Virus genome (UHGV): UHGV-0070365
DNA: 39,408 bases
From: a virus
Strand: one strand, 5' to 3'
In this document: piece by piece, positions 1 to 39,408 of the stretch
How the letters are laid out: the number at the start of each line of letters is the position of its first letter
Numbering within the stretch: the stretch's first letter is position 1
Translations under genes and position numbers: made by a program
The notes under the pieces: generated by a model
Database searches by the model: none
Seen by the model: the letters and a program-made list of their open reading frames with translations, nothing else
Told to the model about the DNA's origin: nothing

Positions 1-52
1 TTATCAATTTGTTGCAACGAACAGGTCACTATCAGTCAAAATAAAATCATTA
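1..52. promoter_or_regulatory. attL: attL P' arm: IHF-like site (ATCAATTTGTTG, 2-14) and Int arm-type sites (CAGGTCACTAT 22-32, CAGTCAAAAT 33-42); core lies just left of window
   Basis: Matches WATCAA-N4-TTR IHF consensus and lambda arm-type consensus, directly abutting the 3' end of int. Confidence 0.6.
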
Positions 53-1120
53 TTTGATTTCAATTTTGTCCCACTCCCTGCCTCTGTCATCACGATACTG
101 TGATGCCATGGTGTCCGACTTATGCCCGAGAAGATGTTGAGCAAACTTATCGCTTATCTGCTTCTCATAGAGTCTTGCAGACAAACTGCGCAACTCGTGA
201 AAGGTAGGCGGATCCCCTTCGAAGGAAAGACCTGATGCTTTTCGTGCGCGCATAAAATACCTTGATACTGTGCCGGATGAAAGCGGTTCACGACGAGTAG
301 ATGCAATTATGGTTTCTCCGCCAAGAATCTCTTTGCATTTATCAAGTGTTTCCTTCATTGATATCCCGAGGGCATCAACATGCAATGCTGTTGGGATGGC
401 AATTTTTACGCCTGTTTTGCTTTGCTCGACATAAAGATATCCATCTACGATATCAGACCACTTCATTTCGCATAAATCACCAACTCGCTGCCCGGTAACA
501 ACAGCCAGTTCCATTGCAAGTCTGAGCCAACATGGTGATGATTCTGCTGCTTGATAAATTTTCAGGTATTCGTCAGCCGTAAGTCTTGATCTCCTCACCT
601 CTGATTTTGCTGCGCGAGTGGCAGAGACCGGGTTTGTTGTTATATGGCCTTCAGCTATTGCCTCTCGGAATGCATCGCTCAGTGTTGATCTGATTAACTT
701 GGCTGACGCCGCCTTGCCCTCGTCTATGTATCCATTGAGCATTGCCGCAATTTCTTTTGTGGTGATGTTTTCAAGTGGAGCATCAGGCAGACCCCTCCTT
801 ATTGCTTTAATTTTGCTCATGTAATTTATGAGTGTCTTCTGCTTGATTCCTCTGCTGGCGAGGATTTTTTCGTAGCGATCAAGCCATGAATGTAACGTAA
901 CAGAATTATCACTGTTGATTCTTGCTGTCAGAGGCTTGTGTTTGTGTCCTGAAAATAACTCAATGTTGGCCTGTATAGCTTCAGTGATTGCTATCCTCCT
1001 GTCTCGGCCTAATCCAAACTCTTTACCCGTCCTTGGGTCCCTGTAGCAGTAATATCTATTGTTTCTTATATAAAGGTTAGGGGGTAAATCCCGGCGCTCA
1101 TGACTTCGCCTTCTTCCCAT
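50..1120 (-). CDS. int: Tyrosine integrase, lambda Int type (356 aa)
   Basis: Translation MGRRRSHERRDLPPNLYIRNN... ends ...HLLGHKSDTMASQYRDDRGREWDKIEIK; near-identical to lambda Int as recalled. Confidence 0.96.
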   Translation of the reverse strand: MGRRRSHERRDLPPNLYIRNNRYYCYRDPRTGKEFGLGRDRRIAITEAIQANIELFSGHKHKPLTARINSDNSVTLHSWLDRYEKILASRGIKQKTLINYMSKIKAIRRGLPDAPLENITTKEIAAMLNGYIDEGKAASAKLIRSTLSDAFREAIAEGHITTNPVSATRAAKSEVRRSRLTADEYLKIYQAAESSPCWLRLAMELAVVTGQRVGDLCEMKWSDIVDGYLYVEQSKTGVKIAIPTALHVDALGISMKETLDKCKEILGGETIIASTRREPLSSGTVSRYFMRARKASGLSFEGDPPTFHELRSLSARLYEKQISDKFAQHLLGHKSDTMASQYRDDRGREWDKIEIK

Positions 1121-1316
1121 TTCTGATCCTCTTCAAAAGGCTACCTGTTACTGGTCGATTTAAGTCAACCTTTACCGCTGATTCGTGGAACAGATACTCT
1201 CTTCCATCCTTAACCGGAGGAGGGAATATCCTGCACTCGCGTACCCATCGACGAACTGTTTCAAGGCTTCTTGGGCGTCGCTGGCGAGCGTTCCACTCCT
1301 GAAGTGTCAAGTACAT
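1098..1316 (-). CDS. xis: Excisionase (72 aa)
   Basis: MYLTLQEWNARQRRPRSLETVRRWVRECRIFPPP...; lambda Xis-like, overlaps int start as in lambda. Confidence 0.93.
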   Translation of the reverse strand: MYLTLQEWNARQRRPRSLETVRRWVRECRIFPPPVKDGREYLFHESAVKVDLNRPVTGSLLKRIRNGKKAKS

Positions 1317-1341
1317 CGCAAAGTCTCCGCAATTACACGCA

Positions 1342-1363
1342 AGAAAAAACCGCCATCAGGCGG
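1342..1363 (-). terminator. Putative intrinsic terminator (CCGCC-ATCA-GGCGG hairpin followed by T-run on minus strand)
   Basis: Inverted repeat plus run of A on plus strand (T-run on minus) upstream of xis. Confidence 0.45.
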
Positions 1364-1611
1364 CTTGATGTTCTTTCAGTTCTTCAATTCGAATATTGGT
1401 TACGTCTGCATGTGCTATCTGCGCCCACAGCATCCAGTGGTCATAGCAGTCGTTGATGTTCTCTGCTTCGATAACTCTGTTGAATGGCTCTCCATTCCAT
1501 TCACCTGTGACTCGGAAGTGCATTTATCATCTCCATAAAACAAAACTCGCCGTAGCGAGTTCAGATAAAAGAAATCCCCGCGAGTGCGAGGATAGTTACT
1601 TGTTCATATTA

Positions 1612-1911
1612 TTAATCGTCAATGTATTTTGAGCATTGTGGGCAATCATCGATCCCACAATACGATTCATATGCATCCTTTATTGCGTCGCGGGCTTCAG
1701 TAAGAGTATTGAATAAGTTGCAGCTATTATCTTTTTGATATAGGTAAGTTCCTAATTTATAAGCAGAAGAAGCATCATTTCCGCTGTCTAAAATTACATC
1801 GTTATGGATTCTGCACCTTGCAAGAACTCCTGATCCCATAAGGGTCTGCATAGCCCATTGCTCTTGATCTTCACACAAATCATGAATGCTCATTTCAACA
1901 CCTCTCTTCAC
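1612..1911 (-). CDS. Ea8.5-like Cys-rich small protein (99 aa)
   Basis: ORF with CxxC pair near C-terminus (CPQCSKYIDD); position and pattern resemble lambda Ea8.5. Confidence 0.55.
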   Translation of the reverse strand: MKRGVEMSIHDLCEDQEQWAMQTLMGSGVLARCRIHNDVILDSGNDASSAYKLGTYLYQKDNSCNLFNTLTEARDAIKDAYESYCGIDDCPQCSKYIDD

Positions 1912-2007
1912 GTTTCACACACGTTAAGATTAACAGTGTTTTTACATGCTTTGGAAGATTTATTTTATAAAAACTCTTTTAATACAAATAGATATAATAG
2001 TTCACTA

Positions 2008-2730
2008 TTATAGCTCCTTTAATCGAGGCGGTTCTGGTAGAGGCATCCAGTGGGTTACACCGCCAATTGGCTCATCGTCGTCGTACTCCAATGCGGCTAT
2101 ATAGAACCCGTCACGACGAGAATAAGAAATCCCGGACATTACAATGCCATCCGAAACAACAATAATGTCACCCGTTTCTTTCGGCATTCGCTCACTACAG
2201 CTTATCCAACCATCCGGAGTTACCGGAGAGTTGCCATTTACATCGAAGTTTGGCTCTGCGTCCTGAACCAGGAGGATGTAACCATTCTTGGCAGTATCAA
2301 GTTCTAACGCCTCGGTGACGGTGCCGAAATAGCGATTACCTAAATCAGCATCACAAGTGCTTACATCAATGGAAACTTCCATGCCCTCGATTAATTCTGG
2401 CAAGTTGTAAGTTTGGCTTACAGGTTCGGCTTCCAGTTCTGCTATGCGCTTTTTTGCTGTTTCCAGCTCGCCCAGCAGTGTCAGCACGGTAGCCGGATTG
2501 GCTGCGGCGATGAATTCAGCATTGGCCTGCTGTTCTATTTGGAAATCTTCATCGAAACCGCTTTCAGGATGCGCTCCTTCAATTCTGCAAATGGGAATAT
2601 ATCCAGCAACTTCACGATGAATTAGCGCATCATCACCATCAAATCGGCTCTCTCCATATTCGAGCGACCACTCACCACTCGTTGCTTTCTCTGCCTTTTC
2701 ACGCAGTGCCTGATAGTTAATCTTGATCAC
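2008..2730 (-). CDS. Ea22/Ead-like protein with C-terminal DUF551-like domain (240 aa)
   Basis: Coiled-coil middle region and C-terminal WISCSERMPKE...THWMPLPEPP motif typical of DUF551 phage proteins. Confidence 0.55.
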   Translation of the reverse strand: MIKINYQALREKAEKATSGEWSLEYGESRFDGDDALIHREVAGYIPICRIEGAHPESGFDEDFQIEQQANAEFIAAANPATVLTLLGELETAKKRIAELEAEPVSQTYNLPELIEGMEVSIDVSTCDADLGNRYFGTVTEALELDTAKNGYILLVQDAEPNFDVNGNSPVTPDGWISCSERMPKETGDIIVVSDGIVMSGISYSRRDGFYIAALEYDDDEPIGGVTHWMPLPEPPRLKEL

Positions 2731-2971
2731 TGGTTGCCTCCTGCTTTTCTGCCTTCAACACCATGCGAGAACCATCATCCAGCTCCCACACTATCTCACC
2801 ACCTTCAGCCATGACCAGTTGCCACACCAATTGAGCAGCCTCATTGGTAACATCACGACCTGGATCATTGCCAACGCGCATACGTCCACCTTCAACATCG
2901 CGCATTTTTGCCAGCATGATAGTTTTTGATAGCGGTGAAAAACCAAGCTGTAGTCGTGCGGAATTACTCAC
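2717..2971 (-). CDS. Hypothetical protein (84 aa, GTG start)
   Basis: ORF in pL operon, GTGA overlap with upstream ORF stop. Confidence 0.45.
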
Positions 2972-3135
2972 TGCTTGCCTCCTTTACGCCACATCGCATT
3001 CAGATATTTGTTTTGATTTACTGATGGAAAAGAATTTCTCTTTAGCAATTCCTCTCTCGATGGCATTGGCTTTACGCGTTGGCGAATAATCATTTCTGCC
3101 GGAAGAATGCCGGGATTGTATGCAAGTCCTCTCAT
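2968..3135 (-). CDS. Hypothetical small protein (55 aa)
   Basis: ATG overlaps stop of upstream ORF (ATGA at 3132-3135); not in supplied ORF track because <60 aa. Confidence 0.35.
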
Positions 3136-3413
3136 GATTTACTCTCCACGAACTGGTCAATAGCCATGCTAAGTGACACACCTAAAGTATCGATATGCTG
3201 CTGAATATCCTGTAGCATCTGAGCCTGAGATAACAGGATTTCACGGTTGCATAATTCTTTAACCAGATGCTCAAACTTGCTGTAATAACCGATACGGCTT
3301 AGTGTTTCTTTCCCTGCATTATCACCTTCTTTGATAATTCCTCTTTCACTAAGAATCAGGTCGTGTTTTGTTCCGGTAATAACATATTTGCCTAGGTCTA
3401 TGTTTAGCTTCAT
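3132..3413 (-). CDS. Hypothetical protein (93 aa)
   Basis: [24 protein letters not shown]... in leftward operon. Confidence 0.5.
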
Positions 3414-3429
3414 TGTTAATTACTCCATG

Positions 3430-3744
3430 TTAATTTATTCGTATGCCTGCTCTTTCTTCATCGAGTTTTTTTAGCTTGTATCTCATAGCTCTTACTGAAT
3501 AAATTGAGCGGCAGGTTGCAATTGCTATTTCTTCTGCGGAGAACTTACCGAAAAGTGATACTTCGGCTCTTGTCCAGCGTCTTCCACGAAGTCGGCTAAC
3601 AATGTCAGCGCCAATCCTTGTTGCTTTCGCCATAACTGCTTTTTCAGTCCTTTCCAGTTTTTCAGCAATAACTTCAACTGGCATTGTCGCCGATACTTCG
3701 CGCAAGAAATCGACTTCCCATTTCTCCCATGGAGTCTTTTTCAT
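3430..3744 (-). CDS. Hypothetical protein (104 aa)
   Basis: ORF MKKTPWEKWEVDFLREV... in leftward operon. Confidence 0.5.
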   Translation of the reverse strand: MKKTPWEKWEVDFLREVSATMPVEVIAEKLERTEKAVMAKATRIGADIVSRLRGRRWTRAEVSLFGKFSAEEIAIATCRSIYSVRAMRYKLKKLDEERAGIRIN

Positions 3745-3755
3745 AGGCGATACCG

Positions 3756-4244
3756 TTATTTGATAAGAAGTGAAGGTTTCCCAACCTTGAGTTGAGCGCC
3801 TGGGATATTTATTCCTGCTTTTAGTTGGTGCTTGATTGCCAACTTGTCGGCTTTAATTGTCGTTTCAAACTCAACGTATTCAGGAGGAAGGGCGCTTGAG
3901 TCGATGATTTCTACAGTTTCTGACGGTTTGCGGATTGTTACCTGGTGAATACCTGCTCGAATCTTTTTCTTGCCAACCATTTCAAGCGATGACGCTATAT
4001 ATGATTTGATGCTGTCAATCTTATTTTGAATTACTGCGGCTCGCTCATTCAGCGACTTTGCCTCTTCCTTGAGGCGTTCAGCATAACCAGATTCATTTTT
4101 AATGACGGAAAGAAGTTGCTCTATTTTATCGGTAAATTCTCCTTCCATGCCTTCTATTGTGTCAGCAATCATCTCTGGTTCTAAATCTGAATCCATCAAT
4201 TTTGCGTATTCATTGGCAATTTCATACAGTTTGCTCACTGGCAA
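3756..4244 (-). CDS. Siphovirus Gp157-like protein (162 aa)
   Basis: MPVSKLYEIANEYAKL... coiled-coil protein immediately downstream of recT, typical Gp157 family arrangement. Confidence 0.55.
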   Translation of the reverse strand: MPVSKLYEIANEYAKLMDSDLEPEMIADTIEGMEGEFTDKIEQLLSVIKNESGYAERLKEEAKSLNERAAVIQNKIDSIKSYIASSLEMVGKKKIRAGIHQVTIRKPSETVEIIDSSALPPEYVEFETTIKADKLAIKHQLKAGINIPGAQLKVGKPSLLIK

Positions 4245-5124
4245 CCTCCAGTTTCGCTTTGCATTCTATGTAAATGGCTTGTACGTTCTGCTGCAATTTC
4301 ATTCCAGATGTCAGGCGATATGCTTCTGCAAAATATCGCTTCAAATCATCCATGTTTTCTGCCTGAGCCATTTCATCACAAAGAAGTTGTGCTTTTTCCA
4401 TAATTTCCTGCTGGCGTTTCCGTTCATCTTCGCGGATATCTTCCTCTGATTTGTGCGGCATAACTGGTTCCTGATGCATGCCTTCATCTTCGTTAAGCAG
4501 GTGAATGGCATTATCCAGTCGCTGGGCTTTAGGCCAGTATTTGCTGGCGCGTTTAACTATGGTTTTACGCGCCATCTCTTCCCAGAATGTCTTCCACGGT
4601 CCATTCTTTGCCTTGCTCGTTGCTTCCACAGCTTTAATTTCTGCCAGACTCATTTCTTCAGTCAGGTAGTCACCATCTGCTGTTTTAACCGTGCAATAAC
4701 CACCAACAATAGAACCTCGCTCACCAAATGCGTTGTATTTGTGGGTTGGTGCTGAATCAAGGCCGTTTGATTCATAGGTGTCGTTTGAGTACACCAGTTT
4801 GCATTGCCCCCACTTAATTGAGCCTGTCGATTGCGCAAGGTGAAGTAATCCCATGTAACTGATATCAAGGCACACCATGCCGTCGCGAGGAACCAGATAA
4901 GCCAGTTTGCTGGCCGGGTTTAAGGTGATGCCGATCGCCGCAACATTGATGATGGCGTTCTGTGCGCTGGTTGGGTTTGCCAGTGCTGTTTTAGCCAGGT
5001 AATCATTTTTCTGGAAATACTGAATTGCAAACTGGCTTTCCTTAGCCCATGTCACCGTCTGTTCAGTCAATGCTCCGCAGAATAACTGCTCTTGCTGTTT
5101 AACGAATTCAACGATATTGCTCAT
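4222..5124 (-). CDS. recT: RecT-family single-strand annealing recombinase (300 aa)
   Basis: Family-typical motifs (…AAIGITLNP…, …KYWPK…), acidic C-terminal tail. Confidence 0.85.
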   Translation of the reverse strand: MSNIVEFVKQQEQLFCGALTEQTVTWAKESQFAIQYFQKNDYLAKTALANPTSAQNAIINVAAIGITLNPASKLAYLVPRDGMVCLDISYMGLLHLAQSTGSIKWGQCKLVYSNDTYESNGLDSAPTHKYNAFGERGSIVGGYCTVKTADGDYLTEEMSLAEIKAVEATSKAKNGPWKTFWEEMARKTIVKRASKYWPKAQRLDNAIHLLNEDEGMHQEPVMPHKSEEDIREDERKRQQEIMEKAQLLCDEMAQAENMDDLKRYFAEAYRLTSGMKLQQNVQAIYIECKAKLEVASEQTV

Positions 5125-5432
5125 GCAGCTTCTCCATAAATATGTCTGCGTTTGAATATTGCGAAGGCATATTCAGCCTTAACTCTTTCGGTTATTGCAT
5201 CCCAGAACCATTCAGCGGCTTTTTCCTGATAGTTACAGTCATCATCTTCCAGCCAGTCGATAGCGTCCTTAGTGTGTTCATCTGGTTTATATGAGCGAAG
5301 CATTTCGCTTATTGGGTCGCAACGTTTGCAGAGACGATCAACTTCACTGTTGATTCGTTCGTAATCTTCATCGGTAAAACTTGCGATGATTTGCGATATT
5401 TCACGCTTATCATTCAGAGTCAGAATCATCAT
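5121..5432 (-). CDS. Hypothetical protein (103 aa), ATGA-coupled to recT
   Basis: Stop overlaps recT start codon. Confidence 0.5.
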   Translation of the reverse strand: MMILTLNDKREISQIIASFTDEDYERINSEVDRLCKRCDPISEMLRSYKPDEHTKDAIDWLEDDDCNYQEKAAEWFWDAITERVKAEYAFAIFKRRHIYGEAA

Positions 5433-5517
5433 CTTTCTCCTGTTCTTTGTGCTGATTGAGCATTTCTTTCATCTGACGAATGAATTCTTCGTCTGACCAT
5501 GTATCCGCAATGCTCAT
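5410..5517 (-). CDS. Hypothetical micro-protein (35 aa)
   Basis: ATG overlaps stop of upstream 54-aa ORF (ATGA); acidic C-terminus. Confidence 0.3.
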   Translation of the reverse strand: MSIADTWSDEEFIRQMKEMLNQHKEQEKDDDSDSE

Positions 5518-5678
5518 TGCTTAACGACCTTAATCAGTTGAGTTACCTCAATGATGTCCTCGCATAAATCCGAGTACTGAAATGGGCCGCAGTTGTGAGA
5601 GTTAGTGCGTCGGGCGAAAGCCATTCTTCTAAGCTCTTTCAGGGCTTCTTCCAGTTCCTCGTAAGTTGGTTTTTTCAT
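5514..5678 (-). CDS. Hypothetical small protein (54 aa), in Kil position
   Basis: ATG overlaps cIII-like stop (ATGA); MKKPTYEELEEALKELRR... Confidence 0.4.
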   Translation of the reverse strand: MKKPTYEELEEALKELRRMAFARRTNSHNCGPFQYSDLCEDIIEVTQLIKVVKQ

Positions 5679-5845
5679 GGCTGTACCTTTTGATTCAGAA
5701 ACTCAACAAGACGATCCAGCAAGCTCTTAACGCGAGGTTGTTTAAAGTCTGCTCCGGTTAAAATGTTTTTTCGTGAATGCTGCACCGATAAAATCGGGTT
5801 GAAAGGGCGAACCGATGCCGCCCCTGCAATAGCGAACTGTTGCAT
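5675..5845 (-). CDS. cIII: CIII-like protease inhibitor (56 aa)
   Basis: MQQFAIAGAASV... resembles lambda CIII N-terminus (MQYAIAG...); GGAG SD 7 nt upstream. Confidence 0.55.
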   Translation of the reverse strand: MQQFAIAGAASVRPFNPILSVQHSRKNILTGADFKQPRVKSLLDRLVEFLNQKVQP

Positions 5846-5911
5846 AGGATGCTCCTTCTGTTTGATTGCATAACGAAAACGCCTCGAGTGAAGCGTTATT
5901 GGTATGCATAT

Positions 5912-5935
5912 AAAAAAGCCCTCACACTGGAGGGC
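5912..5935 (-). terminator. Intrinsic terminator (GCCCTC-N6-GAGGGC hairpin plus T6 on minus strand)
   Basis: Perfect 6-bp stem followed by A6 on plus strand, between ral and cIII. Confidence 0.6.
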
Positions 5936-6071
5936 AAAGAAGATTTCCAATAATCAGAACAAGTCGGCTCCTGTTTAGTTACGAGCGACATTGCTCCGTG
6001 TATTCACTCGTTGGAATGAATACACAGTGCAGTGTTTATTCTGTTGTTTATGCCAAAAATAAAGGCCACCA

Positions 6072-6272
6072 TCAGGCAGCCTTGTTGTTATGTTTACCAA
6101 GTTCTCTGGCAATCATTGCCGTCGTTCGTATTGCCCATTTATCGACATATTTCCCATCTTCCATTACAGGAAACATTTCTTCAGGCTTAACCATGCATTC
6201 CGATTGCAGCTTGCATCCATTGCATCGCTTGAATTGTCCACACCATTGATTTGTATCAATAGTCGTAGTCAT
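6072..6272 (-). CDS. ral: Restriction alleviation protein Ral (66 aa)
   Basis: MTTTIDTNQWCGQFKRCNGCKLQSECMVKPEEMFPVMEDGKYVDKWAIRTTAMIARELGK... matches lambda Ral as recalled. Confidence 0.88.
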   Translation of the reverse strand: MTTTIDTNQWCGQFKRCNGCKLQSECMVKPEEMFPVMEDGKYVDKWAIRTTAMIARELGKHNNKAA

Positions 6273-6397
6273 ACGGATAGTCCTGGTATTGTTCCATCAC
6301 ATCCTGAGGATGCTCTTCGAACTCTTCAAATTCTTCTTCCATATCTCACCTCAAATAAGTGGTTTGCCGCGAAAAAGTAAAACAAGGATACTCACTT

Positions 6398-6670
6398 CTA
6401 TTTGTCATCGTGTAAGCGACGCAGGTTATTAACTCGCGGCCAGTAATATTTTGGCTTGGCACGAGATCCGGGTCTTGGACCTACACAAACTATATAGCTC
6501 TCTTCTTTCCTCGGAAGGCCAGGCGCATCTAGCAGACGACCTAGTTCGAATTTTTTTACGTTGACACCAGGAGGAATCACCTCGACGATAAACCCGATTT
6601 TTACCTTCGTTACACCGTTTGATGAGCTTGACCATTTAACTTCATCGTTCAATTTGAACTTCATCATTAA
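6398..6670 (-). CDS. Hypothetical protein (about 90 aa) immediately downstream of N
   Basis: ORF MMKFKLNDEVKWSSSSNGVTKVKIGF...; start placed at internal Met after N stop. Confidence 0.45.
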   Translation of the reverse strand, partial: LMMKFKLNDEVKWSSSSNGVTKVKIGFIVEVIPPGVNVKKFELGRLLDAPGLPRKEESYIVCVGPRPGSRAKPKYYWPRVNNLRRLHDDK

Positions 6671-6672
6671 CC

Positions 6673-7005
6673 TCAATCGTAATAAGCTGGAATTGATTTT
6701 CCGCGTTGCTTCTGGCGGCCTGAGCAAGTCACACCCATTTCACTGCGTGGCTTGCTGTACCATGTGCGCTGATTCTTGCGCTCAATACGCTGCAGGTTGC
6801 TTTCAATCTGTTCGTGGTATTCAGCCAGCACCGTAAGGTCTATCGGATTCAGTGCGCTTTCTACTCGTGATTTCGGTTTGCGATTCAGCGAGAGAATAGG
6901 GCGGTTAACTGGTTTTGCGCTTACCCCAACCAACAGGGGATTTGCTGCTTTCCATTGAGCCTGTTTCTCTGCGCGACGTTCGCGGCGGCGTGTTTGTGCA
7001 TCCAT
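6673..7005 (-). CDS. N: Antitermination protein N (110 aa)
   Basis: MDAQTRRRERRAEKQAQWKAANPLLVGVSAKPVNRPILSLNRKPKSRVESALNPIDLTVLAEYHEQIESNLQRIERKNQRTWYSKP...; arginine-rich N-terminus, lambda N-like. Confidence 0.9.
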   Translation of the reverse strand: MDAQTRRRERRAEKQAQWKAANPLLVGVSAKPVNRPILSLNRKPKSRVESALNPIDLTVLAEYHEQIESNLQRIERKNQRTWYSKPRSEMGVTCSGRQKQRGKSIPAYYD

Positions 7006-7162
7006 CTGGATTCTCCTGTCAGTTAGCTTTGGTTGTGTGTGGGAGTCGTAGTCCTGAACGAAAACACCCCGCAATGGCACATTGGCAGCTAATCCGGATT
7101 CGCACTTCCGGCCAATGCTTCGTTTCGTATCACACACACCAAAGCTTTCTGCTTTGAATGCT

Positions 7163-7193
7163 GCCCTTCTTCAGGGCTTAATTTTTAAGAGCG
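7163..7193 (-). promoter_or_regulatory. nutL: nutL (boxB hairpin GCCCTGAAGAAGGGC and boxA CGCTCTTA on minus strand)
   Basis: Exact boxA and boxB motifs read on minus strand upstream of N. Confidence 0.88.
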
Positions 7194-7238
7194 TCACCTT
7201 CAATGGTGGTCAGTGCGTCCTGCTGATGGCTTAAAATT

Positions 7239-7307
7239 ACAAGAAAGATTGTATGTTGTAAACAAGAAATATTGTAAAAAGGGGGCGTAAAAAACAAACT
7301 CCATTGT
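7239..7307 (-). promoter_or_regulatory. OL: pL/OL region with three 434-type operators ACAAGAAAGATTGT (7239-7252), ACAAGAAATATTGT (7262-7275), ACAAACTCCATTGT (7294-7307)
   Basis: Three 14-bp ACAA-N6-TTGT sites of the phage 434 repressor type. Confidence 0.85.
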
Positions 7308-7357
7308 TTTTAAACGGAAAATAGTTTGTTTTTTGGTTATCGAGATTGAGGTGGGGA

Positions 7358-8710
<1,353 letters not shown>

Positions 8711-8718
8711 GACATTCC

Positions 8719-8750
8719 CGCTCTTACACATCACCGCCCTGAAAAAGGGC
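8719..8750 (+). promoter_or_regulatory. nutR: nutR (boxA CGCTCTTA 8719-8726; boxB GCCCTGAAAAAGGGC 8736-8750)
   Basis: boxA/boxB motifs directly downstream of cro. Confidence 0.85.
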
Positions 8751-8826
8751 ATTACCAGAAACAAATCTCTATGGTTTTGCGTTTCTTTGCGAAGCCAACT
8801 CTATCTAATCATTAAGGAAATTATCT

Positions 8827-9108
8827 ATGGGTACTATTGCAACTAAAAGCAAGAAAGCGGCTCGCATCGAGTCAGCCTTGCTGAACAAACTGGCACTGAT
8901 GGGGCAGAAGACATTCGCTCGAGCAATGGGGGTTCCTGAATATCAGGTAAGCCGATGGAAGAATGGTTTCTTCTCGCAGGTAAGCATGATGCTGGCTGTT
9001 CTGGAATACGGAATCGAAGACGATGAAATGGCTGAGCTGACTAAGCGGCTTGCCAATTACCTGACAAAAGAAAAAGCCCCGAAGAACGGCGAATTCTTCG
9101 AGGCCTGA
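8827..9108 (+). CDS. cII: CII-like transcriptional activator (93 aa)
   Basis: …ARIESALLNKLALMG…SRWK… resembles lambda CII (…LRIESALLNKIAMLG…). Confidence 0.8.
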   Translation: MGTIATKSKKAARIESALLNKLALMGQKTFARAMGVPEYQVSRWKNGFFSQVSMMLAVLEYGIEDDEMAELTKRLANYLTKEKAPKNGEFFEA

Positions 9109-9142
9109 TGTAGAAAGACTGGATCAATCCACAGGAGTAATT

Positions 9143-9304
9143 ATGACAAAACGTCGTAAGAAATACCAGGAAAAAGAAGAGATTCGACACCCTGATTCAC
9201 CTGAGGGATTAGTGGTAGCCGCAGCAAATAACAGGGCGTTCGCCGAGCGCCTTGTTGGTGTTTACAGACTAGCCAAAGCAGGAGTGAAACATGGGCGTCG
9301 TTAA
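9143..9304 (+). CDS. Hypothetical basic small protein (53 aa)
   Basis: AGGAG SD 6 nt upstream of ATG; overlaps O start by 14 nt. Confidence 0.4.
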   Translation: MTKRRKKYQEKEEIRHPDSPEGLVVAAANNRAFAERLVGVYRLAKAGVKHGRR

Positions 9305-10112
9305 GTTAGCTGATTACAGGCCTCAACTTGAGGTCGTGGAGCATCGCGTGGCAGATACCGAAGATGGTTTCATGCGCGTTGCTAACGAGATTACCGACAG
9401 TCTGCTGATGGCTGATTTAACCGTCCGGCAGATGAAGGTGATGCTCGCTATCATGCGCAAGACATACGGATTCAATAAGCCGATGGATCGACTCACAAAC
9501 ACGCAGATAGCAGCCATGACAGGTATTCATCACACTCATGTTTGCGCTGCCAAGCGCCAGCTTATTGAGCGTAAATTCCTCATTGCTGATGGCGTGAAAA
9601 TCGGAGTGAACAAGGTGGTTTCTCAGTGGATTAGCCAGGACAGCTTAACATTAGCTAAAACAGCTAATAAAACATTAGCCAAGTCGGCTAATGGGTATAA
9701 GCCAAGTCAGCTAAACACAAAAGACAATATACAAAAGACAATAAATACAAATACCCCCTTACCCCCTAGCGGGGGCGGCGATGGGCAGGTTAAACCTGAA
9801 CGTCGCAAGGCAGAACGAATCGACTACGAATCCTTCCTGAACGCCTACAACACCGAAGTCGGTGACAGACTTCCACACGCTGTTGCGGTCAACGAGAAAC
9901 GAAAACGCCGCCTGAAGAAAATCATTCCGCAACTGAAAACGCCAAACGTGGACGGTTTCAGAGCGTATGTCAGGGCGTTTGTGCATCAGGCCAAGCCGTT
10001 TTACTTCGGAGACAACGACACGGGCTGGACGGCAGATTTTGATTACCTGCTGAGGGAAGACTCGTTAACGGGAGTTCGGGAAGGGAAGTTTGCAGACAGG
10101 GGGATTGCATGA
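9291..10112 (+). CDS. O: Replication initiator, lambda O-like (273 aa)
   Basis: N-terminal …[33 protein letters not shown]… resembles lambda O iteron-binding domain. Confidence 0.82.
9630..9760 (+). repeat. ori: Candidate origin: clustered short direct repeats (TAGCTAA / AGCTAAT / GGCTAAT variants) followed by AT-rich tract, inside O gene
   Basis: At least 6 copies of AGC(T/C)AA-like motif within about 90 bp then A/T-rich run, analogous to ori-lambda inside O. Confidence 0.5.
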
Positions 10113-11485
10113 GACAGGATATCGAAGCGAGCGTTATCGGTGGCCTGCTGATTGGTGGATTAACTCCAACCGCCAGTGACGTTCTGGCAACGCTGGAGCC
10201 GGAAGCGTTTTCAATTCCGCTCTACCGGAAAGCCTTCGAGGTTATCCGCAAGCAGGCGCGAAACAGAAATTTAATCGACGCGCTGATGGTTGCCGAGGCG
10301 TGCGGAGAGGAGCATTTCACGTCAATCCTGATGACCAGCAAAAACTGCCCGAGTGCCGCAAACCTGAAGGGATATGCCGGAATGGTCGCGGATAACTATC
10401 ACCGCCGTCTGGTGCTGGAAATCATGGATGAAATGCGTGAACCAATTCAGAGCGGAACCATCGACGCATCGAGTCAGGCGATGGATGAGCTTGTAAAGCG
10501 TCTTTCAGCCATCAGAAAGCCCCGTGACGAGGTTAAACCTGTACGGTTAGGGGAAATCATTACTGACTACACTGACACGCTTGACAGGCGTCTGAGGAAC
10601 GGAGAAGAGTCAGATACCCTGAAGACCGGAATCGAAGAACTTGATGCCATCACCGGAGGGATGAACGCGGAAGACCTGGTGATAATCGCTGCTCGTCCTG
10701 GTATGGGGAAAACCGAACTGGCGCTGAAGATTGCCGAAGGCGTTGCAAGCCGCGTTATTCCTGGTTCTGACGTCCGGCGCGGAGTGTTGATTTTCTCGAT
10801 GGAAATGAGCGCATTGCAGATTGCAGAGCGAAGCATTGCCAACGCCGGGAGGATGTCGGTTAGCGTACTGCGAAATCCTGCATCGATGGATGACGAAGGC
10901 TGGGCGCGTGTTGCTAACGGCATGAGTCAGCTTGCAGATTTGGATGTATGGGTAGTCGATGCCTCGCGGTTATCGGTCGAAGAAATTCGCTCAATCGCAG
11001 AGCGGCACAAACAGGAAAATCCAAACCTGTCACTCATCATGGCGGATTATCTTGGCCTGATTGAGAAGCCGAAAGCAGATCGCAACGACCTCGCAATTGC
11101 TCACATCTCCGGAAGCCTGAAGGCGATGGCGAAAGACCTGAAAACACCGGTTATCTCCCTGAGTCAGCTTTCGCGCGATGTTGAGAAGCGACCAAACAAA
11201 CGCCCGACAAACGCAGATTTGCGTGATTCAGGAAGCATTGAGCAGGACGCAGACTCAATCATCATGCTCTATCGGGAAGCGGTATATGACGAGAACAGTA
11301 GCGCCGCGCCATTTGCTGAAATCATTGTGACAAAAAACCGTTTTGGCTCACTTGGTACGGTTTACCAGCGGTTCTGCAACGGACACTTTGTTGCATGTGA
11401 CCAGGATGAAGCCAGACAGATTTGCACAACATCAAATGCACCTGCTGCGCGTGGCAGACGATATGCACAAGGGGCTGACGTATGA
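10109..11485 (+). CDS. Replicative DNA helicase, DnaB family (458 aa)
   Basis: Walker A GMGKT, RecA-like C-terminal domain; P22 gene 12-like arrangement after O. Confidence 0.88.
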
Positions 11486-11510
11486 CCATCTACATCACTG
11501 AGCTAATAAC

Positions 11511-11541
11511 AGGCCTGCTGGTAATCGCAGGCCTTTTTATT
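11511..11541 (+). terminator. Intrinsic terminator (AGGCCTGC-N8-GCAGGCCT then T-run), tR2-like
   Basis: 8-bp perfect stem followed by TTTTTATTT. Confidence 0.75.
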
Positions 11542-11557
11542 TGGTGGAGAGGGAAGT

Positions 11558-11884
11558 GTGGCTGACTGGCAAATTCCAATAATCATTCTTGCCGGAGCTT
11601 CGCTGGTTGCTGGCTTTATCCTGCTGAAGAAGCATAAAGACCGTGATCAAAAAGTCGAAGTTCTCTATGGGTGTCCAGCGAACTGCACAACATGGCTGAC
11701 CATTTACCACTACCGAAAATCAGGCCGCTGGGTATTCGAATGGGATGATCTGTTCGCTGAAAAGCGACCAAAGTCATGGGGAGACATCAGCGAATGCATG
11801 ATGTTTGAAGAAAGAAAATCCGGCGCAACCCGAGAAGAGTTTAACGAAGCGTGGGCGCGATTAAGTGAGAGAGGGTATTTGTGA
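11558..11884 (+). CDS. Hypothetical protein with N-terminal TM helix (108 aa, GTG start)
   Basis: ORF with hydrophobic N-terminus IPIIILAGASLVAGFILL. Confidence 0.45.
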   Translation: MADWQIPIIILAGASLVAGFILLKKHKDRDQKVEVLYGCPANCTTWLTIYHYRKSGRWVFEWDDLFAEKRPKSWGDISECMMFEERKSGATREEFNEAWARLSERGYL

Positions 11885-12081
11885 GCAAGTACGAAAAATT
11901 AGATCAAAACATTCTTTCAATGCTGAGTGAAAGACCAACACCTGTTTTTGATATCTGGCTTAAATGGCGGAGCAATGGAATGTATATCGAAACCATCGAT
12001 CGCCGTATGCAATACCTGAGAAAGAAAGGGCTTGTTGCAAATGTGCGTGGGAAGGGTTGGGTGAAAATTAACCTGTCATAA
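11881..12081 (+). CDS. Hypothetical protein (66 aa)
   Basis: ORF, start overlaps upstream stop. Confidence 0.45.
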   Translation: MSKYEKLDQNILSMLSERPTPVFDIWLKWRSNGMYIETIDRRMQYLRKKGLVANVRGKGWVKINLS

Positions 12082-12092
12082 CGGGGATTGAT

Positions 12093-12407
12093 ATGGACGA
12101 ATCAAGAAAGAAGTTTGAGGAATACGTTGCCAAAAAATTGAGATTACCATTCGAGATGATAACCGAGGCAAGAAATGGTGATAGGTACTTCGCATTTTCA
12201 AGCATGGATATTCGTCACTCCTTAAATGAGTGGTGGGCTTTATGGCAGGCATCGCGAGCAGCTATTGAAATAACCGCGCCAAAGTTTATCGACAGCAGAG
12301 AAGCATTAGCCAAAGGGTTTACTGTTGATTATTCCAATGGCTTCGGTGATGCAATGGATGCTTATGAGGAAAACATCCGCGCTGCCGGAGTCAAAGTGAA
12401 GGAGTGA
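12093..12407 (+). CDS. Hypothetical protein (104 aa)
   Basis: ORF in nin region. Confidence 0.45.
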   Translation: MDESRKKFEEYVAKKLRLPFEMITEARNGDRYFAFSSMDIRHSLNEWWALWQASRAAIEITAPKFIDSREALAKGFTVDYSNGFGDAMDAYEENIRAAGVKVKE

Positions 12408-12595
12408 GCATGAGTCGACGAAGTAGCTTTTTGGGGTTTGTAATATTCCTGTCCTGCACTGGTTACATCGTAATCTGGTCAATTTCGAACATTGACCGTG
12501 GCTGGGAATATCTCATTGTAATGTTCTTTCCTTTGTTTCTTGGGTGGTACGCCGCAAGGTTGCTGGAAGAATGGGGTTACAGGCATAAAAAATAA
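12404..12595 (+). CDS. Small membrane protein (63 aa)
   Basis: Two hydrophobic segments; start overlaps upstream stop. Confidence 0.4.
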   Translation: MSMSRRSSFLGFVIFLSCTGYIVIWSISNIDRGWEYLIVMFFPLFLGWYAARLLEEWGYRHKK

Positions 12596-12606
12596 AGGAG
12601 TGTTCA

Positions 12607-13017
12607 GTGAAGCAAACAATATTCCTCCGAACTAAGCAACAACAGCAAGCCGCAATCAACGCCATCCTCGCAACACCACTCGATAAAGACAAGCCAGTCA
12701 CCATCCGCATTACTGACTACAAGCGCAACCTTGACCAGAACGCAAAATTTCACGCGATGGTCGCAGATATCGCTAGGCAAGTTCAGTGGCGCGATAAATG
12801 GTTAAAACCAGAACAATGGAAGGTTTTGTTGATCAGCGGTCATGCAGTGGCAACAAAGCAGGAAGCTGATGTTTTACCCGGGCTTGAAGGCGAATACGTC
12901 AACATTCGCGAAAGCAGCGCGCAGATGAGTGTGAAGCGTATGGCAAGTCTGATTGAGTACACGACAGCATGGGCTATTGGTCAGGGTGTCAGATTTACCG
13001 ACAGGAGGTACGAATGA
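12607..13017 (+). CDS. ninB: NinB recombination protein (136 aa)
   Basis: …[13 protein letters not shown]… resembles lambda NinB (…RSLDQNRKLWACL…). Confidence 0.8.
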
Positions 13018-13190
13018 GACGACAGCGACGAAGTTTCACCGACATCATCTGCGAAAATTGCAAATACCTTCCAACGAAACGCTCCAGAAATAAACGCAAG
13101 CCAATCCCAAAAGAATCTGACGTAAAAACCTTCAATTACACGGCTCACCTGTGGGATATCCGGTGGCTAAGACATCGTGCGAGGAAATGA
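13014..13190 (+). CDS. NinD/NinE-like small protein (58 aa)
   Basis: [58 protein letters not shown]; ATGA overlap with ninB. Confidence 0.7.
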
Positions 13191-13192
13191 CA

Positions 13193-13552
13193 ATGGATTA
13201 TTCACAGTTAAGTGATTTTGAAATTAACAAGCGAGTGGCAATTTGCTGTGGATTTGCTCCCGAAGATTGCGAAATCGCAAAGTTGGGAACATCAATCGTT
13301 GGTGTTGAGTGGGATGACGAAACTGGTTATGCAATAAAAACGGTTGATTACTGTAAAAGCCCGTCAGACGCAGAGCCGATTATCGTAGAGAACAGAATTG
13401 GCATTATTCCAGCGCCAGAAAATGGATTATGGAAGGCAGCGCATAGAAAAGTTGGCAGTGATAGTACCCCATATCATATGACTCAAGATGAAAACCCACT
13501 CCGCGCTGCCATGATTGTCTTTCTCATGATGCAGGACGCCAATAATGCTTAG
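13193..13552 (+). CDS. Hypothetical nin-region protein (119 aa)
   Basis: ORF MDYSQLSDFEINKRVAICCGF... Confidence 0.5.
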   Translation: MDYSQLSDFEINKRVAICCGFAPEDCEIAKLGTSIVGVEWDDETGYAIKTVDYCKSPSDAEPIIVENRIGIIPAPENGLWKAAHRKVGSDSTPYHMTQDENPLRAAMIVFLMMQDANNA

Positions 13553-13721
13553 CCCATCCCAATCCCTTCAATACCAGAAAGAAAGCGTCGAGCGGGCTTT
13601 AACGTGCGCTAACTGCGGTCAGAAGCTGCATGTGCTGGAAGTTCACGTGTGCTCCGATTGCTGCGCAGAACTGATGAGCGATCCGAATAGCTCAATGTAC
13701 GAGGAAGAAGACGATGGCTAA
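13546..13721 (+). CDS. ninF: NinF-like Cys-rich small protein (58 aa)
   Basis: [58 protein letters not shown]. Confidence 0.7.
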
Positions 13722-14325
13722 ACCAGCGCGAAGACGATGTAAAAACGATGAATGTCGGGAATGGTTTCACCCTGCATTCGCTAATCAGTGGTGGTGCTCT
13801 CCAGAGTGTGGAACCAAGATAGCACTCGAACGACGAAGCAAAGAACGCGAAAAAGCGGAAAAGGCAGCAGAGAAGAAACGACGACGAGAGGAGCAGAAAC
13901 AGAAAGATAAACTTAAGATTCGAAAACTCGCCTTAAAGCCCCGCAGTTACTGGATTAAACAAGCCCAACAAGCCGTAAACGCCTTCATCAGAGAAAGAGA
14001 CCGCGACTTACCATGTATCTCGTGCGGAACGCTCACGTCTGCTCAGTGGGATGCCGGGCATTACCGGACAACTGCTGCGGCACCTCAACTCCGATTTGAT
14101 GAACGCAATATTCACAAGCAATGCGTGGTGTGCAACCAGCACAAAAGCGGAAATCTCGTTCCGTATCGCGTCGAACTGATTAATCGCATCGGGCAGGAAG
14201 CAGTAGACGAAATCGAATCAAACCATAACCGCCATCGCTGGGCTATCGAAGAGTGCAAGGCGATCAAGGCAGAGTACCAACAGAAACTCAAAGACCTGCG
14301 AAATAGCAGAAGTGAGGCCGCATGA
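13714..14325 (+). CDS. ninG: NinG (Rap-like recombination-associated protein, 203 aa)
   Basis: [41 protein letters not shown]...; lambda NinG-like. Confidence 0.88.
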
Positions 14326-14528
14326 CGTTCTCAGTAAAAACCATTCCAGACATGCTCGTTGAAGCATACGGAAACCAGACAGAAGTAGCACGCAGACTGA
14401 AATGTAGTCGCGGTACGGTCAGAAAATACGTTGATGATAAAGACGGGAAAATGCACGCCATCGTCAACGACGTTCTTATGGTTCATCGCGGATGGAGTGA
14501 AAGAGATGCGCTATTACGAAAGAATTGA
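14322..14528 (+). CDS. ninH: NinH (68 aa)
   Basis: [42 protein letters not shown]... Confidence 0.82.
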
Positions 14529-15177
14529 TGGCAGCAAATACCGAAATATTTGGGTAGTTGGCGATCTGCACGGATGCTACACGAACCTGATGAAAAAACT
14601 GGAGACGATAGGATTCGACACCAAAAAAGACCTGCTTATCTCGGTTGGCGATTTGGTCGATCGCGGTACAGAGAACGTCGAATGTCTGGAATTAATCACA
14701 TTCCCCTGGTTCCGAGCTGTACGTGGAAACCATGAGCAAATGATGATTGATGGCTTATCAGAGCGTGGAAACGTCAATCACTGGCTGTTTAATGGCGGTG
14801 GCTGGTTCTTTAATCTCGATTACGACAAAGAAATTCTGGCTAAAGCTCTTGCCCATAAAGCAGATGAACTTCCGTTAATCATCGAGCTGGTGAGCAAAGA
14901 TAAAAAATATGTCATTTGCCACGCCGATTATCCTTGTAACGAATACGAGTTTGGAAAGTCAGTTGATCATCAGCAGGTAATCTGGAACCGCGAACGAATC
15001 AGCAACTCACAAGACGGGATCGTGAAAGAAATCAAAGGAGCGGACACGTTCATCTTTGGTCATACGCCAGCAGTGAAACCACTCAAGTTTGCCAACCAGA
15101 TGTATATCGATACCGGCGCAGTGTTCTGCGGAAACCTCACATTGATTCAGGTACAGGGAGAAGGCGCATGGGCATAA
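14506..15177 (+). CDS. ninI: Ser/Thr protein phosphatase (lambda PPase/NinI-like, 223 aa)
   Basis: GDLHG, GDLVDRG, GNHE metallophosphatase motifs. Confidence 0.9.
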
Positions 15178-15656
15178 GAGAACTAAACCTCACCAAAGAA
15201 CAGCACGAGTGGCTGAATGGCTGGCTTGAACTGTGGGGCGCATGGGTTTATTCAGGTCGTCTGGAAAAGCGTATGAGCAGCGTAATAGCGAAGTTCATGG
15301 AGAGCGTAGAGCCGGGAAGAGTTATGACAAGGCCAATGTGTAATGATGATGATGGAATGTTGATTTCTCAGGTCGTCGATTCCGTCATGTACATTGACAA
15401 GAAAGCCTTTGGCATCCTCCTCAGCTACTACGCCCACGGTTCTTCCAAGCACGCCATTGCATCTTACTATCATCGCGTCGCAAGACCTCGCAAGATGTTA
15501 TGCCGGGGCGGCGGGCGCATTCAAAAACCATCGCTCGCAACCTGTCGCCGGGAAGTTGACGAAATCCTCAATGCCTCGTTGTTTATGATTTATCCGGTTC
15601 TGGATAGTGCGTTTAAAAACCGGAAACGTGTAGAGAAAATTAAACATGTAGCATAG
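15168..15656 (+). CDS. Q: Late antiterminator Q, P22 gp23-like family (162 aa)
   Basis: …LELWGAWV… and …[20 protein letters not shown]… resemble P22 gp23 motifs; position upstream of lysis genes. Confidence 0.75.
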
Positions 15657-15659
15657 AAC

Positions 15660-15745
15660 GTGTTGACATCATTGAGCAAATGAGCAACACTATTCACATA
15701 AGCTGCCGTTAGTGACTCTTAAGTTGCAACGGTGGCTTTTTTTGT
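15660..15745 (+). promoter_or_regulatory. Candidate late promoter pR'/qut with short-transcript terminator (TTGACA at 15666-15671; ...GCAACGGTGGCTTTTTTT)
   Basis: -35-like hexamer immediately after Q and T-run about 60 nt downstream. Confidence 0.4.
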
Positions 15746-16574
15746 TTGCACAACAGGTAAGAGCATTCTCCTTTATGGGGCTTGGCTTAAATGCACCGAG
15801 TGCTCTTATCGTTGTGGCAGCACAACGATAGTTTTCGTCAGAGTTGGCGACTTTGCGGGTTTTTAGAAACTGACCACAAAGATAAATGCAAACGATGATT
15901 TGATGTTGATGGCGGCCTAAGAAACCAAAATCACGGGGTCTTCCGACTCCCCGCTACCAAATTCGGCGCACTGGCCCGGTGTGATTAATAATGGGCACCC
16001 ATTCAAATGTACCCTCGGCAGGTTCGATTCCTGACTAGACCCAGATGGCGACGGGGAGGGTCCAATTGAGTGGGTAACAACGGGCATGTCGCCTTAGTAA
16101 ATCCCTCAAGGGTGCGACGCATAGACCGGTACTAGCGTCGCCGTTAGCTCCACGAAACGGAGCGCACAACAGGTAAGAGTATTTGTAGAGTTCGACTCTC
16201 TACCGTGGGCTTTTTCCCGCGATGCGAGCCATAAATGCTCTTTCCGTTGTGCTGAATTAAGCGAATGCCGGAAGCAGAACCGGATCACCAAATGCGTACA
16301 GGCGTCATCGCCGCCCAGCAACAGCACAACCCAAACTGAGCCGTAGCCACTGGCTATCCTGAATTCATCAGTGATAGTTACGCTGCGGCCTTCTACACAT
16401 GATCTTCGTGAAAGCGGGTGGCAAGAGGCTGCGCTAACAACCCCCTGCCGTTTTGCCCGTGCATATCGGTCACGAACAAATCTGATTACTAAACACAGTA
16501 GCCTGGATTTGTTCTATCAGTAATCGACCTTATTCCTAATTAAATAGAGCAAATCCCCTTATTGGGGGTAAGAC

Positions 16575-16898
16575 ATGAAGATGCCAGAAAAACATGACCT
16601 GTTAGCCGCCATTCTCGCGGCAAAGGAACAAGGCATCGGGGCAATCCTTGCGTTTGCAATGGCGTACCTTCGCGGCAGATATAATGGCGGTGCGTTTACA
16701 AAAACAGTAATCGACGCAACGATGTGCGCCATTATCGCCTGGTTCATTCGTGACCTTCTCGACTTCGCCGGACTAAGTAGCAATCTCGCTTATATAACGA
16801 GCGTGTTCATCGGCTACATAGGTACTGACTCGATTGGTTCGCTTATCAAACGCTTCGCTGCTAAAAAAGCCGGAGTAGAAGATGGTGGAAATCAATAA
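16575..16898 (+). CDS. S: Holin S (class I, dual start MKM; 107 aa)
   Basis: [67 protein letters not shown]...; lambda S-like. Confidence 0.95.
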
Positions 16899-17358
16899 TC
16901 AACGTAAGGCGTTCCTCGATATGCTGGCGTGGTCAGAGGGAACTGATAACGGACGACAGAAAACCAGAAATCATGGTTATGACGTCATTGTTGGCGGAGA
17001 GCTATTCACTGATTACTCAGATCACCCTCGCAAACTTGTCACGCTAAACCCCAAACTCAAATCAACAGCCGCCGGACGTTACCAGCTTCTTTCCCGTTGG
17101 TGGGATGCCTATCGTAAGCAGCTTGGCCTGAAAGACTTCTCTCCGAAAAGCCAGGACGCTGTGGCATTGCAGCAGATTAAGGAACGTGGCGCTTTACCGA
17201 TGATTGATCGCGGTGATATCCGTCAGGCTATCGATCGTTGCAGCAATATCTGGGCTTCACTTCCGGGCGCTGGTTATGGTCAGTTCGAGCATAAGGCTGA
17301 CAGCCTGATTGCAAAATTCAAAGAAGCAGGCGGAACGGTAAGAGAGATTGAGGTATGA
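16882..17358 (+). CDS. R: Endolysin R (lytic transglycosylase, 158 aa)
   Basis: [42 protein letters not shown]...; lambda R-like. Confidence 0.95.
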
Positions 17359-17792
17359 GCAGAGTAACCGCGATTATCTCCGCTCTGGTTATCTGCATCA
17401 TCGTCTGCCTGTCATGGGCTGTTAATCATTACCGTGATAATGCAATCGCCTATAAAGAACAGCGCGATAAAGCCACGTCCATCATCGCTGATATGCAGAA
17501 GCGTCAACGTGATGTAGCAGAACTTGACGCCAGATACACAAAGGAGCTTGCTGATGCTAATGCGACTATCGAAAGTCTCCGTGATGATGTTTCTGCTGGG
17601 CGTAAGCGCCTGCAAGTCGCCGCCACCTGTGCAAAGTCAACGACCGGAGCCAGCGGCATGGGCGATGGAGAAAGCCCAGGACTTACAGCAGATGCTGAAC
17701 TCAATTATTACCGTCTCCGAAGTGGAATCGACAAGATAACCGCGCAGGTTAACTACCTGCAGGAATACATCAGGACGCAATGCCTGAAATAA
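17355..17792 (+). CDS. Rz: i-spanin Rz (145 aa)
   Basis: N-terminal TM helix, lambda Rz-like N-terminal half, divergent C-terminus. Confidence 0.88.
17554..17739 (+). CDS. Rz1: o-spanin Rz1 lipoprotein embedded in +1 frame of Rz
   Basis: Signal peptide with lipobox LLGVSAC followed by Pro-rich segment ([13 protein letters not shown]). Confidence 0.7.
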
Positions 17793-17824
17793 TTTTTTTG
17801 CAAATCACAAAGTCCATTTAATGA

Positions 17825-17848
17825 GCCTCGCGATGCGGGGCTTTTTTA
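17825..17848 (+). terminator. Intrinsic terminator after lysis cassette (GCCTCGC-GAT-GCGGGGC then T6)
   Basis: Hairpin plus TTTTTTAT. Confidence 0.65.
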
Positions 17849-17990
17849 TGTCCGCAGTAAACGCGCATCTCACGCGCATATTAACGAGAGCCTTTCAGTA
17901 AGCGAGCCTGAGAAATGCCGTTATAGGTGGCGACCTCTCTCGGGCGGCTTTTCTGTGAGACAGGCTCACTTTCTAAAAGGTAAAGACGCA

Positions 17991-18533
17991 ATGAACTACC
18001 CAACCGTTGTTAACGATATAGATTTCAGAGACCTAATTTTTGTAGCAAACAACGATCCGGTTACAGATTCTTTTATGGTGGCAAAAGCATTTGGAAAGCT
18101 GCCGAAGAACGTAGTTCGTGACATTGAGCGAACCATAGAAGCTTGCCCTCCTGAGTTTGATACAAAGCTCAACTTTGAGCTTTGCTATAAAAACAATGAG
18201 TTACAGAATGGTAAGCCGCAAAAATTCTACCGTCTCCGCAAGGATGGGTTGATGCTTTTGGTTATGTCCTACACCAAAAAAGAAGCAATGCGTGTCAAAA
18301 TTGCTTACATCAACGCATTCAACTGGATGTACGCCATGCTTCAGGTTGGTCATCGTCAATTTGAAGAAGAGAGAAATGCCGTAATGCTGGAGTACATGAA
18401 AGAGAAGGATGTTGCCAGCATGTCAGGTCGCCTGCTTAATCGCTGGGGAAAAATTAAGAAGCCACAGCTGCTGGCCAGAATTGAACGCCTTGAACAGCAC
18501 GGGCAAACCGTAATCCCCGGACTCACCAATTAA
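17991..18533 (+). CDS. Rha-family phage regulatory protein (about 180 aa)
   Basis: N-terminal …LIFVANNDPVTDSFMVAKAFGKLPKNVVRDIER… typical of Phage_pRha domain. Confidence 0.55.
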   Translation: MNYPTVVNDIDFRDLIFVANNDPVTDSFMVAKAFGKLPKNVVRDIERTIEACPPEFDTKLNFELCYKNNELQNGKPQKFYRLRKDGLMLLVMSYTKKEAMRVKIAYINAFNWMYAMLQVGHRQFEEERNAVMLEYMKEKDVASMSGRLLNRWGKIKKPQLLARIERLEQHGQTVIPGLTN

Positions 18534-18760
18534 CGGCAGTACAGCGAAACAACCCAAGCCAGTAAGTGGGGAAATAACACTGGCAGCCACTGAAAGATGA
18601 ACCTCCTGCCTTATGGCAAAAAAGATTCTTTGTGGTGGCGGACTGATGGAAAGACATCGGTTATTGCAGAGGCCATTCAATGAGTGGTCTCGACAATGGC
18701 TTATACCCTACACGGGATAACTTAACTGATATCCCTTTTAACGGATAAACGGAGCCAACA

Positions 18761-19003
18761 ATGGCAGAGATTATTCCCATGACTGAAGAGCAGAAATTCC
18801 AGTTAGAGATTTACAAACTGGTCATGAACCAGAACGCAGCCGCAGAAGAAGCATTTCAATTCATTGGCACTGACGAGCTGAAGCTTGAGTTATTCAAAAT
18901 TCACTTCCAGTCAGGTGGCGCTAATTCAGATATCACGACCCGAACCATCGAAGCGGTGCGTAAATCGAAGGAAGCGTTAGACCTGTTCACTACCGGAGCA
19001 TGA
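18761..19003 (+). CDS. Hypothetical protein (80 aa)
   Basis: ORF upstream of terminase. Confidence 0.45.
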   Translation: MAEIIPMTEEQKFQLEIYKLVMNQNAAAEEAFQFIGTDELKLELFKIHFQSGGANSDITTRTIEAVRKSKEALDLFTTGA

Positions 19004-19207
19004 TGTGAGCCGCGTAATCAATTTGGGTAAGGAGAAGAAATTCCCAATTACTCAAGAGCTATACGAGCGACTGGAAAGCGTCATCCATGATTACGATGGT
19101 GAAATCAGTTTATGCGAGGCGATTGGCACACTCGAATTGCTGAAGCAGTCACTGATTGAAGGCGCGAAAGAGTCCTCAACCTGAAATGACAATTAAGTGA
19201 GATAAAT

Positions 19208-19630
19208 ATGGCGACTGAACCAAAAGCTGGTCGCCCCTCTGATTATATGCCGGAGGTGGCTGACGATATCTGCTCGTTGCTTTCTTCTGGCGAAAGTTTG
19301 CTGAAAGTATGTAAGCGTCCTGGTATGCCGGATAAGTCCACTGTTTTCCGCTGGTTGGCAAAGCATGAGGATTTTCGCGACAAGTACGCGAAGGCAACTG
19401 AGGCACGAGCTGATTCTATTTTCGAAGAGATATTCGAAATTGCTGACACTGCGATTCCAGATGCTGCTGAGGTGGCAAAGGCAAGACTTCGCGTTGATAC
19501 CCGCAAATGGGCGCTGGCCCGAATGAATCCACGTAAGTATGGCGACAAGGTAACTAACGAGCTTGTCGGCAAAGACGGCGGCGCAATCCAGATTGAAACA
19601 TCACCGATGAGCACTCTATTTGGAAAATGA
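19208..19630 (+). CDS. Terminase small subunit, Sf6 gp1-like (140 aa)
   Basis: MATEPKAGRPSDYMPEVADDICSLLSSGESLLKVCKRPGMPDKSTVFRWL... HTH-containing TerS. Confidence 0.9.
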   Translation: MATEPKAGRPSDYMPEVADDICSLLSSGESLLKVCKRPGMPDKSTVFRWLAKHEDFRDKYAKATEARADSIFEEIFEIADTAIPDAAEVAKARLRVDTRKWALARMNPRKYGDKVTNELVGKDGGAIQIETSPMSTLFGK

Positions 19631-21039
19631 CCTCGATTAATCCTATCTTTGAACCGTTCATTGAGGCGCATCGCTACAAAGTCGCCAAAGGCGGTCGAGG
19701 TAGCGGTAAATCATGGGCAATTGCGAGGCTGCTTGTTGAAGCGGCGCGCCGGCAGCCTGTGCGTATTCTCTGCGCTCGTGAACTGCAAAACAGTATCAGC
19801 GATTCGGTAATCCGGTTGCTTGAAGACACCATAGAGCGGGAAGGGTATTCGGCTGAGTTTGAAATTCAGCGTTCCATGATTCGTCATCTCGGAACGAATG
19901 CTGAATTCATGTTCTACGGCATAAAAAACAACCCGACGAAGATTAAATCGCTCGAAGGCATTGATATCTGCTGGGTTGAAGAAGCGGAAGCGGTAACGAA
20001 GGAATCGTGGGATATCCTGATTCCAACCATCCGTAAGCCGTTCTCTGAAATATGGGTAAGTTTCAACCCGAAAAACATCCTCGACGATACCTATCAGCGA
20101 TTCGTCGTAAATCCTCCTGATGATATTTGCCTGCTGACAGTGAACTACACCGACAACCCGCACTTTCCTGAAGTTCTCCGTCTGGAGATGGAAGAGTGCA
20201 AACGCAGAAATCCGACACTATATCGTCACATCTGGCTTGGTGAGCCAGTAAGCGCAAGTGATATGGCAATCATCAAACGTGAATGGCTTGAAGCTGCTAC
20301 CGATGCGCACAAGAAACTCGGATGGAAAGCGAAAGGCGCTGTTGTCTCTGCGCATGACCCGTCAGATACAGGGCCAGATGCTAAAGGTTATGCATCGCGT
20401 CACGGTTCGGTGGTTAAGCGCATTGCCGAAGGTCTGCTGATGGACATCAACGAGGGTGCTGACTGGGCTACTTCGCTGGCGATTGAAGACGGCGCTGACC
20501 ATTACCTGTGGGATGGTGATGGTGTTGGTGCCGGGCTACGCAGACAGACAACGGAAGCGTTCTCCGGCAAGAAAATCACCGCTACGATGTTCAAGGGCAG
20601 CGAATCGCCATTTGATGAAGATGCACCATATCAGGCCGGAGCATGGGCTGATGAAGTCGTGCAGGGCGACAACGTTCGCACTATTGGCGATGTATTCCGC
20701 AATAAGCGAGCGCAATTCTATTACGCGCTAGCTGACAGGCTGTATCTGACATATCGGGCGGTTGTCCACGGTGAGTATGCAGACCCCGACGACATGCTGA
20801 GTTTCGACAAAGAAGCGATAGGCGAGAAGATGCTGGAGAAGCTGTTTGCAGAACTGACGCAGATTCAGCGCAAATTCAATAATAACGGGAAGCTGGAGCT
20901 TATGACTAAGGTCGAAATGAAGCAGAAGCTCGGTATTCCATCTCCTAACCTGGCTGATGCGCTGATGATGTGTATGCATTGCCCGGCATTGGTCCGCGAA
21001 GAAACAGAAATATACGTTCCCTCATCCTCCGGTTGGTAA
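19627..21039 (+). CDS. Terminase large subunit (470 aa)
   Basis: Walker A GGRGSGKS, nuclease domain; Sf6 gp2-like. Confidence 0.95.
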   Translation: MTSINPIFEPFIEAHRYKVAKGGRGSGKSWAIARLLVEAARRQPVRILCARELQNSISDSVIRLLEDTIEREGYSAEFEIQRSMIRHLGTNAEFMFYGIKNNPTKIKSLEGIDICWVEEAEAVTKESWDILIPTIRKPFSEIWVSFNPKNILDDTYQRFVVNPPDDICLLTVNYTDNPHFPEVLRLEMEECKRRNPTLYRHIWLGEPVSASDMAIIKREWLEAATDAHKKLGWKAKGAVVSAHDPSDTGPDAKGYASRHGSVVKRIAEGLLMDINEGADWATSLAIEDGADHYLWDGDGVGAGLRRQTTEAFSGKKITATMFKGSESPFDEDAPYQAGAWADEVVQGDNVRTIGDVFRNKRAQFYYALADRLYLTYRAVVHGEYADPDDMLSFDKEAIGEKMLEKLFAELTQIQRKFNNNGKLELMTKVEMKQKLGIPSPNLADALMMCMHCPALVREETEIYVPSSSGW

Positions 21040-21041
21040 AC

Positions 21042-22847
21042 ATGGCAGAGACATTAGAGAAAAAACATGAGCGGATCATGCTCAGGTTTGACCGCGCCTA
21101 TTCTCCACAGAAGGAAGTGCGCGAAAAGTGCATTGAAGCTACGAGGTTTGCTCGTGTCCCCGGAGGTCAATGGGAAGGAGCAACGGCGGCTGGAACTAAG
21201 CTTGATGAGCAGTTCGAGAAGTATCCTAAGTTTGAAATCAATAAGGTAGCAACTGAACTTAACCGCATCATTGCAGAATACCGCAATAACAGAATAACCG
21301 TTAAGTTTCGTCCTGGTGACAGAGAGGCAAGCGAAGAGTTAGCCAATAAATTAAATGGTCTGTTCCGTGCTGACTACGAAGAAACTGATGGCGGTGAGGC
21401 TTGCGATAATGCATTTGACGACGCTGCTACTGGTGGTTTCGGTTGCTTCCGTTTGACGTCGATGCTGGTCAATGAATACGACCCCATGGACGATCGTCAG
21501 CGTATTGCTATTGAACCAATATACGACCCGTCGCGCTCTGTGTGGTTTGACCCTGACGCTAAGAAGTACGACAAATCTGACGCGTTGTGGGCGTTCTGTA
21601 TGTATTCGTTGTCACCTGAAAAATATGAGGCTGAATACGGAAAGAAACCTCCTACTTCTCTGGATGTAACGTCTATGACCAGTTGGGAATATAACTGGTT
21701 TGGTGCAGATGTTATTTACATAGCGAAGTATTACGAAGTTCGTAAAGAGTCTGTTGACGTCATCAGTTATCGACATCCAATCACTGGAGAGATTGCAACA
21801 TACGACAGTGATCAGGTTGAAGATATTGAAGATGAACTGGCAATAGCTGGATTTCATGAAGTGGCAAGGCGCTCAGTGAAGCGCCGTCGTGTGTATGTAT
21901 CCGTAGTGGATGGTGATGGTTTCCTTGAGAAACCTCGACGTATTCCTGGTGAGCATATCCCCCTCATCCCGGTTTATGGAAAACGCTGGTTCATTGATGA
22001 CATTGAGCGTGTCGAAGGGCACATTGCAAAAGCAATGGATCCACAGCGTTTGTACAACCTTCAGGTTTCAATGCTGGCTGATACTGCAGCGCAAGACCCC
22101 GGTCAGATTCCTATAGTTGGCATGGAGCAAATTCGTGGACTTGAGAAGCACTGGGAGGCTCGCAACAAGAAACGCCCAGCGTTCTTGCCGTTGCGCGAAG
22201 TGAGAGATAAATCTGGCAACATTATCGCTGGAGCTACCCCGGCAGGATATACACAGCCTGCGGTTATGAATCAGGCATTGGCTGCATTACTACAGCAAAC
22301 CAGTGCAGATATTCAGGAGGTTACAGGCGGCAGTCAGGCCATGCAGCAGATGCCAAGTAATATTGCTCAGGAAACGGTTAACAACTTGATGAACAGAGCA
22401 GATATGGCTTCGTTTATCTATCTGGACAATATGGCGAAAAGTCTTAAACGAGCTGGTGAAGTATGGCTGTCAATGGCTCGTGAAGTGTACGGTTCAGAGC
22501 GTGAAGTGCGCATCGTTAACGAAGATGGAAGTGATGATATCGCTGTCCTGAGCGCACAGGTTGTTGACAGGCAAACAGGGGCTGTTGTTGCGTTAAATGA
22601 CCTTTCTGTCGGTCGATACGATGTGACGGTTGATGTTGGACCAAGCTACACAGCACGACGTGATGCAACGGTTTCTGTACTGACAAATGTCCTTAGCTCT
22701 ATGCTTCCAACAGACCCAATGCGTCCGGCAATTCAGGGTATTATTCTGGACAATATCGATGGCGAAGGCCTTGATGACTTCAAAGAGTACAACCGAAACC
22801 AACTGCTGATATCTGGCATTGCAAAACCACGCAATGAGAAAGAGTAG
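21042..22847 (+). CDS. Portal protein core (601 aa) ending at in-frame TAG
   Basis: MAETLEKKHERIMLRFDRAYSPQ...; P22/Sf6-type portal; frame continues after TAG at 22845-22847. Confidence 0.9.
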   Translation: MAETLEKKHERIMLRFDRAYSPQKEVREKCIEATRFARVPGGQWEGATAAGTKLDEQFEKYPKFEINKVATELNRIIAEYRNNRITVKFRPGDREASEELANKLNGLFRADYEETDGGEACDNAFDDAATGGFGCFRLTSMLVNEYDPMDDRQRIAIEPIYDPSRSVWFDPDAKKYDKSDALWAFCMYSLSPEKYEAEYGKKPPTSLDVTSMTSWEYNWFGADVIYIAKYYEVRKESVDVISYRHPITGEIATYDSDQVEDIEDELAIAGFHEVARRSVKRRRVYVSVVDGDGFLEKPRRIPGEHIPLIPVYGKRWFIDDIERVEGHIAKAMDPQRLYNLQVSMLADTAAQDPGQIPIVGMEQIRGLEKHWEARNKKRPAFLPLREVRDKSGNIIAGATPAGYTQPAVMNQALAALLQQTSADIQEVTGGSQAMQQMPSNIAQETVNNLMNRADMASFIYLDNMAKSLKRAGEVWLSMAREVYGSEREVRIVNEDGSDDIAVLSAQVVDRQTGAVVALNDLSVGRYDVTVDVGPSYTARRDATVSVLTNVLSSMLPTDPMRPAIQGIILDNIDGEGLDDFKEYNRNQLLISGIAKPRNEKE

Positions 22848-23168
22848 CAGATTGTTCAACAGGCGCAAATGGCAGCACAAAGCCAGCCAAATCCTGAAAT
22901 GGTTCTCGCTCAGGCGCAAATGGTAGCAGCGCAGGCAGAAGCGCAAAAAGCAACTAACGAAACTGCTCAAACTCAAATCAAAGCATTTACTGCCCAGCAG
23001 GATGCGATGGAGAGTCAGGCAAACACTGTCTATAAACTGGCTCAAGCCAGAAACATCGATGACAAAGCAGTGATGGAGGCAATACGCCTTCTGAAAGATG
23101 TCGCCGAGTCACAACAACAGCAATTCCAGTCACCACCACAGTCTCCGGCAGACTTAATGCCGAGTTAA
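22848..23168 (+). other. In-frame continuation of portal reading frame (C-terminal Gln/Ala-rich helical barrel region, 106 codons) separated from core by a single amber codon
   Basis: 22848 is in frame with 21042; sequence QIVQQAQMAAQSQPNPEMVLAQAQMVAAQAEAQK... resembles portal barrel. Confidence 0.6.
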
Positions 23169-23181
23169 CCAGGAGTAATCA

Positions 23182-24066
23182 ATGGAAAACGAACTGATCA
23201 TCGACGGTCAGGTTATTGGCCTGTCTGAAACACAGGAAAATGCAGAAGAAACCATCATCCAAACAGAGTCACAGCCTGAGAATGAAAGCCAGGATGACAA
23301 CGGTAAAGAGGTGGCAACTGAGCCTGAAAAAACCGAAGAGACACCAGAAGATTACGCCTTGCGTATTGGTGATGAAGAAATTCAGCTTAACGCTGACGAT
23401 GATGATCACATTGACGGGAAACCTGCACCGCAATGGGTGAAAGATCTTCGCAAAGGCTTCAAAGAAACACAGAAAGAAAACCGTGAGTTGCGCCGCCAGC
23501 TTGAGGAAGCATTAGCCAAGCCTGCGGAACATCAGCAACCACAACCAGACGCTATTCCACCAAAACCGACTCTTGAGTCGTGTGATTATGACGAACAGGC
23601 GTTTGAACAGGCATTGACTGATTGGCATGAGAAAAAAGGCCGTGTCGAACAGCAGCAGCAACAAAAACTACGTCAGCAACAGGAATACCAACAGCGTTTC
23701 CAGCAAAGGGTAGAAGCGCATAAACAACGGGCAGCCAAACTTCCTGTGAAAGATTATCAGGAAATGGAGGCCATTGTTCTTAGTGAGCTACCACCAATTC
23801 AGCAGGAAATCATCATTCACTGTGCAGACGAAGGCTCTGAACTACTCGCCTATGGCTTAGGTAAGAGCCAGCAATTACGCCAGCGTGTAGCCGCTGAGAC
23901 AGATCCAATTCGCGCAGCATTCCTCTTGGGGCAGATTAGCAAACAGGTAAGCCTTGCTCCAAAACCAAAGAAAGCCATCAAGCCAGAGCCGGAAGTACGT
24001 GGTGGCGGTGCTGATGCGAAACAAGACGAATTCAACAAATTATGCCCCGGCGCAAAAATCGAATAA
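23182..24066 (+). CDS. Scaffolding protein (294 aa)
   Basis: Acidic, Gln-rich coiled-coil protein between portal and coat. Confidence 0.85.
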   Translation: MENELIIDGQVIGLSETQENAEETIIQTESQPENESQDDNGKEVATEPEKTEETPEDYALRIGDEEIQLNADDDDHIDGKPAPQWVKDLRKGFKETQKENRELRRQLEEALAKPAEHQQPQPDAIPPKPTLESCDYDEQAFEQALTDWHEKKGRVEQQQQQKLRQQQEYQQRFQQRVEAHKQRAAKLPVKDYQEMEAIVLSELPPIQQEIIIHCADEGSELLAYGLGKSQQLRQRVAAETDPIRAAFLLGQISKQVSLAPKPKKAIKPEPEVRGGGADAKQDEFNKLCPGAKIE

Positions 24067-24077
24067 GGAAAAGATAA

Positions 24078-25349
24078 ATGCCTAACAATCTCGACAGTAA
24101 CGTCAGTCAAATCGTTCTGAAAAAATTCCTTCCTGGTTTTATGTCAGATTTAGTTCTGGCGAAAACCGTAGACCGTCAGTTGCTGGCAGGTGAAATCAAC
24201 TCCAGCACTGGCGATAGCGTTAGCTTTAAACGTCCGCATCAATTCTCATCCCTCCGTACTCCCACTGGTGATATTTCGGGGCAAAATAAAAACAACCTGA
24301 TCTCAGGTAAAGCTACGGGGCGTGTAGGTAACTACATCACTGTTGCTGTTGAATATCAGCAACTGGAGGAAGCGATCAAGCTTAACCAACTGGAAGAAAT
24401 TCTCGCGCCGGTTCGCCAGCGAATCGTTACCGACCTTGAAACAGAGCTTGCTCACTTCATGATGAATAACGGTGCGTTGTCACTTGGTAGCCCCAATACT
24501 CCAATCACCAAATGGTCTGATGTTGCGCAGACGGCATCTTTCCTGAAAGACCTCGGCGTTAATGAAGGTGAAAACTATGCTGTAATGGATCCATGGTCTG
24601 CACAGCGACTTGCTGATGCGCAGACTGGTTTGCACGCTTCAGATCAATTGGTTCGTACTGCATGGGAGAATGCGCAGATTCCAACCAATTTTGGCGGCAT
24701 TCGCGCACTGATGTCTAATGGGCTTGCCTCTCGTACGCAGGGGGCATTTGGCGGAACACTGACAGTCAAAACACAGCCAACTGTTACCTATAACGCAGTT
24801 AAAGACTCATACCAGTTCACTGTAACATTGACCGGAGCGACAGCCAGCGTTACAGGTTTTCTGAAAGCTGGTGATCAGGTTAAATTCACCAATACCTACT
24901 GGCTGCAACAGCAGACCAAACAGGCGTTGTATAACGGAGCCACACCAATTAGCTTCACTGCAACGGTTACTGCTGATGCTAATTCAGACAGCAGTGGCGA
25001 TGTGACGGTTACGCTTTCTGGTGTTCCGATTTATGACACTACAAACCCGCAGTACAACTCTGTAAGTCGTCAGGTAGCGGCAGGCGATGCCGTATCTGTA
25101 GTAGGCACTGCTAGCCAGACAATGAAGCCAAACCTGTTCTATAACAAGTTCTTCTGTGGACTTGGCTCTATCCCACTGCCGAAACTGCACAGTATTGATT
25201 CTGCTGTTGCAACATATGAAGGTTTCTCCATCCGCGTACATAAATACGCAGATGGCGATGCCAACGTGCAAAAAATGCGCTTTGACTTACTGCCTGCATA
25301 TGTGTGCTTTAACCCTCACATGGGCGGTCAGTTCTTCGGTAATCCGTAA
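24078..25349 (+). CDS. Major capsid (coat) protein, P22/Sf6-like (423 aa)
   Basis: MPNNLDSNVSQIVLKKFLPGFMSDLVLAKTVDRQLLAGEINSSTGDSVSFKRP... Confidence 0.93.
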   Translation: MPNNLDSNVSQIVLKKFLPGFMSDLVLAKTVDRQLLAGEINSSTGDSVSFKRPHQFSSLRTPTGDISGQNKNNLISGKATGRVGNYITVAVEYQQLEEAIKLNQLEEILAPVRQRIVTDLETELAHFMMNNGALSLGSPNTPITKWSDVAQTASFLKDLGVNEGENYAVMDPWSAQRLADAQTGLHASDQLVRTAWENAQIPTNFGGIRALMSNGLASRTQGAFGGTLTVKTQPTVTYNAVKDSYQFTVTLTGATASVTGFLKAGDQVKFTNTYWLQQQTKQALYNGATPISFTATVTADANSDSSGDVTVTLSGVPIYDTTNPQYNSVSRQVAAGDAVSVVGTASQTMKPNLFYNKFFCGLGSIPLPKLHSIDSAVATYEGFSIRVHKYADGDANVQKMRFDLLPAYVCFNPHMGGQFFGNP

Positions 25350-25354
25350 TAACA

Positions 25355-25380
25355 AGGGGCTTCCGCCCCTTTTATGTTTT
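25355..25380 (+). terminator. Intrinsic terminator after coat gene (AGGGGC-TTCC-GCCCCT then T-run)
   Basis: Perfect hairpin plus TTTATGTTTT. Confidence 0.7.
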
Positions 25381-25391
25381 AAGGAAACAAT

Positions 25392-25577
25392 ATGGATCGC
25401 ATGAGTGTATTCCTTGCCGCAGATAACGAATCCGGACATGTACAGGCCGTTATCGCAGAAAAAGACTTCCAGTTTTTCGAAAAGTTGGGCTTTGTTGCCT
25501 CAGTTGATGAATTGAAACCGACCAGTAAGCGAGGTCGTAAGGCGGCAGACAATGGCAACAGTACTGACAAAGGGTGA
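25392..25577 (+). CDS. Hypothetical small protein (61 aa)
   Basis: ORF between coat and gp4-like genes. Confidence 0.45.
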   Translation: MDRMSVFLAADNESGHVQAVIAEKDFQFFEKLGFVASVDELKPTSKRGRKAADNGNSTDKG

Positions 25578-26034
25578 GATCGTCCTTTTTGCGCTTCGTA
25601 AGTTTGCTATTGCTTCTAATGCATCGCTGACTGATGTTGAGCCGCAATCAATTGAAGATGGTGTAAATGATCTGGAAGATATGATGTCCGAGTGGATGAT
25701 TAACCCCGGCGACATTGGTTACGCTTTCGCAACTGGAGATGAGCAGCCATTACCAGATGATGAGTCAGGTCTTCCAAGAAAATACAAACACGCAGTAGGC
25801 TATCAGTTATTGCTGAGAATGCTATCTGATTACAGCCTTGAGCCAACTCCGCAAGTTCTCAGTAACGCCCAACGCTCATATGATGCCTTGATGACCGACA
25901 CTCTGGTTGTTCCTTCAATGCGACGACGTGGAGATTTTCCTGTAGGACAGGGTAATAAATATGACGTGTTTACATCTGACCGATATTATCCAGGCGATCT
26001 CCCTATGATTGATGGCGATATCCCAAACGCATAG
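25552..26034 (+). CDS. Head completion/tail adaptor protein, P22 gp4-like (160 aa)
   Basis: …LTDVEPQS…DLE…M…EW… resembles P22 gp4. Confidence 0.8.
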   Translation: MATVLTKGEIVLFALRKFAIASNASLTDVEPQSIEDGVNDLEDMMSEWMINPGDIGYAFATGDEQPLPDDESGLPRKYKHAVGYQLLLRMLSDYSLEPTPQVLSNAQRSYDALMTDTLVVPSMRRRGDFPVGQGNKYDVFTSDRYYPGDLPMIDGDIPNA

Positions 26035-26042
26035 GTGAATAA

Positions 26043-27461
26043 ATGCCGATTCAGCAACTTCCGCTTATGAAAGGTGTCGGCAAAGACTTTCGAAACGCCG
26101 ACTATATCGACTATCTGCCAGTGAATATGCTGGCTACACCCAAAGAAATCCTCAACAGCAGCGGATATCTTCGCTCATTCCCGGGCATTGCCAAACGCTC
26201 TGATGTGAACGGTGTATCGCGCGGCGTCGAGTACAACATGGCGCAGAATGCTGTTTATCGCGTGTGTGGTGGCAAGCTGTACAAAGGAGAAAGCGAAGTC
26301 GGTAATGTTGCCGGAAGTGGTCGCGTATCAATGGCGCATGGTCGAACATCACAGGCGGTAGGCGTTAATGGTCAACTGGTCGAGTATCGCTATGATGGTA
26401 CGGTTAAAACCGTCTCAAACTGGCCTACAGACAGCGGATTCACTCAGTATGAGTTAGGTTCTGTTCGTGACATTACGCGCTTACGTGGGCGTTATGCGTG
26501 GTCAAAAGACGGCTCTGATTCATGGTTTATCACTGACCTTGAAGACGAATCGCATCCTGACCGTTACAGCGCACAATATCGCGCAGAATCGCAGCCGGAC
26601 GGTATCCTCGGCATCGGAACATGGCGAGACTTCATCGTCTGCTTTGGTTCATCGACTATTGAATATTTCTCCCTGACTGGCGCAACCACCGTTGGTGCTG
26701 CTTTGTATGTCGCGCAGCCATCACTGATGGTGCAAAAAGGCATCGCCGGGACTTACTGCAAAACGCCGTTTGCTGATTCCTATGCTTTCATCAGCAATCC
26801 GGCAACAGGTGCACCGTCTGTATATATCATCGGCTCCGGTCAGGTGTCACCAATCGCCAGCGCGAGCATTGAGAAAATTCTCCGCTCCTACACTGCTGAT
26901 GAACTGGCTGATGGTGTGATGGAATCGCTGCGGTTTGATGCTCATGAGCTGCTGATTATCCACCTTCCGCGCCATGTACTCGTGTACGACGCATCTTCAA
27001 GTGCCAATGGTCCGCAATGGTGTGTGCTGAAAACAGGCCTGTATGACGATGTGTACCGCGCTATCGATTTCATTTACGAAGGCAATCAGATAACGTGCGG
27101 CGATAAGCTGGAATCCGTGACCGGGAAATTGCAGTTCGATATCAGCAGCCAGTACGACAAGCAGCAGGAACACCTGCTGTTTACTCCGTTGTTCAAAGCG
27201 GATAACGCCAGATGCTTCGATCTGGAGGTGGAATCATCCACTGGCGTTGCGCAGTACGCTGACCGCCTTTTTCTCTCTGCAACCACTGACGGCATAAATT
27301 ACGGGCGTGAAAAGATGATTGAGCAGAATGAACCGTTCGTTTACGACAAACGCGTTTTGTGGAAGCGAGTAGGGCGCATCAGGAAAAACATTGGCTTCAA
27401 ATTGCGCGTTATCACGAAGTCACCTGTCACTCTGTCTGGCTGCCAGATAAGGATTGAGTAA
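26043..27461 (+). CDS. Tail hub protein, P22 gp10-like (472 aa)
   Basis: Length and order match P22 gp10. Confidence 0.82.
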
Positions 27462-28309
27462 TGGCGGATTCGAATCTCAATGTGCCAGTAATCATTCAGG
27501 CTACACGGCTCGACACATCAGTCCTTCCACGCAATATCTTCTCGCAGTCGTATCTGCTTTACGTTATCGCACAGGGCACTGATGTTGGTAACGTGGCTAA
27601 CAAAGCCAACGAGGCCGGACAGGGCGCTTATGATGCACAGGTCAGGAACGATGAGCAGGATGTGATTCTCGCTGACCATGAGCAGCGAATTTCTGCTGCG
27701 GAAGCAACGCTTGTTAATCATGAGGAGCGAATCAGCCAGGCAGAATCAACTCTTCAGGACCATGAAACACGAATAGCTCAGAATGAAAGCGATATTTCGT
27801 CGCTTGACACAAGAGTTCAGTCGCTGGAGTCGCAGGTTTCAGACCATGAAACGCGCATCGATGCTCTGGAGTATGCCACTACTCGCAAGAAGTCGGAGGT
27901 TGTTTACTCTGGCGTATCTGTAACCATCCCGACAGCGCCGACCAACCTTGTTAGCCTGCTGAAAACGCTCACGCCGTCATCCGGGACGTTGGCACCATTC
28001 TTCGACACTGTTAACAACAAGATGGTTGTGTTCAACGAGAACAAAACCTTGTTCTTCAAGCTGTCGATTGTCGGGACTTGGCCCAGCGGAACCGCCAACA
28101 GGTCAATGCAGCTAACATTTTCCGGTTCTGTTCCTGACACACTGGTAAGCAGTCGCAACTCGGCGACAACAACCGACAACATCCTGTTAGCTACGTTCTT
28201 CAGCGTGGATAAAGACGGCTTTCTTGCCACAAATGGCAGTACGTTAACCATTCAGTCAAATGGGGCGGCGTTTACTGCCACAACCATCAAAATCATTGCG
28301 GAGCAGTGA
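27461..28309 (+). CDS. Tail needle protein, P22 gp26/Sf6-like with C-terminal knob (282 aa)
   Basis: Heptad repeats (…[62 protein letters not shown]…). Confidence 0.88.
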
Positions 28310-28764
28310 TGATTCAGTTCAAACCAACGCGAAACATCGACCTGATCGAAGCAGTAGGAAATCACCCTGACATTATCGCCGGGAGCAACAACGGTGATGG
28401 ATACGACTACAAACCTGATTGCCGTTACTTTGAGGTGAACGTGCACGGGCAGTTCGGCGGCATTGTTTACTATCAGGAGATTCAGCCGCTGACATTCGAT
28501 TGCCACGCCATGTACCTGCCAGAGATTCGCGGCTTCAGCAAGGAAATCGGGCTGGCGTTCTGGCGATACATTCTGACTAACACCACCGTTCAGTGCGTCA
28601 CATCGTTCGCCGCACGCAAATTCCGCCACGGGCAGATTTACTGCGCAATGATTGGCCTTAAGCGTGTCGGAACCATCAAGAAATACTTTAAAGGCGTGGA
28701 TGACGTGACTTTTTACAGCGCCACACGCGAAGAACTAATCGACTTCCTGAATCACGGGAGATAG
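28306..28764 (+). CDS. P22 gp14-like assembly protein (152 aa)
   Basis: Position between needle and ejection proteins. Confidence 0.55.
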
Positions 28765-28766
28765 CC

Positions 28767-29459
28767 ATGTTATATGCATTTAAGCTGGGCAGAAAACTGC
28801 GCGGCGAGGAACCTTATTGCCCTGAAAAAGGCGGGAAAGGTGGCAGTTCTGATAAAAGCGCAAAGTATGCAGCAGAAGCTCAGAAGTATGCTGCAGATCT
28901 GCAAAATCAGCAGTGGCAGACGATCATGAAAAACCTTGCTCCGTTCACGCCTCTTGCGGAGCAGTATGTTAACCAGCTTCAGAACCTTTCCAGTTTAGAA
29001 GGTCAGGGGCAGGCACTTAATCAGTATTACAACTCTCAGCAGTATAAAGACCTTGCAGGTCAGGCTCGTTACCAGAGTCTTGCTGCTGCGGAGGCTACGG
29101 GAGGACTTGGTTCGACAGCCACAAGCAATCAGCTGGCTACGATCGCGCCGACTCTCGGTCAGTCTTGGTTATCAAACCAGATGAGCAATTACAACAATCT
29201 GGCAAACGTTGGGCTTGGTGCGCTGCAAGGTCAGGCAAACGCTGGGCAGACATACGCCAACAACATGAGCAGCATTGCACAGCAAAGTGCAGCACTTGCC
29301 GCTGCTAATGCCAATAAACCATCAAGTCTTCAGACTGCAATTAGCGGTGGCACGTCTGGTGCGATTGCCGGTGCAGGTCTTGCCAGTCTTTTGGGAACAT
29401 CAACGCCTTGGGGCGCTGGCATTGGTGCTGGTATCGGATTGCTTGGCTCGTTGTTTTAA
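28767..29459 (+). CDS. Ejection (injection) protein, P22 gp7-like (230 aa)
   Basis: Gln/Ala/Gly-rich low-complexity protein, order as in P22. Confidence 0.7.
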   Translation: MLYAFKLGRKLRGEEPYCPEKGGKGGSSDKSAKYAAEAQKYAADLQNQQWQTIMKNLAPFTPLAEQYVNQLQNLSSLEGQGQALNQYYNSQQYKDLAGQARYQSLAAAEATGGLGSTATSNQLATIAPTLGQSWLSNQMSNYNNLANVGLGALQGQANAGQTYANNMSSIAQQSAALAAANANKPSSLQTAISGGTSGAIAGAGLASLLGTSTPWGAGIGAGIGLLGSLF

Positions 29460-29468
29460 GGGGTAATC

Positions 29469-30875
29469 ATGGCTACTTGGCAAGGAACAAACGGCGGATT
29501 GTTGGCTGGTATCGGCGGCGTCAACTCAAACGCTCCGAGCGTAAATGACATCGGCAATACGCTTCAGCTTATCAGGCAGAACAATGATATTGAGCGTTCA
29601 GGCGCTAACAATGTTGGGCTGACTGCTTTGCAAGGCCTTTCAGGTATTGCGGGGGTGTTTCAGCAGGAAAAGCAGGCTCAGCGGCAGAAAGAATTTCAGC
29701 AGGCATACGCTAATGCTTATGCGTCTGGTGATCGCGGTGCTTTGCGTCAGTTGGCTACTCAATATCCAGACCAGATTGAATCCGTTCGTAAAGGCATGGG
29801 ATTCATTGATGAAGACCAGCGCAATTCTATCGGCACCTTAGCGGCTGGCGCACGCCTTGCGGCCTCGTCTCCAGAAGCAATGCAATCATGGCTGCAAAAC
29901 AACGCCAATGAGCTGGCGCGCGTCGGTGTTGACCCTAATAACGTTGCTCAGATGTATCAGCAGAATCCTTCAGGATTTGGTGAGTTTGTTGATCACCTTG
30001 GGATGGCTGCTCTTGGTCCAATTGATTACTTCAATGTTCAGGACAAGATGGCTGGTCGTGAGATTGATCGCGGGAAACTTGCAGAGACAATCCGCAGCAA
30101 TCAGGCTGGAGAAGCACTTCAGGCGAGAGGGCAAAACCTTTCCTATCAGTCAGCAATGACTGGGCACAATATCGCAGCGCAACGCTTGGCTCTGGATCAG
30201 CAAGAGTTCGGGTTTAAGATGCAGCAAGCGCAGGAAAAGGCTCAGCAGTTGATTAGCGAAGCACCTAAGCTGTCAGTAAACATGGAAAAAGGCATCGAGA
30301 CGGCTGTAAACAATGCCACAGCATCATCAAACTCAGCCAATTCTATGAGTGCGCTTGCTCAACAGTTCAGAGCAGAAAAACCAACGACAGGTTTATTCGG
30401 TAACGCACAGAACATGTTCGCAAAACTTACCGGAAGCGATACGACATTGCGTGATTTGCGTATCCGCCAAAATGCCCTTGTTAACAGTCAGGTTCTTAAA
30501 TTCCTACCTCCCGGCCCCGCAACGGATAAAGACGTTGAGATCGTTCGGCAGGGTGCGCCAACTGACATGGATAACCCTGAGACGGTCGCAAGATGGCTTG
30601 ATGCGATGGCAAACCTTGAGCGACGAAATGCGCAGTTTAATGAGTTTAAAGCCGAGTGGATGAGCGCGAATGGCAATCCAGGACAATCGCGCAATGGCGG
30701 TCAGATATTGGGGTTGGATGTTAAAAAAGGTGAATCATTGGGGAGTGCCGTTAAGCGGTATATGTCAATGAATACTGACGCAGTGCCAGCACAAGATTCG
30801 ACACCTTCAGGAGAACCACGGAATCAGGTTGGATCATATACCTCAAAATCAGGCATTCAATTTACGGTGGAATGA
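29469..30875 (+). CDS. Ejection protein, P22 gp20-like (468 aa)
   Basis: Size and order match P22 gene 20. Confidence 0.7.
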
Positions 30876-32713
30876 TGAAAGTAACTGCAAACGGTAAGAC
30901 ATTTACCTTCCCTGATGGTACGAGCACGGAAGATATTGGGGCCGCCATTGATGAGTATTTTGCTGGTCAGGCTGTTCAGCAACAAACAGTTAATCAGGTC
31001 AATAATGAACCAGCACGGGAAGAACCATCATTGATGCAACAAGCTGGCGATTGGCTCACTGGTGGTCAAAGTGCAGGGCAAATTGCAGAACAGGCAGGTC
31101 GTGGTCTGGTAAACATACCATTTGACGTATTGCAGGGTGGTGCAAGTCTGATTAATGCAATCAGCCAGGGGCTTGGTGGCCCCAAGGTTTTGGATGATGT
31201 TTATCGTCCAGTAGACAGACCGACAGACCCTTATGCGCAAGCTGGAGAAACAATTGGCGGGTATTTAGTTCCAGGAGTTGGAACGGCAGGAAGCATGGCT
31301 ATTGGATCACTGGCAGAAGCCGCAAATCAGAAAGGCGATTTCGCACAAAATGCAGCTAAAAATGCCGGAGTTAACCTTGCCGCTCAGGGTGTTCTTTCCG
31401 CAGCAGCAAAGGGAATAGGGCGTGGAATAACGGCTATAAAAGGTGATATTGCGCCAGAAGTGGCGAAGAAAATTGCCACATCAGAATCGATGGGCGTGAC
31501 ACCAATGACATCTGATGTTATCCCGCCGAAAAATGCTTTCACTCGCGGACTTACTCAGGATGCCGAGGGGGCTTTGCTCGGGACAGGCTCAAAGAGAGCG
31601 GAGCAATATGCAACACGTAGTAAGCTGGTAAGCAATTATTTTGACCGTTTTGGTGAGTACAACCCTGATGATGTGGTGAAATCTCTGACCACCACGTTAA
31701 GGGGGCGGAAGGATGCCGCTGGCGCTGTTATCAATGACGTCACCAATAAAATGGGTAATGCCGCAGTTGATACCACAAATACCATGAATGCTCTGAATAC
31801 AGCGATCGCAAGACAGGAACGGCTTGGGACTTCAGCCAATCAAAGCCTGCTTACATCCTTGCGTAACCTACGTGAAGAATTAGCAAACCCTGCAACTGAT
31901 TTGGATGTTACGTTTGATCTCTTGCGTCAGCACAGAACAGCATTTAGATCTAATGTTCAGGGAGATGCTATGGTCTTCCCCAACCAGGCAAAAGCAGCTA
32001 CCAATATGGTAGAGAATGCAATGTCAAAAGACCTTCGTAACGCAGTTGCTAAAAACCTCGGTGCATCAGACGCAGCAAAATACCTTAAAGCAAATTCCGA
32101 TTATGCAAACGTTTATAATAAGGTGCTTAATAAAAACATTGCTAACAAGCTCAACAAGGCAAGCAGTGAAGCCAGTCCTGAACTTATAAATACCGTTGTA
32201 TTAAGCAGAAAACCATCTGACGTGAAACGAATCTGGAGCGCATTGGATGATAAAGGGAAAGATGCTATGCGTGCAGCTTACGTCAGCAAAATAGCGGAAA
32301 AGGCCGGTGACTCTCCAGCCAGGTTCATCACTGAAGTTAATAAGCTGAAATCTCAGTCGGGTGGTGAAATTTACAACACTATTTTTTCTGGAAAGCACAT
32401 GAAAGAGCTTGATGCTCTTCATGAAGTTCTACAGCAAACAGCAAGGTCAGACACCGCAAATGTAGTAACTCAGACGGGGCAATCACAAGCCAACAGGATA
32501 AGGACGATTGGCGCAACTGCGACTCTTGGAGTATCAATGGGGCTTGAGGCTGGCTTTGGTGCAATGATGCGTTTGTATGAGTCCAAAGCCGCAAGGAATA
32601 TGCTTCTTCGTCTAGCAAACACCAAGCCGGGAACACCAGCCTATGAAAGAGCGCTAAATAACGCTGCGAATGCCATCAGACCGCTGTTTGCTACTGAGGC
32701 AACACAGCAGTAA
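30872..32713 (+). CDS. Ejection protein, P22 gp16-like (613 aa)
   Basis: Size and order match P22 gene 16. Confidence 0.7.
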
Positions 32714-32737
32714 CGTATGGGAAATTGGATTCAATCG

Positions 32738-33127
32738 CTAACATTTTCTTTTTACTTTTCCAACAAAAGCTTTGGTTGAATCCATATTTCCATAACCGGA
32801 AATGGTTTTTGACATTAAAACTGTTCCAGTAGGATGTATTACCCATGAGTCGATAACGCGTTGAGTTTCGCCATTCGCGCCGATTCCTATGATGGAGTTT
32901 TTAGACAATGCTTTGTAAGCCATGCCGCCCGCATCTGTCCCAGAATATGTGATGCTGGCATCTTCACCGCTTGTCTTAATGATGAATGTTCCACTAAAAC
33001 CATCTTCTTCCGGATGGAAATTATTTCGTTCTGAATAGCTTATTCCGCGCATATCTCCAACGACCCAGCACTCTGCTGTAGCCCCAAAAGATATGAATAA
33101 GAACATAGCAGCAAGAAATTGCTTCAC
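32738..33127 (-). CDS. Secreted/periplasmic protein of unknown function (129 aa, GTG start), paralog of rex-position protein
   Basis: SD TAAGGAGGT upstream of GTG; signal peptide (M)KQFLAAMFLFISFGATA; mature N-terminus ECWVV like ECWIV of 7358-7762 product. Confidence 0.6.
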   Translation of the reverse strand: MKQFLAAMFLFISFGATAECWVVGDMRGISYSERNNFHPEEDGFSGTFIIKTSGEDASITYSGTDAGGMAYKALSKNSIIGIGANGETQRVIDSWVIHPTGTVLMSKTISGYGNMDSTKAFVGKVKRKC

Positions 33128-33191
33128 ACCAACCTCCTTAGTTTTGAGCAGAATACCAGATGATAATGTGTAGTTGGAGTAGCGCGGTTGT

Positions 33192-33283
33192 AATGCAAGC
33201 ATTTTGTTTTAGTTTTATGCTTGCTTGTATGTGTGTACAGTGTATATAATGCAAGCATACATCACAACAAAGGTGCTTGCATT
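33192..33283. promoter_or_regulatory. Divergent promoter region with four copies of TGCAAGCA/TGCTTGCA palindromic motif (33192-33203, 33217-33227, 33248-33259, 33273-33284) and TATAAT at 33245-33250
   Basis: Repeated imperfect 12-bp palindromes AATGC-NN-GCATT spaced about 24-32 bp. Confidence 0.5.
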
Positions 33284-34252
33284 ATGACTGAAAAGAAAAG
33301 TGGCGAAGGGAAAGCTAAGGGCGGGATCGCTCGCGCAAAGTCGCTGACTAAAGAGCAGCGTTCTGAAATAGCAAAGAAAGCAGCTGCTGCAAGATGGAAA
33401 AGTAAGATTCTCAGGGCAACTCATCGTGGTAACTTTTTAGATGATTTTGGCATTGATGCTGAATGTTATGTACTGGATGACGAGTCGAAAACTGTCGTTG
33501 TTACGAAAACTGGATTATCTCAGTTGCTAGGGATTGGTGAACATGCCAGGGATTTAGATCAACTGCTTGGCGCTCAGTATATGAGCAAATACCGAGATCT
33601 AGAATTGCAGCGAAAAATGGAAAATCCCTATAAATTTCAACTTACTTCGAAGTCTAAAACCGTTCATCAAGCGTTAGGTTATGACATTACAGCAATTGTT
33701 GATATTGGTAGGGCACTAATAGAAGCCAAAGATAATGACGATCTACCACAATCACGGTTAAAGGCAGCCGCCGCAGCACAGAGACTTATTAATGCCTCCG
33801 CTAAGGCGGGAATTAAGGGGGTTGCGTATGCGCTTGCTGGTTATCGTCCAGAAGTTCAGGCTGTCATTGACGAGTTCAAAGCGTTTGTTCGTGAAGAGGC
33901 TCGTCAATATGAAAAGGAATTTCCAGATGAGCTATACGAGGAGTGGTATCGACTGTACGGCCTGAATAGGCCAGAGAAAGGACGGCCTATTCGTTTTGGG
34001 CAGCTAACCAACATGCAGATATACACCCCGCTAGCAAAGAGTAAAGGTAAAATCCTTGAACAAATTAGAGCCAGCCGAGACGAGAACGGAAAACAATCTG
34101 ATAAGTTGCATCTGTTCCTTTCTGAAATTGGTGTCAAGGCTTTGCGTCAGCATATCGGTAAGCTTCTTGGTGTCGCAGCGATGAGTGAGACAAGAGAAGA
34201 ATACGAAAAAGGAATAGAAAAGGTTTTCGGAAGAATGAAACCAGAAATCTAA
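33284..34252 (+). CDS. Uncharacterised protein with basic putative DNA-binding N-terminus (322 aa)
   Basis: N-terminal KGGIARAKSLTKEQRSEIAKKAAAARWKS; no TM segments; lies in sieA/immI position. Confidence 0.55.
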   Translation: MTEKKSGEGKAKGGIARAKSLTKEQRSEIAKKAAAARWKSKILRATHRGNFLDDFGIDAECYVLDDESKTVVVTKTGLSQLLGIGEHARDLDQLLGAQYMSKYRDLELQRKMENPYKFQLTSKSKTVHQALGYDITAIVDIGRALIEAKDNDDLPQSRLKAAAAAQRLINASAKAGIKGVAYALAGYRPEVQAVIDEFKAFVREEARQYEKEFPDELYEEWYRLYGLNRPEKGRPIRFGQLTNMQIYTPLAKSKGKILEQIRASRDENGKQSDKLHLFLSEIGVKALRQHIGKLLGVAAMSETREEYEKGIEKVFGRMKPEI

Positions 34253-34260
34253 TTATGAAA

Positions 34261-34282
34261 CCCACCGTCAGGTGGGTTTTTT
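34261..34282. terminator. Bidirectional terminator hairpin (CCCACC-GTCA-GGTGGG then T6) shared by convergent genes
   Basis: Perfect 6-bp stem; mnt stop codon lies in loop. Confidence 0.7.
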
Positions 34283-34519
34283 GTACAAATCCTTCAGCGT
34301 ATCAAACACCATCTTCTTAACAAGTTCAGACTGCTCATCAGCGATGCGTTCCGCATCGTCTCGATAGCCTGAAATTTTGGATGGCTTTGATACAGCATCA
34401 GTCACTATCTGAACTAATTCTGAATTAAGAGAGCGGCCATTGGATTTGGCTCGCTGTTTTAGTTTTTCCTTTAATTCGTAAGGTAGCCGCAGATTAAATT
34501 GCGGGTCATCTCTTCCCAT
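34268..34519 (-). CDS. mnt: Mnt repressor, ribbon-helix-helix (83 aa)
   Basis: MGRDDPQFNLRLPYELKEKLKQRAKSNGRSLNSELVQIV...YRDDAERIADEQSELVKKMVFDTLKDLYKKPT, P22 Mnt-like. Confidence 0.85.
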   Translation of the reverse strand: MGRDDPQFNLRLPYELKEKLKQRAKSNGRSLNSELVQIVTDAVSKPSKISGYRDDAERIADEQSELVKKMVFDTLKDLYKKPT

Positions 34520-34582
34520 TCTTGATGCCTCACTTTTGTAAGTGGATCGGCATCATATGATCTACTGGTTATATCCACAATA

Positions 34583-34597
34583 AGACCACTGTGGTCT
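34583..34597. promoter_or_regulatory. Omnt: Mnt operator-like perfect palindrome AGACCAC-T-GTGGTCT
   Basis: 15-bp palindrome between mnt and tailspike start. Confidence 0.6.
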
Positions 34598-34654
34598 CAA
34601 TGACGCATTGCCGTAGCCATGCTGCGGTGATTCCTTGTATCTGGAGCAAATTAA

Positions 34655-36634
34655 ATGACAGACATTACAGCCAATGTGATCGTATCAATGCCATCGCAAC
34701 TCTTCACTATGGCGCGTTCTTTTAAAGCCGTAGCCAATGGCAAAATTTATATCGGAAAAATTGACACTGACCCGGTAAATCCTGAAAACCAGATTCAGGT
34801 TTATGTGGAGAACGAAGACGGTTCTCACGTCCCTGTTTCGCAACCAATCATCATTAACGCTGCTGGATATCCGGTATATAACGGACAGATTGCCAAGTTC
34901 GTAACTGTGCAAGGCCATTCTATGGCTGTTTATGATGCATACGGTGCTCAGCAGTTTTATTTTCCGAATGTTCTGAAGTACGATCCTGACAGATTGCGAC
35001 AGGATTTAGCGCTTCCAACAGGCGCTGAGCTTGTAGGCGTGCAACCACAAGGAAATCTTTCGCAAGTCATTCAGTTTGTATCTCCAGAGCAGTTTGGCGC
35101 CATCGGAGATGGTACGGTTCATCCATTATCTGAGCGTTATGCGACTCTTGCAGCAGCGCAGGCAGTATACCCATTCGTAACATCTCTGACGCAGACCATC
35201 GACTGGGCTGCATGCCAGTTGGCAGAAAACCTTAACAGGAAGGTTAGGCCCATTCATGTTGCCAAGTTTAAAAAATATCACCTTGGTGACAACTATCTCA
35301 AGTTGGGCCCATATTCTACATGGATTGCCCTACCGTTAAATGACTTCGTATGGGATACAGGATTTATCCGCAGCGTACCTACAGATTATTCCTCATACGC
35401 ATTTGGGCAGTTGTGCATTGTTAGAGTCGGTGACGCGTCAGAATTTACTGGTGATGGCGTTACCGGAAGCAATGTGCGAAATATTACCTTTAAGGGGTTT
35501 CAGCTTAGATGGGATGTGGCCAGACACACTCCTTCTAAGGGCGTTGGGACCATCTGCCTGCATATGAATAATGCCATGAAGATGAATCTTGATGTTTGCC
35601 TTTATGGCGGTGAGTTCGCTGCTTTCGGGTACTCATGCTGGGGCACTCAGGGTAGTATAAAAATAGACTCATGCCATAAGGGGATATATTGGGATGCCGT
35701 GAGTAAAACCCCGGAAAAATCCACAGAGGGAGGCAGCACAACGTCGCATAATATTGAATTACAAATCGACCATACGATTTTCCCTGTCTACCTTAGAAAT
35801 TGTAACTACGCTAAATTCCACGGCTGGTTCGAAGGAGCCTTGACGTCGATGGCTCACTATGATTACACAAACGAGACTGCAATGGGCATTACCCTTGATT
35901 CGTGTGACGGGGTAATTTTTGATATGGGAGTAGAGGCGTGGCAAGGAGCTTTACTGAATTGCATAGGTTCCGTTGAGGCTGAGTTTTCTTTTGCGATGCT
36001 TCCTAGTGAGATTCTACCATCGGGACTAGGTACGCAGGGGGTTGCGTATCGCGTAAGGTCGTTAATGTCTGCAACTGATGAGACGGCGATACCTAACGCT
36101 GATAGAAGTCTGTCTTATGTTAACGGATACAGCACCGTAACGATTAAGCACTGGCAGCCCGTTGTGAATCCATGGCCGACAGATGGAACAACGAAATATG
36201 TTACATCTGTTGACACAACAAGCAAAGTGACCTTCCAGGATTGCGGAGTAAACTTAGGCGGCGCTCCTGCACTCGGCGGCGGTGATGCTAGACTCAAGCT
36301 AGCACCAGCTAACTACGCTAATATAGAGGCTATAGGCGGGATGTACATAGAGCGCTATTTAAAGCCAAGCTCCTCATACGATTATGCAGGGAGATCTGTA
36401 TCTGTGCATAATTCGTGGCAGGGAGCTAAGATTGCTGCTGATGGCACTGTTACCATAACAGCTCCAGCAAACTTTAAAATAGTCGATTTTACGGCTATGG
36501 TAGGTGTCAGCACAAATGCTCAGCCATCCGGAGTTGGAATAAAATCCAGAAGCGATGCGTCTATAGTCCTACAAACTACAGCTAACGCGTCCTATGGTAT
36601 TAACTATAAATTGTGGGTTAAGCCAACATTGTAA
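34655..36634 (+). CDS. Tailspike protein: P22/Sf6-type N-terminal head-binding domain plus divergent receptor-binding domain (659 aa)
   Basis: N-terminus [59 protein letters not shown] matches P22 gp9 head-binding domain; remainder dissimilar. Confidence 0.85.
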
Positions 36635-36649
36635 AGGCCCTTACGGGCC

Positions 36650-38080
36650 TTATTTAAGCATTACATGAAAATGGTTGCCTGAGTGGATTATGAAGTAACG
36701 GCTATCCTTAAATACAGTAGTGTCGTTATTATTTTTCATTGATTCCATCTCTGCAAAAATTCCATAATGTTTCAGCATTATCATTCCTGACCAGTTATAC
36801 AAAGGCATTACCATCCACTTAAGGGAAGGGAATCTCTTAAATTCCATGTCAGTAGAGACGGCGGTAGATATCTGGCCAGAGATAAACACCTTTTTGCCAT
36901 CCAGTTTAGGTGGCAACGAAGATGCTATATCATAGAACACCTTATCTTCGAGCGAGCGCTGATGCTTACTTGCATTTCCATATGCAGACGAGTAAGACAA
37001 GGAGAACATTACAGGAATAATGCATGCGATAGTTGTTAGTCTTTTTGATGGCAACATTGATGCCAGATAGCCGATAAGCAGCATAAACCCCGGAACTCCC
37101 ATCATTACGCGAGGAGCAACCACAGTCTTATCTATAAATATAAATGGCCCAGCAATTGAGAACAGTGTCACTGCAATGCCCGAAGAAAACACAGCAAAAC
37201 CAATAATTTTTGATGTTAAAGAAAGCTCAGACTTTGCCACTCTGAAAGACAGAATTATCAAGCCAACAGTCGCAACTACAATAATCAGTACCCAAGCCAT
37301 GTAAAGCGAGTCATTCATGAGGCTTGATGCGATATTCCAGAATCTTTCAAAGTTGTAAAGCAGGCTTTTAGCCGGATCATCAGCTTTTAATACAAGATCT
37401 GAGTGAACATTCTTCGACAAGAAGAATGGGGTCACACCCTTCATGTAGATTATAATCCCAATAATTGCGCTGGCCGCTCTTTCGGCAGACATTCGCAATG
37501 CATCTGTTCCGCTTCCCCTACTGTAAAGTACGTAAGCTATTTCTATGGCGCACAAAGATAGGAACACATTTATTGTTGCTTGATAGAGACTCAAGGCAAG
37601 CACAAGGCATACAGCCCCAAATAGCACCCTAAACGCCAACTTCCATGATGCTGCCATTTTAGAGTAAGGTAAAACGGCAAGGAAAACTCCAAGCATCATG
37701 GGGAGGGAGTCAAAGTGATAAGAAAGATTTTGAAGGAAGAAAGGGCTTAATGAAAATAAAGAAAAAACTAATCCTGAAGCAATGCCGCGACTGATTGCAA
37801 ACCTGCAATAAAGAATGACTGACGAAGCACCAAGGAATGTGCCGGCAAGTATCAGTGATAATGGGAAAGAATCGACAACAAATCCAGATCCAAACCCAAG
37901 TGACATGACAACAACATCAGATAAAGGTCGGCCAAGCACGCCCCAATACGCTTCACCATTCGCAGCCCTAAGTATATCATCCTGATATAGAACGCCTGAA
38001 AGCAGGATTGGCAACACAAAGAGTGCTGTAATCAAGGAAATTACCCAACACCCGCTATCAAATTTATTCAACTTCAACAT
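36650..38080 (-). CDS. Serotype-specific O-antigen glucosyltransferase (GtrC-type, polytopic membrane protein, 476 aa)
   Basis: Multi-TM protein directly downstream of gtrB in a gtrA-gtrB-gtrX operon. Confidence 0.7.
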
Positions 38081-38999
38081 TTTTATTCCTTTGTTTTAGA
38101 ATAAATCTCGGGCGCTGCTTGGACTCAACATATATCCTGCCAATGTACTCACCAAGAACGCCAATGCCAATCAATTGAACCCCGCCAAGGAACAGAATAG
38201 AGACAAGCAGGGATGGATATCCACGTACAGCATTGCCGAAGGCCAGTGTGTCGATAATCATCCAAGCACCGTACAGAAACGCCACTCCAGCTACGAACAG
38301 GCCAATGTAAGTCCACATGCGCAACGGGAAAGTAGAGAAGCTTGTGATTCCCTCAAGTGCCAGGTTCCACAGTTTCCATCCATTAAATTTAGTACTGCCT
38401 GCCACTCGTTCTGCGCGTGCATACTCGACAACATCAGTGCGGCCGCCAACCCAACTCAGCACACCTTTCATAAAAAGGTTGCGCTCTGGCATAAGCTTAA
38501 TGTTTTCGACAACTTCACGGCTCATTAACCGGAAATCGCCGACATTCTCCTCGATCTTTGGGTTGCTTATTTTGTTGTGCAATTTATAAAACCACTCTGC
38601 CGTTTTGCGTTTCAGTCGTCCGTCAGTTGAGCGATCAGTTCGCTTAGCCAGCACCATATCAGAGCCTGCCTGCCACTTTTCGATGAGGTGGGGAATAACC
38701 TCAATCGGATCTTGCAGGTCAACATCAATTGGAATTACAGCATCTCCGGTTGCATGGTCTAGCCCTGCAAACAATGCTGGTTCTTTACCAAAGTTTCGTG
38801 TAAATGACAGCGGAACAACCAGCGGGTCTGAAACAGCCAGAGCATTAATAATTGACTCCGTAGCGTCTTTGCTTCCGTCATTTATGAAAACAATTTCCAC
38901 TTCATATGGCTTCAACTCTTTGAACTCACGTACCGTTTTATAAAAAATTGGTATCGCTTCTTCTTCATTGAAGACAGGAACTACAAGAGATATCTTCAT
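38064..38999 (-). CDS. gtrB: Bactoprenol glucosyltransferase GtrB (311 aa)
   Basis: GT2 family motifs (VVPVFNEEE, DxD), C-terminal TM helices. Confidence 0.9.
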
Positions 39000-39358
39000 T
39001 TCGCATCCCTAAAGACAATGAACTTTGAATAGACGAAACCGCACACCAGGCTGATGGCGGAGAAGGTGACGAGAGTGACAATTGGAGGAAGTGAACATCT
39101 ATCAGCAGCCCATCCAACAGTTGCACTCAGTGTTCCCATGAACCCGACATATAACATGTAGCGCATCGTTGTAGTTGATGCTTTGAATGTGAATTTTGCA
39201 TTCGCGAAGAAGCTAAAACTCACAGCCACAACAAAACCTGCGAAGTTTGCCAGAGCCTGATTGGTATGCGCGGCATAGATACATACACCAAAAACCACCC
39301 AGTGTATAAGGGTGTTCAGCACGCCAATAGAGGTGTACTTTGCAAATAGTTTTAACAT
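38996..39358 (-). CDS. gtrA: GtrA flippase (120 aa)
   Basis: [59 protein letters not shown]...; 4-TM GtrA family. Confidence 0.9.
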
Positions 39359-39408
39359 TTCTTCTATCAGCTAATAATCAAAGGCATGAAGTCTATCATC
39401 CAAGTCTC

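Follow-up and report, generated by a model that had tools for sequence, protein, structure and literature searches.

A leftward gene cluster between xis and the recombination module

Positions 1612-3744 of the window, by which we mean the entire 39,408-nucleotide stretch of virus genome UHGV-0070365, carry six genes on the minus strand that are packed so closely that ~94% of the interval is coding. The ORFs specify 99 (from GTG), 240, 84, 55, 93 and 104 aa and lie where an initial annotation of the sequence had placed them. The same six are called by RefSeq/PGAP in a 100% identical copy of the cluster, which adjoins ybhC in E. coli EC2 and is accompanied by int and xis. The earlier description, a densely arranged accessory cluster in the portion of an early-left operon nearest int, was borne out. 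All six genes proposed to separate xis from the recombination module do exist, but the total is seven, as a homologue of lambda orf55 had been omitted. The region comprises the following features.

1347-1366, after orf55: third terminator-like hairpin (consensus scan)
1356-1523, minus strand: homologue of lambda orf55 (lambdap35), 55 aa, the seventh gene of the region
1543-1593, minus strand: two tandem terminator-like hairpins with T-tracts, directly past the ea8.5 stop codon (consensus scan)
1612-1911, minus strand: Ea8.5-family gene, ORF from a GTG at 1911, acidic product with 6 Cys
2008-2730, minus strand: Ea22-like gene, 240 aa, three-part protein of "Ea22 V2" architecture
2717-2971, minus strand: DUF7446 gene, 84 aa, acidic product, in a variable slot between the DUF2737 gene and ea22
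2968-3135, minus strand: DUF2737 gene, 55 aa, very basic product (pI 11), Pfam match
3132-3413, minus strand: DUF5405 gene, 93 aa, marginal Pfam match plus phrog_154
3430-3744, minus strand: predicted tandem-HTH gene, 104 aa, basic product (pI 10), first gene after the recombination (Rec) module
3756-4238/4244, minus strand: Sipho_Gp157 or "Mu Gam-like" gene (Pfam 2.5e-38)
4222-5124, minus strand: RecT gene (Pfam RecT 2.6e-33)

ATGA/GTGA stop-start overlaps had been ascribed to the cluster. They are present at two junctions, where they measure 4 nt (3132-3135 and 2968-2971), but not at the remaining ones, which consist of one 14-nt overlap (2717-2730) and gaps of 16, 11 and 96 nt. The short overlaps and the strong Shine-Dalgarno sequences are consistent with genes that are translationally coupled on a single transcript. 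Comparison with distant homologues yields pN values far below pS for the 93-, 104- and 55-aa genes, which must therefore be genuinely coding rather than ORFs that arose by chance. For the 55-aa gene, pN is 0.19 and pS is 0.74 relative to P22 orf56.

Every one of the six is a genuine gene from a catalogued family. The proposed Ea8.5-like, Cys-rich protein matches the Pfam family Lambda_ea8_5 above its gathering score, and both Pfam domains of the proposed Ea22-like/DUF551 protein are likewise found above their gathering scores. The four small proteins had been called unrecognizable, a view that proved largely mistaken: three match Pfam families (DUF7446, DUF2737 and DUF5405) and the fourth, a predicted tandem-HTH protein, matches PHROG families. 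The cluster products, small proteins of strongly acidic or basic character, do not all match well-characterized neutral phage proteins; their families are catalogued yet uncharacterized.

Protein families of the cluster and its neighbors

The Ea8.5-family ORF is open from the GTG at 1911, but the most likely start codon is the ATG at 1893, which gives a protein of 93 aa. This start has the Shine-Dalgarno sequence GAGAGGTG ahead of it, agrees with the 93 aa called by PGAP and reproduces the length of lambda Ea8.5. The protein covers the entire Lambda_ea8_5 profile (PF20735, positions 1-90; 58.4 bits versus a cut-off of 27), is 41% identical to lambda Ea8.5 by blastp, and matches phrog_6325 (7e-57) beginning at residue 7. 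All 99 of the 99 residues of the ORF are identical to those of PDB 2M7A, a prophage homologue of lambda Ea8.5 with a hybrid homeodomain/zinc-finger fold (Kwan et al. 2013, via PMC8614690). The protein has this fold by virtue of that identity; the two sequences do not differ, and the native protein probably begins 6 residues later. The structure did not reveal a function. For lambda Ea8.5, the evidence of activity consists only of yeast two-hybrid data and early genetic hints (PMC8614690). The Ea8.5 homologue is present in 111 of 5,426 E. coli genomes.

Beyond the tandem hairpins, the orf55 homologue is 98% identical to both lambda lambdap35 and HK140 gp31, matches phrog_676 (4e-40), and falls inside a lambda-like segment (positions 1-1658, 96.7%). 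The annotation of HK140 places a rho-independent terminator at the equivalent of the third hairpin, downstream of the orf55 homologue gp31.

The Ea22-like gene has a GTG start with AGGAGG ahead of it, and its product is composed of an Ead_Ea22 N-terminal/coiled-coil part (residues 1-~105), an acidic middle in common with Sf6 gp21, and a DUF551 domain (residues 174-235). Ead_Ea22 (PF13935) is matched over residues 3-123 with 72.1 bits versus a cut-off of 27 (8.8e-20), and DUF551 with 53 bits versus a cut-off of 22 (6.3e-14). The protein thereby carries both signatures of "Ea22 V2", in which an Ead_Ea22 N-terminal/coiled-coil region is combined with a C-terminal DUF551 (PMC10834534). Its blastp matches are HK140 gp35 (77%, residues 1-102), Sf6 gp21 (53%, residues 1-210) and the C-terminus of P22 EaA (45%, residues 166-235), whereas its C-terminal domain differs from that of lambda Ea22. 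Only 6 of the 5,426 E. coli genomes have this combination at full length, and 2,747 have pieces of it. Tetrameric assembly and a pro-lysogenic effect are known only for the Ea22 proteins of lambda, Phi24B and P27 (PMC10834534, PMC7093339).

The 84-aa protein belongs to DUF7446 (PF24233; 68 bits versus a cut-off of 24.1, E 6e-19), also matches phrog_1578, and is identical to a protein that PGAP names DUF7446. The slot that its gene fills is taken in HK140 by an HK97 gp37-like gene (gp36) and in Sf6 by a DUF7739 gene (gp22). The family comprises 382 homologue clusters across Enterobacterales prophages and is found in 173 of the 5,426 E. coli genomes, with 47 places on plasmids. A weak blastp match to HK140 gp35 (E 0.035) raised the idea that this protein is a detached Ea22 C-terminal domain, which was rejected when Pfam gave no confirmation.

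The DUF2737 protein (PF10930; 109.2 bits versus a cut-off of 25, E 9e-32) is 100% identical to Sf6 gp23, 93% identical to HK140 gp37 and 77% identical to P22 orf56. Residues R33, N34, S35 and F36, which form its RNSF core, are invariant or nearly so in the family alignment, and the protein is probably a short peptide-like binder. Only 60 representative clusters of this family exist worldwide, and 1,266 of the 5,426 E. coli genomes contain it.

The match of the 93-aa protein to DUF5405 (PF17399) is marginal, at 23.0 bits versus a cut-off of 21.6, and membership is backed by phrog_154 (9e-30). Its gene has counterparts in Sf6 (gp24) and HK140 (gp38) and is present in 342 of the 5,426 E. coli genomes. 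Structure prediction gives the protein a four-stranded beta-sheet with two helices after it, and the model aligns with DUF5405 proteins in BFVD with a TM of 0.85 (E 1.5e-8). We did not adopt the label "replication initiation protein" attached to phrog_154, as the protein resembles no known replication initiator domain.

The 104-aa protein, which matches phrog_11492 (1e-22) and phrog_323 (3e-19), is modeled as a tandem HTH of the sigma-70-region-4/LuxR-like type with two three-helix units. The family alignment contains two repeats, or three in relatives of ~152 aa. Sigma70_r4_2 is matched by 12 of 17 family members (best 1.4e-7), and the protein of the window itself matches only HTH_12, at a borderline score. 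Its AF2 model consists of two 3-helix bundles (pLDDT 83) in uncertain relative orientation (pTM 0.46), and the top Foldseek matches are all bipartite HTH DNA binders, yet with E>0.1 and hence not significant. The two modeled three-helix units resemble those of bipartite HTH DNA binders such as sigma-70 region 4, LuxR-NarL and paired/homeodomain tandems. However, no characterized protein of this kind is matched significantly in sequence or structure, and the 104-aa protein lacks a receiver, a sigma region 2 and any other partner domain. Sequence and profile searches of the PDB found nothing significant for the Ea22-like, HTH, DUF5405, DUF2737 and DUF7446 proteins; the best matches, a weak one of the 104-aa protein to the NarL HTH profile (E 0.012) and one to P22 gp4 (E 0.2), are both near chance.

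Upstream of the HTH gene, the Rec module (3756-5124, minus strand) matches PHROG 148 and 253, is 96% identical to HK140 gp40, and is made up of RecT and Gp157 without an exonuclease gene. That of HK140 has been classified as SAP type 4 plus MuGam, without a nuclease (PMC12315714). The HTH gene occurs in 299 of the 5,426 E. coli genomes, and in 296 of these it is contiguous with Gp157/RecT. Homologues with 57-58% identity come directly behind the final Rec gene in modules of other types, and stop and start codons often overlap there; in the five distant contexts inspected, these modules were Gam/SSAP/YqaJ, RecT/YqaJ and a DUF3799 exonuclease/197-aa pair. The distant HTH homologues are often followed in turn by DUF5405, DUF2737 and DUF7446, and DUF5405 itself follows Rad52/SSB/Abc2, DUF3799 and RecT/YqaJ modules. 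Prophages of Salmonella and Klebsiella and prophages from metagenomes carry the same gene set behind different Rec modules. HTH and DUF5405 genes reside together in 143 of the 488 genomes that have either, a co-residence too limited to favor a toxin-antitoxin pair, for which PADLOC and Pfam also gave no support. In prophages of Escherichia, Salmonella and Klebsiella, the HTH gene thereby comes last, behind Rec modules of the RecT/Gp157, RecT/YqaJ, Gam/SSAP/YqaJ and DUF3799 types.

Mosaic exchange at gene boundaries

Each cluster gene has its own prevalence in the 5,426 E. coli genomes (from 111 to 1,266), and the mosaic joints, at 1658, ~2742, 2966 and 3417, coincide with gene ends or fall close to them. 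The joint to the lambda-type int-xis-orf55 arm lies within the 3' end of ea8.5, and the DNA at 2743-2965 is missing from HK140, Sf6, P22 and lambda. These comparisons show that the genes are independent mosaic cassettes that lambda, HK140, Sf6, HK620 and P22-type phages swap with one another at gene boundaries. Homologues with at least 90% identity exist in the plaque-forming phages HK140, Sf6, Kapi1 and Gally.

Like the exo–xis region of lambda and Stx phages (including orf73) studied in the Wegrzyn and Donaldson laboratories, the cluster is placed between xis and the recombination genes of the PL operon. Both regions are small, dense and mosaic, and both contain an Ea8.5 homologue, an Ea22-family protein and an orf55 homologue. 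In contrast, the orf60a, orf63 and orf61 core of the lambda/Stx region is replaced here by the tandem-HTH, DUF5405, DUF2737 and DUF7446 genes, and the Rec genes are those for RecT and Gp157 rather than the Exo/Bet/Gam of lambda. We considered whether the four small proteins are related to the products of orf60a, orf61 and orf63 and rejected this possibility. Searches for homologues of orf60a (DUF1317), orf63 (DUF1382) and orf61 gave no blastp match at E≤1, hhalign probabilities below 1%, and no Pfam match to DUF1317 or DUF1382. Since this core is absent, lambda phenotypes are not simply transferable to the present cluster.

Counterparts are also found in the "ea" region of P22-like phages (Sf6, HK620 and P22) and of the HK97-like phage HK140. 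The DUF2737 protein corresponds to Sf6 gp23, HK140 gp37 and P22 orf56, the DUF5405 protein to Sf6 gp24 and HK140 gp38, the HTH protein to HK140 gp39, the N-terminus of the Ea22-like protein to Sf6 gp21 and HK140 gp35, and DUF551 to the C-terminus of P22 EaA. The joints at gene boundaries are like those classically described for P22-like and HK140 phages. The combination of genes is new in detail, in that DUF7446 stands in place of HK140 gp36/Sf6 gp22 and the full-length Ea22 fusion is rare. In the cluster we see a further mosaic variant of the non-essential lambdoid exo–xis/ea region. An identical copy annotated in RefSeq, the catalogued families and one solved structure were already known, and no picture is changed.

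Possible roles within a probable PL operon

We consider it likely that the cluster is the exo–xis accessory segment ("ea" in P22) of the PL operon in a complete P22-like/lambdoid prophage with a lambda int-xis arm. The window encodes an apparently complete P22-like genome, in which genes for a cI-type repressor, N and ral lie upstream on the same strand. Judging from gene order and lambda biology, transcription would start at PL beside the cI-type repressor gene, and antitermination by N would carry the transcript through ral, cIII, RecT and Gp157 into the six genes, and from there through orf55 and xis to int. The tandem terminator-like hairpins after ea8.5 presumably make this read-through dependent on antitermination. 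A promoter scan detected fewer sites than in shuffled sequence and no sign of an internal promoter, and an Rfam search of the whole window detected no RNA family.

The gene products probably modulate the infection program and can be dispensed with, having no structural or essential function. CRISPRi has shown ea8.5, ea22, orf60a, orf61 and orf63 of lambda to be non-essential (PMC10695390), and ea22 of lambda and Stx phages tilts infection toward lysogeny and host survival (PMC7093339). The Ea8.5 homologue is possibly a transcription or cell-division modulator, and the Ea22-type protein would form a coiled-coil oligomer that presents a portable DUF551 head. The basic tandem-HTH protein, which we predict to bind DNA, travels with the RecT/Gp157 module, and our guess is that the peptide-like DUF2737 protein, with its RNSF core, docks onto a partner protein. 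Experimental data exist only for lambda/Stx-phage relatives of two of the six genes. The literature found offers no function for any of the four small proteins; for DUF2737, DUF5405, DUF7446 and recent Ea8.5 work, a phage accessory-gene screen included, it yielded neighborhood tables only.

The cluster might instead be an anti-defense or host-takeover island in which at least one small protein inhibits host immunity or an early host process, a reading to which we give rather little weight. It lies in an early, fast-shuffling accessory region with the counter-defense gene ral upstream, its small and highly charged products have a patchy, cassette-like distribution, and abc2 directly adjoins the DUF2737/DUF5405 homologues in P22 and Sf6. 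In addition, an accessory-gene screen found that P22 abc1, which belongs to the neighboring module, triggers an abortive-infection locus (10.1101/2023.04.06.535777). For none of the six proteins did PADLOC return a match at E≤0.01 or NCBIfam any match, and searches of the general libraries Pfam, PHROG and PDB revealed no homology to characterized anti-defense proteins (Acr, Ocr, Ral, Abc2, Gam etc.). The experiments on Ea22 and Ea8.5 of lambda and Stx phages concern the lysis-lysogeny decision, not defense (PMC7093339, PMC8614690). An anti-defense role is neither supported nor excluded by our analysis.

We find it similarly doubtful that the 104-aa HTH protein, possibly along with the DUF5405 and DUF2737 proteins, is functionally part of the recombination/replication module, where such proteins might serve as DNA-binding accessory factors for RecT/Gp157 or in a theta-to-sigma replication switch. 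The near-perfect linkage of HTH to Gp157/RecT fits a role in the Rec module better than a generic accessory role, and the HTH protein is basic with predicted DNA-binding folds. Distant homologues of HTH and DUF5405 also directly follow other Rec module types, but this observation comes from five distant contexts only, and the two genes coincide in just 143 of 488 genomes. Moreover, a single mosaic block that spread recently may be all that lies behind the linkage seen at 95-99% DNA identity, and no such component is included in a recent survey of lambdoid Rec modules (PMC12315714). In lambda, too, orf60a overlaps the exo stop codon, although the phenotype published for its deletion is one of lysogenization and host survival (PMC7093339). 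Somewhat less probable still is the proposal that the HTH protein, possibly with DUF5405/DUF2737, is an unrecognized DNA-binding component or regulator of lambdoid Rec modules, or that the genes following these modules counter host sensors of phage recombination proteins.

That some ORFs are decaying or non-functional remnants of a defective prophage is very improbable and largely refuted: the identical EC2 copy does sit in a prophage with IS1 in recT, and three wastewater isolates apparently have an IS5-family insertion inside the cluster, but none of the six ORFs is disrupted, pN lies far below pS in the 93-, 104- and 55-aa genes, close homologues (≥90%) reside in plaque-forming phages, and the genome of the window is apparently complete. 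As a mosaic accessory segment, the cluster has modest value as a pointer, in that DUF2737, DUF5405, DUF7446 and the tandem HTH recur at a fixed position after very different recombination modules. Roughly one in four complete E. coli genomes has DUF2737; DUF5405, DUF7446 and the tandem-HTH family have a wide distribution as well, and all four are unstudied. Because the plaque-forming phages HK140 and Sf6 have versions that are at least 93% identical, roles in recombination, lysis-lysogeny and counter-defense are cheaply testable.

Gene content and operon setting

Six consecutive ORFs lie on the (-) strand at 1612-3744, with lengths of 99, 240, 84, 55, 93 and 104 aa, as the initial annotation described, and a coding density of ~94%. 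Comparative evidence shows that all six are real genes, because a stretch of E. coli EC2 (NZ_CP058571) is 100% identical to the cluster with the same six genes called by PGAP, and because synonymous divergence greatly exceeds non-synonymous divergence against homologues at 46-73% identity (dN/dS is 0.22 for the DUF5405 gene; pN is 0.19 versus a pS of 0.74 for the 55-aa DUF2737 gene). The proposed tight packing through ATGA/GTGA overlaps holds for two junctions (GTGA at 2968-2971 and ATGA at 3132-3135), but the others differ. There is a 14-nt overlap at 2717-2730, where a perfect AGGAGG precedes the GTG at which the 240-aa gene starts, and the intra-cluster gaps are 16 nt and 96 nt. A further 11 nt separate the cluster from the upstream Gp157 gene.

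The six genes had been placed between xis and the recombination module. Seven genes occupy this interval, however, because an orf55 homologue belonging to the same accessory block was overlooked. The relevant neighbors are as follows.

1098-1316: xis
1356-1523, (-) strand: 55-aa homologue of lambda orf55 (lambdap35), 98% identical to lambda, between xis and the ea8.5 homologue
3756-4238/4244, (-) strand, upstream of the cluster: Sipho_Gp157 (PHROG label "Mu Gam-like")
4222-5124, (-) strand, upstream: RecT
6072-6272, same strand as the cluster, upstream: ral
within 6673-7137, (-) strand, upstream: lambda-type N
7759-8391, same strand as the cluster, upstream: cI-type repressor

The same-strand upstream order of cI-type repressor, N, ral, RecT and Gp157 shows that the cluster forms the distal section of the early-left (PL) operon; this region is termed exo–xis for lambda and Stx phages, and "ea" for P22. 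The whole window makes up a complete P22-like prophage with a lambda-type int-xis-orf55 arm; the identical region of EC2 adjoins ybhC, beside int and xis, and the other side of the window carries replication, morphogenesis, tailspike-like and gtr-like ORFs. Two mechanically called ORFs in the operon are overextended: the 154-aa ORF at 6673-7137 (-), in which the N protein starts at about Met44 (MDAQTRRRERR...), and a 91-aa ORF at 5675-5950 (-), which contains an embedded cIII-like protein of 56 aa (MQQFAIAG...).

Directly after the ea8.5 stop (1593-1543, (-) strand) come two terminator-like hairpins in tandem, with T-tracts, and a third follows orf55 (1347-1366, (-) strand). Such sites number 17 within 1-8000, about twice the 7.4 expected from shuffles. 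By analogy with lambda biology, N antitermination would carry transcription through the block. A scan of the window with Rfam detected no RNA family.

Family assignments of the products

Both products recognized in the initial annotation were borne out by profile searches. The Ea8.5-like protein matches Pfam Lambda_ea8_5 (58 bits), is 41% identical to lambda Ea8.5, and its ORF at 1612-1911 matches PDB 2M7A at 99 of 99 residues; 2M7A is one of a pair of prophage Ea8.5 homologues solved by NMR, which established a hybrid homeodomain/zinc-finger fold (PMC8614690). Ea8.5 has been tied to cell-division and transcription partners by two-hybrid data only (PMC8614690). Translation could begin at GTG 1911 (99 aa) or ATG 1893 (93 aa), the latter being likelier given the preceding GAGAGGTG, the PGAP start, and the fit in length to lambda Ea8.5 and the PHROG profile.

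The protein encoded at 2008-2730 matches both Ead_Ea22 and DUF551 and has three parts: an Ead_Ea22 N-terminal/coiled-coil part (HK140 gp35, 77% identity), a middle segment that is acidic and shared with Sf6 gp21, and a C-terminal DUF551 domain sharing 45% identity with the C-terminal end of P22 EaA, itself a dATP/dGTP pyrophosphohydrolase fused to DUF551. This layout is the published "Ea22 V2" variant (PMC10834534). Within the DUF551 coding part, a 54-nt block (2183-2236) shares 91-94% identity with HK140 gp32 and P22 eaA, unlike its flanks; it represents either a recombination hotspot or the conserved core of a portable DUF551 domain.

The remaining four proteins had been deemed unrecognizable. 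All can be placed in families (DUF7446, DUF2737, DUF5405 or PHROG groups), but these families come without an attached function: none was found for the DUF7446, DUF2737, DUF5405 or putative HTH (104-aa protein) families in NCBIfam, PADLOC or the literature. The 84-aa protein belongs to DUF7446 (68 bits), a family widespread across Enterobacterales prophages and plasmids for which a sequence-profile search gave no relative of solved structure. The 93-aa protein is DUF5405/phrog_154, 97% identical to HK140 gp38 and 94% to Sf6 gp24. The 55-aa protein falls in DUF2737 (109 bits), identical to Sf6 gp23 and matching HK140 gp37 (93%) and P22 orf56 (77%). This family is small: 60 representative clusters were counted among 1.8 billion proteins. 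Its members are basic, ~55 aa long, and share a single sharply conserved core (24 residues), which may be a short docking motif. When the family profile was compared with PDB, 19 residues of the core aligned with the C-terminus (PYPSRMPTGSGNSFPNLNE) of the P22 tail accessory factor gp4 at a non-significant E of 0.2, a likeness probably due to chance.

Mosaicism, prevalence and proposed role

As a version, of Sf6/HK140/P22 flavor, of the exo–xis/ea accessory region of lambdoid phages, the block is of a known kind; orf60a, orf63 and orf61, the core genes in lambda and Stx phages, are missing from it. We located mosaic joints as breaks in blastn identity to reference phages, and these fall at or near gene ends.

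1-1658: 96.7% identical to lambda (int, xis, orf55, intergenic terminators)
2432-2742: Sf6/HK140-like (Ea22 N-terminus)
2743-2965: no blastn match in the reference phages (DUF7446)
2966-3417: Sf6-like (DUF2737 and DUF5405)
2987-5517: HK140-like

The lambda joint is intragenic, as the lambda-like segment stops ~47 nt inside the 3' end of ea8.5. The prophage has P22-like virion genes. Where it carries DUF7446, HK140 has an HK97 gp37-like gene in the same slot and Sf6 a DUF7739 gene. Near-identical DNA among 5,426 complete E. coli genomes was found in 111 for ea8.5, 173 for DUF7446, 1,266 for DUF2737, 342 for DUF5405 and 299 for the HTH gene; full-length ea22/DUF551 occurs in six, and fragments of it in 2,747. 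Such a distribution is classical for lambdoid cassettes that reassort independently. In the EC2 prophage (6923-7855 of that locus), which is otherwise identical to the window prophage, recT is truncated by IS1, and in three wastewater isolates (E. coli SW0716xx) the match to the cluster is split by ~1.2 kb annotated as an IS5-like ISKpn26 transposase. These insertions fit dispensability of the block in the prophage state.

The best-supported reading is that the block would be an accessory segment, dispensable, N-dependent and delayed-early, with products that may modulate the infection programme. Its experimental footing is indirect and comes from relatives. Lambda ea8.5, ea22, orf60a, orf61 and orf63 are non-essential (PMC10695390), and the tetrameric Ea22 proteins of lambda and Phi24B favor host survival and lysogeny (PMC7093339, PMC10834534). 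An anti-defense role, as first proposed, would be plausible from the location beside ral and abc2-type genes but is a less likely reading.

Position after Rec modules and the putative tandem-HTH protein

Distant homologues hold the same position as the window genes. In Salmonella (module order Gam, 167-aa gene, YqaJ exonuclease gene), an HTH homologue with three repeats overlaps the YqaJ stop; in metagenomic prophages a 99-aa homologue overlaps the YqaJ stop after RecT and is followed by DUF2737 and, farther on, Ead_Ea22; and in a Klebsiella prophage a DUF3799 exonuclease/197-aa pair precedes an uncalled 99-aa homologue and then DUF5405, DUF7446 and DUF2737. DUF5405 also lies downstream of a Rad52/SSB/Abc2 module in E. 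coli and of abc2 in Sf6. By this shared position downstream of diverse Rec modules, the four "unknown" genes make up a set that recurs after such modules. In its linkage the HTH gene resembles a member of the Rec block, being contiguous with Gp157 in 296 of the 299 E. coli genomes that have it; HTH and DUF5405 genes co-occur in only 143 of the 488 genomes with either. In Klebsiella prophage L012, the 99-aa homologue (4705-5004, (+) strand) is unlisted among the source's genes, between the Rec genes and DUF5405, and the equivalent unannotated gap in a second Klebsiella prophage, L013, encodes one too.

The 104-aa protein gave no solid Pfam match of its own; its matches are to phrog_11492 and phrog_323, and HK140 gp39 shares 98% identity with it. 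Among the matches obtained, its family was seen in Escherichia, Salmonella and Citrobacter only, apart from the Klebsiella 99-aa homologue in L012. Members contain two internal repeats (W-x3-E-x2-L ... EIA-x3-RS-x3-V), with a third in ~152-aa relatives. Sigma70_r4_2 is matched by 12 of 17 members (best 1.4e-7), and the family profile weakly matches the NarL DNA-binding domain. An AF2 model has two three-helix units (pLDDT 83), and its nearest PDB neighbors, none significant, are without exception DNA-binding proteins of bipartite HTH type (DUX4 HD1-HD2, Pax6, AraC and a CRISPR-repeat-binding protein). From these HTH-type matches, the model and a pI of 10, we naturally infer a predicted DNA-binding role.

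Linkage to Rec genes and conserved position after Rec modules would fit a second, less likely alternative, in which the HTH, DUF5405 and DUF2737 genes would be Rec-module accessories. A survey of lambdoid Rec modules gives HK140 SAP type 4 and MuGam only and mentions no HTH-type component (PMC12315714). We consider it unlikely that the block harbors an unrecognized Rec-linked DNA-binding component or a counter-defense set, and favor the dispensable accessory segment. Decay of the ORFs is excluded by their intactness, by purifying selection, and by the presence of these genes in plaque-forming phages. Already known are the catalogued families of all the genes, the solved structure of one product and an identical RefSeq-annotated copy; the exact mosaic combination appears to be new, as does the observation of a putative tandem-HTH family ending diverse Rec modules.

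The window's own Rec module (3756-5124, (-) strand) consists of RecT and Sipho_Gp157, as in HK140, and contains no exonuclease or SSB gene. Gp157 probably starts at GTG 4238, which follows GGAGG and gives a 17-nt overlap with the RecT stop, rather than at TTG 4244. Directly upstream of RecT, with a stop/start overlap, 5121-5432 (-) encodes a 103-aa acidic protein that matches phrog_3486 and no Pfam family. A 102-aa gene fills the same slot before RecT or a DUF3799 exonuclease in four other loci (L008, L010, L012 and L013), and the 103-aa gene may be another uncharacterized Rec-module-linked gene.

Follow-up and report, generated by a model that had tools for sequence, protein, structure and literature searches.

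A tmRNA-like tag module with an arm complementary to host tmRNA in the Q–S spacer of a phage genome

The spacer between the antiterminator gene Q and the holin gene S of the virus genome UHGV-0070365 contains a tmRNA-like module, which we call the tag module, at positions 15829–15996 of the 39,408-nucleotide stretch of DNA analyzed here (the window). The module lies between two repeated hairpins and is predicted to encode an RNA of ~170 nt. Comparison with related loci demonstrates that this predicted RNA belongs to a structured family that is under selection and combines an open reading frame of the tmRNA tag type with a conserved arm complementary to tmRNA. That many enterobacterial phages carry a small RNA that hybridizes to host tmRNA and replaces its tag template is a tentative proposal, to which we give slightly less than an even chance.

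Results

Layout of the spacer between Q and S

The genes for Q (15168–15656; PF06530, 87 bits) and holin S (16575–16898; PF05106) flank a gap that holds only short, overlapping ORFs, none of them convincing, as a first-pass annotation made from the sequence without database searches had also concluded. All spacer elements described below lie on the plus strand. Closest to Q is a putative late promoter pR′ (15663–15693), composed of TTGACA (15663–68) and a possible −10 element, CACTAT (15688–93), separated by a 19-nt spacer. It was read by sequence at the site expected after Q, is weak, and was not called by a consensus promoter scan. The leader terminator qut/tR′ follows (15699–15745), with a hairpin at 15700–15738 and then a run of U7. 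This stretch shares ~97% identity with a qut/tR′ of the phage 21 type that is annotated in Sf6, and it folds with an energy of −20.2 kcal/mol (z −3.4).

The spacer as a whole is a mosaic consisting of a phage 21/Sf6-type leader, an insert, and a lambda-like 3′ part. Positions 16236–16574 are 97% identical to lambda 44847–45185, and the insert between the phage 21-type and lambda-type parts is found at full length in only 39 E. coli genomes. The lambda-derived B domain (16246–16330) is built of a stem that pairs GUUGUGCUG with CAGCACAAC around two small hairpins (fold z −2.3). Downstream of the tag module, a degenerate piece that resembles a tRNA 3′ half (16002–16046) carries the T-loop GGUUCGAUUCC at 16021–31; it folds no better than shuffled sequences (z +1.3) and occurs in close relatives only. 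It is followed by module X (16047–16163), which ends in the hairpin GCUCC-ACGAAAC-GGAGC (16147–63). The stem of this hairpin covaries among loci (GUCC/GGAC, GCCAC/GUGGC) around a constant loop, ACGAAAC, that is complementary to the first block of the antisense arm described below. In Sf6, tRNA genes occupy the same Q–S slot. The 'boundary sequences' annotated in CUS-3 were considered as a further element and rejected, being merely the conserved flanks at the end of Q and upstream of S.

The tag module has a conserved reading frame, a helix 5-like hairpin and pseudoknots

The first-pass annotation had pointed to structured RNA in the gap and proposed covariance-model and tRNA scans. ARAGORN at default settings called no tRNA or tmRNA between Q and S, and no Rfam family reached its gathering score there. 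A permissive, E-value-based Rfam scan provided the lead to the tag module, which that annotation had left unmentioned together with its tmRNA-antisense arm: positions 15866–15968 matched tmRNA_permuted with 22.9 bits and beta_tmRNA with 16.2 bits, short of the respective gathering scores of 47 and 84. Locus L001 gives 25.2 and 21.8 bits to the same two models (E = 4e-5), and ARAGORN, once its threshold is relaxed, reports the tag ANDDLMLMAA.

The module can be divided into an arm, a linker, a tag reading frame, and a structured 3′ part. The 22-nt linker (15866–15887) ends in AUAAAU, which puts U at −5 and A at −4 relative to the resume codon, and shows sense-strand similarity to the host sequence CCGCAAAAAAUAGUC. 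The tag reading frame follows at 15888–15920 and reads GCA AAC GAU GAU UUG AUG UUG AUG GCG GCC UAA, or ANDDLMLMAA*. All 48 distinct tag DNAs, drawn from members ascertained without using the tag and specifying 25 distinct peptides, have 10 codons and a first in-frame stop at codon 11. Frame 0 is free of internal stops in this set, whereas 46 of the 48 variants have stops in frame +1 and 36 have them in frame +2. The peptides of the family fit AN[DES]x-x-x-[LMK]-x-[AVS]-A, and the tag of P1 is ANDDLMMVAA. An open frame that has neither a start codon nor a linked tRNA-like domain called for explanation; its conservation suggests that the tag is probably translated.

The stop codon lies in the loop of a helix 5-like hairpin (15907–15933) in which UGAU pairs with AUCA and there is a weak inner GG/CC. 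The outer helix has at least 4 bp in 97% of sequences and occurs in the variants CUGG/CCAG, CUGA/UCAG, UGGC/GCCA, and AAAG/CUUU. This stem was assessed by comparing each strand's own partner with partners from other members; RNAalifold run on the helix 5 segment predicted no structure. Two pseudoknots complete the module. PK2 (15934–15966) consists of stems 15934–38/15949–53 and 15943–46/15963–66, which are paired in 99% and 92.5% of cases, with three pairs per stem changed on both sides. PK3 (15967–15996) consists of stems 15967–71/15979–83 and 15974–77/15993–96, paired in 93.5% and 75.6% of cases and likewise showing compensatory changes. In an alignment of 40 distinct copies, the combined covariation score of PK2 and PK3 was 0.312, compared with 0.156 for shuffles (0/500 as high) and 0.07–0.14 for slid controls. 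A PK1-like fold is compatible with the sequence and shows little covariation. Homing endonucleases usually target conserved sequence, and in other family members the PK3 sequence is the insertion site of an HNH homing endonuclease.

The module thus has the tag frame, helix 5-like hairpin and pseudoknots of a tmRNA, and it lacks the tRNA-like domain and the Rfam score of one. The likeness to tmRNA, in particular to the permuted two-piece form of Betaproteobacteria (RF01850 / RF04321), extends to the resume context (U)AAAU|GCA AAC GA, to a 10-codon tag that starts with AND and ends with AA or VA, and to a hairpin loop that holds the stop codon, with H-type pseudoknots after it. Loci of the L001 type also share with permuted tmRNA the order of a tRNA-like cassette followed by the tag. 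Unlike tmRNA, the phage family has no G3:U70 acceptor stem or ACCA and usually no linked T-arm, it scores 22–25 bits against thresholds of 47 and 84, and its RNA carries an arm antisense to another tmRNA. We know of no tmRNA with such an arm.

An arm complementary to the resume region of host tmRNA

The antisense arm (15829–15865) comprises three collinear blocks that are together the reverse complement of E. coli ssrA nt 68–106. Block 1 (UAGUUUUCGUC, 15829–39) is an exact reverse complement and pairs with ssrA nt 96–106, corresponding to tag codons 3–5. Block 2 (GUUGGCGACU, 15843–52) pairs with nt 86–95, including the resume codon, and block 3 (UUUGCGGGUUUUUA, 15852–65) pairs with nt 68–81, which in the established E. 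coli tmRNA structure form the 3′ side of PK1. The target therefore spans the PK1 3′ strand, the A-rich leader, the resume codon, and tag codons 1–5. These three blocks do not vary within the phage family. Over its first 130 nt, ssrA keeps an identity of 99% or more in all 5426 E. coli genomes, and the hosts sampled probably share the same ssrA stretch.

Each of the 71 distinct arms has its best antisense alignment at ssrA nt 68–106, with scores of 26–43 compared with 12–19 for sense alignments. The arm at 15829–15865 scores 42, against 14.8±2.2 for shuffles (maximum 29; 0/2000). All 111 arm/tag combinations favor host ssrA (mean 34.9) over their own resume/tag region (mean 13.8). Predicted arm–ssrA duplexes measure 25–35 bp across the combinations, and the one formed by the arm in the window is predicted to have ~32 bp and an energy of −40.4 kcal/mol. 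An RNAduplex shuffle test gave a z of only −3.6, with one shuffle better than the arm, an outcome explained by pairing between U runs and the A runs of ssrA; the significance of the arm was therefore taken from the alignment-based tests. Substitutions at paired positions mostly preserve pairing through wobble, and host nt 82–86 are bulged out. The other modules of the spacer showed no antisense match to ssrA. Such extended and conserved complementarity, with substitutions that preserve it, is what characterizes a trans-acting antisense RNA, and by this measure the arm is predicted to be one.

The distance from the end of the predicted duplex to the phage resume codon is 21 nt in 80 of the 111 variants (range 19–24), matching the host's own distance (nt 69–89). 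Two features weigh against the tag-swap model discussed below. Block 3 may in part be the PK1-like partner strand of the RNA's own fold, with CUUUGCGG pairing with CCACAAAG, and PK1-type intramolecular pairing or cis partners of block 1 may keep the arm closed. Examples include GCGAAAUC (L001), GAACGAAAAG (Ackermannviridae), and the module X loop ACGAAAC.

Two conserved-stem cassettes flank the tag module

The first-pass annotation had noticed a repeat at about 15748 and 16157. The repeat is real, with 20 nt at 95% identity (15748–15767 and 16164–16183), and its second copy starts at 16164. The complementary strands downstream, 15801–16 and 16236–51, share 88% identity over 16 nt, and each repeat closes a long stem with its partner around a bulged A. 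The pairing proposed earlier was borne out by folding: cassette 1 reaches −29.8 kcal/mol (z −4.96) and cassette 2 −39.9 kcal/mol (z −7.04), and for neither did any of 200 shuffles fold as well. Both repeats belong to a conserved-stem cassette, present here twice, that encloses variable RNA cargo and can be written xxxxAGGUAAGAGCAUU - cargo - AGUGCUCUUUCCxxxx. Lambda has one such cassette directly after tR′, in its late leader (J02459, about 44790–44862), which identifies the stem as a conserved module as opposed to a coincidental repetition. Among related loci, more than 35 different cargo sequences were counted. The stems show compensatory changes in both their outer and inner parts, and the inner hexamers pair at a mean of 4.26 of 6 positions, compared with 3.26 when hexamers are permuted among cassettes. 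A reading of the stems as attC/integron-like sites was rejected: they do not match the RYYYAAC/GTTRRRY cores, which also lack conservation. The compensatory changes that the first-pass annotation had suggested looking for in related phages were thus found in the cassette stems as well as in PK2 and PK3.

Cassette 1 (15748–15818) carries the cargo UUCUCCUUUAU-GGGGCUU-GGCUUAAAUGCACC, which, judged by eye, resembles the acceptor/D-loop region of a permuted tmRNA minus the T-arm and ACCA. The same cargo recurs 781 nt downstream of the tag in P1-like contigs, which makes it an independent module. The 3′ end of cassette 1 overlaps a 10-bp hairpin, or 'empty' B stem (15806–15831), of the form UAUCGUUGUG-GCAG-CACAACGAUA; this hairpin is followed by UUUUCG and was flagged as terminator-like.

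Cassette 2 (16164–16254), which we refer to as TLD-1, contains a T-arm (16185–16203; GUAGAG/UUCGACU/CUCUAC), a closed acceptor-like hairpin (16204–16221; CGUGGG-CUUUUU-CCCGCG), and the D-loop-like sequence GAUGCGAG. When run with a relaxed threshold, ARAGORN interprets this cassette as a tRNA-like domain of the permuted kind. Both T-loop-like motifs reported in the first-pass annotation are present, GGTTCGATTCC at 16021–31 and GAGTTCGACTCTC at 16188–16200. Its broader suggestion of structured RNAs embedded in the late transcript is supported, and cassette 2 and 16002–16046 look tRNA-like; the part that invoked Q-utilization structures does not, qut/tR′ being the separate stretch at 15699–15745. 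TLD-1 may be an accessory of the tag RNA, separate from the tag module itself.

The conserved unit lacks a chargeable tRNA-like domain

As far as sequence can tell, the conserved unit is a tag domain without a usable (chargeable) tRNA-like domain. ARAGORN at default settings recognized none of 51 family loci and none of six named phage records; it recognized ~35 genuine permuted tmRNAs in unrelated viral contigs that matched the same pattern. Neither cassette of the window has G3:U70 or ACCA.

We considered whether the spacer encodes a self-contained two-piece (permuted) tmRNA in which TLD-1 (16164–16254) is charged and host tmRNA is not needed, a reading that we regard as improbable. As an equally improbable part of it, RNase P would open the CUUUUU loop of TLD-1, with 3′ trimming, CCA addition, and charging to follow. 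The relaxed ARAGORN call is consistent with such a molecule, as are three loci, L001, L133, and L141, in which TLD-1 lies 78 nt upstream of the resume codon, an order that is canonical for permuted genes. TLD-1 also shares its T-loop, UUCGACU, with genuine permuted tmRNAs of phages, and in some of these the intervening segment shrinks to as little as 4 nt. Against it, the acceptor-like hairpin of TLD-1 is closed in every case and lacks both G3:U70 and ACCA throughout; position 3:70 is C-G, U.G, or A.G. TLD-1 accompanies just 12 of 97 well-flanked tag loci and stands alone in many lambda-like phages, and default ARAGORN and the Rfam gathering thresholds fail on all family loci. The antisense arm would also be left unexplained. 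In the window, the T-arm cassette lies 337 nt downstream of the resume codon, and the cassette upstream has no T-arm.

Several other candidates for a tRNA-like domain were rejected. TLD-1 is not an obligatory tag partner, occurring solo in many phages and being absent from most tag loci. A partner strand sought for GGGGCUU did not yield a tRNA-like domain. A pairing of GUUUUCG, taken as the 5′ side of an acceptor, with CGAAAAC behind a T-arm was dismissed since L001 and L270 have no upstream T-arm, and PK3 as a TYMV-style acceptor mimic has no G3:U70. Unit 'Z' and the B stems ending in NCCA were set aside as acceptors on the ground that the CCA is not conserved across loci. In the cassette ending in CAGGUCCACCA, that sequence is occupied in the cassette's own stem.

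Distribution across phages and genomic setting

Family members were retrieved by pattern scans of public collections, and BLAST located the tag module in 472 phage records. Among 5426 complete E. coli genomes, 670 (~12%) carry it, mostly on P1-like plasmids. The module is found in lambdoid and P22-like phages such as HK620, in P1 and P7, with dmt on one side of it and the tRNA genes on the other, in Ackermannviridae, in N4-like phages (Pollock, FSL SP-058), and in T1-like Drexlerviridae. None of the records examined annotates it as an RNA gene, and a search of the full-text searchable literature found no description of the tag RNA; an earlier mention in the P1 genome paper is possible. The module heads phage tRNA clusters, in which it is followed by tRNA-Arg(UCU), Met/Ile(CAU), Ser, Thr, and others, and it never adjoins tRNA-Ala. 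In several members, a promoter of the sigma-70 type can be read from the sequence immediately ahead of the arm, for example TTGACA-17-TAGATT. In the window, the tag RNA lies downstream of tR′, and its expression would accordingly depend on Q read-through, that is, occur late in infection. It shares its slot and transcription context with lambdoid Q–S morons and tRNA clusters (tRNA-Asn and tRNA-Thr of Sf6/phage 21; the P1 tRNAs). Unlike the phage tRNAs of the Q–S gap, it has no anticodon arm and is not a tRNA.

Two further explanations were considered. One holds that the spacer is a non-functional mosaic of decaying tRNA/tmRNA debris in which the repeated stems are boundaries that promote recombination. 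The Q–S gap is a known slot for morons, and the patchwork of a phage 21-type leader, an insert, and a 97% lambda part fits this account, as do the tRNA genes of Sf6 in the same slot, the degenerate look of cassette 1 and of 16002–16046, and the more than 35 cargo sequences, which suggest shuffling. We nevertheless consider it very unlikely, given that PK2, PK3, and the cassette stems show compensatory changes, that every variant has an intact reading frame, that the arm is conserved with wobble-preserving changes across temperate and virulent lineages, and that a homing endonuclease targets PK3.

The other explanation assigns the elements to Q utilization or antitermination, or to generic late-leader sRNAs. 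Their location between pR′/tR′ and the lysis genes would suit such a role, and so would the terminator-like hairpin at 15806–15831 with its UUUUCG. Yet the qut/tR′ homology is confined to its own stretch, upstream of the repeats and the tag module, and the tag module also occurs in phages that have no Q system, among them P1, Ackermannviridae, and phages of the N4-like and T1-like groups. This distribution largely refutes the Q-utilization reading, and we see scarcely any likelihood in this explanation as a whole.

Discussion

A possible swap of the tag template

The combination of an open tag frame, an arm against the host resume region, and no tRNA-like domain suggests a model that we regard as evenly poised between right and wrong: the phage RNA would anneal to host tmRNA, mask the host tag template, and tether its own. 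Annealing would proceed through the ~32 bp duplex and place the phage resume codon ~21–22 nt from the junction, as in host nt 69–89. Ribosomes rescued by host Ala-tmRNA-SmpB could then resume on the tethered phage template, and the tag at the end of rescued polypeptides would be (A)ANDDLMLMAA in place of (A)ANDENYALAA. Ribosomes would still be rescued, and the tagged products would meet a different fate. The only route to translation of the tag that we see is one in which host Ala-tmRNA-SmpB supplies the tRNA-like domain and the tethered phage RNA the template. A difficulty for the model is that a 32-bp helix beside the resume codon may be incompatible with loading of the template into the ribosome. 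To our knowledge, there is also no precedent for a tag template provided in trans by base pairing outside the P2/acceptor helices.

The arm may instead be all that matters. As a pure antisense inhibitor or sponge, the RNA would block the host resume region and its tag-like half would never be translated, an alternative that we hold to be possible and rather unlikely; in the same account, and with similarly modest likelihood, the tag-like half would stabilize the RNA or mimic tmRNA for S1, SmpB, or the ribosome. The complementarity of the arm speaks for this account exactly as it does for the tag swap, and the want of a chargeable tRNA-like domain agrees with it. The standard anti-ssrA oligonucleotide of ribosome display presumably covers the same ssrA stretch, including the string GTAGTTTTCGTCGTTTGCGACT. 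Synthetic anti-tmRNA oligonucleotides act in just this way, suppressing tmRNA-dependent release from stalled ribosomes in cell-free systems (PMC3384345). The phage arm resembles them in being complementary to tmRNA, with a block of tmRNA as the expected effect, and differs from them in being natural, in being gapped into three blocks that reach the PK1 3′ strand, and in being fused to a replacement tag template. An untranslated decoy, however, needs no 10-codon frame with a fixed stop. The frame is kept in all 48 variants and 25 peptides across deeply diverged phage groups while the other frames are rich in stops, and the tags retain the tmRNA-tag pattern AN[DE]..L.[AV]A.

A phage-borne partial tmRNA has been described in mycobacteriophage DS6A, whose tmRNA fragment consists of the tRNA-like domain only, and a similar molecule inhibits host tmRNA (PMC4131195, PMC11915505). 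DS6A keeps the tRNA-like domain and has no tag, and the tag-module family is the converse. Unlike the DS6A fragment, the tag RNA would act by base pairing and not by SmpB titration.

Implications for phage biology

The tmRNA–SmpB system is the main bacterial pathway of ribosome rescue and quality control, it is a drug target, and several phages depend on it. The tag RNA is unannotated in textbook phages such as P1 and HK620, which exposes a blind spot of ARAGORN and Rfam and affects the annotation of phage tRNA clusters and of lambdoid Q–S morons. If the RNA does act on the tmRNA resume region, it would have no predecessor, in the literature searched, as a natural antisense regulator of trans-translation. 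If its tag is used, delivery of a tag template in trans would also be without earlier example and would amount to a new mode of host hijacking, in which trans-translation keeps recycling ribosomes but writes a tag chosen by the phage. In either case, phages may block or re-program bacterial ribosome rescue.

Tag modules and conserved-stem cassettes in P1, P7 and plasmids

The tag module, a tmRNA-like RNA (window 15829–15996), is found with the tag ANDDLMMVAA in phages P1 and P7 and in P1-like plasmids, at positions 2490–2680 of the retrieved P1 locus (L265, MH445380) and 650–830 of the plasmid pCREC455-3 locus (L004). In these carriers, it sits directly past a terminator downstream of dmt and is followed by an array of tRNA genes and conserved-stem cassettes, in which a repeated stem brackets variable cargo. 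Most of the 719 matches to the module in E. coli, 568 in all, lie on plasmids. The tag pattern also hits about 35 unrelated IMG/VR viral contigs (among them L010, L012, L015, L018, L019, L025, and L026) in which ARAGORN calls genuine permuted tmRNA genes; their tags include ANDERFALAA, ANDEQFALAA, and ANDDSFTPMALAA, and in some the intervening segment is only 4 nt long. The 3′ end of genuine permuted tmRNAs, CAGGUCCACCA, is identical to the cargo end ...UACAGGUCCACCA of a cassette in L046, L084, L096, L111, L009, and L122, whose position relative to the resume codon is about +1070 to +1264. This cassette and the GGGGCUU cassette (window 15748–15818) occur together in P1-like arrays.

Two further features lie near the module in other phages. 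Directly upstream of its promoter in Salmonella phage CRW-SP2 is a tRNA-like sequence, GGUGGGG...GAGUGGUUCGAAUCCACUCCCCCGCCA (L270, about 1270–1340), which has a U3.G70 pair and an ‘anticodon’ loop of just 3 nt and was not called by ARAGORN. In the Ackermannviridae Klebsiella phage P01, an ncRNA that the depositors named ‘STnc100’ lies ~1.2 kb downstream of the module (L267, 2756–2970).

The lambda cassette and the late leader

Phage lambda (L125, J02459) has a single conserved-stem cassette directly after tR′ (L125 390–462, about lambda 44790–44862), overlapping the annotated orf-64 and followed by a B-stem domain, in which GUUGUGCUG pairs with CAGCACAAC. To our knowledge, no function has been described for this stretch of lambda. 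A hairpin shared with lambda, GGCAAGAGG...CCCCCUGCC, precedes GUUUU at window 16420–16455, ~120 nt upstream of S. This hairpin resembles a weak intrinsic terminator within the late leader, but a terminator scan did not call it.

Potential cis-masking of the antisense arm and possible homing into PK3

The hairpin GCUCC-ACGAAAC-GGAGC (window 16147–16163) recurs in L001, L004, L022, L120, and L123; its stem covaries, and its loop is invariant. The ACGAAAC loop resembles host tag codons 3–5 (ACGAAAAC) and is complementary to block 1 of the module's antisense arm (GUUUUCGU, window 15829–39). Upstream strands pair with the arm likewise, namely GCGAAAUCUGG in L001 and GAACGAAAAGCUGUUUG in Ackermannviridae. 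The ACGAAAC loop could mask the antisense arm in cis.

The 3′-terminal pseudoknot of the module, PK3 (window 15967–15996), is interrupted in L242, L114, L254, L236, and L049 by an ORF for an HNH(-AP2)-type homing endonuclease, with a recoded PK3 copy upstream of the ORF and a standard copy downstream. This arrangement points to PK3 DNA as a target of homing.

Follow-up and report, generated by a model that had tools for sequence, protein, structure and literature searches.

One question is raised by the portal gene of this prophage, and it concerns a single codon. In the window (the whole 39,408-nucleotide stretch of virus genome UHGV-0070365 that was analysed), the portal frame meets an in-frame TAG and then continues in the same frame to a natural stop. 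An earlier note, made from the sequence alone, had left three explanations standing: that the prophage makes a portal lacking its C-terminal barrel and is defective or attenuated, that the host suppresses amber codons, or that the stop is a sequencing error. Here we weigh these explanations, together with programmed readthrough and a dispensable barrel, and assign a probability of about 0.75 to a recent, clonal nonsense mutation (CAG>TAG, Gln602>amber) in an Sf6 gp3-type portal gene, leaving a barrel-less portal and a prophage that is probably defective or attenuated.

A single amber codon interrupts an Sf6-type portal gene

Retranslation of positions 21042–23168 (+) gave 601 sense codons, TAG at codon 602, 106 further sense codons in frame and TAA at 23166–23168, in agreement with the reading frame described in the earlier note. 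An open run of 107 codons after the stop has a chance probability of approximately 0.006, but at the sequence level it is homology to Sf6 gp3, rather than this probability, that is the decisive evidence for an interrupted portal. With Gln restored at position 602 the product is 708 aa long and 100% identical to Sf6 gp3 (PDB 7SFS chain M), which bears out the note's description of an Sf6-like portal with a P22-type barrel. The portal matches Pfam PF16510 (P22_portal) with 555.2 bits against a cut-off of 26.1, over residues 14–600 and profile positions 2–557 of 594, and the gene is placed as the P22-like family expects, with the large terminase ending at 21039, the portal beginning at 21042, the scaffold at 23182 and the coat at 24078. 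A 625-aa GTG-start open reading frame (ORF) at 20970–22847 was considered as the real extent of the portal gene and its start rejected, as the ATG at 21042 lies 2 nt past the terminase stop and fits both Sf6 and the RefSeq annotation. Public gene callers start the portal at Met13 (21078), giving a 589-aa product.

The amber codon costs the portal 107 of its 708 residues (15%), so that the predicted product measures 601 aa and 67.8 kDa against 79.5 kDa for the intact protein. The truncated ORF encodes the wing, stem, clip and crown and the first two residues of the barrel. In the Sf6 portal structure the barrel is modelled as residues 600–671, and residues 672–708 are disordered (PMC9728967). 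Because the stop lies at codon 602, the whole barrel and the disordered tail are lost from the portal polypeptide; the note was thus accurate in placing the stop before the C-terminal barrel. The barrel coding sequence persists downstream of the TAG, and the protein that it encodes is still 100% identical to Sf6 gp3, indicating no decay since the mutation. Coordinates are collected in Table 1.

Table 1. Features of the portal region in the window
Feature	Position	Strand	Description
Small terminase	19208–19630	+	Intact; 99.3% protein identity to Sf6, full length, 0 stops
Large terminase	19627–21039	+	Intact; 100% protein identity to Sf6, full length, 0 stops
Truncated portal ORF	21042–22847	+	Sf6 gp3-type codons 1–601, closed by the amber codon
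Amber codon TAG, codon 602	22845–22847	+	C>T transition at 22845; ancestral CAG (Gln)
Orphaned 3′ portal part	22848–23168	+	Codons 603–708 (barrel helix to 671, then disordered tail) and natural TAA
99-aa ORF	22869–23168	+	Met610–Ser708, 10.8 kDa; annotated as a separate gene in amber-allele assemblies
Scaffolding	23182–24066	+	Intact; 99.3% protein identity to Sf6, full length, 0 stops
Coat	24078–25349	+	Intact; 99.5% protein identity to Sf6, full length, 0 stops

The prophage is a mosaic Sf6/HK620-like (Lederbergvirus-type) element integrated at the lambda attachment site in an Escherichia coli lineage. Full-length alignments without stops were obtained for both terminase subunits, scaffold, coat, gp6, adaptor, hub, needle, gp14-like and gp7-like genes; for the mosaic gp20-like, gp16-like and tailspike genes the alignment to the references is partial, yet they are complete ORFs of 468, 613 and 659 aa. 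The note's statement that the terminase, coat and tail genes are intact therefore stands, and the remaining virion, lysis and immunity genes, where a comparison was possible, are likewise intact.

The allele is shared by independent assemblies

A sequencing or assembly error, with C as the true base at 22845, would account for a lone base difference in an otherwise perfectly conserved gene. It would also fit two empty searches: a 35-mer exact-pattern scan for the TAG allele found no match in GTDB representative genomes, IMG/VR or JGI metagenome contigs, and a first look-up of the 601-aa product returned nothing. The look-up was empty, however, because gene callers start at Met13 rather than Met1. 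The exact 589-aa product is encoded on approximately 12 contigs from ENA and Logan, the split-portal contigs (589 aa plus 99 aa) having been found by a look-up via the neighbouring gp20-like protein. As some samples may have been assembled twice (ENA and Logan), independent isolates number fewer than 12; at least one SRA-submitted run and the ENA-submitted records are distinct among the carriers. Contigs from two archives and projects, L111/L116 (ENA ERZ27239488) and L117 (SRA SRR4194479, Logan assembly), match the window at 100.000% identity for 19.9, 21.8 and 15.4 kb, TAG included. The site has no homopolymer, and no Dcm (CCWGG) or Dam (GATC) site lies near 22845, which makes a systematic error unlikely and led us to reject an artefact of deamination or of a methylation motif. 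The error option of the earlier note is thus refuted by independent assemblies, and we now give a true C at this position very little credence.

The allele sits within a prophage integrated in the chromosome, on a 172-kb contig from an ENA metagenome-style assembly, and recurs in several further assemblies, and the window as a whole has no match among phage records; on these grounds we judged a laboratory amber stock an unlikely source. The 99-aa ORF is recorded on 32 contigs, including NCBI DAW95546.1, 'MAG TPA: portal protein [Caudoviricetes sp.]'.

The C>T change is derived and probably recent and clonal

Comparison with intact Sf6-like portals, a check proposed in the earlier note, traced the stop to a single C>T change. 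Exactly one base, that at 22845, distinguishes the gene from the portal gene of the E. coli MS 198-1 prophage. All 80 close relatives among IMG/VR viral contigs carry CAG at codon 602 and have no internal stops, and the more distant intact relatives have a sense codon there (CAG, GAG/GAA, GCC or AAG). This stretch is present in 227 complete E. coli genomes, none of them with the TAG allele. Relative to the Sf6 portal gene there are 13 other DNA differences, all synonymous because the proteins are otherwise identical.

Three sister copies of the prophage (L112, L113 and L114) carry CAG and differ from the window at 3–5 positions per approximately 20 kb; in L114 an IS1 lies within the portal gene. 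In E. coli EC2 and SW07163 an internal deletion has removed window positions ~4441–34151 (~29.7 kb), with IS1 annotated at the junction in EC2. The copies in L114, EC2 and SW07163 occupy the same site, between bioA-ybhB and ybhC, and are at least 99.9% identical to the window. EC2, SW07163, SW071611 and SW071619 match the host flank of the TAG contig at 100% identity. No differences separate the TAG copies examined, and wherever a copy extends into the host flank the chromosomal site is the same, which fits vertical inheritance rather than spread as a phage. On this sequence evidence the best reading is that TAG is a derived nonsense allele, recently arisen and clonally inherited.

Suppression and programmed readthrough are disfavoured

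Next, we considered whether the amber codon is read as sense. Since the ancestral codon is CAG, a supE-type suppressor tRNA inserting Gln would regenerate the exact wild-type portal and leave the prophage fully functional in its own host. The base 3′ of the TAG is C, a context in which UAG terminates relatively weakly in E. coli. Several observations nevertheless disfavour the host suppression that the earlier note had offered. ARAGORN found no tRNA gene in the window, which eliminates a suppressor tRNA encoded by the phage, although tRNA-Asn and tRNA-Thr are present in Sf6. Six other genes of the window, among them the adaptor and Q genes, end normally at TAG, on which basis an alternative genetic code was also rejected. 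Of 5,424 complete E. coli genomes, 155 have a supE-type tRNA-Gln(CUA), and the 40 of these that were listed are all K-12 laboratory derivatives. The note had also suggested searching the host for a supE-type suppressor. EC2, a probable host relative with the same prophage lineage and a host flank identical to that of the TAG contig, has only wild-type tRNA-Gln genes (two CTG and two TTG); this test covered supE, with EC2 as a proxy for the TAG-carrying strains. Host suppression of the amber codon is thus unlikely, and a supE-type host in which the prophage is fully functional is a long shot.

The same weak context, and the continuation of the frame past the stop, could be taken to mean that the TAG is an evolved regulatory feature, programmed readthrough or a reassigned code yielding two portal isoforms. 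This we regard as negligible: the stop is present in none of the 80 close relatives and in none of the more distant intact ones, the sister prophages carry CAG, and TAG is an ordinary terminator elsewhere in the window.

Proposed consequences of the truncation

With error refuted and suppression disfavoured, the barrel-less portal is the option of the earlier note that is left, and its 'defective or attenuated' outcome draws on analogy with P22. In a non-suppressing host, translation would end after Glu601, and the 67.8-kDa portal would keep the wing, stem, clip and crown and would be without the C-terminal helical barrel and the disordered tail. The P22 'portal-602' core forms rings and has been crystallised with gp4 (PMC5290284), and by analogy the truncated portal would probably be incorporated into procapsids and allow packaging. 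The last-packaged DNA and the ejection proteins are proposed to be held in the barrel, with which the ejection proteins are associated (PMC4992974; bioRxiv 10.64898/2026.09.03.749273); for this reason virions produced on induction would probably be defective, or strongly attenuated, at keeping or delivering the genome. Since Q-antiterminated polymerase transcribes the late operon, little polarity is expected on the late genes downstream. The lesion would be neutral to a lysogen and would therefore spread vertically with the host.

The allele could instead be a tolerated polymorphism or a naturally split portal, if the truncated product, alone or together with the 99-aa fragment made by reinitiation, still gave infectious or transducing particles. 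The P22 1–602 core forms rings and binds its partners, and the last 50 residues of P22 gp1, alone, are documented as dispensable (PMC4992974), which is why we word the defect as probable. The barrel also evolves approximately three times faster than the core (pN/pS 0.34 versus 0.12) and is therefore less constrained; the allele is found in approximately 12 assemblies; and an in-frame ATG follows the stop by 21 nt at the head of an undecayed ORF. Against this, the barrel is kept, fused to the portal, in all intact relatives (704–742 aa) across six genera, with dN of ~0.17 and dS above 2, and by this comparison it is under purifying selection. Supply in trans meets further objections. The isolated P22 barrel is monomeric and only partly helical (PMC5290284) and the inter-helix interface of the Sf6 barrel is weak (PMC9728967), which makes assembly of an unanchored fragment unlikely. 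Met610 also has a poor Shine-Dalgarno match, whose anti-Shine-Dalgarno duplex of −2.5 kcal/mol is weaker than those at all eight genuine late-gene starts tested (−3.3 to −7.6 kcal/mol). Finally, the identity of the TAG copies and their single chromosomal site, where the flank is reached, fit vertical inheritance. We therefore hold a tolerated or split portal to be doubtful, and slightly more doubtful still that a portal ending at residue 601, possibly aided by the 99-aa fragment, could give Sf6-type virions that assemble, keep their DNA and infect. In the accessible literature we found no in vivo test of a complete portal barrel deletion, and a search on natural amber suppressors or nonsense mutations in prophage portals returned nothing useful.

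Discussion

The closest known system is Sf6, whose gp3 (PDB 7SFS/7SP4/7SPU; NP_958179.1) is identical to the portal described here at the 707 other positions and is encoded in the same gene order, TerS-TerL-portal-scaffold-coat. It differs in having CAG rather than TAG at codon 602, so that residues beyond the base of the barrel are translated as part of the Sf6 portal but not here. The rest of the genome is a different mosaic: its Int is lambda-type, gtrABC takes the place of oac, and the tailspike body and the gp20-like and gp16-like genes differ from those of Sf6. For what the natural truncated product could still do, the best model, by analogy, is the 'portal-602' or delta-123 core of P22 (PDB 3LJ4, 5JJ1, 4V4K), a barrel-less portal of the same family, although P22 gp1 is a distant homologue of the Sf6 portal (<22% identity; PMC9728967). 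That construct was engineered in vitro, whereas the present allele is natural, and in the alignment the natural stop falls at P22 Q590, so that the construct extends 12 residues further. The P22 core assembles into dodecameric rings and binds both gp4 and terminase. P22 dif1, in which gp1 lacks residues 676–725, is likewise a C-terminal truncation of a P22-family portal; it is viable and shows that the distal portal tail is dispensable (PMC4992974). However, the coiled-coil barrel is still present in dif1, which lacks no more than 50 distal and probably disordered residues, whereas here the loss extends from the barrel base onwards.

The lesion is the same CAG>TAG change as in classical amber (sus/am) mutants, such as P22 gene 1 ambers grown on supE hosts, and a Gln suppressor would repair it exactly. 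Unlike those laboratory stocks, this allele occurs in natural assemblies (a large metagenome-assembled contig and an NCBI 'MAG TPA' entry), and no supE-type suppressor was found in EC2, the probable host relative tested.

The nonsense allele looks like an ordinary early step of prophage decay rather than a new mechanism. As in other decaying E. coli prophages, the lesion falls in a virion gene and spares the genes for immunity, integration and lysogenic conversion, and the same lineage has stages with an IS1 insertion and a large deletion. It differs from them in that a single lesion was detected and the other compared genes are intact, which would make this the earliest recognisable stage of decay, with a loss of function that we infer. 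The amber codon would then represent an early point-mutation stage, and the IS1 in the portal gene and the internal deletion of ~30 kb (IS1-flanked in EC2) would be later stages in the same lineage.

For those who annotate such elements, the split portal in public records (589 or 601 aa plus 99 aa, including the NCBI 'MAG TPA' entry) is a true allele and not an error, and prophage-completeness tools would score the element as intact despite its truncated portal. One E. coli lineage thus holds the same att-lambda prophage in four states, with an intact portal, an amber portal, an IS1-disrupted portal and a large internal deletion. This series offers clean, dated material for the study of prophage decay, and is a natural experiment of modest value. 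Sister lysogens with TAG and with CAG provide near-isogenic material for the in vivo role of the P22/Sf6 portal barrel, and if virions with the truncated portal did prove infectious, they would show from a natural allele that retaining the genome and delivering the ejection proteins do not require the barrel, or require it only in trans.

Portal gene and the amber codon

Translation of the portal frame gave 601 sense codons, an in-frame TAG and a further 106 sense codons before TAA, exactly where the earlier note had placed an amber-interrupted portal; the computed chance of an open run that long past a stop is about 0.006. Beyond such frame statistics, homology settled the assignment. Once codon 602 is read as Gln, the 708-aa translation matches the portal gp3 of phage Sf6, a solved structure (PDB 7SFS chain M), at 100% identity, and P22 gp1 aligns with it end to end (E = 6e-95). 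The gene is one base away from its counterpart in a prophage of E. coli MS 198-1, whose annotation shows an intact portal (WP_000852330.1): C>T at 22845, which converts CAG to TAG. It differs from the Sf6 portal gene at 14 bases; since the two proteins match everywhere outside codon 602, the 13 changes besides the amber are synonymous. Judged by sequence, this is the gene for Sf6 gp3 carrying the allele Q602am.

In the Sf6 tail-machine structure, the helices of the barrel, the C-terminal helical part of P22/Sf6-type portals, are modelled at residues 600–671, and residues 672–708 are disordered (PMC9728967). A stop at 602 is therefore predicted to remove essentially the whole barrel and tail, lowering the computed mass from 79.5 to 67.8 kDa. 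The wing, stem, clip and crown all remain in the truncated portal, with Pfam PF16510 over residues 14–600. The stop aligns with P22 Q590, 12 residues short of the end of portal-602, the much-used engineered P22 portal core that lacks the barrel. What marks the barrel-bearing subgroup of the portal family is that the barrel belongs to the portal polypeptide itself, a feature lost here solely through the stop.

Reality and origin of the stop

A sequencing error, one reading offered in the earlier note, is effectively excluded, because two assemblies that match the window at 100.000% identity carry the same TAG: ENA ERZ27239488, on a 172.8-kb contig (over 19.9–21.8 kb), and the Logan assembly of SRR4194479 (over 15.4 kb). 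On the ERZ27239488 contig the portal was called as 589 aa plus 99 aa, the same split as in the window, the gene caller having started at Met13. ENA and Logan together hold about 12 contigs with the 589-aa product (the longest among the 8 contigs listed has 251,486 bp, equal to the length of the ERZ1741982 contig), and the 99-aa ORF is on 32, including NCBI DAW95546.1 ('MAG TPA: portal protein [Caudoviricetes sp.]').

Exact-pattern scans for the TAG allele gave no match in GTDB representative genomes, IMG/VR or JGI metagenome contigs, nor in any of the 227 complete E. coli genomes holding this 71-nt stretch, and the 601-aa product was absent from protein records. A private allele, which the negative scans would suggest, is contradicted by the split-portal contigs, reached through neighbouring proteins.

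CAG stood at codon 602 in each of 80 close IMG/VR relatives, none of which had an internal stop, and distant intact relatives (Atlantibacter, Yokenella, Erwinia, Proteus, Arsenophonus, Yersinia) had Lys, Glu or Ala. Because relatives all carry a sense codon there, the amber is, by this comparison, a derived state and not a conserved feature, which also excludes programmed readthrough. Arsenophonus endosymbiont genomes (L012 and L015–L018) hold P22-type portal homologues in several pieces or with many stops (9 in L016), a decay far more advanced than the single lesion in the window portal.

Suppression by the host, a further reading in the earlier note, would restore the portal but is unlikely. 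The window contains no tRNA genes, and six of its other genes end in TAG as their ordinary stop. An exact supE-type tRNA-Gln(CUA) was found in 155 of 5,424 complete E. coli RefSeq genomes, and among the matches listed 40 of 40 were K-12 laboratory derivatives. The host check covered supE in a proxy for the TAG strains, their probable relative E. coli EC2, whose four tRNA-Gln genes, located by synteny in the metT-leuW-glnU-glnW-metU-glnV-glnX cluster, have the wild-type anticodons TTG, TTG, CTG and CTG, with no CUA. Reinitiation could occur at an in-frame ATG after the stop (Met610), but the Shine-Dalgarno sequence there is a poorer match than at any of the eight genuine late-gene starts tested, and barrel helices on their own do not assemble (PMC5290284; PMC9728967). 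The supE-type genomes listed include C600, DH5alpha, DH1 and J53, and some are labelled with the host 'Homo sapiens' or 'mouse gut'.

Expected consequence of barrel loss

Because P22 portal-602 forms dodecameric rings, which were crystallised with gp4 (PMC5290284), the truncated portal should still support procapsid nucleation and packaging. The barrel encloses the last-packaged DNA, associates with ejection proteins and collapses after their departure (PMC9728967; PMC4992974; bioRxiv 10.64898/2026.09.03.749273); in P22, dispensability is documented for the last 50 residues only (PMC4992974). Every intact relative compared has kept the barrel (portals of 704–742 aa). Its pN/pS is 0.34 versus 0.12 for the core, and in genus-level comparisons its dN is about 0.17 versus a dS above 2, values that indicate purifying selection weaker than that on the core. 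Given this role, conservation and selection, and the narrow dispensability in P22, virions would be expected to be defective or attenuated, whereas in the lysogen the lesion would be neutral and inherited vertically. We found no in vivo test of complete barrel deletion in the accessible literature. Among the readings in the earlier note, the evidence favours a barrel-less portal in a probably defective or attenuated prophage: the stop is real and suppression unlikely, and the virion defect would follow from loss of the barrel.

Sister prophages and prophage layout

Near-identical sister prophages with CAG at codon 602 are present in Logan ERR3797137 (a contig in 9 samples), Logan ERR3328828 and ENA ERZ27269245, separated from the window by 3–5 differences in about 20 kb; in the ERZ27269245 sister (contig L114), IS1 lies inside the portal gene. 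EC2, a urinary tract isolate from Australia, and the wastewater strain SW07163 hold the prophage ends only (window 1–4441 and 34151–39408; 99.9–99.98% identity), the deletion having left gtrABC, the tailspike, mnt/arc and the int-xis end. At the EC2 junction IS1 is annotated between P63C and recombinase genes, both truncated. Over 7.2 kb, the host sequence beside the TAG prophage matches EC2, SW07163, SW071611 and SW071619 at 100% identity, which places in one E. coli lineage, on sequence evidence, a complete succession of decay stages: an intact prophage, the amber portal, a portal interrupted by IS1, and the large deletion. At tailspike codon 226, a nonsynonymous SNP gives Leu in the window versus Pro in all four sister copies, which are CAG-linked where codon 602 was read. 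The contigs bearing this exact tailspike protein, 12 in number, have the same size distribution as the 12 with the truncated portal. L226 thus seems to mark the TAG clade and appears linked to the amber allele.

Features of the prophage and its relatives (window coordinates unless a contig is named)
Feature	Location	Strand	Remarks
Lambda-type integrase, 356 aa	left end, 1–1120 region		Pfam Arm-DNA-bind_1 and Phage_integrase
Deletion in EC2 and SW07163	~4441–34151		about 29.7 kb
Interval between Q antiterminator and holin genes	15656–16575		919 bp; no ORF ≥90 aa, no tRNA gene
Portal frame	21042–23168	+	
Amber codon	22845–22847	+	codon 602
In-frame ATG	22869	+	Met610
Portal TAA	23166–23168	+	
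154-aa ORF	32738–33202	−	between gp16-like ejection gene and P63C-domain (antirepressor-like) gene
Tailspike codon 226	35331		
gtrA/gtrB/gtrC	right end, 36650–39408 region		O-antigen glucosylation
Insertion site	e.g. L101 14342–21980		between ybhB/bioA and ybhC
Decayed copies of the same lineage	L114 1–1585; L107/L118 NZ_CP058571.1 3583414–3593781; L106		≥99.9% identity

The window is a precisely cut prophage, and its left end presumably resembles the P' arm of lambda attP; the insertion site in public contigs is the lambda attachment site. The virion module is Sf6-type (98–100% protein identity, TerS through gp7-like), and the gp20-like and gp16-like genes, tailspike body and early regions are mosaic. 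Portal excepted, all comparable virion, lysis and immunity genes are full length with 0 stops, bearing out the earlier claim of intact terminase, coat and tail genes. The combination of a P22/Sf6-type virion with lambda integration and gtr conversion modules is a notable mosaic. The 154-aa ORF has no Pfam match, occupies a typical moron position and is cut to 129 aa in some sisters (L102, L113), beside the window/L113 alignment break at 33202/33247. Sf6 has tRNA-Asn and tRNA-Thr at the place equivalent to the Q–holin interval, whereas the window lacks them.

Together, these results describe ordinary prophage decay by point mutation and no new kind of system; the allele is of the same kind as a classical laboratory amber mutant but comes from natural assemblies. 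The split portal annotation reflects a true allele, prophage-completeness tools would overrate this prophage, and TAG and CAG lysogens, being near-isogenic, could serve directly in tests of barrel function.

Follow-up and report, generated by a model that had tools for sequence, protein, structure and literature searches.

The window, by which we mean the whole stretch of 39,408 nucleotides that was analysed, contains a gene for a protein of 322 residues whose host element is a P22-like prophage of E. coli. The gene is flanked by gp16 (30872-32713) and mnt (34268-34519), and the initial annotation had correctly located it between the ejection-protein genes and mnt. Its divergent neighbour is a gene for a 129-residue protein with a signal peptide (32738-33127, minus strand), in line with the divergence from a secreted-protein gene that had been described. 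The mnt gene is convergent with the 322-residue gene, and the two have a terminator in common. The start of the gene had to be corrected: position 33192, given earlier, corresponds to the first motif copy, and the coding sequence begins at 33284. The features of the locus are the following.

33193..33202, plus strand: putative distal operator S1, ATGCAAGCAT, in homologous loci about -85 relative to the start codon
33217..33226, minus strand: putative operator S2, ATGCTTGCTT (reverse complement AAGCAAGCAT), which contains the putative -35
33221..33226, plus strand: putative -35 hexamer TTGCTT inside S2, matching the consensus at 3 of 6 positions
33245..33250, plus strand: putative -10 hexamer TATAAT, assigned from the sequence, with a 2-nt overlap with S3
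33249..33258, plus strand: putative operator S3, ATGCAAGCAT, which extends over the -10 and a transcription start predicted at ~33257
33269..33273, plus strand: ribosome-binding site AAAGG, assigned from the sequence, abutting S4
33273..33282, minus strand: putative operator S4, GTGCTTGCAT (reverse complement ATGCAAGCAC), between ribosome-binding site and start codon
33284..34252, plus strand: coding sequence of the P63C-family protein, 322 residues, ATG at 33284, stop at 34252
33308..33397, plus strand: N-terminal basic two-helix motif (residues 9-38), GKAKGGIARAKSLTKEQRSEIAKKAAAARW, proposed operator-recognition module
33410..33733, plus strand: central alpha/beta domain (residues 43-150), weakly winged-helix/Bro-N-like
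33878..34141, plus strand: P63C domain (residues 199-286) in the all-helical C-terminal half (residues 156-315), from Pfam and the AF2 model
34257..34283, plus strand: Rho-independent terminator, AAACCCACC-GTCA-GGTGGGTTT followed by a T run, from RNA folding

The terminator folds with -16.2 kcal/mol (z = -4.1), and an equal stability was reached in none of 200 shuffles. For the divergent 129-residue gene, neither inspection by eye nor the promoter scanner gave a convincing -35/-10 pair.

The product of the 322-residue gene is basic, as had been noted, with a pI of 9.39 for the whole protein and of 10.6 for the N-terminal 42 residues. HMM and structure-based searches, which had been proposed as a check, assigned it to a named family. 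Pfam P63C (PF10546) matched residues 199-286 over its profile positions 3-92 of 93 (E 6.8e-14), with 52.7 bits where 26.1 is the cut-off, and also matched 66 of 67 aligned relatives. The profile phrog_2384 aligned with residues 6-321 over its positions 4-328 of 338 (E 1.7e-104); PHROG 2384 is annotated as 'unknown function', and the identical gene in RefSeq is labelled 'P63C domain-containing protein'. The family owes its name to p63 of the Myxococcus phage Mx8, and a Foldseek search of BFVD with the AF2 model (pLDDT 84) led to this protein with E 3.1e-4. The description as an uncharacterised protein thus stands with regard to the function of the family, but the protein is not an orphan. Clear homology to a structural or assembly protein, which the initial annotation had named as evidence against a regulator or effector, was not found; P63C and phrog_2384 were the sole matches, and such a role is ruled out. 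Nor was a known defence protein recognised, as none of the PADLOC models matched. Searches of PDB, NCBIfam and PADLOC yielded no relative. In its N-terminal part the protein marginally matched mycobacterial mIHF (E 0.088); this match was not recovered with a motif-only profile and was rejected.

No hydrophobic segment was detected in the protein, the maximum Kyte-Doolittle(19) score being 1.01, and the family displays no catalytic signature; Y247 and G283 are its only invariant residues. The most conserved block of the family is the motif of residues 9-38, for which the AF2 model predicts helices at 10-20 and 23-40 and which has no match in Pfam, NCBIfam or PDB. Iyer, Koonin and Aravind reportedly described Bro-N and KilA-N in 2002 as viral 'domain-shuffled' DNA-binding regulators with variable C-terminal domains. 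Neither Bro-N (PF02498) nor KilA-N (PF04383) was matched, since Pfam gave no hit besides P63C at E <= 1; proteins of both kinds showed weak whole-chain Foldseek similarity in BFVD (E 1e-2 to 3). Our literature search yielded no account of P63C function or regulation, of the N-terminal motif, of a four-site cassette or of carriage on IS elements.

Upstream of the open reading frame lies the putative promoter TTGCTT-18-TATAAT, for which the promoter scanner gave no call because only three of the six -35 positions agree with the consensus. The four palindromic copies reported earlier are real as four sites; each 10-mer, however, is only pseudo-palindromic (ATGC-AA-GCAT), and the orientations of the sites alternate (forward, reverse, forward, reverse). 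The overlap of one copy with TATAAT was verified (33245-33250 and S3 at 33249-33258), as was that of another with the start codon: a perfect 12-nt inverted repeat, ATAATGCAAGCA/TGCTTGCATTAT, occupies 33246-57 and 33274-85, and its second arm, which extends S4, ends at 33285 inside the ATG.

The total number of copies in the window is unremarkable, as the 8-mer occurs three times with 3.5 occurrences expected; all of these copies are confined to 90 bp. When the window was shuffled 300 times with its dinucleotides preserved, no 100-bp span contained three matches or more. The 156-bp AT-rich intergenic region was also shuffled on its own 5000 times, and the observed number of four GCAAGC/GCTTGC cores was never reached. 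Moreover, at least three cores were present in 103 of 127 upstream windows of homologues and in none of 6547 control windows taken from those loci. A chance product of AT-rich DNA, the second objection raised at the outset, is ruled out by the shuffles and the control windows. No other copy of a paired site exists in the window; the gene's own promoter is therefore the only visible target.

The same arrangement is found in front of homologues. A forward-reverse-forward-reverse quadruple occurs in 106 of 131 non-redundant upstream regions, with spacing modes of 24, 32 and 24 bp, the mode of 24 bp for S1-S2 being that of the 106 cassettes. The corresponding proteins share 42-100% identity. The regions come from Enterobacteria as well as from Acidobacteriota, Myxococcota and Firmicutes, and GC ranges from 0.37 to 0.67. 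Among the cassettes the GCAAGC core hardly varies (consensus of S1, aTGCAAGCAT), and the spacers are unconserved. Immediately before the core, a TA..AT hexamer is kept at S3 (T 0.82, A 0.84, A 0.88, T 0.95), with no conserved equivalent at S1, S2 and S4. In 93 of the 106 cassettes, S2 provides TTGCAT, TTGCTT or TTGCAA, spaced 17-18 bp from the -10. A GG/AGGAG element that immediately precedes S4 is likewise conserved; in distant homologues S4 reads ATGCTTGCATG, and its final three nucleotides are the start codon. What would be expected of an autoregulator was thus found, namely repeated sites that overlap the gene's own putative -35, -10 and start and that are conserved together with the gene.

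The flanks of the cassette vary. In P22-like phages it is preceded by a divergent secreted gene, and in lambdoid prophages by the terminator of a cI-like gene that runs in the same direction; elsewhere the end of a tRNA gene lies in front of it or, in Acidobacteriota, Proteobacteria, Myxococcota and Firmicutes, an IS1-family transposase in divergent orientation. As judged from the sequences compared, the cassette tracks the 322-residue gene and not its neighbours. The sites had originally been assigned to the intergenic region shared with the secreted gene; their retention across unrelated flanks indicates that they belong to the P63C gene.

The repeats could also act on the level of RNA, with S1:S2 and S3:S4 hairpins as attenuators or insulators, or with the N-terminal motif binding the mRNA leader at S4 and blocking translation. 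S4 does lie within the leader, a transcript that originates upstream of 33246 is predicted to fold S3 onto S4 (-17.5 kcal/mol, z = -4.5) and to hide the start codon, and NCBI labels some small proteins with the same motif 'RNA-binding protein'. However, S1, S2 and most of S3 are located upstream of the predicted transcription start, and RNA beginning at this start is unstructured. It is the primary sequence and not pairing alone that is conserved across phyla. All 37 core deviations (37/37) affect one arm only and break the pairing, and compensatory changes numbered 0. Rfam gave no family match, and sub-threshold miRNA-like matches were due to the long palindrome. We regard RNA-level action as improbable in place of operator binding; alongside DNA binding, an RNA hairpin could contribute a secondary insulation against read-through.

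Which protein might bind these sites is suggested by their link to the N-terminal motif. Homologues that lack the motif (L157, L166, L169, L295 and L296) contain 0 cores. An acidobacterial subfamily has a variant motif (...EIARAAIQARWE), which is paired with another inverted repeat, TATACTTGCxCGGG / CxCGGGCAAGTATA. The N-terminal motif is also present in a RhuM-family protein (PF13310, E 9.5e-65) that is otherwise unrelated to the 322-residue protein, and ATGCAAGCAT-N11-ATGCTTGCAA lies upstream of it. In the mosaic P0088/L086, the cassette and the first 34 residues are identical to those of the window gene, followed by about 50% identity. A crude regex-based 2x2 test of motif versus sites reached an odds ratio of no more than 7 (p = 7e-4), since it misclassified variant motifs; the clear cases were assessed one by one by eye. 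The initial annotation had suggested that the Lys/Arg/Ala-rich N-terminus binds DNA, which fits this covariation and the RhuM case. Alternatively, the sites could be read by the central winged-helix-like domain. The RhuM protein speaks against this assignment; it is, however, one example only, and RhuM contains an HTH of its own. A single-sequence search with the motif alone retrieved 28 short proteins and nothing else. Small stand-alone motif proteins in related IS elements occur without GCAAGCAT sites; the motif is therefore not always tied to a ATGCAAGCAT-type operator.

The covariation of motif and sites also bears on the possibility that a host global regulator or another prophage regulator, such as Mnt or the prophage repressor, uses the four sites as operators and controls both the P63C gene and the divergent secreted gene. 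Their position in a divergent intergenic region at a locus that adjoins mnt is what such a regulator would lead one to expect. The cassette, however, is present in many phyla and in contexts that contain neither mnt nor the secreted gene nor any prophage, as in the IS elements; a shared trans-acting factor would have to be universal and of unchanged specificity, and it would leave unexplained why the sites are absent when the motif is absent and altered when it is altered. We know of no enterobacterial regulator with a consensus like the ATGCAAGCAT-type site. Control by another regulator thus appears quite improbable to us.

We propose, with a probability of roughly two in three, that the 322-residue gene is a self-contained, negatively autoregulated moron, the product of which binds its own four-site promoter. 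The protein would consist of three modules: a basic N-terminal helical hairpin (residues ~9-40), a winged-helix-like alpha/beta module (residues ~43-150), and the helical P63C module (residues ~156-315). The N-terminal motif would recognise the four ATGCAAGCAT sites, which would be integral parts of a sigma-70 promoter: S2 would supply the -35, S3 would overlap the -10 and the transcription start, S4 would be placed between ribosome-binding site and ATG, and S1 would follow one pair-spacing further upstream. An oligomer of presumed stoichiometry would probably span the two convergent pairs, S1/S2 and S3/S4. Bound protein would occlude RNA polymerase, which would make the sign of the control negative, and at S4 it might also impede elongation. 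The outcome would be a low and constant protein level, presumably also in the lysogen, that is independent of the regulatory circuit of the carrier element. Autoregulation had already been considered possible from the window itself, and it is compatible with a four-site cassette that is kept with the gene across phyla and between unrelated flanks. With regard to an effector role we have low confidence in any suggestion; a nucleic-acid-directed function that aids the carrier, for example interference with competing mobile DNA or the control of a target outside the window, might be considered.

The sign of the regulation may be more complex. If the protein acts as a positive or dual autoregulator, RNA polymerase would be brought to the weak -35 by way of S1/S2, and S3/S4 would serve to close the promoter once the protein is abundant. 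One site pair lies upstream of or touches the -35 and the other covers the -10, the start site and the ribosome-binding site; the weak -35 is embedded in S2, and in enterobacterial copies S2 is systematically degenerate (GCTTGCTT). The distal pair could activate transcription and not repress it. The same data are equally compatible with simple repression, and dual control would refine the reading of own product on own promoter rather than oppose it. We consider it rather unlikely, at about the odds of one case in four, though the least unlikely of the other readings discussed.

The genomic distribution is that of an accessory gene. P63C genes are found in the gp16-mnt slot of P22-like phages, downstream of cI in lambdoid prophages, and inside IS1-family transposons. 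The initial annotation had assumed an accessory module of the kind expressed by lysogens; the two prophage slots agree with this assumption. When positions 32700-34650 were used as a query, 76 phage records matched, most of them in mnt only; none covered at least 80% of the query, and the gene region was matched by a single record, vB_EcoP-611R6. A match was found in 85 of 5426 complete E. coli genomes, and P63C as a whole comprises 1363 cluster representatives at 50% identity. Adjacent to an IS1-family DDE transposase, P63C genes were found in at least 43 genome loci, and terminal inverted repeats enclose gene and transposase in at least six of the loci analysed (L089, L103, L114, L123, L144, L150). 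One homologue is located after an IS1595-family transposase. Around the window copy no IS remnants or IS inverted repeat and no nearby transposase were detected; it is a prophage gene and not an IS1-family passenger gene, which would be accompanied by a transposase and terminal inverted repeats.

Given this carriage, the repeats might not be transcriptional operators but sites of recombination or transposition, to which, for example, the IS1-family transposase or a recombinase would bind. In many phyla the gene is divergent to an IS1-family transposase within elements of 2.5-2.95 kb that are bounded by GGTAGTG... inverted repeats, and L032 and L077 are deletion variants that arose by recombination between the repeats. 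For these deletions, the homology of direct repeats is a sufficient explanation. Within the elements the sites are internal, not terminal, and their sequence is unrelated to that of the element inverted repeats; they are kept in prophages that lack transposase and IS ends, and their fixed register with -35, -10, ribosome-binding site and ATG is what is expected of a promoter-operator. A role in recombination or transposition thus appears very improbable to us.

Phage morons are independent promoter-gene-terminator units, with examples in HK97/HK022, rexAB of lambda and sieA of P22. The 322-residue gene resembles them: it has its own putative promoter and terminator, is inserted between conserved functional modules, and is present or absent among relatives. 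The gp16-mnt slot is the position of sieA in P22, and the slot downstream of cI is that of rexAB in lambda. Only the slot is common; the P63C protein is not homologous to SieA, which is an inner-membrane protein, or to Rex, and it is predicted to be soluble, has no membrane segment and matched nothing in PADLOC.

The circuit itself would be reminiscent of the controller (C) proteins of restriction-modification systems with their C-boxes and of lambda CI at OR/PRM, where paired sites overlap the regulator's own -35 and -10, control is by feedback, and the cassette is portable between hosts. The likeness is limited to this logic. C proteins and CI are of the Xre-type HTH, whereas the 322-residue protein gave no HTH_3 or HTH_31 match. 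Furthermore, the cassette differs in having four alternating 10-bp sites spaced 24/32/24, of which one lies over the start codon, and in a regulator that is fused to a large effector-like body.

Beyond the single locus, the motif (consensus GGxARAxxL(S/T)xExRxxIAxKAAxARW) and its operators might constitute an undescribed portable module for sequence-specific DNA binding and, together with the four-operator promoter, a host-independent control cassette that is spread across at least eight phyla in IS1/IS1595-family transposons and prophages and to which P63C or RhuM bodies are attached. This generalisation is tentative, and we hold it with somewhat less than even confidence. The P63C and RhuM bodies may be unrecognised effectors of mobile-element competition or anti-phage defence. 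As P63C proteins are common in prophages and genomes, the locus offers a concrete and cheap handle on the family: a defined 10-bp site, a defined promoter and a candidate 30-residue recognition module that has no Pfam, NCBIfam or PDB model. If binding is confirmed, a new small DNA-binding motif would be defined, the same level of accessory-gene expression in hosts from Enterobacteria to Acidobacteriota would be explained, and a compact autoregulated cassette would be available for synthetic biology; the P63C and RhuM bodies in prophage "defence" slots and IS elements would become candidates for functions in mobile-element conflict. Should binding not be observed, another explanation would have to be sought for the strict conservation of the four sites.

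With IS1/IS1595-family elements that carry passenger genes, the comparison is close for the P63C relatives and does not extend to the window copy, which has neither transposase nor IS ends. In such IS elements, proteins of ~98 residues are encoded convergently to the P63C genes; the window contains no such small gene, the small proteins were not found with GCAAGCAT sites, and no toxin partner was identified for them. Their N-terminal half appears HicB-like by eye, with no Pfam or NCBIfam match. The same basic motif is located at their C-terminus, and in this position it resembles the DNA-binding domain of HicB antitoxins, which is also C-terminal.

The P63C gene of the window lies among the late and accessory genes of an E. 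coli prophage of the P22-like (Lederbergvirus) type. It is preceded by four 10-bp sites (S1-S4), which are putative operators built on the core GCAAGC/GCTTGC.

Features of the window
29469-30875: gp20
30872-32713: gp16
32738-33127, minus strand: 129-aa signal-peptide protein (phrog_2651), GTG start behind AAGGAGG
33193-33202: S1, ATGCAAGCAT
33217-33226: S2, ATGCTTGCTT
33221-33226: putative -35 TTGCTT, within S2 and 18 bp 5' of TATAAT
33245-33250: putative -10 TATAAT, overlapping S3
33249-33258: S3, ATGCAAGCAT
33273-33282: S4, GTGCTTGCAT
33284-34252, plus strand: P63C gene, 322 aa, from its ATG at 33284
34257-34283: strong hairpin terminator between the P63C gene and mnt (-16.2 kcal/mol, z = -4.1)
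34268-34519, minus strand: mnt, convergent with the P63C gene
34655-36634: tailspike with P22 head-binding domain
36650-39358, minus strand: gtrCBA-like operon, at the window end

The four copies that the initial annotation had described upstream of the gene are present at 33193-33282. They had been called palindromes; each site is only pseudo-palindromic (ATGC-AA-GCAT). The orientation alternates from S1 to S4, so that S1 converges with S2 and S3 with S4. A direct repeat of 12 nt, TAATGCAAGCAT, lies in the same region, as does a perfect inverted repeat of 12 nt. One copy was rightly said to overlap the TATAAT hexamer; this is S3. The copy placed over the start codon, S4, ends before the ATG, and it is its 12-nt inverted repeat that extends into it. 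The total number of 8-mer matches in the window is at chance level (3 observed, 3.5 expected). In contrast, their clustering exceeds chance: none of 300 shuffled windows contained three or more matches inside any 100-bp span, and among 5000 shuffled versions of the AT-rich intergenic DNA, none had as many as the four cores observed.

The evidence that we consider decisive on the sites is comparative. Loci encoding relatives (80 viral and 80 genome loci) were fetched, and the DNA 5' of each start codon was read. The loci stem from Enterobacterales, Burkholderiales, Rhodanobacter, Alphaproteobacteria, Myxococcota, Acidobacteriota, Syntrophaceae, Oscillospiraceae, Heliobacteriaceae and Abditibacteriaceae, with a locus GC of 0.37 to 0.67. 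The forward-reverse-forward-reverse quadruple was found in 106 of 131 non-redundant upstream regions, with core-to-core spacings of 22-25 bp (S1-S2, mode 24), 30-33 bp (S2-S3, mode 32) and 23-25 bp (S3-S4, mode 24). Three or more cores occurred in 103 of 127 upstream windows, compared to 0 of 6547 control windows taken from these loci. The consensus of a site is aTGCAAGCAT; the core is near-invariant and the spacers are unconserved. A TA..AT hexamer immediately 5' of the core is kept at S3 only, and the S2 hexamer TTGCAT/TTGCTT sits 17-18 bp 5' of this conserved -10. A Shine-Dalgarno element adjoins S4, and in distant homologues S4 is ATGCTTGCATG, the final three bases being the start codon. 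Upstream of position 4001, the loci L032 and L077 carry deletion variants with two sites left; recombination of S1 with S3, or of S2 with S4, as direct repeats could account for them. Immediately 5' of the remaining upstream site, both have a TTGACT hexamer.

Because S2 covers the -35, S3 the -10 and the predicted start (~33257), and S4 the interval between RBS and ATG, P63C protein bound to the sites would exclude RNA polymerase and thus exert negative autoregulation. The weak -35 and the extra site pair upstream leave room for a dual circuit resembling that of C proteins, in which S1/S2 activates and S3/S4 shuts off. It is unlikely that the sites act at the RNA level only. A read-through transcript from upstream is predicted to fold an S3:S4 hairpin over the start codon (-17.5 kcal/mol), which could insulate the gene from foreign transcription. 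However, most sites lie 5' of the predicted transcription start, the leader from this start is unstructured, and an Rfam search gave no match. Furthermore, the sequence itself is conserved beyond pairing, and every core deviation breaks pairing. Binding and regulation by the P63C protein are what we infer from these sequences. The paired site does not recur in the window, so that the only visible regulon is the gene itself; the central and P63C domains must have their effector role elsewhere.

Four natural experiments implicate the N-terminal motif of the gene's own product, GKAKGGIARAKSLTKEQRSEIAKKAAAARW, as the probable reader of the sites. Within the P63C family no block is better conserved than this motif, which has no counterpart in Pfam, NCBIfam or PDB. 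Homologues that lack it and keep the central and P63C domains (L157, L166, L169, L295, L296) have no upstream cores. In an acidobacterial subfamily whose second helix is altered, ...EIARAAIQARWE, the promoter inverted repeat is a different one, TATACTTGCxCGGG / CxCGGGCAAGTATA, and variant sites occur in L097 and L151. In locus L230 (3509-4741), a RhuM-family protein (PF13310, E 9.5e-65) resembles the P63C protein only in the N-terminal motif, and its gene is preceded by ATGCAAGCAT-N11-ATGCTTGCAA; this is a case of domain shuffling that ties motif to operator. In L086 (5516-7583), from another E. coli P22-like prophage, the P63C gene is a mosaic: the four-site promoter cassette and the first 34 aa are identical to those of the window, and the remainder has only ~50% identity. 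Between this mosaic gene and mnt there is a gene for a ClpP-like protease. A further E. coli genome matches window positions 33128-33399 only. The DNA binding proposed for the basic N-terminus is thus supported comparatively, as absence or variation of the motif tracks that of the sites.

Viral contigs were also scanned for TGCAAGCA-N13-18-TGCTTGCA. This yielded 120 loci, 68 of them adjoining P63C genes; one is L230, and most of the remaining matches look like chance matches within coding regions. As a caveat, small stand-alone or HicB-like proteins share the motif in related IS elements without GCAAGCAT sites, and the NCBI name for some of these is 'RNA-binding protein'. Proteins of ~98 aa are encoded convergent to the P63C gene in L096 (4296-4592), L109 (4968-5261) and eight other loci. 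In those of the L096 type, the N-terminal half resembles HicB by eye, with no match in Pfam or NCBIfam, and the C-terminus bears the motif GGxARAxxL..R..IAKKAAxxRW. Such proteins may compete with the P63C protein for its operators or be its partners there.

The HMM search suggested for the 322-aa protein assigned it to the P63C family (PF10546, 52.7 bits, cut-off 26.1) and, along its full length, to phrog_2384 (E 1.7e-104). Sequence or profile searches of NCBIfam, PADLOC and PDB gave nothing except a marginal mIHF match. The pI is 9.39 (10.6 for the N-terminal 42 aa), and there is no hydrophobic segment. In the AF2 model (pLDDT 84), the N-terminal module consists of two basic helices, aa 10-20 and aa 23-40. 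An alpha/beta domain follows (aa 43-150; pLDDT 94.6 when modelled alone), and the third module is an all-helical C-terminal half containing the P63C domain. The family is large (1682 and 1363 matches in two protein libraries). An identical gene is named 'P63C domain-containing protein' in RefSeq, and 85 of 5426 complete E. coli genomes match the gene, 46 of them in full length. No paper on P63C function was found in a literature search; one paper reports that a P63C protein links phages of Alpha- and Gammaproteobacteria in a gene-sharing network, and nothing further on P63C.

The cassette belongs to the P63C gene and not to its neighbours, which vary. In P22-like prophages the upstream neighbour is gp16 or the divergent gene for the 129-aa secreted protein. 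The latter accompanies P63C in 22 viral loci, mostly near relatives of the window locus; it is outside the conserved cassette, and a search for its promoter identified none. Klebsiella and relatives have lambdoid prophages in which the P63C gene follows a cI-like repressor gene (HTH_3 and Peptidase_S24 domains) on the same strand, behind a terminator. The slot downstream of cI is where lambda has rexAB. In L082-L085 of this group (4728-6969), an 80%-identical orthologue with its own cassette lies just 3' of the cI-like gene, separated in some loci by a 102-aa ORF only. At this position lambdoid phages classically carry accessory genes that are expressed in the lysogen. In further loci the end of a tRNA gene lies upstream.

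A divergent IS1-family DDE transposase gene (~290 aa) adjoins P63C in at least 43 fetched loci, of which nearly all are genome loci. An IS1-family element of 2.5-2.95 kb, bounded by terminal inverted repeats GGTAGTGxxTCAGTTTGAA, is present in at least six loci: L089, L103 (3035-5561), L114, L123, L144 and L150. Besides the transposase gene, it holds a small ORF and the divergent P63C gene with the four-site cassette. Such elements occur in Acidobacteriota, Proteobacteria and other phyla. In L296 (306-2076), the homologue without motif and sites directly follows an IS1595-family transposase gene, and the adjacent stop and start (TAAGATG) suggest that its expression is coupled to the transposase. 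Around the window copy, no transposase and no IS ends were found.

The locus probably represents an accessory gene that regulates itself, and its anatomy is that of a phage moron. As noted initially, it shares the gp16-mnt slot with P22 sieA; its product is, however, not related to SieA, nor to any PADLOC defence protein. The circuit resembles restriction-modification controller proteins and lambda CI in logic only, since an HTH domain of the Xre type is absent from the protein. To judge from the literature found, novel features would be the conserved promoter with four operators, its link with a small basic motif without domain model, the portability of this pair across effector bodies and the dissemination of P63C genes as passengers of IS1/IS1595 elements.

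Downstream, the immI region (34268-36634) is reduced: arc and ant are missing, and the tailspike gene comes right after mnt. In the nearest phage, vB_EcoP-611R6, the order is mnt-arc-orf-ant-tailspike. In the window there would be no ant promoter for Mnt to repress. The genes at the window end encode a gtrC-like protein (Glucos_trans_II, 476 aa) and proteins of 311 and 120 aa that by eye resemble GtrB and GtrA. The three genes make up a putative operon for O-antigen glucosylation (serotype conversion).

Follow-up and report, generated by a model that had tools for sequence, protein, structure and literature searches.

In phage P22 the immI region runs mnt, Pant/Omnt, arc, ant and then gene 9, an order that the initial annotation of this locus had taken as its reference and that agrees with the annotated P22 record. 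A reduced layout, with mnt as the only gene of this set, is already known and has been published for ST64T, ST104 and L. Phages L, ST64T, ST104, ST160 and SE1 carry such a mnt-only "ant moron" (Villafane et al. 2008; Zaworski et al. 2020), and the ST64T/L type has been described as an ant moron holding only mnt, together with unrelated genes of unknown function (PMC2629481). The layout itself is therefore of little discovery value, having been described from ST64T and ST104 onwards and discussed explicitly for L.

We analysed a viral sequence of 39.4 kb (the window, meaning this whole stretch of DNA), which covers nearly the whole of a P22-like prophage of E. coli. The features that we located around mnt are collected in Table 1. 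The initial annotation had reported a clear Mnt homolog, a perfect 15-bp palindrome and a tailspike gene as the next gene to the right, and all of these are present; mnt and the tailspike gene face each other across a gap of 135 bp.

Table 1. Features between the sieA-equivalent position and the end of the tailspike gene, with positions in the window.
Feature	Position	Strand	Description
Small phrog_2651 protein gene	32738-33202	minus	N-terminal signal-like segment; position where P22 has sieA
P63C-domain gene	33281-34252	plus	Pfam P63C, E=7.6e-14; phrog_2384, E=1.7e-104
Two-way intrinsic terminator hairpin	34257-34283	no strand	Stem of the type GAAACCCACC-GTCA-GGTGGGTTTC, with T run
mnt	34268-34519	minus	ORF of 83 aa; ribbon-helix-helix repressor with Mnt C-terminal tetramerisation domain
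mnt Shine-Dalgarno GAGG	34528-34531	minus	8 nt before ATG, read from the sequence
Decayed Pant	34547-34575	plus	TCGGCA (34547-34552) and TATATC (34570-34575); 17-bp spacer
Pmnt -10 hexamer TATGAT	34552-34557	minus	Distance to operator centre equals that of P22 Pmnt TATCAT
Pmnt -35 hexamer TTGTGG	34575-34580	minus	Ends 2 bp from operator; geometry as for P22 TTGAGA
Predicted Mnt operator	34583-34597	no strand	Perfect 15-bp palindrome AGACCACTGTGGTCT, AGACCAC-T-GTGGTCT; centre 34590
Joint	34598-34610	no strand	13 bp, CAATGACGCATTG, in place of ~1.3 kb of P22 (blastn of P22 immI)
Tailspike leader	34611-34654	plus	Shared with P22; 80% identity to the gene 9 upstream region
Tailspike gene	34655-36634	plus	659 aa; P22-type head-binding domain at aa 1-113; Pfam Head_binding, E=4.4e-67

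In phages L, Gally and ST160, too, the tailspike gene comes straight after mnt. ST64T and SE1 also align over this stretch, and mnt and the tailspike gene are the only genes annotated in the aligned part. An alignment of the mnt-tailspike intergenic regions of the window, Gally, ST160 and L has a mean column identity of 90%, and the operator is followed by the same joint in each. The mnt-only arrangement is spread across Salmonella and E. coli phages, with Mnt identities of 70-100%; the window-type mnt and operator occur in 112 of 5426 complete E. coli genomes, and E. coli strain EC2 is 100% identical to the window over positions 34200-34760. The window shares its operator arms, a retained Pmnt and a decayed Pant with the L/ST160/Gally type. 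It differs in its left-hand passengers (the P63C and phrog_2651 genes, compared with orf62 in L and two other hypothetical genes in Gally), in the centre base of the operator (T, compared with C in L and ST160 and A in Gally) and in its tailspike receptor-binding domain, which is unlike that of the L/ST64T/Gally group. A 613-aa ORF (30872-32713) lies where L, ST160 and Gally have the gene 16 injection protein, an assignment by position only. Judged by its place between gene 16 and the tailspike gene, by mnt as its sole immI gene and by the homologous intergenic region, the locus fits the mnt-only ant moron.

The product of mnt is 75.9% identical to P22 Mnt and does not differ from the Mnt annotated in Escherichia phage Gally (100% identity). 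It has both of the domains that define the Mnt family, an Arc-type N-terminus (residues 3-50, Pfam Arc, PF03869, E=2.8e-22) and a coiled-coil C-terminus (residues 53-80, Pfam Repressor_Mnt, PF11423, E=2.2e-18). PDB entry 1mnt aligns over 75 residues (E=2.8e-34) and PDB entry 1qey, the C-terminal coiled-coil tetramerisation domain, also matches (E=3.1e-12). The N-terminal recognition strand reads GRDDPQFNLRLP, with Gln6 in place of the His6 of P22. Residues Arg2, His6, Asn8 and Arg10 of Mnt reportedly contact DNA, in work attributed to Knight and Sauer and to Youderian et al. Mnt homologs frequently bear the database name "partition protein ATPase", a label that the present analysis corrects.

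The palindrome has the same placement relative to the Pmnt hexamers as the Mnt operator of P22. Palindromes with seven-base arms around a single centre base are no rarity over the 39 kb of the window (2 seen, about 5.2 expected from Markov simulations), but the chance expectation of one inside the 135-bp intergenic gap is about 0.018. We regard it as more than a chance feature because its position fits the P22 operator geometry and because it is kept in related phages. Since our first IMG/VR sample had been fetched by operator pattern, which made arm conservation circular there, we repeated the conservation analysis on 65 loci retrieved by Mnt protein similarity. Across these loci the operator keeps its arms but not its centre base: the core arms have 0.5 deviating haplotypes per position, compared with a mean of 2.1 at other intergenic positions, and the centre varies more than any other position, all four bases occurring there. 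The P22 operator, AGGTCCAC-G-GTGGACCT, differs from that of the window symmetrically at positions +/-5 and +/-7. Scanning species-representative genomes for CAATAAGACCACNGTGGTCT gave just two chance matches, in unrelated MAGs. By homology with P22, a Mnt tetramer, in which the C-terminal coiled coil holds two ribbon-helix-helix dimers together, would bind the half-sites AGACCAC and GTGGTCT, and we infer that the palindrome is the operator of the window Mnt.

Homology to P22 spans mnt, Pmnt and the operator, skips about 1.3 kb and picks up again 44 bp ahead of the tailspike start. The missing stretch corresponds to arc, sar, ant and the ant terminator, which P22 has together with a strong Pant and the window does not; the two regions are alike in the terminator that overlaps the mnt 3' end and in the tailspike leader. 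No arc or ant homolog lies elsewhere in the window. The window was searched by tblastn with the Arc and Ant proteins of P22 and a further 12 Arc or antirepressor proteins taken from related modules. The Arc proteins of P22, N7 and Kapi1 gave only the expected cross-match to mnt, and P22 Ant and 11 other antirepressor-type proteins gave no match. A Rha query matched only positions 17961-18530, and P22 carries a Rha homolog at the same position. The sar antisense RNA, encoded in P22 between arc and ant, is also absent, the arc-ant segment having been replaced by 13 bp and the gap having no RNA family match; over positions 32600-35000, Rfam gave no RNA family and only sub-threshold terminator-like matches. 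The skipped homology supports the reading that the locus is the remnant of a deletion that removed arc, sar and ant. The initial annotation had offered such a remnant as one of two readings. The deletion stands, but the word remnant is incomplete, given the purifying selection on mnt and on the operator arms described below.

The other reading was that Mnt controls early or lysogenic transcription of the tailspike directly, from a rightward promoter at or upstream of the operator that drives gene 9 and is off in lysogens. The operator lies just 58 bp upstream of the tailspike start, its arms are kept in ant-less loci, which a purely trans role would not require, and the P22 ant moron is believed to affect the amount of tailspike, with Mnt and Arc described as proteins that "may have a role" (PMC2629481). 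The sequence of the gap argues against it. We scored promoters with a matrix built from consensus frequencies; a promoter with a low score can still fire. The leftward Pmnt scored 9.34, above the 90th percentile of the background (7.75). The hexamers that sit exactly where P22 Pant has TTGACA and TATATT scored 2.89 and have no T at -7, whereas P22 Pant itself scored 15.51 and the Pant of seven ant-containing loci with identical operator arms scored 11.3-13.3. The best rightward score in the 135-bp gap was 4.93, which is at the level of the background median (4.57), and a consensus promoter scan of the gap found nothing. The -10 equivalent appears unconstrained in ant-less loci, where it reads TATATC, TGTATC, TGCATC, TACATC or TTCATC and never has T at position 6, whereas the ant-containing loci with the same operator retain TTGACA and a good -10. 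By these scores the rightward Pant of the window has decayed to background level, and the window lacks the strong Pant, overlapped by the Mnt operator at its start site, that marks a P22-type immI. A Mnt-controlled tailspike promoter is thus not supported, and we consider direct control of the tailspike by Mnt unlikely. The decay of Pant suggests that the tailspike is transcribed as in P22, with the late operon as the most likely source.

Decay of Pant would also be expected if mnt and the palindrome were an inert relic, left by a recent deletion and free of selection, and mnt transcripts were not detected in lysogens of the related phage Kapi1 (PMC12922286). The substitution patterns point the other way. 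Between the window type and the ST160 type, two ant-less lineages with the same joint, mnt has a dN/dS of 0.07-0.10 at a dS of about 0.5, a value to which recombination with alleles shaped in ant-containing phages may have contributed. Of the segregating sites of mnt within the window-type clade, 9 are synonymous and 6 nonsynonymous (ratio 0.19, Fisher p=0.0013). These estimates indicate that mnt is under purifying selection, with a dN/dS of about 0.07-0.2. The ORF is full length beside the operator in 60/60 loci (59 related loci and the window), and the Pmnt hexamers and operator arms are kept while the centre base and adjacent positions vary. This suggests that the cassette is functional rather than decaying, and it bears on the question raised in the phage L paper of whether the orphan mnt is a relic or functional, where the comparative data favour a functional gene. 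Together with the spread of the arrangement across phages of two host genera, these patterns make an inert relic quite improbable. Selection on the Mnt protein would also be maintained if Mnt had been re-targeted to regulate another prophage gene or a host gene through further operator copies, and the phage L paper notes that mnt "could have acquired another function". The palindrome is the sole site within three mismatches of AGACCACNGTGGTCT in the 39.4-kb window, and we judge such re-targeting highly improbable.

Operator type covaries with Mnt residue 6. All 65 of the Gln6 loci have an operator of the type GACCAC-N-GTGGTC (a few with one arm mismatch), and 11 of the 15 His6 loci have a P22-type operator. 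The predicted Mnt-operator pair of the window, with Gln6 and the changes at +/-5 and +/-7, is thus in a specificity class distinct from that of P22. In IMG/VR, seven ant-containing loci (L011, L051, L059, L109, L117, L125 and L127) have the operator AGACCAC-G-GTGGTCT. Their arms, Mnt strand (RDDPQFNLR) and Pmnt/Pant geometry are identical to those of the window; unlike the window, they have a complete arc-ant with a consensus TTGACA Pant, and their Mnt proteins are longer (about 100-112 aa, counted from the start at MARDDP), with a C-terminal half unrelated to that of the window. In L051, the sole module compared, the genes lie among the tail genes of an SPN3UB-like long-tailed lambdoid phage and not beside a tailspike gene. 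The metagenome that yielded L059 (3300045988) was also the source of several window-type loci. A megablast search of E. coli genomes with an ant-containing module that has the window-type operator found nothing, and a more sensitive search recovered only relatives of 65-69%, of which the one examined uses TAGTAC-G-GTGCTA. The sampled E. coli ant-containing prophages use other operators, either P22-type or TAGTAC-G-GTGCTA, so that none of these phages of the same host matches the window, and the operator of SPN3UB, which represents the known phages closest to L051, is an unrelated direct repeat.

The explanation that we favour, and hold to be probable, is that the locus is a mnt-only ant moron with a decayed Pant and a late-operon tailspike, whose cassette is kept by selection, likely for silencing in trans. 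An ancestral Lederbergvirus immI (mnt, Pmnt/Pant/Omnt, arc, sar, ant) would have lost arc, sar and ant, leaving a self-contained cassette of mnt, the leftward Pmnt and, immediately upstream of its -35 hexamer, the 15-bp palindromic operator. Antiterminated polymerase from the late operon would transcribe the tailspike through the terminator, and antisense through mnt, as in P22. Mnt made by the prophage may silence the antirepressor promoters of phages that enter the cell or already reside in it, where these promoters have the same operator, and silencing of incoming antirepressor genes is plausible. A role in trans needs no operator in cis, so the conservation of the operator requires the assumption that it serves mnt autoregulation. 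As phages with the same operator and a real antirepressor have been identified, a trans-immunity role is directly testable. More tentatively, and with considerable doubt, the orphan Mnt could be a selected anti-antirepressor immunity gene, with specificity classes (His6 as in P22, Gln6 as in the window, and Sf101) that act like immunity groups. If so, it would protect the prophage from induction by foreign antirepressors, its own Ant having been discarded.

The terminator hairpin to the left of the cassette overlaps the mnt stop codon and would end both the plus-strand P63C transcript and the minus-strand mnt transcript. Its predicted RNA fold is -16.2 kcal/mol (z=-3.5), it has a sub-threshold Rfam match resembling the sroH terminator, and phage L has terminators annotated on both strands at the equivalent site. 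Our built-in consensus scan missed it, probably because the stem absorbs part of the T run. The P63C-domain gene is a passenger in the variable region flanked by gene 16 and the tailspike gene; its longest ORF begins at 33221, but translation more likely starts at the ATG at 33281. It was considered as a relocated antirepressor gene and rejected, having no similarity to 12 antirepressor types. That identity is also disfavoured by phage vB_EcoP-611R6, which carries the same DNA (98.4% identical) in a match that stops before mnt. The papers retrieved by a literature search on the P63C domain all used the term in unrelated senses. Mnt, the P63C protein and the two phrog_2651 proteins matched none of the defence systems in PADLOC. 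Within the small phrog_2651 gene, positions 33125-33158 match the 5' end of P22 sieA over 34 bp (94%). On the other side of the cassette, the tailspike leader holds most of a predicted hairpin (34607-34631) and a Shine-Dalgarno sequence, GGAG (34643-34646). In the CUS-3 record, the part that aligns with positions 34611-34900 of the window contains an annotated "boundary sequence" (bsq1).

The DNA spans almost all of a P22-like prophage (Lederbergvirus), and the chromosome of E. coli strain EC2 matches it with 100% identity over bases 34200-34760. At the sequence level the assignment of mnt is solid, as its product matches the Pfam Arc (E=2.8e-22) and Repressor_Mnt (E=2.2e-18) profiles and PDB entry 1mnt (E=2.8e-34), and shares 75.9% identity with P22 Mnt and 100% with the Mnt annotated in phage Gally. 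The initial annotation had reported a clear Mnt homolog and a perfect 15-bp palindrome with the tailspike as the next rightward gene and no arc or ant, and all of these observations were confirmed, with the palindrome in the mnt-tailspike gap. P22 Arc and Ant gave no tblastn hit in the window beyond the expected cross-match of Arc to mnt, and the only other exception among the tblastn searches was a Rha homolog. We rejected the latter as a relocated ant because P22 possesses ant as well as a rha gene in this same position. Further Arc and antirepressor queries from Kapi1, N7, UPF_BP1, VSe13, SPN3UB, Midgardsormr38, two E. coli prophages and one IMG/VR locus found no arc or ant elsewhere in the window.

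Features of the mnt-tailspike region and related genes in the window
Feature	Coordinates	Strand	Remark
Second phrog_2651 protein	7358-7834	-	signal-like N-terminal segment
Rha homolog	17961-18530
613-aa ORF, gene 16 (injection protein) position	30872-32713	+	placed by position
Small phrog_2651 protein	32738-33202	-	signal-like N-terminal segment
P63C-domain protein	33221/33281-34252	+
mnt	34268-34519	-
mnt-tailspike gap			135 bp
10-bp perfect palindrome ATCATATGAT	34552-34561
Predicted operator, palindrome AGACCACTGTGGTCT	34583-34597
Segment replacing P22 arc-ant	34598-34610		13 bp
Hairpin	34607-34631		11-bp stem
Tailspike	34655-36634	+	Pfam Head_binding E=4.4e-67
Three ORFs, position of gtrC, gtrB, gtrA in P22 and L	36650-39358	-

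P22 homology ends past the operator and restarts at 34611, so that 13 bp stand in place of the ~1.3-kb P22 segment containing arc, sar and ant together with the ant terminator. In the annotated P22 immI region, the Mnt operator is AGGTCCAC-G-GTGGACCT, Pant is TTGACA-17-TATATT and Pmnt, on the opposite strand, is TTGAGA-17-TATCAT. The window hexamers TTGTGG and TATGAT (Pmnt) and TCGGCA and TATATC (Pant) lie at exactly the P22 spacings from the operator centre. Promoters were scored with a simple sigma-70 matrix built from consensus frequencies (background 90th percentile 7.75, 99th 10.2). Pmnt scores 9.34 compared with 13.1 in P22, the Pant remnant scores 2.89 compared with 15.5, and the best rightward candidate across the whole gap (4.93) equals the background median. 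Among related loci the Pmnt hexamers are retained, and the Pant -10 equivalent drifts (TATATC, TGTATC, TGCATC, TACATC, TTCATC), with T never found at the last position.

The palindrome pattern has no other site with three or fewer mismatches in the whole window. Over 39 kb, a palindrome of this length is unremarkable (2 observed, ~5 expected); the chance expectation within the gap itself is only ~0.018. Our first IMG/VR sample was collected with the operator pattern itself, which makes its arm conservation circular, and operator conservation was counted in a second sample collected by Mnt protein similarity (65 loci in 27 haplotypes with the window-type glutamine at Mnt residue 6, Gln6). Here, 0.5 haplotypes deviate per position in the 6+6 core arm positions, against a mean of 2.1 elsewhere in the intergenic region, and variation peaks at the centre base, where A, C, G and T all occur. 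Conserved arms around a free centre are to be expected if two dimers read a symmetric operator.

All 65 Gln6 loci (RDDPQFNLR) have a GACCAC-N-GTGGTC-type operator, a few with one arm mismatch, and 11 of the 15 loci with the P22-type histidine (RDDPHFNFR) have the P22 operator. The operators of the two classes differ symmetrically at +/-5 and +/-7, and the window Mnt-operator pair would form a distinct specificity class. Residue 6 was reportedly identified as the main specificity determinant of Mnt in work by Sauer and Susskind. A third class, in Sf101 and VSe13, combines QFHLR with TACC-N5-GGTA and is likewise ant-less.

The mnt gene itself is under purifying constraint: dN/dS between window-type and ST160-type mnt, both from ant-less loci with the same joint, is 0.07-0.10 (dS ~0.5, dN ~0.04). 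Within the window-type clade, 9 of 56 synonymous and 6 of 193 nonsynonymous sites segregate (ratio 0.19, Fisher p=0.0013). The open reading frame is full-length in all 60 mnt genes extracted adjoining an operator (59 related loci and the window).

Two explanations had been offered for this layout, Mnt control of tailspike transcription and a remnant of an ant deletion. Control of the tailspike is unsupported by the sequence, given the decayed Pant and rightward scores no better than the background median. The tailspike transcript would instead be supplied by the late operon, whose readthrough to the tailspike has been described for P22 and L; antiterminated polymerase would cross the hairpin terminator at 34257-34283 and continue antisense through mnt. 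A deletion remnant is right as far as the replaced arc-ant segment goes and incomplete in that mnt, Pmnt and the operator are maintained. In the lysogen, Pmnt would produce Mnt, a tetramer of which would bind the palindrome, and without Pant this binding could affect only Pmnt itself or polymerases in transit. The maintenance of all three elements (protein, promoter and operator) means that the cassette must bring some benefit. We tentatively suggest, as the simplest possible payoff, that Mnt represses matching antirepressor promoters on other phages in trans. Within a complete mnt-arc-ant module, seven IMG/VR loci have operator arms of the window type together with an identical recognition strand; Pant in these loci includes a consensus TTGACA and scores 11.3-13.3. 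One of them (L059) shares a metagenome with several window-type loci; in the one compared (L051), the module is set amid tail genes, and the phage has ~82% similarity to S107 and SPN3UB of Salmonella. The sampled ant-containing E. coli prophages carry P22-type or TAGTAC-G-GTGCTA operators, not the window type.

The arrangement of mnt beside the tailspike has already been described (the variable region was named the "ant moron" by Villafane et al. 2008; see also Zaworski et al.), and its interest is therefore low. By BLAST, the junction is common to L, ST64T, ST160, SE1, SPN9CC, Gally and vB_EcoP-720R6, with 90% identity in the intergenic region across four sequences (the window, Gally, ST160 and L). 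Of 5426 complete E. coli genomes, 112 carry window-type mnt and operator.

Several further features of the leader were observed. In the window and related loci (L138-L202), the operator centre base, 34590, is the single most variable site of the whole leader, all four bases occurring among close relatives; this exceeds what mere lack of constraint predicts and may mean that the middle of the palindrome is a mutational hot spot. The 10-bp palindrome overlaps the Pmnt -10, where P22 has the left half of its Arc operator. The window, L and ST160 types share this palindrome and the Gally type lacks it; it may be an Oarc relic or may simply result from the -10 sequence. The hairpin that immediately precedes the tailspike ribosome-binding site also occurs in P22, where another copy of the motif, which has diverged, directly follows the ant terminator. 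In the CUS-3 record, the corresponding stretch includes a 'boundary sequence' annotation (bsq1). Hairpin variants compared by eye revealed no clear compensatory changes.

PHROGs (phrog_795) and RefSeq phage records (NC_004348, NC_014900, NC_011802, NC_017985, NC_027398) label these 83-aa ribbon-helix-helix Mnt homologs 'partition protein ATPase', which cannot be right given the protein size and fold.

The P63C-domain gene (phrog_2384) lies in the variable region and converges with mnt on a common terminator. It is 98.4% identical to vB_EcoP-611R6 DNA, in a match that stops short of mnt, and its product matches nothing in PADLOC and resembles none of 12 antirepressor types. The two phrog_2651 paralogues (27% identical, E=3e-11) may serve as surface or exclusion factors expressed from the prophage. 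One occupies the sieA site of P22, where a 34-bp stretch (33125-33158) has 94% identity to the sieA 5' end, and the other adjoins the prophage repressor gene.

Related prophages show other rearrangements. In E. coli TUM10008 (L010, 3407-3690), the original tailspike start is left as a 21-codon stub (MTDIINRN...), separated by ~270 bp of AT-rich DNA from a new start (MPDITPNV...), which looks like the scar of a tailspike module replacement. Judged by spacing, the operator-to-tailspike distance is similar in seven other loci (L081, L083, L093, L129, L017, L047 and L086). The prophage of E. coli MFDS1019527 (L135, 2501-3279) represents another decay route of the same module, with two tandem Mnt-like genes, arc, and a KilA-N antirepressor-like gene cut by IS2.

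Follow-up and report, generated by a model that had tools for sequence, protein, structure and literature searches.

The distal end of the window, by which we mean the whole stretch of 39,408 nucleotides analysed here (UHGV virus genome UHGV-0070365), carries a tailspike gene and, convergent to it, a three-gene gtr operon. The tailspike gene occupies positions 34655-36634 on the plus strand and encodes 659 aa. It is followed on the minus strand by gtrC (36650-38080, 476 aa), encoding a type-specific polytopic membrane glycosyltransferase, gtrB (38064-38999, 311 aa), encoding an undecaprenyl-phosphate (Und-P) glucosyltransferase of the GT2 type, and gtrA (38996-39358, 120 aa), encoding a small membrane protein and putative Und-P-glucose flippase. 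All four open reading frames are intact in this copy, and the coordinates given for them in an earlier note, made from the letters alone, are correct to the base. The gene identities proposed there, namely a P22/Sf6-type head-binding domain, a receptor-binding part of neither the P22 nor the Sf6 type, and a convergent gtrA-gtrB-gtrC operon, were likewise borne out. The Pfam matches of all four genes lie far above the curated cut-offs, and identical or near-identical copies in E. coli genomes and assemblies exclude chance reading frames.

The upstream genes follow the P22-like order coat, gp4, gp10, gp26, gp7, gp20, gp16, P63C and mnt, with the Pfam domains P22_CoatProtein, P22_Tail-4, Phage_stabilise, P22_gp7, Inj_translocase and Phage_P22_gp16, then P63C and Mnt. 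The tailspike gene lies after the ejection-protein genes and an immI-like region, as in a P22-like genome. A contig whose sequence equals that of the window from 34201 to 39408 continues downstream into ybhB-bioA, the prophage in strain EC2 is flanked by the lambda core GCTTTTTTATACTAA, and in locus L001 the lambda att core is located ~330 bp upstream of gtrA. The window holds an entire temperate phage of the P22-like kind, an Escherichia prophage inserted at the lambda attachment site, and the locus forms the host-recognition and surface-sugar-modification end of this prophage. Loci of this kind are already well known; what is new here are uncharacterised variants of the tailspike and of the sugar transferase within a known type of system.

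The first 114 residues of the tailspike (34655-34996, plus strand) make up the head-binding, or particle-attachment, domain. Pfam Head_binding (PF09008) matches residues 1-113 over the full length of the profile (E 4.4e-67), and the N-terminus aligns with residues 1-119 of PDB 7sg7, a 623-aa 'gene 14 protein' (E 4e-65) that we take to be the Sf6 tailspike. Sf6 gp14 (7sg7, 2vbk) represents the closest solved N-terminal domain, with ~88% identity over residues 1-119 as counted from the alignment. The N-terminal domains of P22 tailspikes in the PDB align as well, and identity to P22 gp9 over residues 1-113 amounts to 75%. At the DNA level, homology to other P22-like E. coli prophages extends from 34611 to ~35009 and ends there.

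Past residue ~115, the tailspike shows no significant similarity in sequence to its P22 counterpart, and in a PDB sequence search the solved Sf6, P22 and HK620-type tailspikes match the window protein over residues 1-119 only. The earlier note had suggested a fold prediction of residues 120-659. The model of the receptor-binding part (residues 115-659; 34997-36634, plus strand), calculated as a monomer, consists of a short linker, a right-handed parallel beta-helix and a C-terminal beta-rich domain, an ordinary tailspike fold. The Sf6 tailspike body is a beta-helix as well (Foldseek E ~1e-7), although the two bodies are only ~10% identical. LKA1 gp49 (4ru4), phi297 (4ru5), Acinetobacter AS12 gp42 (6eu4) and CBA120 TSP2 (5w6p) share at most 17% identity with the window tailspike at TM-scores of 0.3-0.5; neither specificity nor catalytic mechanism can be transferred from them. 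With the closest tailspike of an isolated phage at 40% identity and no characterised tailspike identical, the earlier description of a divergent receptor-binding part stands. The family alignment contains near-invariant acidic residues, among them E393, D403, E407 and E427 in full-length numbering (E279, D289, E293 and E313 of the 545-residue construct). NCBIfam lacks models for the tailspike, GtrC and GtrA. The body is a predicted O-antigen depolymerase, its beta-helix most likely binding and cleaving an O-antigen.

The operon is tightly packed in the order gtrA-gtrB-gtrC and adjoins the prophage attachment site. The gtrA stop and gtrB start overlap by 4 nt (ATGA), and gtrB and gtrC overlap by 17 nt. 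A defect in the operon, which the earlier note had named as evidence against its own proposal, was not found. GtrA matches GtrA_DPMS_TM (PF04138, E 2e-13) and is 91-92% identical to GtrA of SfV and SfII. GtrB matches Glycos_transf_2 (PF00535, E 2e-31), with 91% amino acid identity to GtrB of SfV and SfII and 88% to that of P22, and is 99.7% identical to gtrB of an E. coli int-gtrABC element. Because of the 91% identity to the SfV and SfII proteins, the transferred sugar is presumably glucose. GtrC, the polytopic product of the type-specific third gene, matches Glucos_trans_II (PF14264, E 5e-25), adopts a GT-C fold in the model and carries the conserved first-loop Asp-Asp, with D34, D35 and R38 invariant. 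It is 24% identical to P22 GtrC in a pairwise alignment (E ~1e-33), whereas blastp detected no similarity to GtrI, GtrII, GtrIV or GtrV (E ≥ 2). A phmmer search and a profile of 40 homologues, run against six known proteins (a set without GtrX and GtrIc), likewise recovered P22 GtrC and none of the others. Within this set, GtrC is an unusual type-specific transferase.

The region upstream of gtrA lies partly past the window end and was read in loci L100 and L001, which place the -35 region and the sole GATC site (-58 from the gtrA ATG) just outside the window. Dam/OxyR phase-variable gtr operons of Salmonella and P22 contain four GATC in OxyR half-sites upstream of gtrA (PMC3688519). These sites lie at -135, -122, -71 and -58 in P22; with one of the four present here, phase variation of the P22 type is unsupported.

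Between the tailspike gene and gtrC, a GC-rich hairpin (AAGGCCC-TTAC-GGGCCTT, 36634-36651) fills the 15-bp gap separating the convergent stop codons. Its folding energy is -12.6 kcal/mol on the plus strand and -14.4 kcal/mol on the minus strand (z ~-2). The hairpin emerged from a junction alignment of related loci and was not called by a consensus terminator scan because its T-run is short. An equivalent hairpin occupies the same position in six of seven related loci examined, being absent from the Arsenophonus locus L002, and its stem arms vary jointly across loci (GGCCC/GGGCC versus GCCCC/GGGGC). The conserved position and the paired changes suggest that the hairpin is likely a shared bidirectional terminator.

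Among known systems, Salmonella phage P22 has the same order and orientation, with the gene 9 tailspike followed on the opposite strand by gtrC-gtrB-gtrA and then by the attachment site. Its GtrA is 79% identical to the window protein, and the GtrC proteins belong to the same Pfam family. In contrast, the P22 receptor-binding part is unrelated in sequence to the window body, so an endorhamnosidase role has no support, and GtrC has diverged so far from P22 GtrC that the same acceptor or linkage cannot be inferred. The prophages also differ in their insertion, with P22 using its own attachment site and the window prophage the lambda site with a lambda-type core. Shigella flexneri phages SfI, SfII, SfIV and SfV follow the same three-gene logic (gtrA-gtrB-gtr[type]) and share 84-85% nucleotide identity with the 3' part of gtrB and gtrA, but their gtr genes adjoin tail-fibre genes or IS elements rather than a P22-type tailspike. 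Sf6 converts its host by O-acetylation (oac), not by glucosylation. Escherichia phage HF4s, an isolated P22-like coliphage (a Lederbergvirus of E. coli 4s), carries a tailspike gene, then convergent gtrCBA and int. Among phages it gives the closest DNA match (88.6%) for the 3' part of gtrB together with gtrA, yet neither its tailspike body nor its GtrC is related to the window counterparts.

Enterobacter and Obesumbacterium prophages contain a 4.3-kb counterpart of the receptor-binding part plus gtrCBA, with 77-83% nucleotide identity. An E. hormaechei locus (L082) shares 35078-39358 with the window at 83% and an Obesumbacterium locus (L085) shares 35045-39360 at 77%; genes next to the shared segments have tape-measure/NlpC_P60 or sheath-initiator Pfam domains, which indicate that these prophages are long-tailed phages. 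Conversely, the P22-like prophages L105-L107, HF4s and P22 share with the window only 34611 to ~35009 and ~38095/38130 to 39408 and differ in between. As read from these alignments, other P22-like prophages of E. coli retain both flanks and swap the tailspike body and gtrC jointly. Since the conserved head-binding domain and gtrB/gtrA flank this segment, homologous recombination can exchange both at once. The window copy itself is a mosaic whose segments resemble E. coli, Cronobacter and Enterobacter, with 99-100% identity to E. coli locus L087 over 37718-39408 and 95-99% to C. malonaticus locus L083 over 36968-37568.

GtrC proteins of this type occur in E. coli, E. marmotae, Cronobacter, Enterobacter, Mixta and Obesumbacterium, and in all eight distinct loci examined a gtrC of this family faces a tailspike gene, or what remains of one, tail to tail. 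A scan of species-representative genome contigs with the GtrC alignment returned almost only relatives at 24-30% identity (Pseudomonas, Salinicola and others) and one Arsenophonus locus, and says little about the cassette because such genomes rarely carry a prophage of this kind. The particular pairing of body and gtrC is not strict. Loci L083, L086 and L089 have GtrC proteins that are 82-90% identical beside tailspike bodies that are only 40-46% identical, which rules out strict co-evolution of the two. Strict co-evolution is also contradicted by the pairing of the body family with other O-antigen modifiers: in L105, a body of the same broad family (38% identity) stands beside an unrelated WsfD-like GtrC, and in L102 and L104, bodies at 58-74% identity stand beside an acyltransferase-3/SGNH protein (O-acetyltransferase). 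By these comparisons, the coupling appears looser than the receptor-masking story implies.

We consider it probable (about 0.8) that the locus is a host-specificity and lysogenic-conversion module, in which the tailspike recognises an O-antigen and gtrABC glucosylates it in the lysogen. Receptor masking is the established model for such modules (PMC10408124, PMC3688519, PMC4413052) and, by analogy, plausible here. In Lederberg- and Uetakeviruses a modification gene lies behind the receptor-binding protein (PMC10408124), and the P22 gtrABC operon reduces P22 infectivity (PMC3688519). On this model, the conserved N-terminal domain anchors the tailspike in the virion, and the beta-helix body would bind and cleave the O-antigen. 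In the lysogen, the convergent operon would add a glucose branch to the O-antigen of the tailspike: GtrB would make Und-P-glucose on the cytoplasmic side, GtrA would flip it across the membrane, and the GT-C enzyme GtrC would transfer the glucose onto a specific O-unit residue in the periplasm. We infer these steps from the 91% identity that GtrA and GtrB show to their Shigella counterparts and, in the case of GtrC, from the fold in the model and the Asp-Asp kept in the first loop. The branch would alter the serological factor and would probably make adsorption or cleavage less efficient, for the tailspike of this phage itself as well as for other phages that depend on O-antigen. Recombination in the conserved flanks would exchange receptor specificity together with receptor modification.

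A bolder version, which we hold only tentatively and think rather unlikely, would make tailspike body, hairpin and gtrCBA a portable 'recognise-and-mask' cassette that moves as a unit among prophages of the podo-, sipho- and myovirus types across enterobacterial genera, with GtrC attaching an undescribed glucose branch to an O-antigen of the O29 family or a related one and so creating a new O factor. If true, a single recombination would give a phage a new receptor specificity and the matching receptor masking. Tailspike bodies of temperate phages are used for O-serogroup prediction and for retargeting phages or tailocins, and gtr operons produce O-antigen variants that are invisible to gene-cluster-based serotyping. 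With this module the catalogue gains a tailspike type and a GtrC type that are both uncharacterised. The locus is also a clear case of two specificities exchanged between conserved flanks, with no new mechanism.

The complete E. coli genomes carrying the module are four genomes of one lineage, whose O-antigen cluster carries an O29-family annotation and a frameshift in wzy, so that the lineage may lack polymerised O-antigen. A link between the tailspike and an O-serogroup was dropped, as one carrier lineage makes no association. A presumed resemblance of S. dysenteriae type 11 to O29 found no literature support and was dropped as well. The O29 antigen has a two-residue side branch, according to PMC7685785.

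A lesser but real possibility is that the operon serves mainly the host or the lysogen population rather than exclusion of the same phage, the adjacent tailspike not being its primary target. The benefit might lie in antigenic change, in defence against unrelated O-antigen-dependent phages, or in shielding the lysogen O-antigen from the tailspikes of virions released spontaneously. In its favour, gtrABC survives intact in defunct prophages: in EC2 and in three wastewater strains from Galapagos, the phage genes between the recombinase gene and the P63C gene have been lost through an IS1-associated deletion, the three wastewater strains carry a premature tailspike stop (Q46*), and the int-gtrABC elements L087 and L088 keep only a C-terminal tailspike remnant beside the operon. 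The shuffling of gtrC and tailspike bodies relative to one another points the same way, as does Salmonella prophage BTP1, a precedent for a prophage gene that sets the composition and length of the lysogen O-antigen; BTP1 gtrC is reported to be required to keep O-antigen length, a gtrC mutant loses it, and this precedent points to length protection (PMC4413052). Against it stands the tail-to-tail arrangement in eight of eight loci, mostly with the shared hairpin, a tight linkage that is the outcome expected from co-selection of both functions. Host benefit and self-exclusion are compatible with each other.

Two other readings depart further from the conversion module. That the tailspike targets a capsule or other exopolysaccharide, leaving the operon as unrelated cargo, appears improbable; the structural matches do include many capsule depolymerases (Acinetobacter AS12 gp42 and Klebsiella depolymerases), and the best PHROG match is labelled 'colanic acid degradation', though it spans residues 1-164 only. 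Still less probable is a decaying remnant without present function, as might be read from the IS1 truncation of all four complete E. coli genomes and the early tailspike stop in three of them. The window copy instead has four intact reading frames and belongs to a P22-like prophage of full length. An identical tailspike protein was found on 12 contigs (with the window gene order at the two places inspected) and the exact GtrC sequence is recorded on 66, the catalytic-loop residues of GtrC are conserved, and gtrABC is intact in every one of the four truncated remnants.

The genes upstream of the tailspike in the window encode P22 coat, gp4, gp10, gp26, gp7, gp20 and gp16 domains, followed by a 154-aa unknown ORF, a P63C-domain protein (33284-34252, plus strand) and an 83-aa Mnt-type repressor with Arc and Repressor_Mnt domains (34268-34519, minus strand). 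A 356-aa integrase gene (50-1120, minus strand) lies at the opposite window end from the gtr operon. A metagenome contig, L100, has the same sequence as the window from 34201 to 39408 before running on into ybhB-bioA-bioB. Furthermore, in E. coli EC2 (locus L001) the element lies between ybhC and ybhB and has a copy of GCTTTTTTATACTAA, which we take to be the lambda att core, on either side (L001 2249 and 13039); these copies correspond to positions just outside both window ends. The P22-like phage therefore uses the lambda attachment site, and together these observations identify the window as a complete P22-like prophage at that site, cut about 50 bp beyond its first and last genes.

The 154-aa ORF (32738-33202, minus strand), flanked by the gp16-like and P63C genes, sits approximately where P22 presumably has sieA, and may be an exclusion or moron gene. 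A Pfam search with this ORF gave no match; its PHROG is phrog_2651, for which no function is assigned (E 1.6e-60), and a hydrophobic segment resembling a signal sequence lies at about residues 38-55. The immI-like region (33221-34519) contains neither an arc nor an ant gene. The P63C gene occupies the spot of arc and the antirepressor in two related P22-like E. coli prophages (L105 and L106).

All four genes of the tailspike-gtr module were found exactly where the earlier note had placed them, and Pfam assignments, all well over the curated cut-offs, bear out their proposed identities. More specifically, these are the tailspike (34655-36634, plus strand; 659 aa), with Head_binding on residues 1-113 (E 4.4e-67), and, on the minus strand, gtrC (36650-38080; 476 aa; Glucos_trans_II, E 5e-25), gtrB (38064-38999; 311 aa; Glycos_transf_2) and gtrA (38996-39358; 120 aa; GtrA_DPMS_TM). 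The gtrA and gtrB genes overlap by ATGA, and gtrB and gtrC by 17 nt. The convergent tailspike and gtrC stop codons are separated by 15 bp, where a GC hairpin (36634-36651; -12.6 and -14.4 kcal/mol) probably forms a shared bidirectional terminator. It is kept in six of seven related loci, with both stem arms altered together, and is missing in the Arsenophonus locus.

The tailspike was said to combine a P22/Sf6 head-binding N-terminus with a receptor-binding part unlike either, and both halves of this description hold. Besides the Head_binding match, the N-terminal domain shares about 88% of residues 1-119, as counted in the alignment, with PDB 7sg7, presumably the Sf6 tailspike, and is 75% identical to the P22 domain. 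From about residue 115 onward, no similarity was found to the P22 and HF4s tailspikes; solved Sf6, P22 and HK620-type structures match the N-terminus only, and PHROGs families span essentially this region alone. The DNA of the body (residues 115-659) had zero matches among phage records. At the protein level, its best match in an isolated phage is ZCEC5 (40%), well short of identity to a characterised tailspike, followed by two Proteus phages and coliphages C1 and S192 (36% each). The body thus has the modelled fold of an ordinary tailspike and no close characterised relative.

GtrB is 91% identical to GtrB of the serotype-converting phages SfV and SfII, and GtrA 91-92% identical to theirs, so the donor is almost certainly Und-P-glucose. 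Alignment of the 476-aa GtrC, as the earlier note had proposed, revealed no significant similarity to GtrI, GtrII, GtrIV, GtrV or HF4s GtrC by blastp, phmmer or a profile of its own family. It is 24% identical to P22 GtrC. Each serogroup appears to have its own specific GtrC, and half of the glucose-side-branched E. coli O-units are known or proposed to receive glucose via Gtr genes outside the O-antigen cluster (PMC7685785). The gtr promoter falls just beyond the window end (39408) and was read in L100 (14705-15004) and L001. P22 has four GATC sites upstream of gtrA, at -135, -122, -71 and -58, whereas L100 and L001 have only that at -58. The Dam/OxyR phase-variation signature, as defined in PMC3688519, is therefore absent there, which leads us to predict non-phase-variable gtr expression. 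Across related gtr operons, the signature looks to have been lost by degrees.

The same arrangement of a tailspike and a convergent gtr operon is found in P22, and the pairing of tailspike and modification gene has been described, as has the passage of receptor-binding domains from one phage genus to another (PMC10408124). Within an already known arrangement, the module represents a tailspike type and a GtrC type that are both uncharacterised. GtrC homologues with 82-90% identity occur in Cronobacter malonaticus, Enterobacter hormaechei, E. cloacae, Obesumbacterium proteus, Mixta and E. coli. We compared eight separate loci whose gtrC belongs to this family (L002, L082, L083 and L085-L089). 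All eight carry a tailspike gene or remnant convergent to gtrC; the bodies fall into the same broad family, and the stop codons are 13-16 bp apart where gene calls exist. Their N-terminal adaptors and neighbouring genes vary: PF09008 adaptors occur in P22-like elements, PF18668 adaptors adjoin tape-measure and NlpC_P60 genes, and PF18668 or no Pfam adaptor is found beside baseplate or sheath-initiator genes.

The coupling is looser in detail. In L083, L086 and L089, GtrC is 82-90% identical and the bodies merely 40-46%, with the homology break within the final ~30 gtrC codons. L105 has a body from that broad family (38% identity) beside an unrelated WsfD-like GtrC. Furthermore, Shigella dysenteriae and E. 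coli prophages whose lysis cassette differs encode a 764-766-aa tailspike (L102 8393-10252, L104 8399-10258) whose body is 58% (L102) and 74% (L104) identical to that of the window. Next in the same orientation come the gene for a 619-aa acyltransferase-3/SGNH protein and then a holin/GH19 lysis cassette, so that here a relative of the window tailspike has another O-antigen modifier as its partner. The recurrence of such bodies beside several O-antigen modifiers supports a general rule that the tailspike adjoins an O-antigen modifier, and argues for the O-antigen as the tailspike receptor. This adjacency does not prove that gtr glucosylation blocks the window tailspike. The earlier suggestion that the phage recognises an O-antigen which the lysogen then modifies, excluding superinfection, is plausible and is the standard model for such modules. 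P22 gtrABC is reported to lower P22 infectivity (PMC3688519), and a BTP1 gtrC mutant to lose O-antigen length (PMC4413052).

At the sequence level, the recombination architecture of the module is tidy, and there is evidence that exchange across genera has been recent. E. hormaechei L082 and Obesumbacterium L085 each match the window in one contiguous stretch (35078-39358 at 83% and 35045-39360 at 77% nucleotide identity), the common part beginning just past the adaptor and ending at the start codon of gtrA. Both loci keep the proximal GATC pair, at about -71 and -58. The P22-like E. coli prophages L105-L107, HF4s and P22 share with the window only the head-binding region and 3' gtrB plus gtrA, with a different body and gtrC in between; such conserved flanks permit joint replacement of both specificity genes. 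The window copy itself reads as a patchwork. Its 37718-39408 segment (gtrC 5' end, gtrB and gtrA) shows 99-100% identity to the int-gtrABC element L087 of E. coli, which adjoins a formate/nitrite-transporter-family gene and mlaA, gtrC segments within 36968-37568 are 95-99% identical at the nucleotide level to C. malonaticus prophage L083, and parts of the tailspike are 95-98% identical to E. hormaechei. The L083 and L087 matches indicate that recombination took place very recently, across genus boundaries as well. That gtr genes recombine and are shuffled has been described (PMC3688519).

Of 5426 complete E. coli genomes, four carry the whole 4.75-kb block, namely EC2 (urinary tract infection, Australia) and three Galapagos wastewater strains; tailspike-body DNA was absent from the other complete genomes, bar one weak partial match. 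The tailspike protein was read in identical form on 12 assembled contigs; at the two places shown, the surrounding gene order is P22-like and the site is that of lambda. A database entry for a 'Caudoviricetes sp.' tail protein has the same sequence. For GtrC, exact copies are on record from 66 E. coli contigs, with close variants in E. marmotae and Cronobacter. All four genomes have an IS1-associated deletion of the phage genes between the recombinase and P63C genes, IS1 separating the truncated remains of both. The wastewater strains additionally carry a tailspike Q46* stop (C to T, window position 34790) and an ISKpn26 insertion. The sites concerned are L001 6509-7598 in EC2 and L099 18509-19598 and 20001-20435 in the wastewater strains. 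The gtrABC genes are intact in all four; the conversion genes look to have been retained by the host. Annotation places the O-antigen cluster of EC2 (L098) in the O29 family (wzx, wzy, fnlA, wbjC, wecB) and marks its wzy as frameshifted (L098 2222-3384), and EC2 may make no polymerised O-antigen while keeping gtrABC. As one lineage, it does not establish the tailspike receptor. IS4 and IS1 copies adjoin gnd in this cluster.
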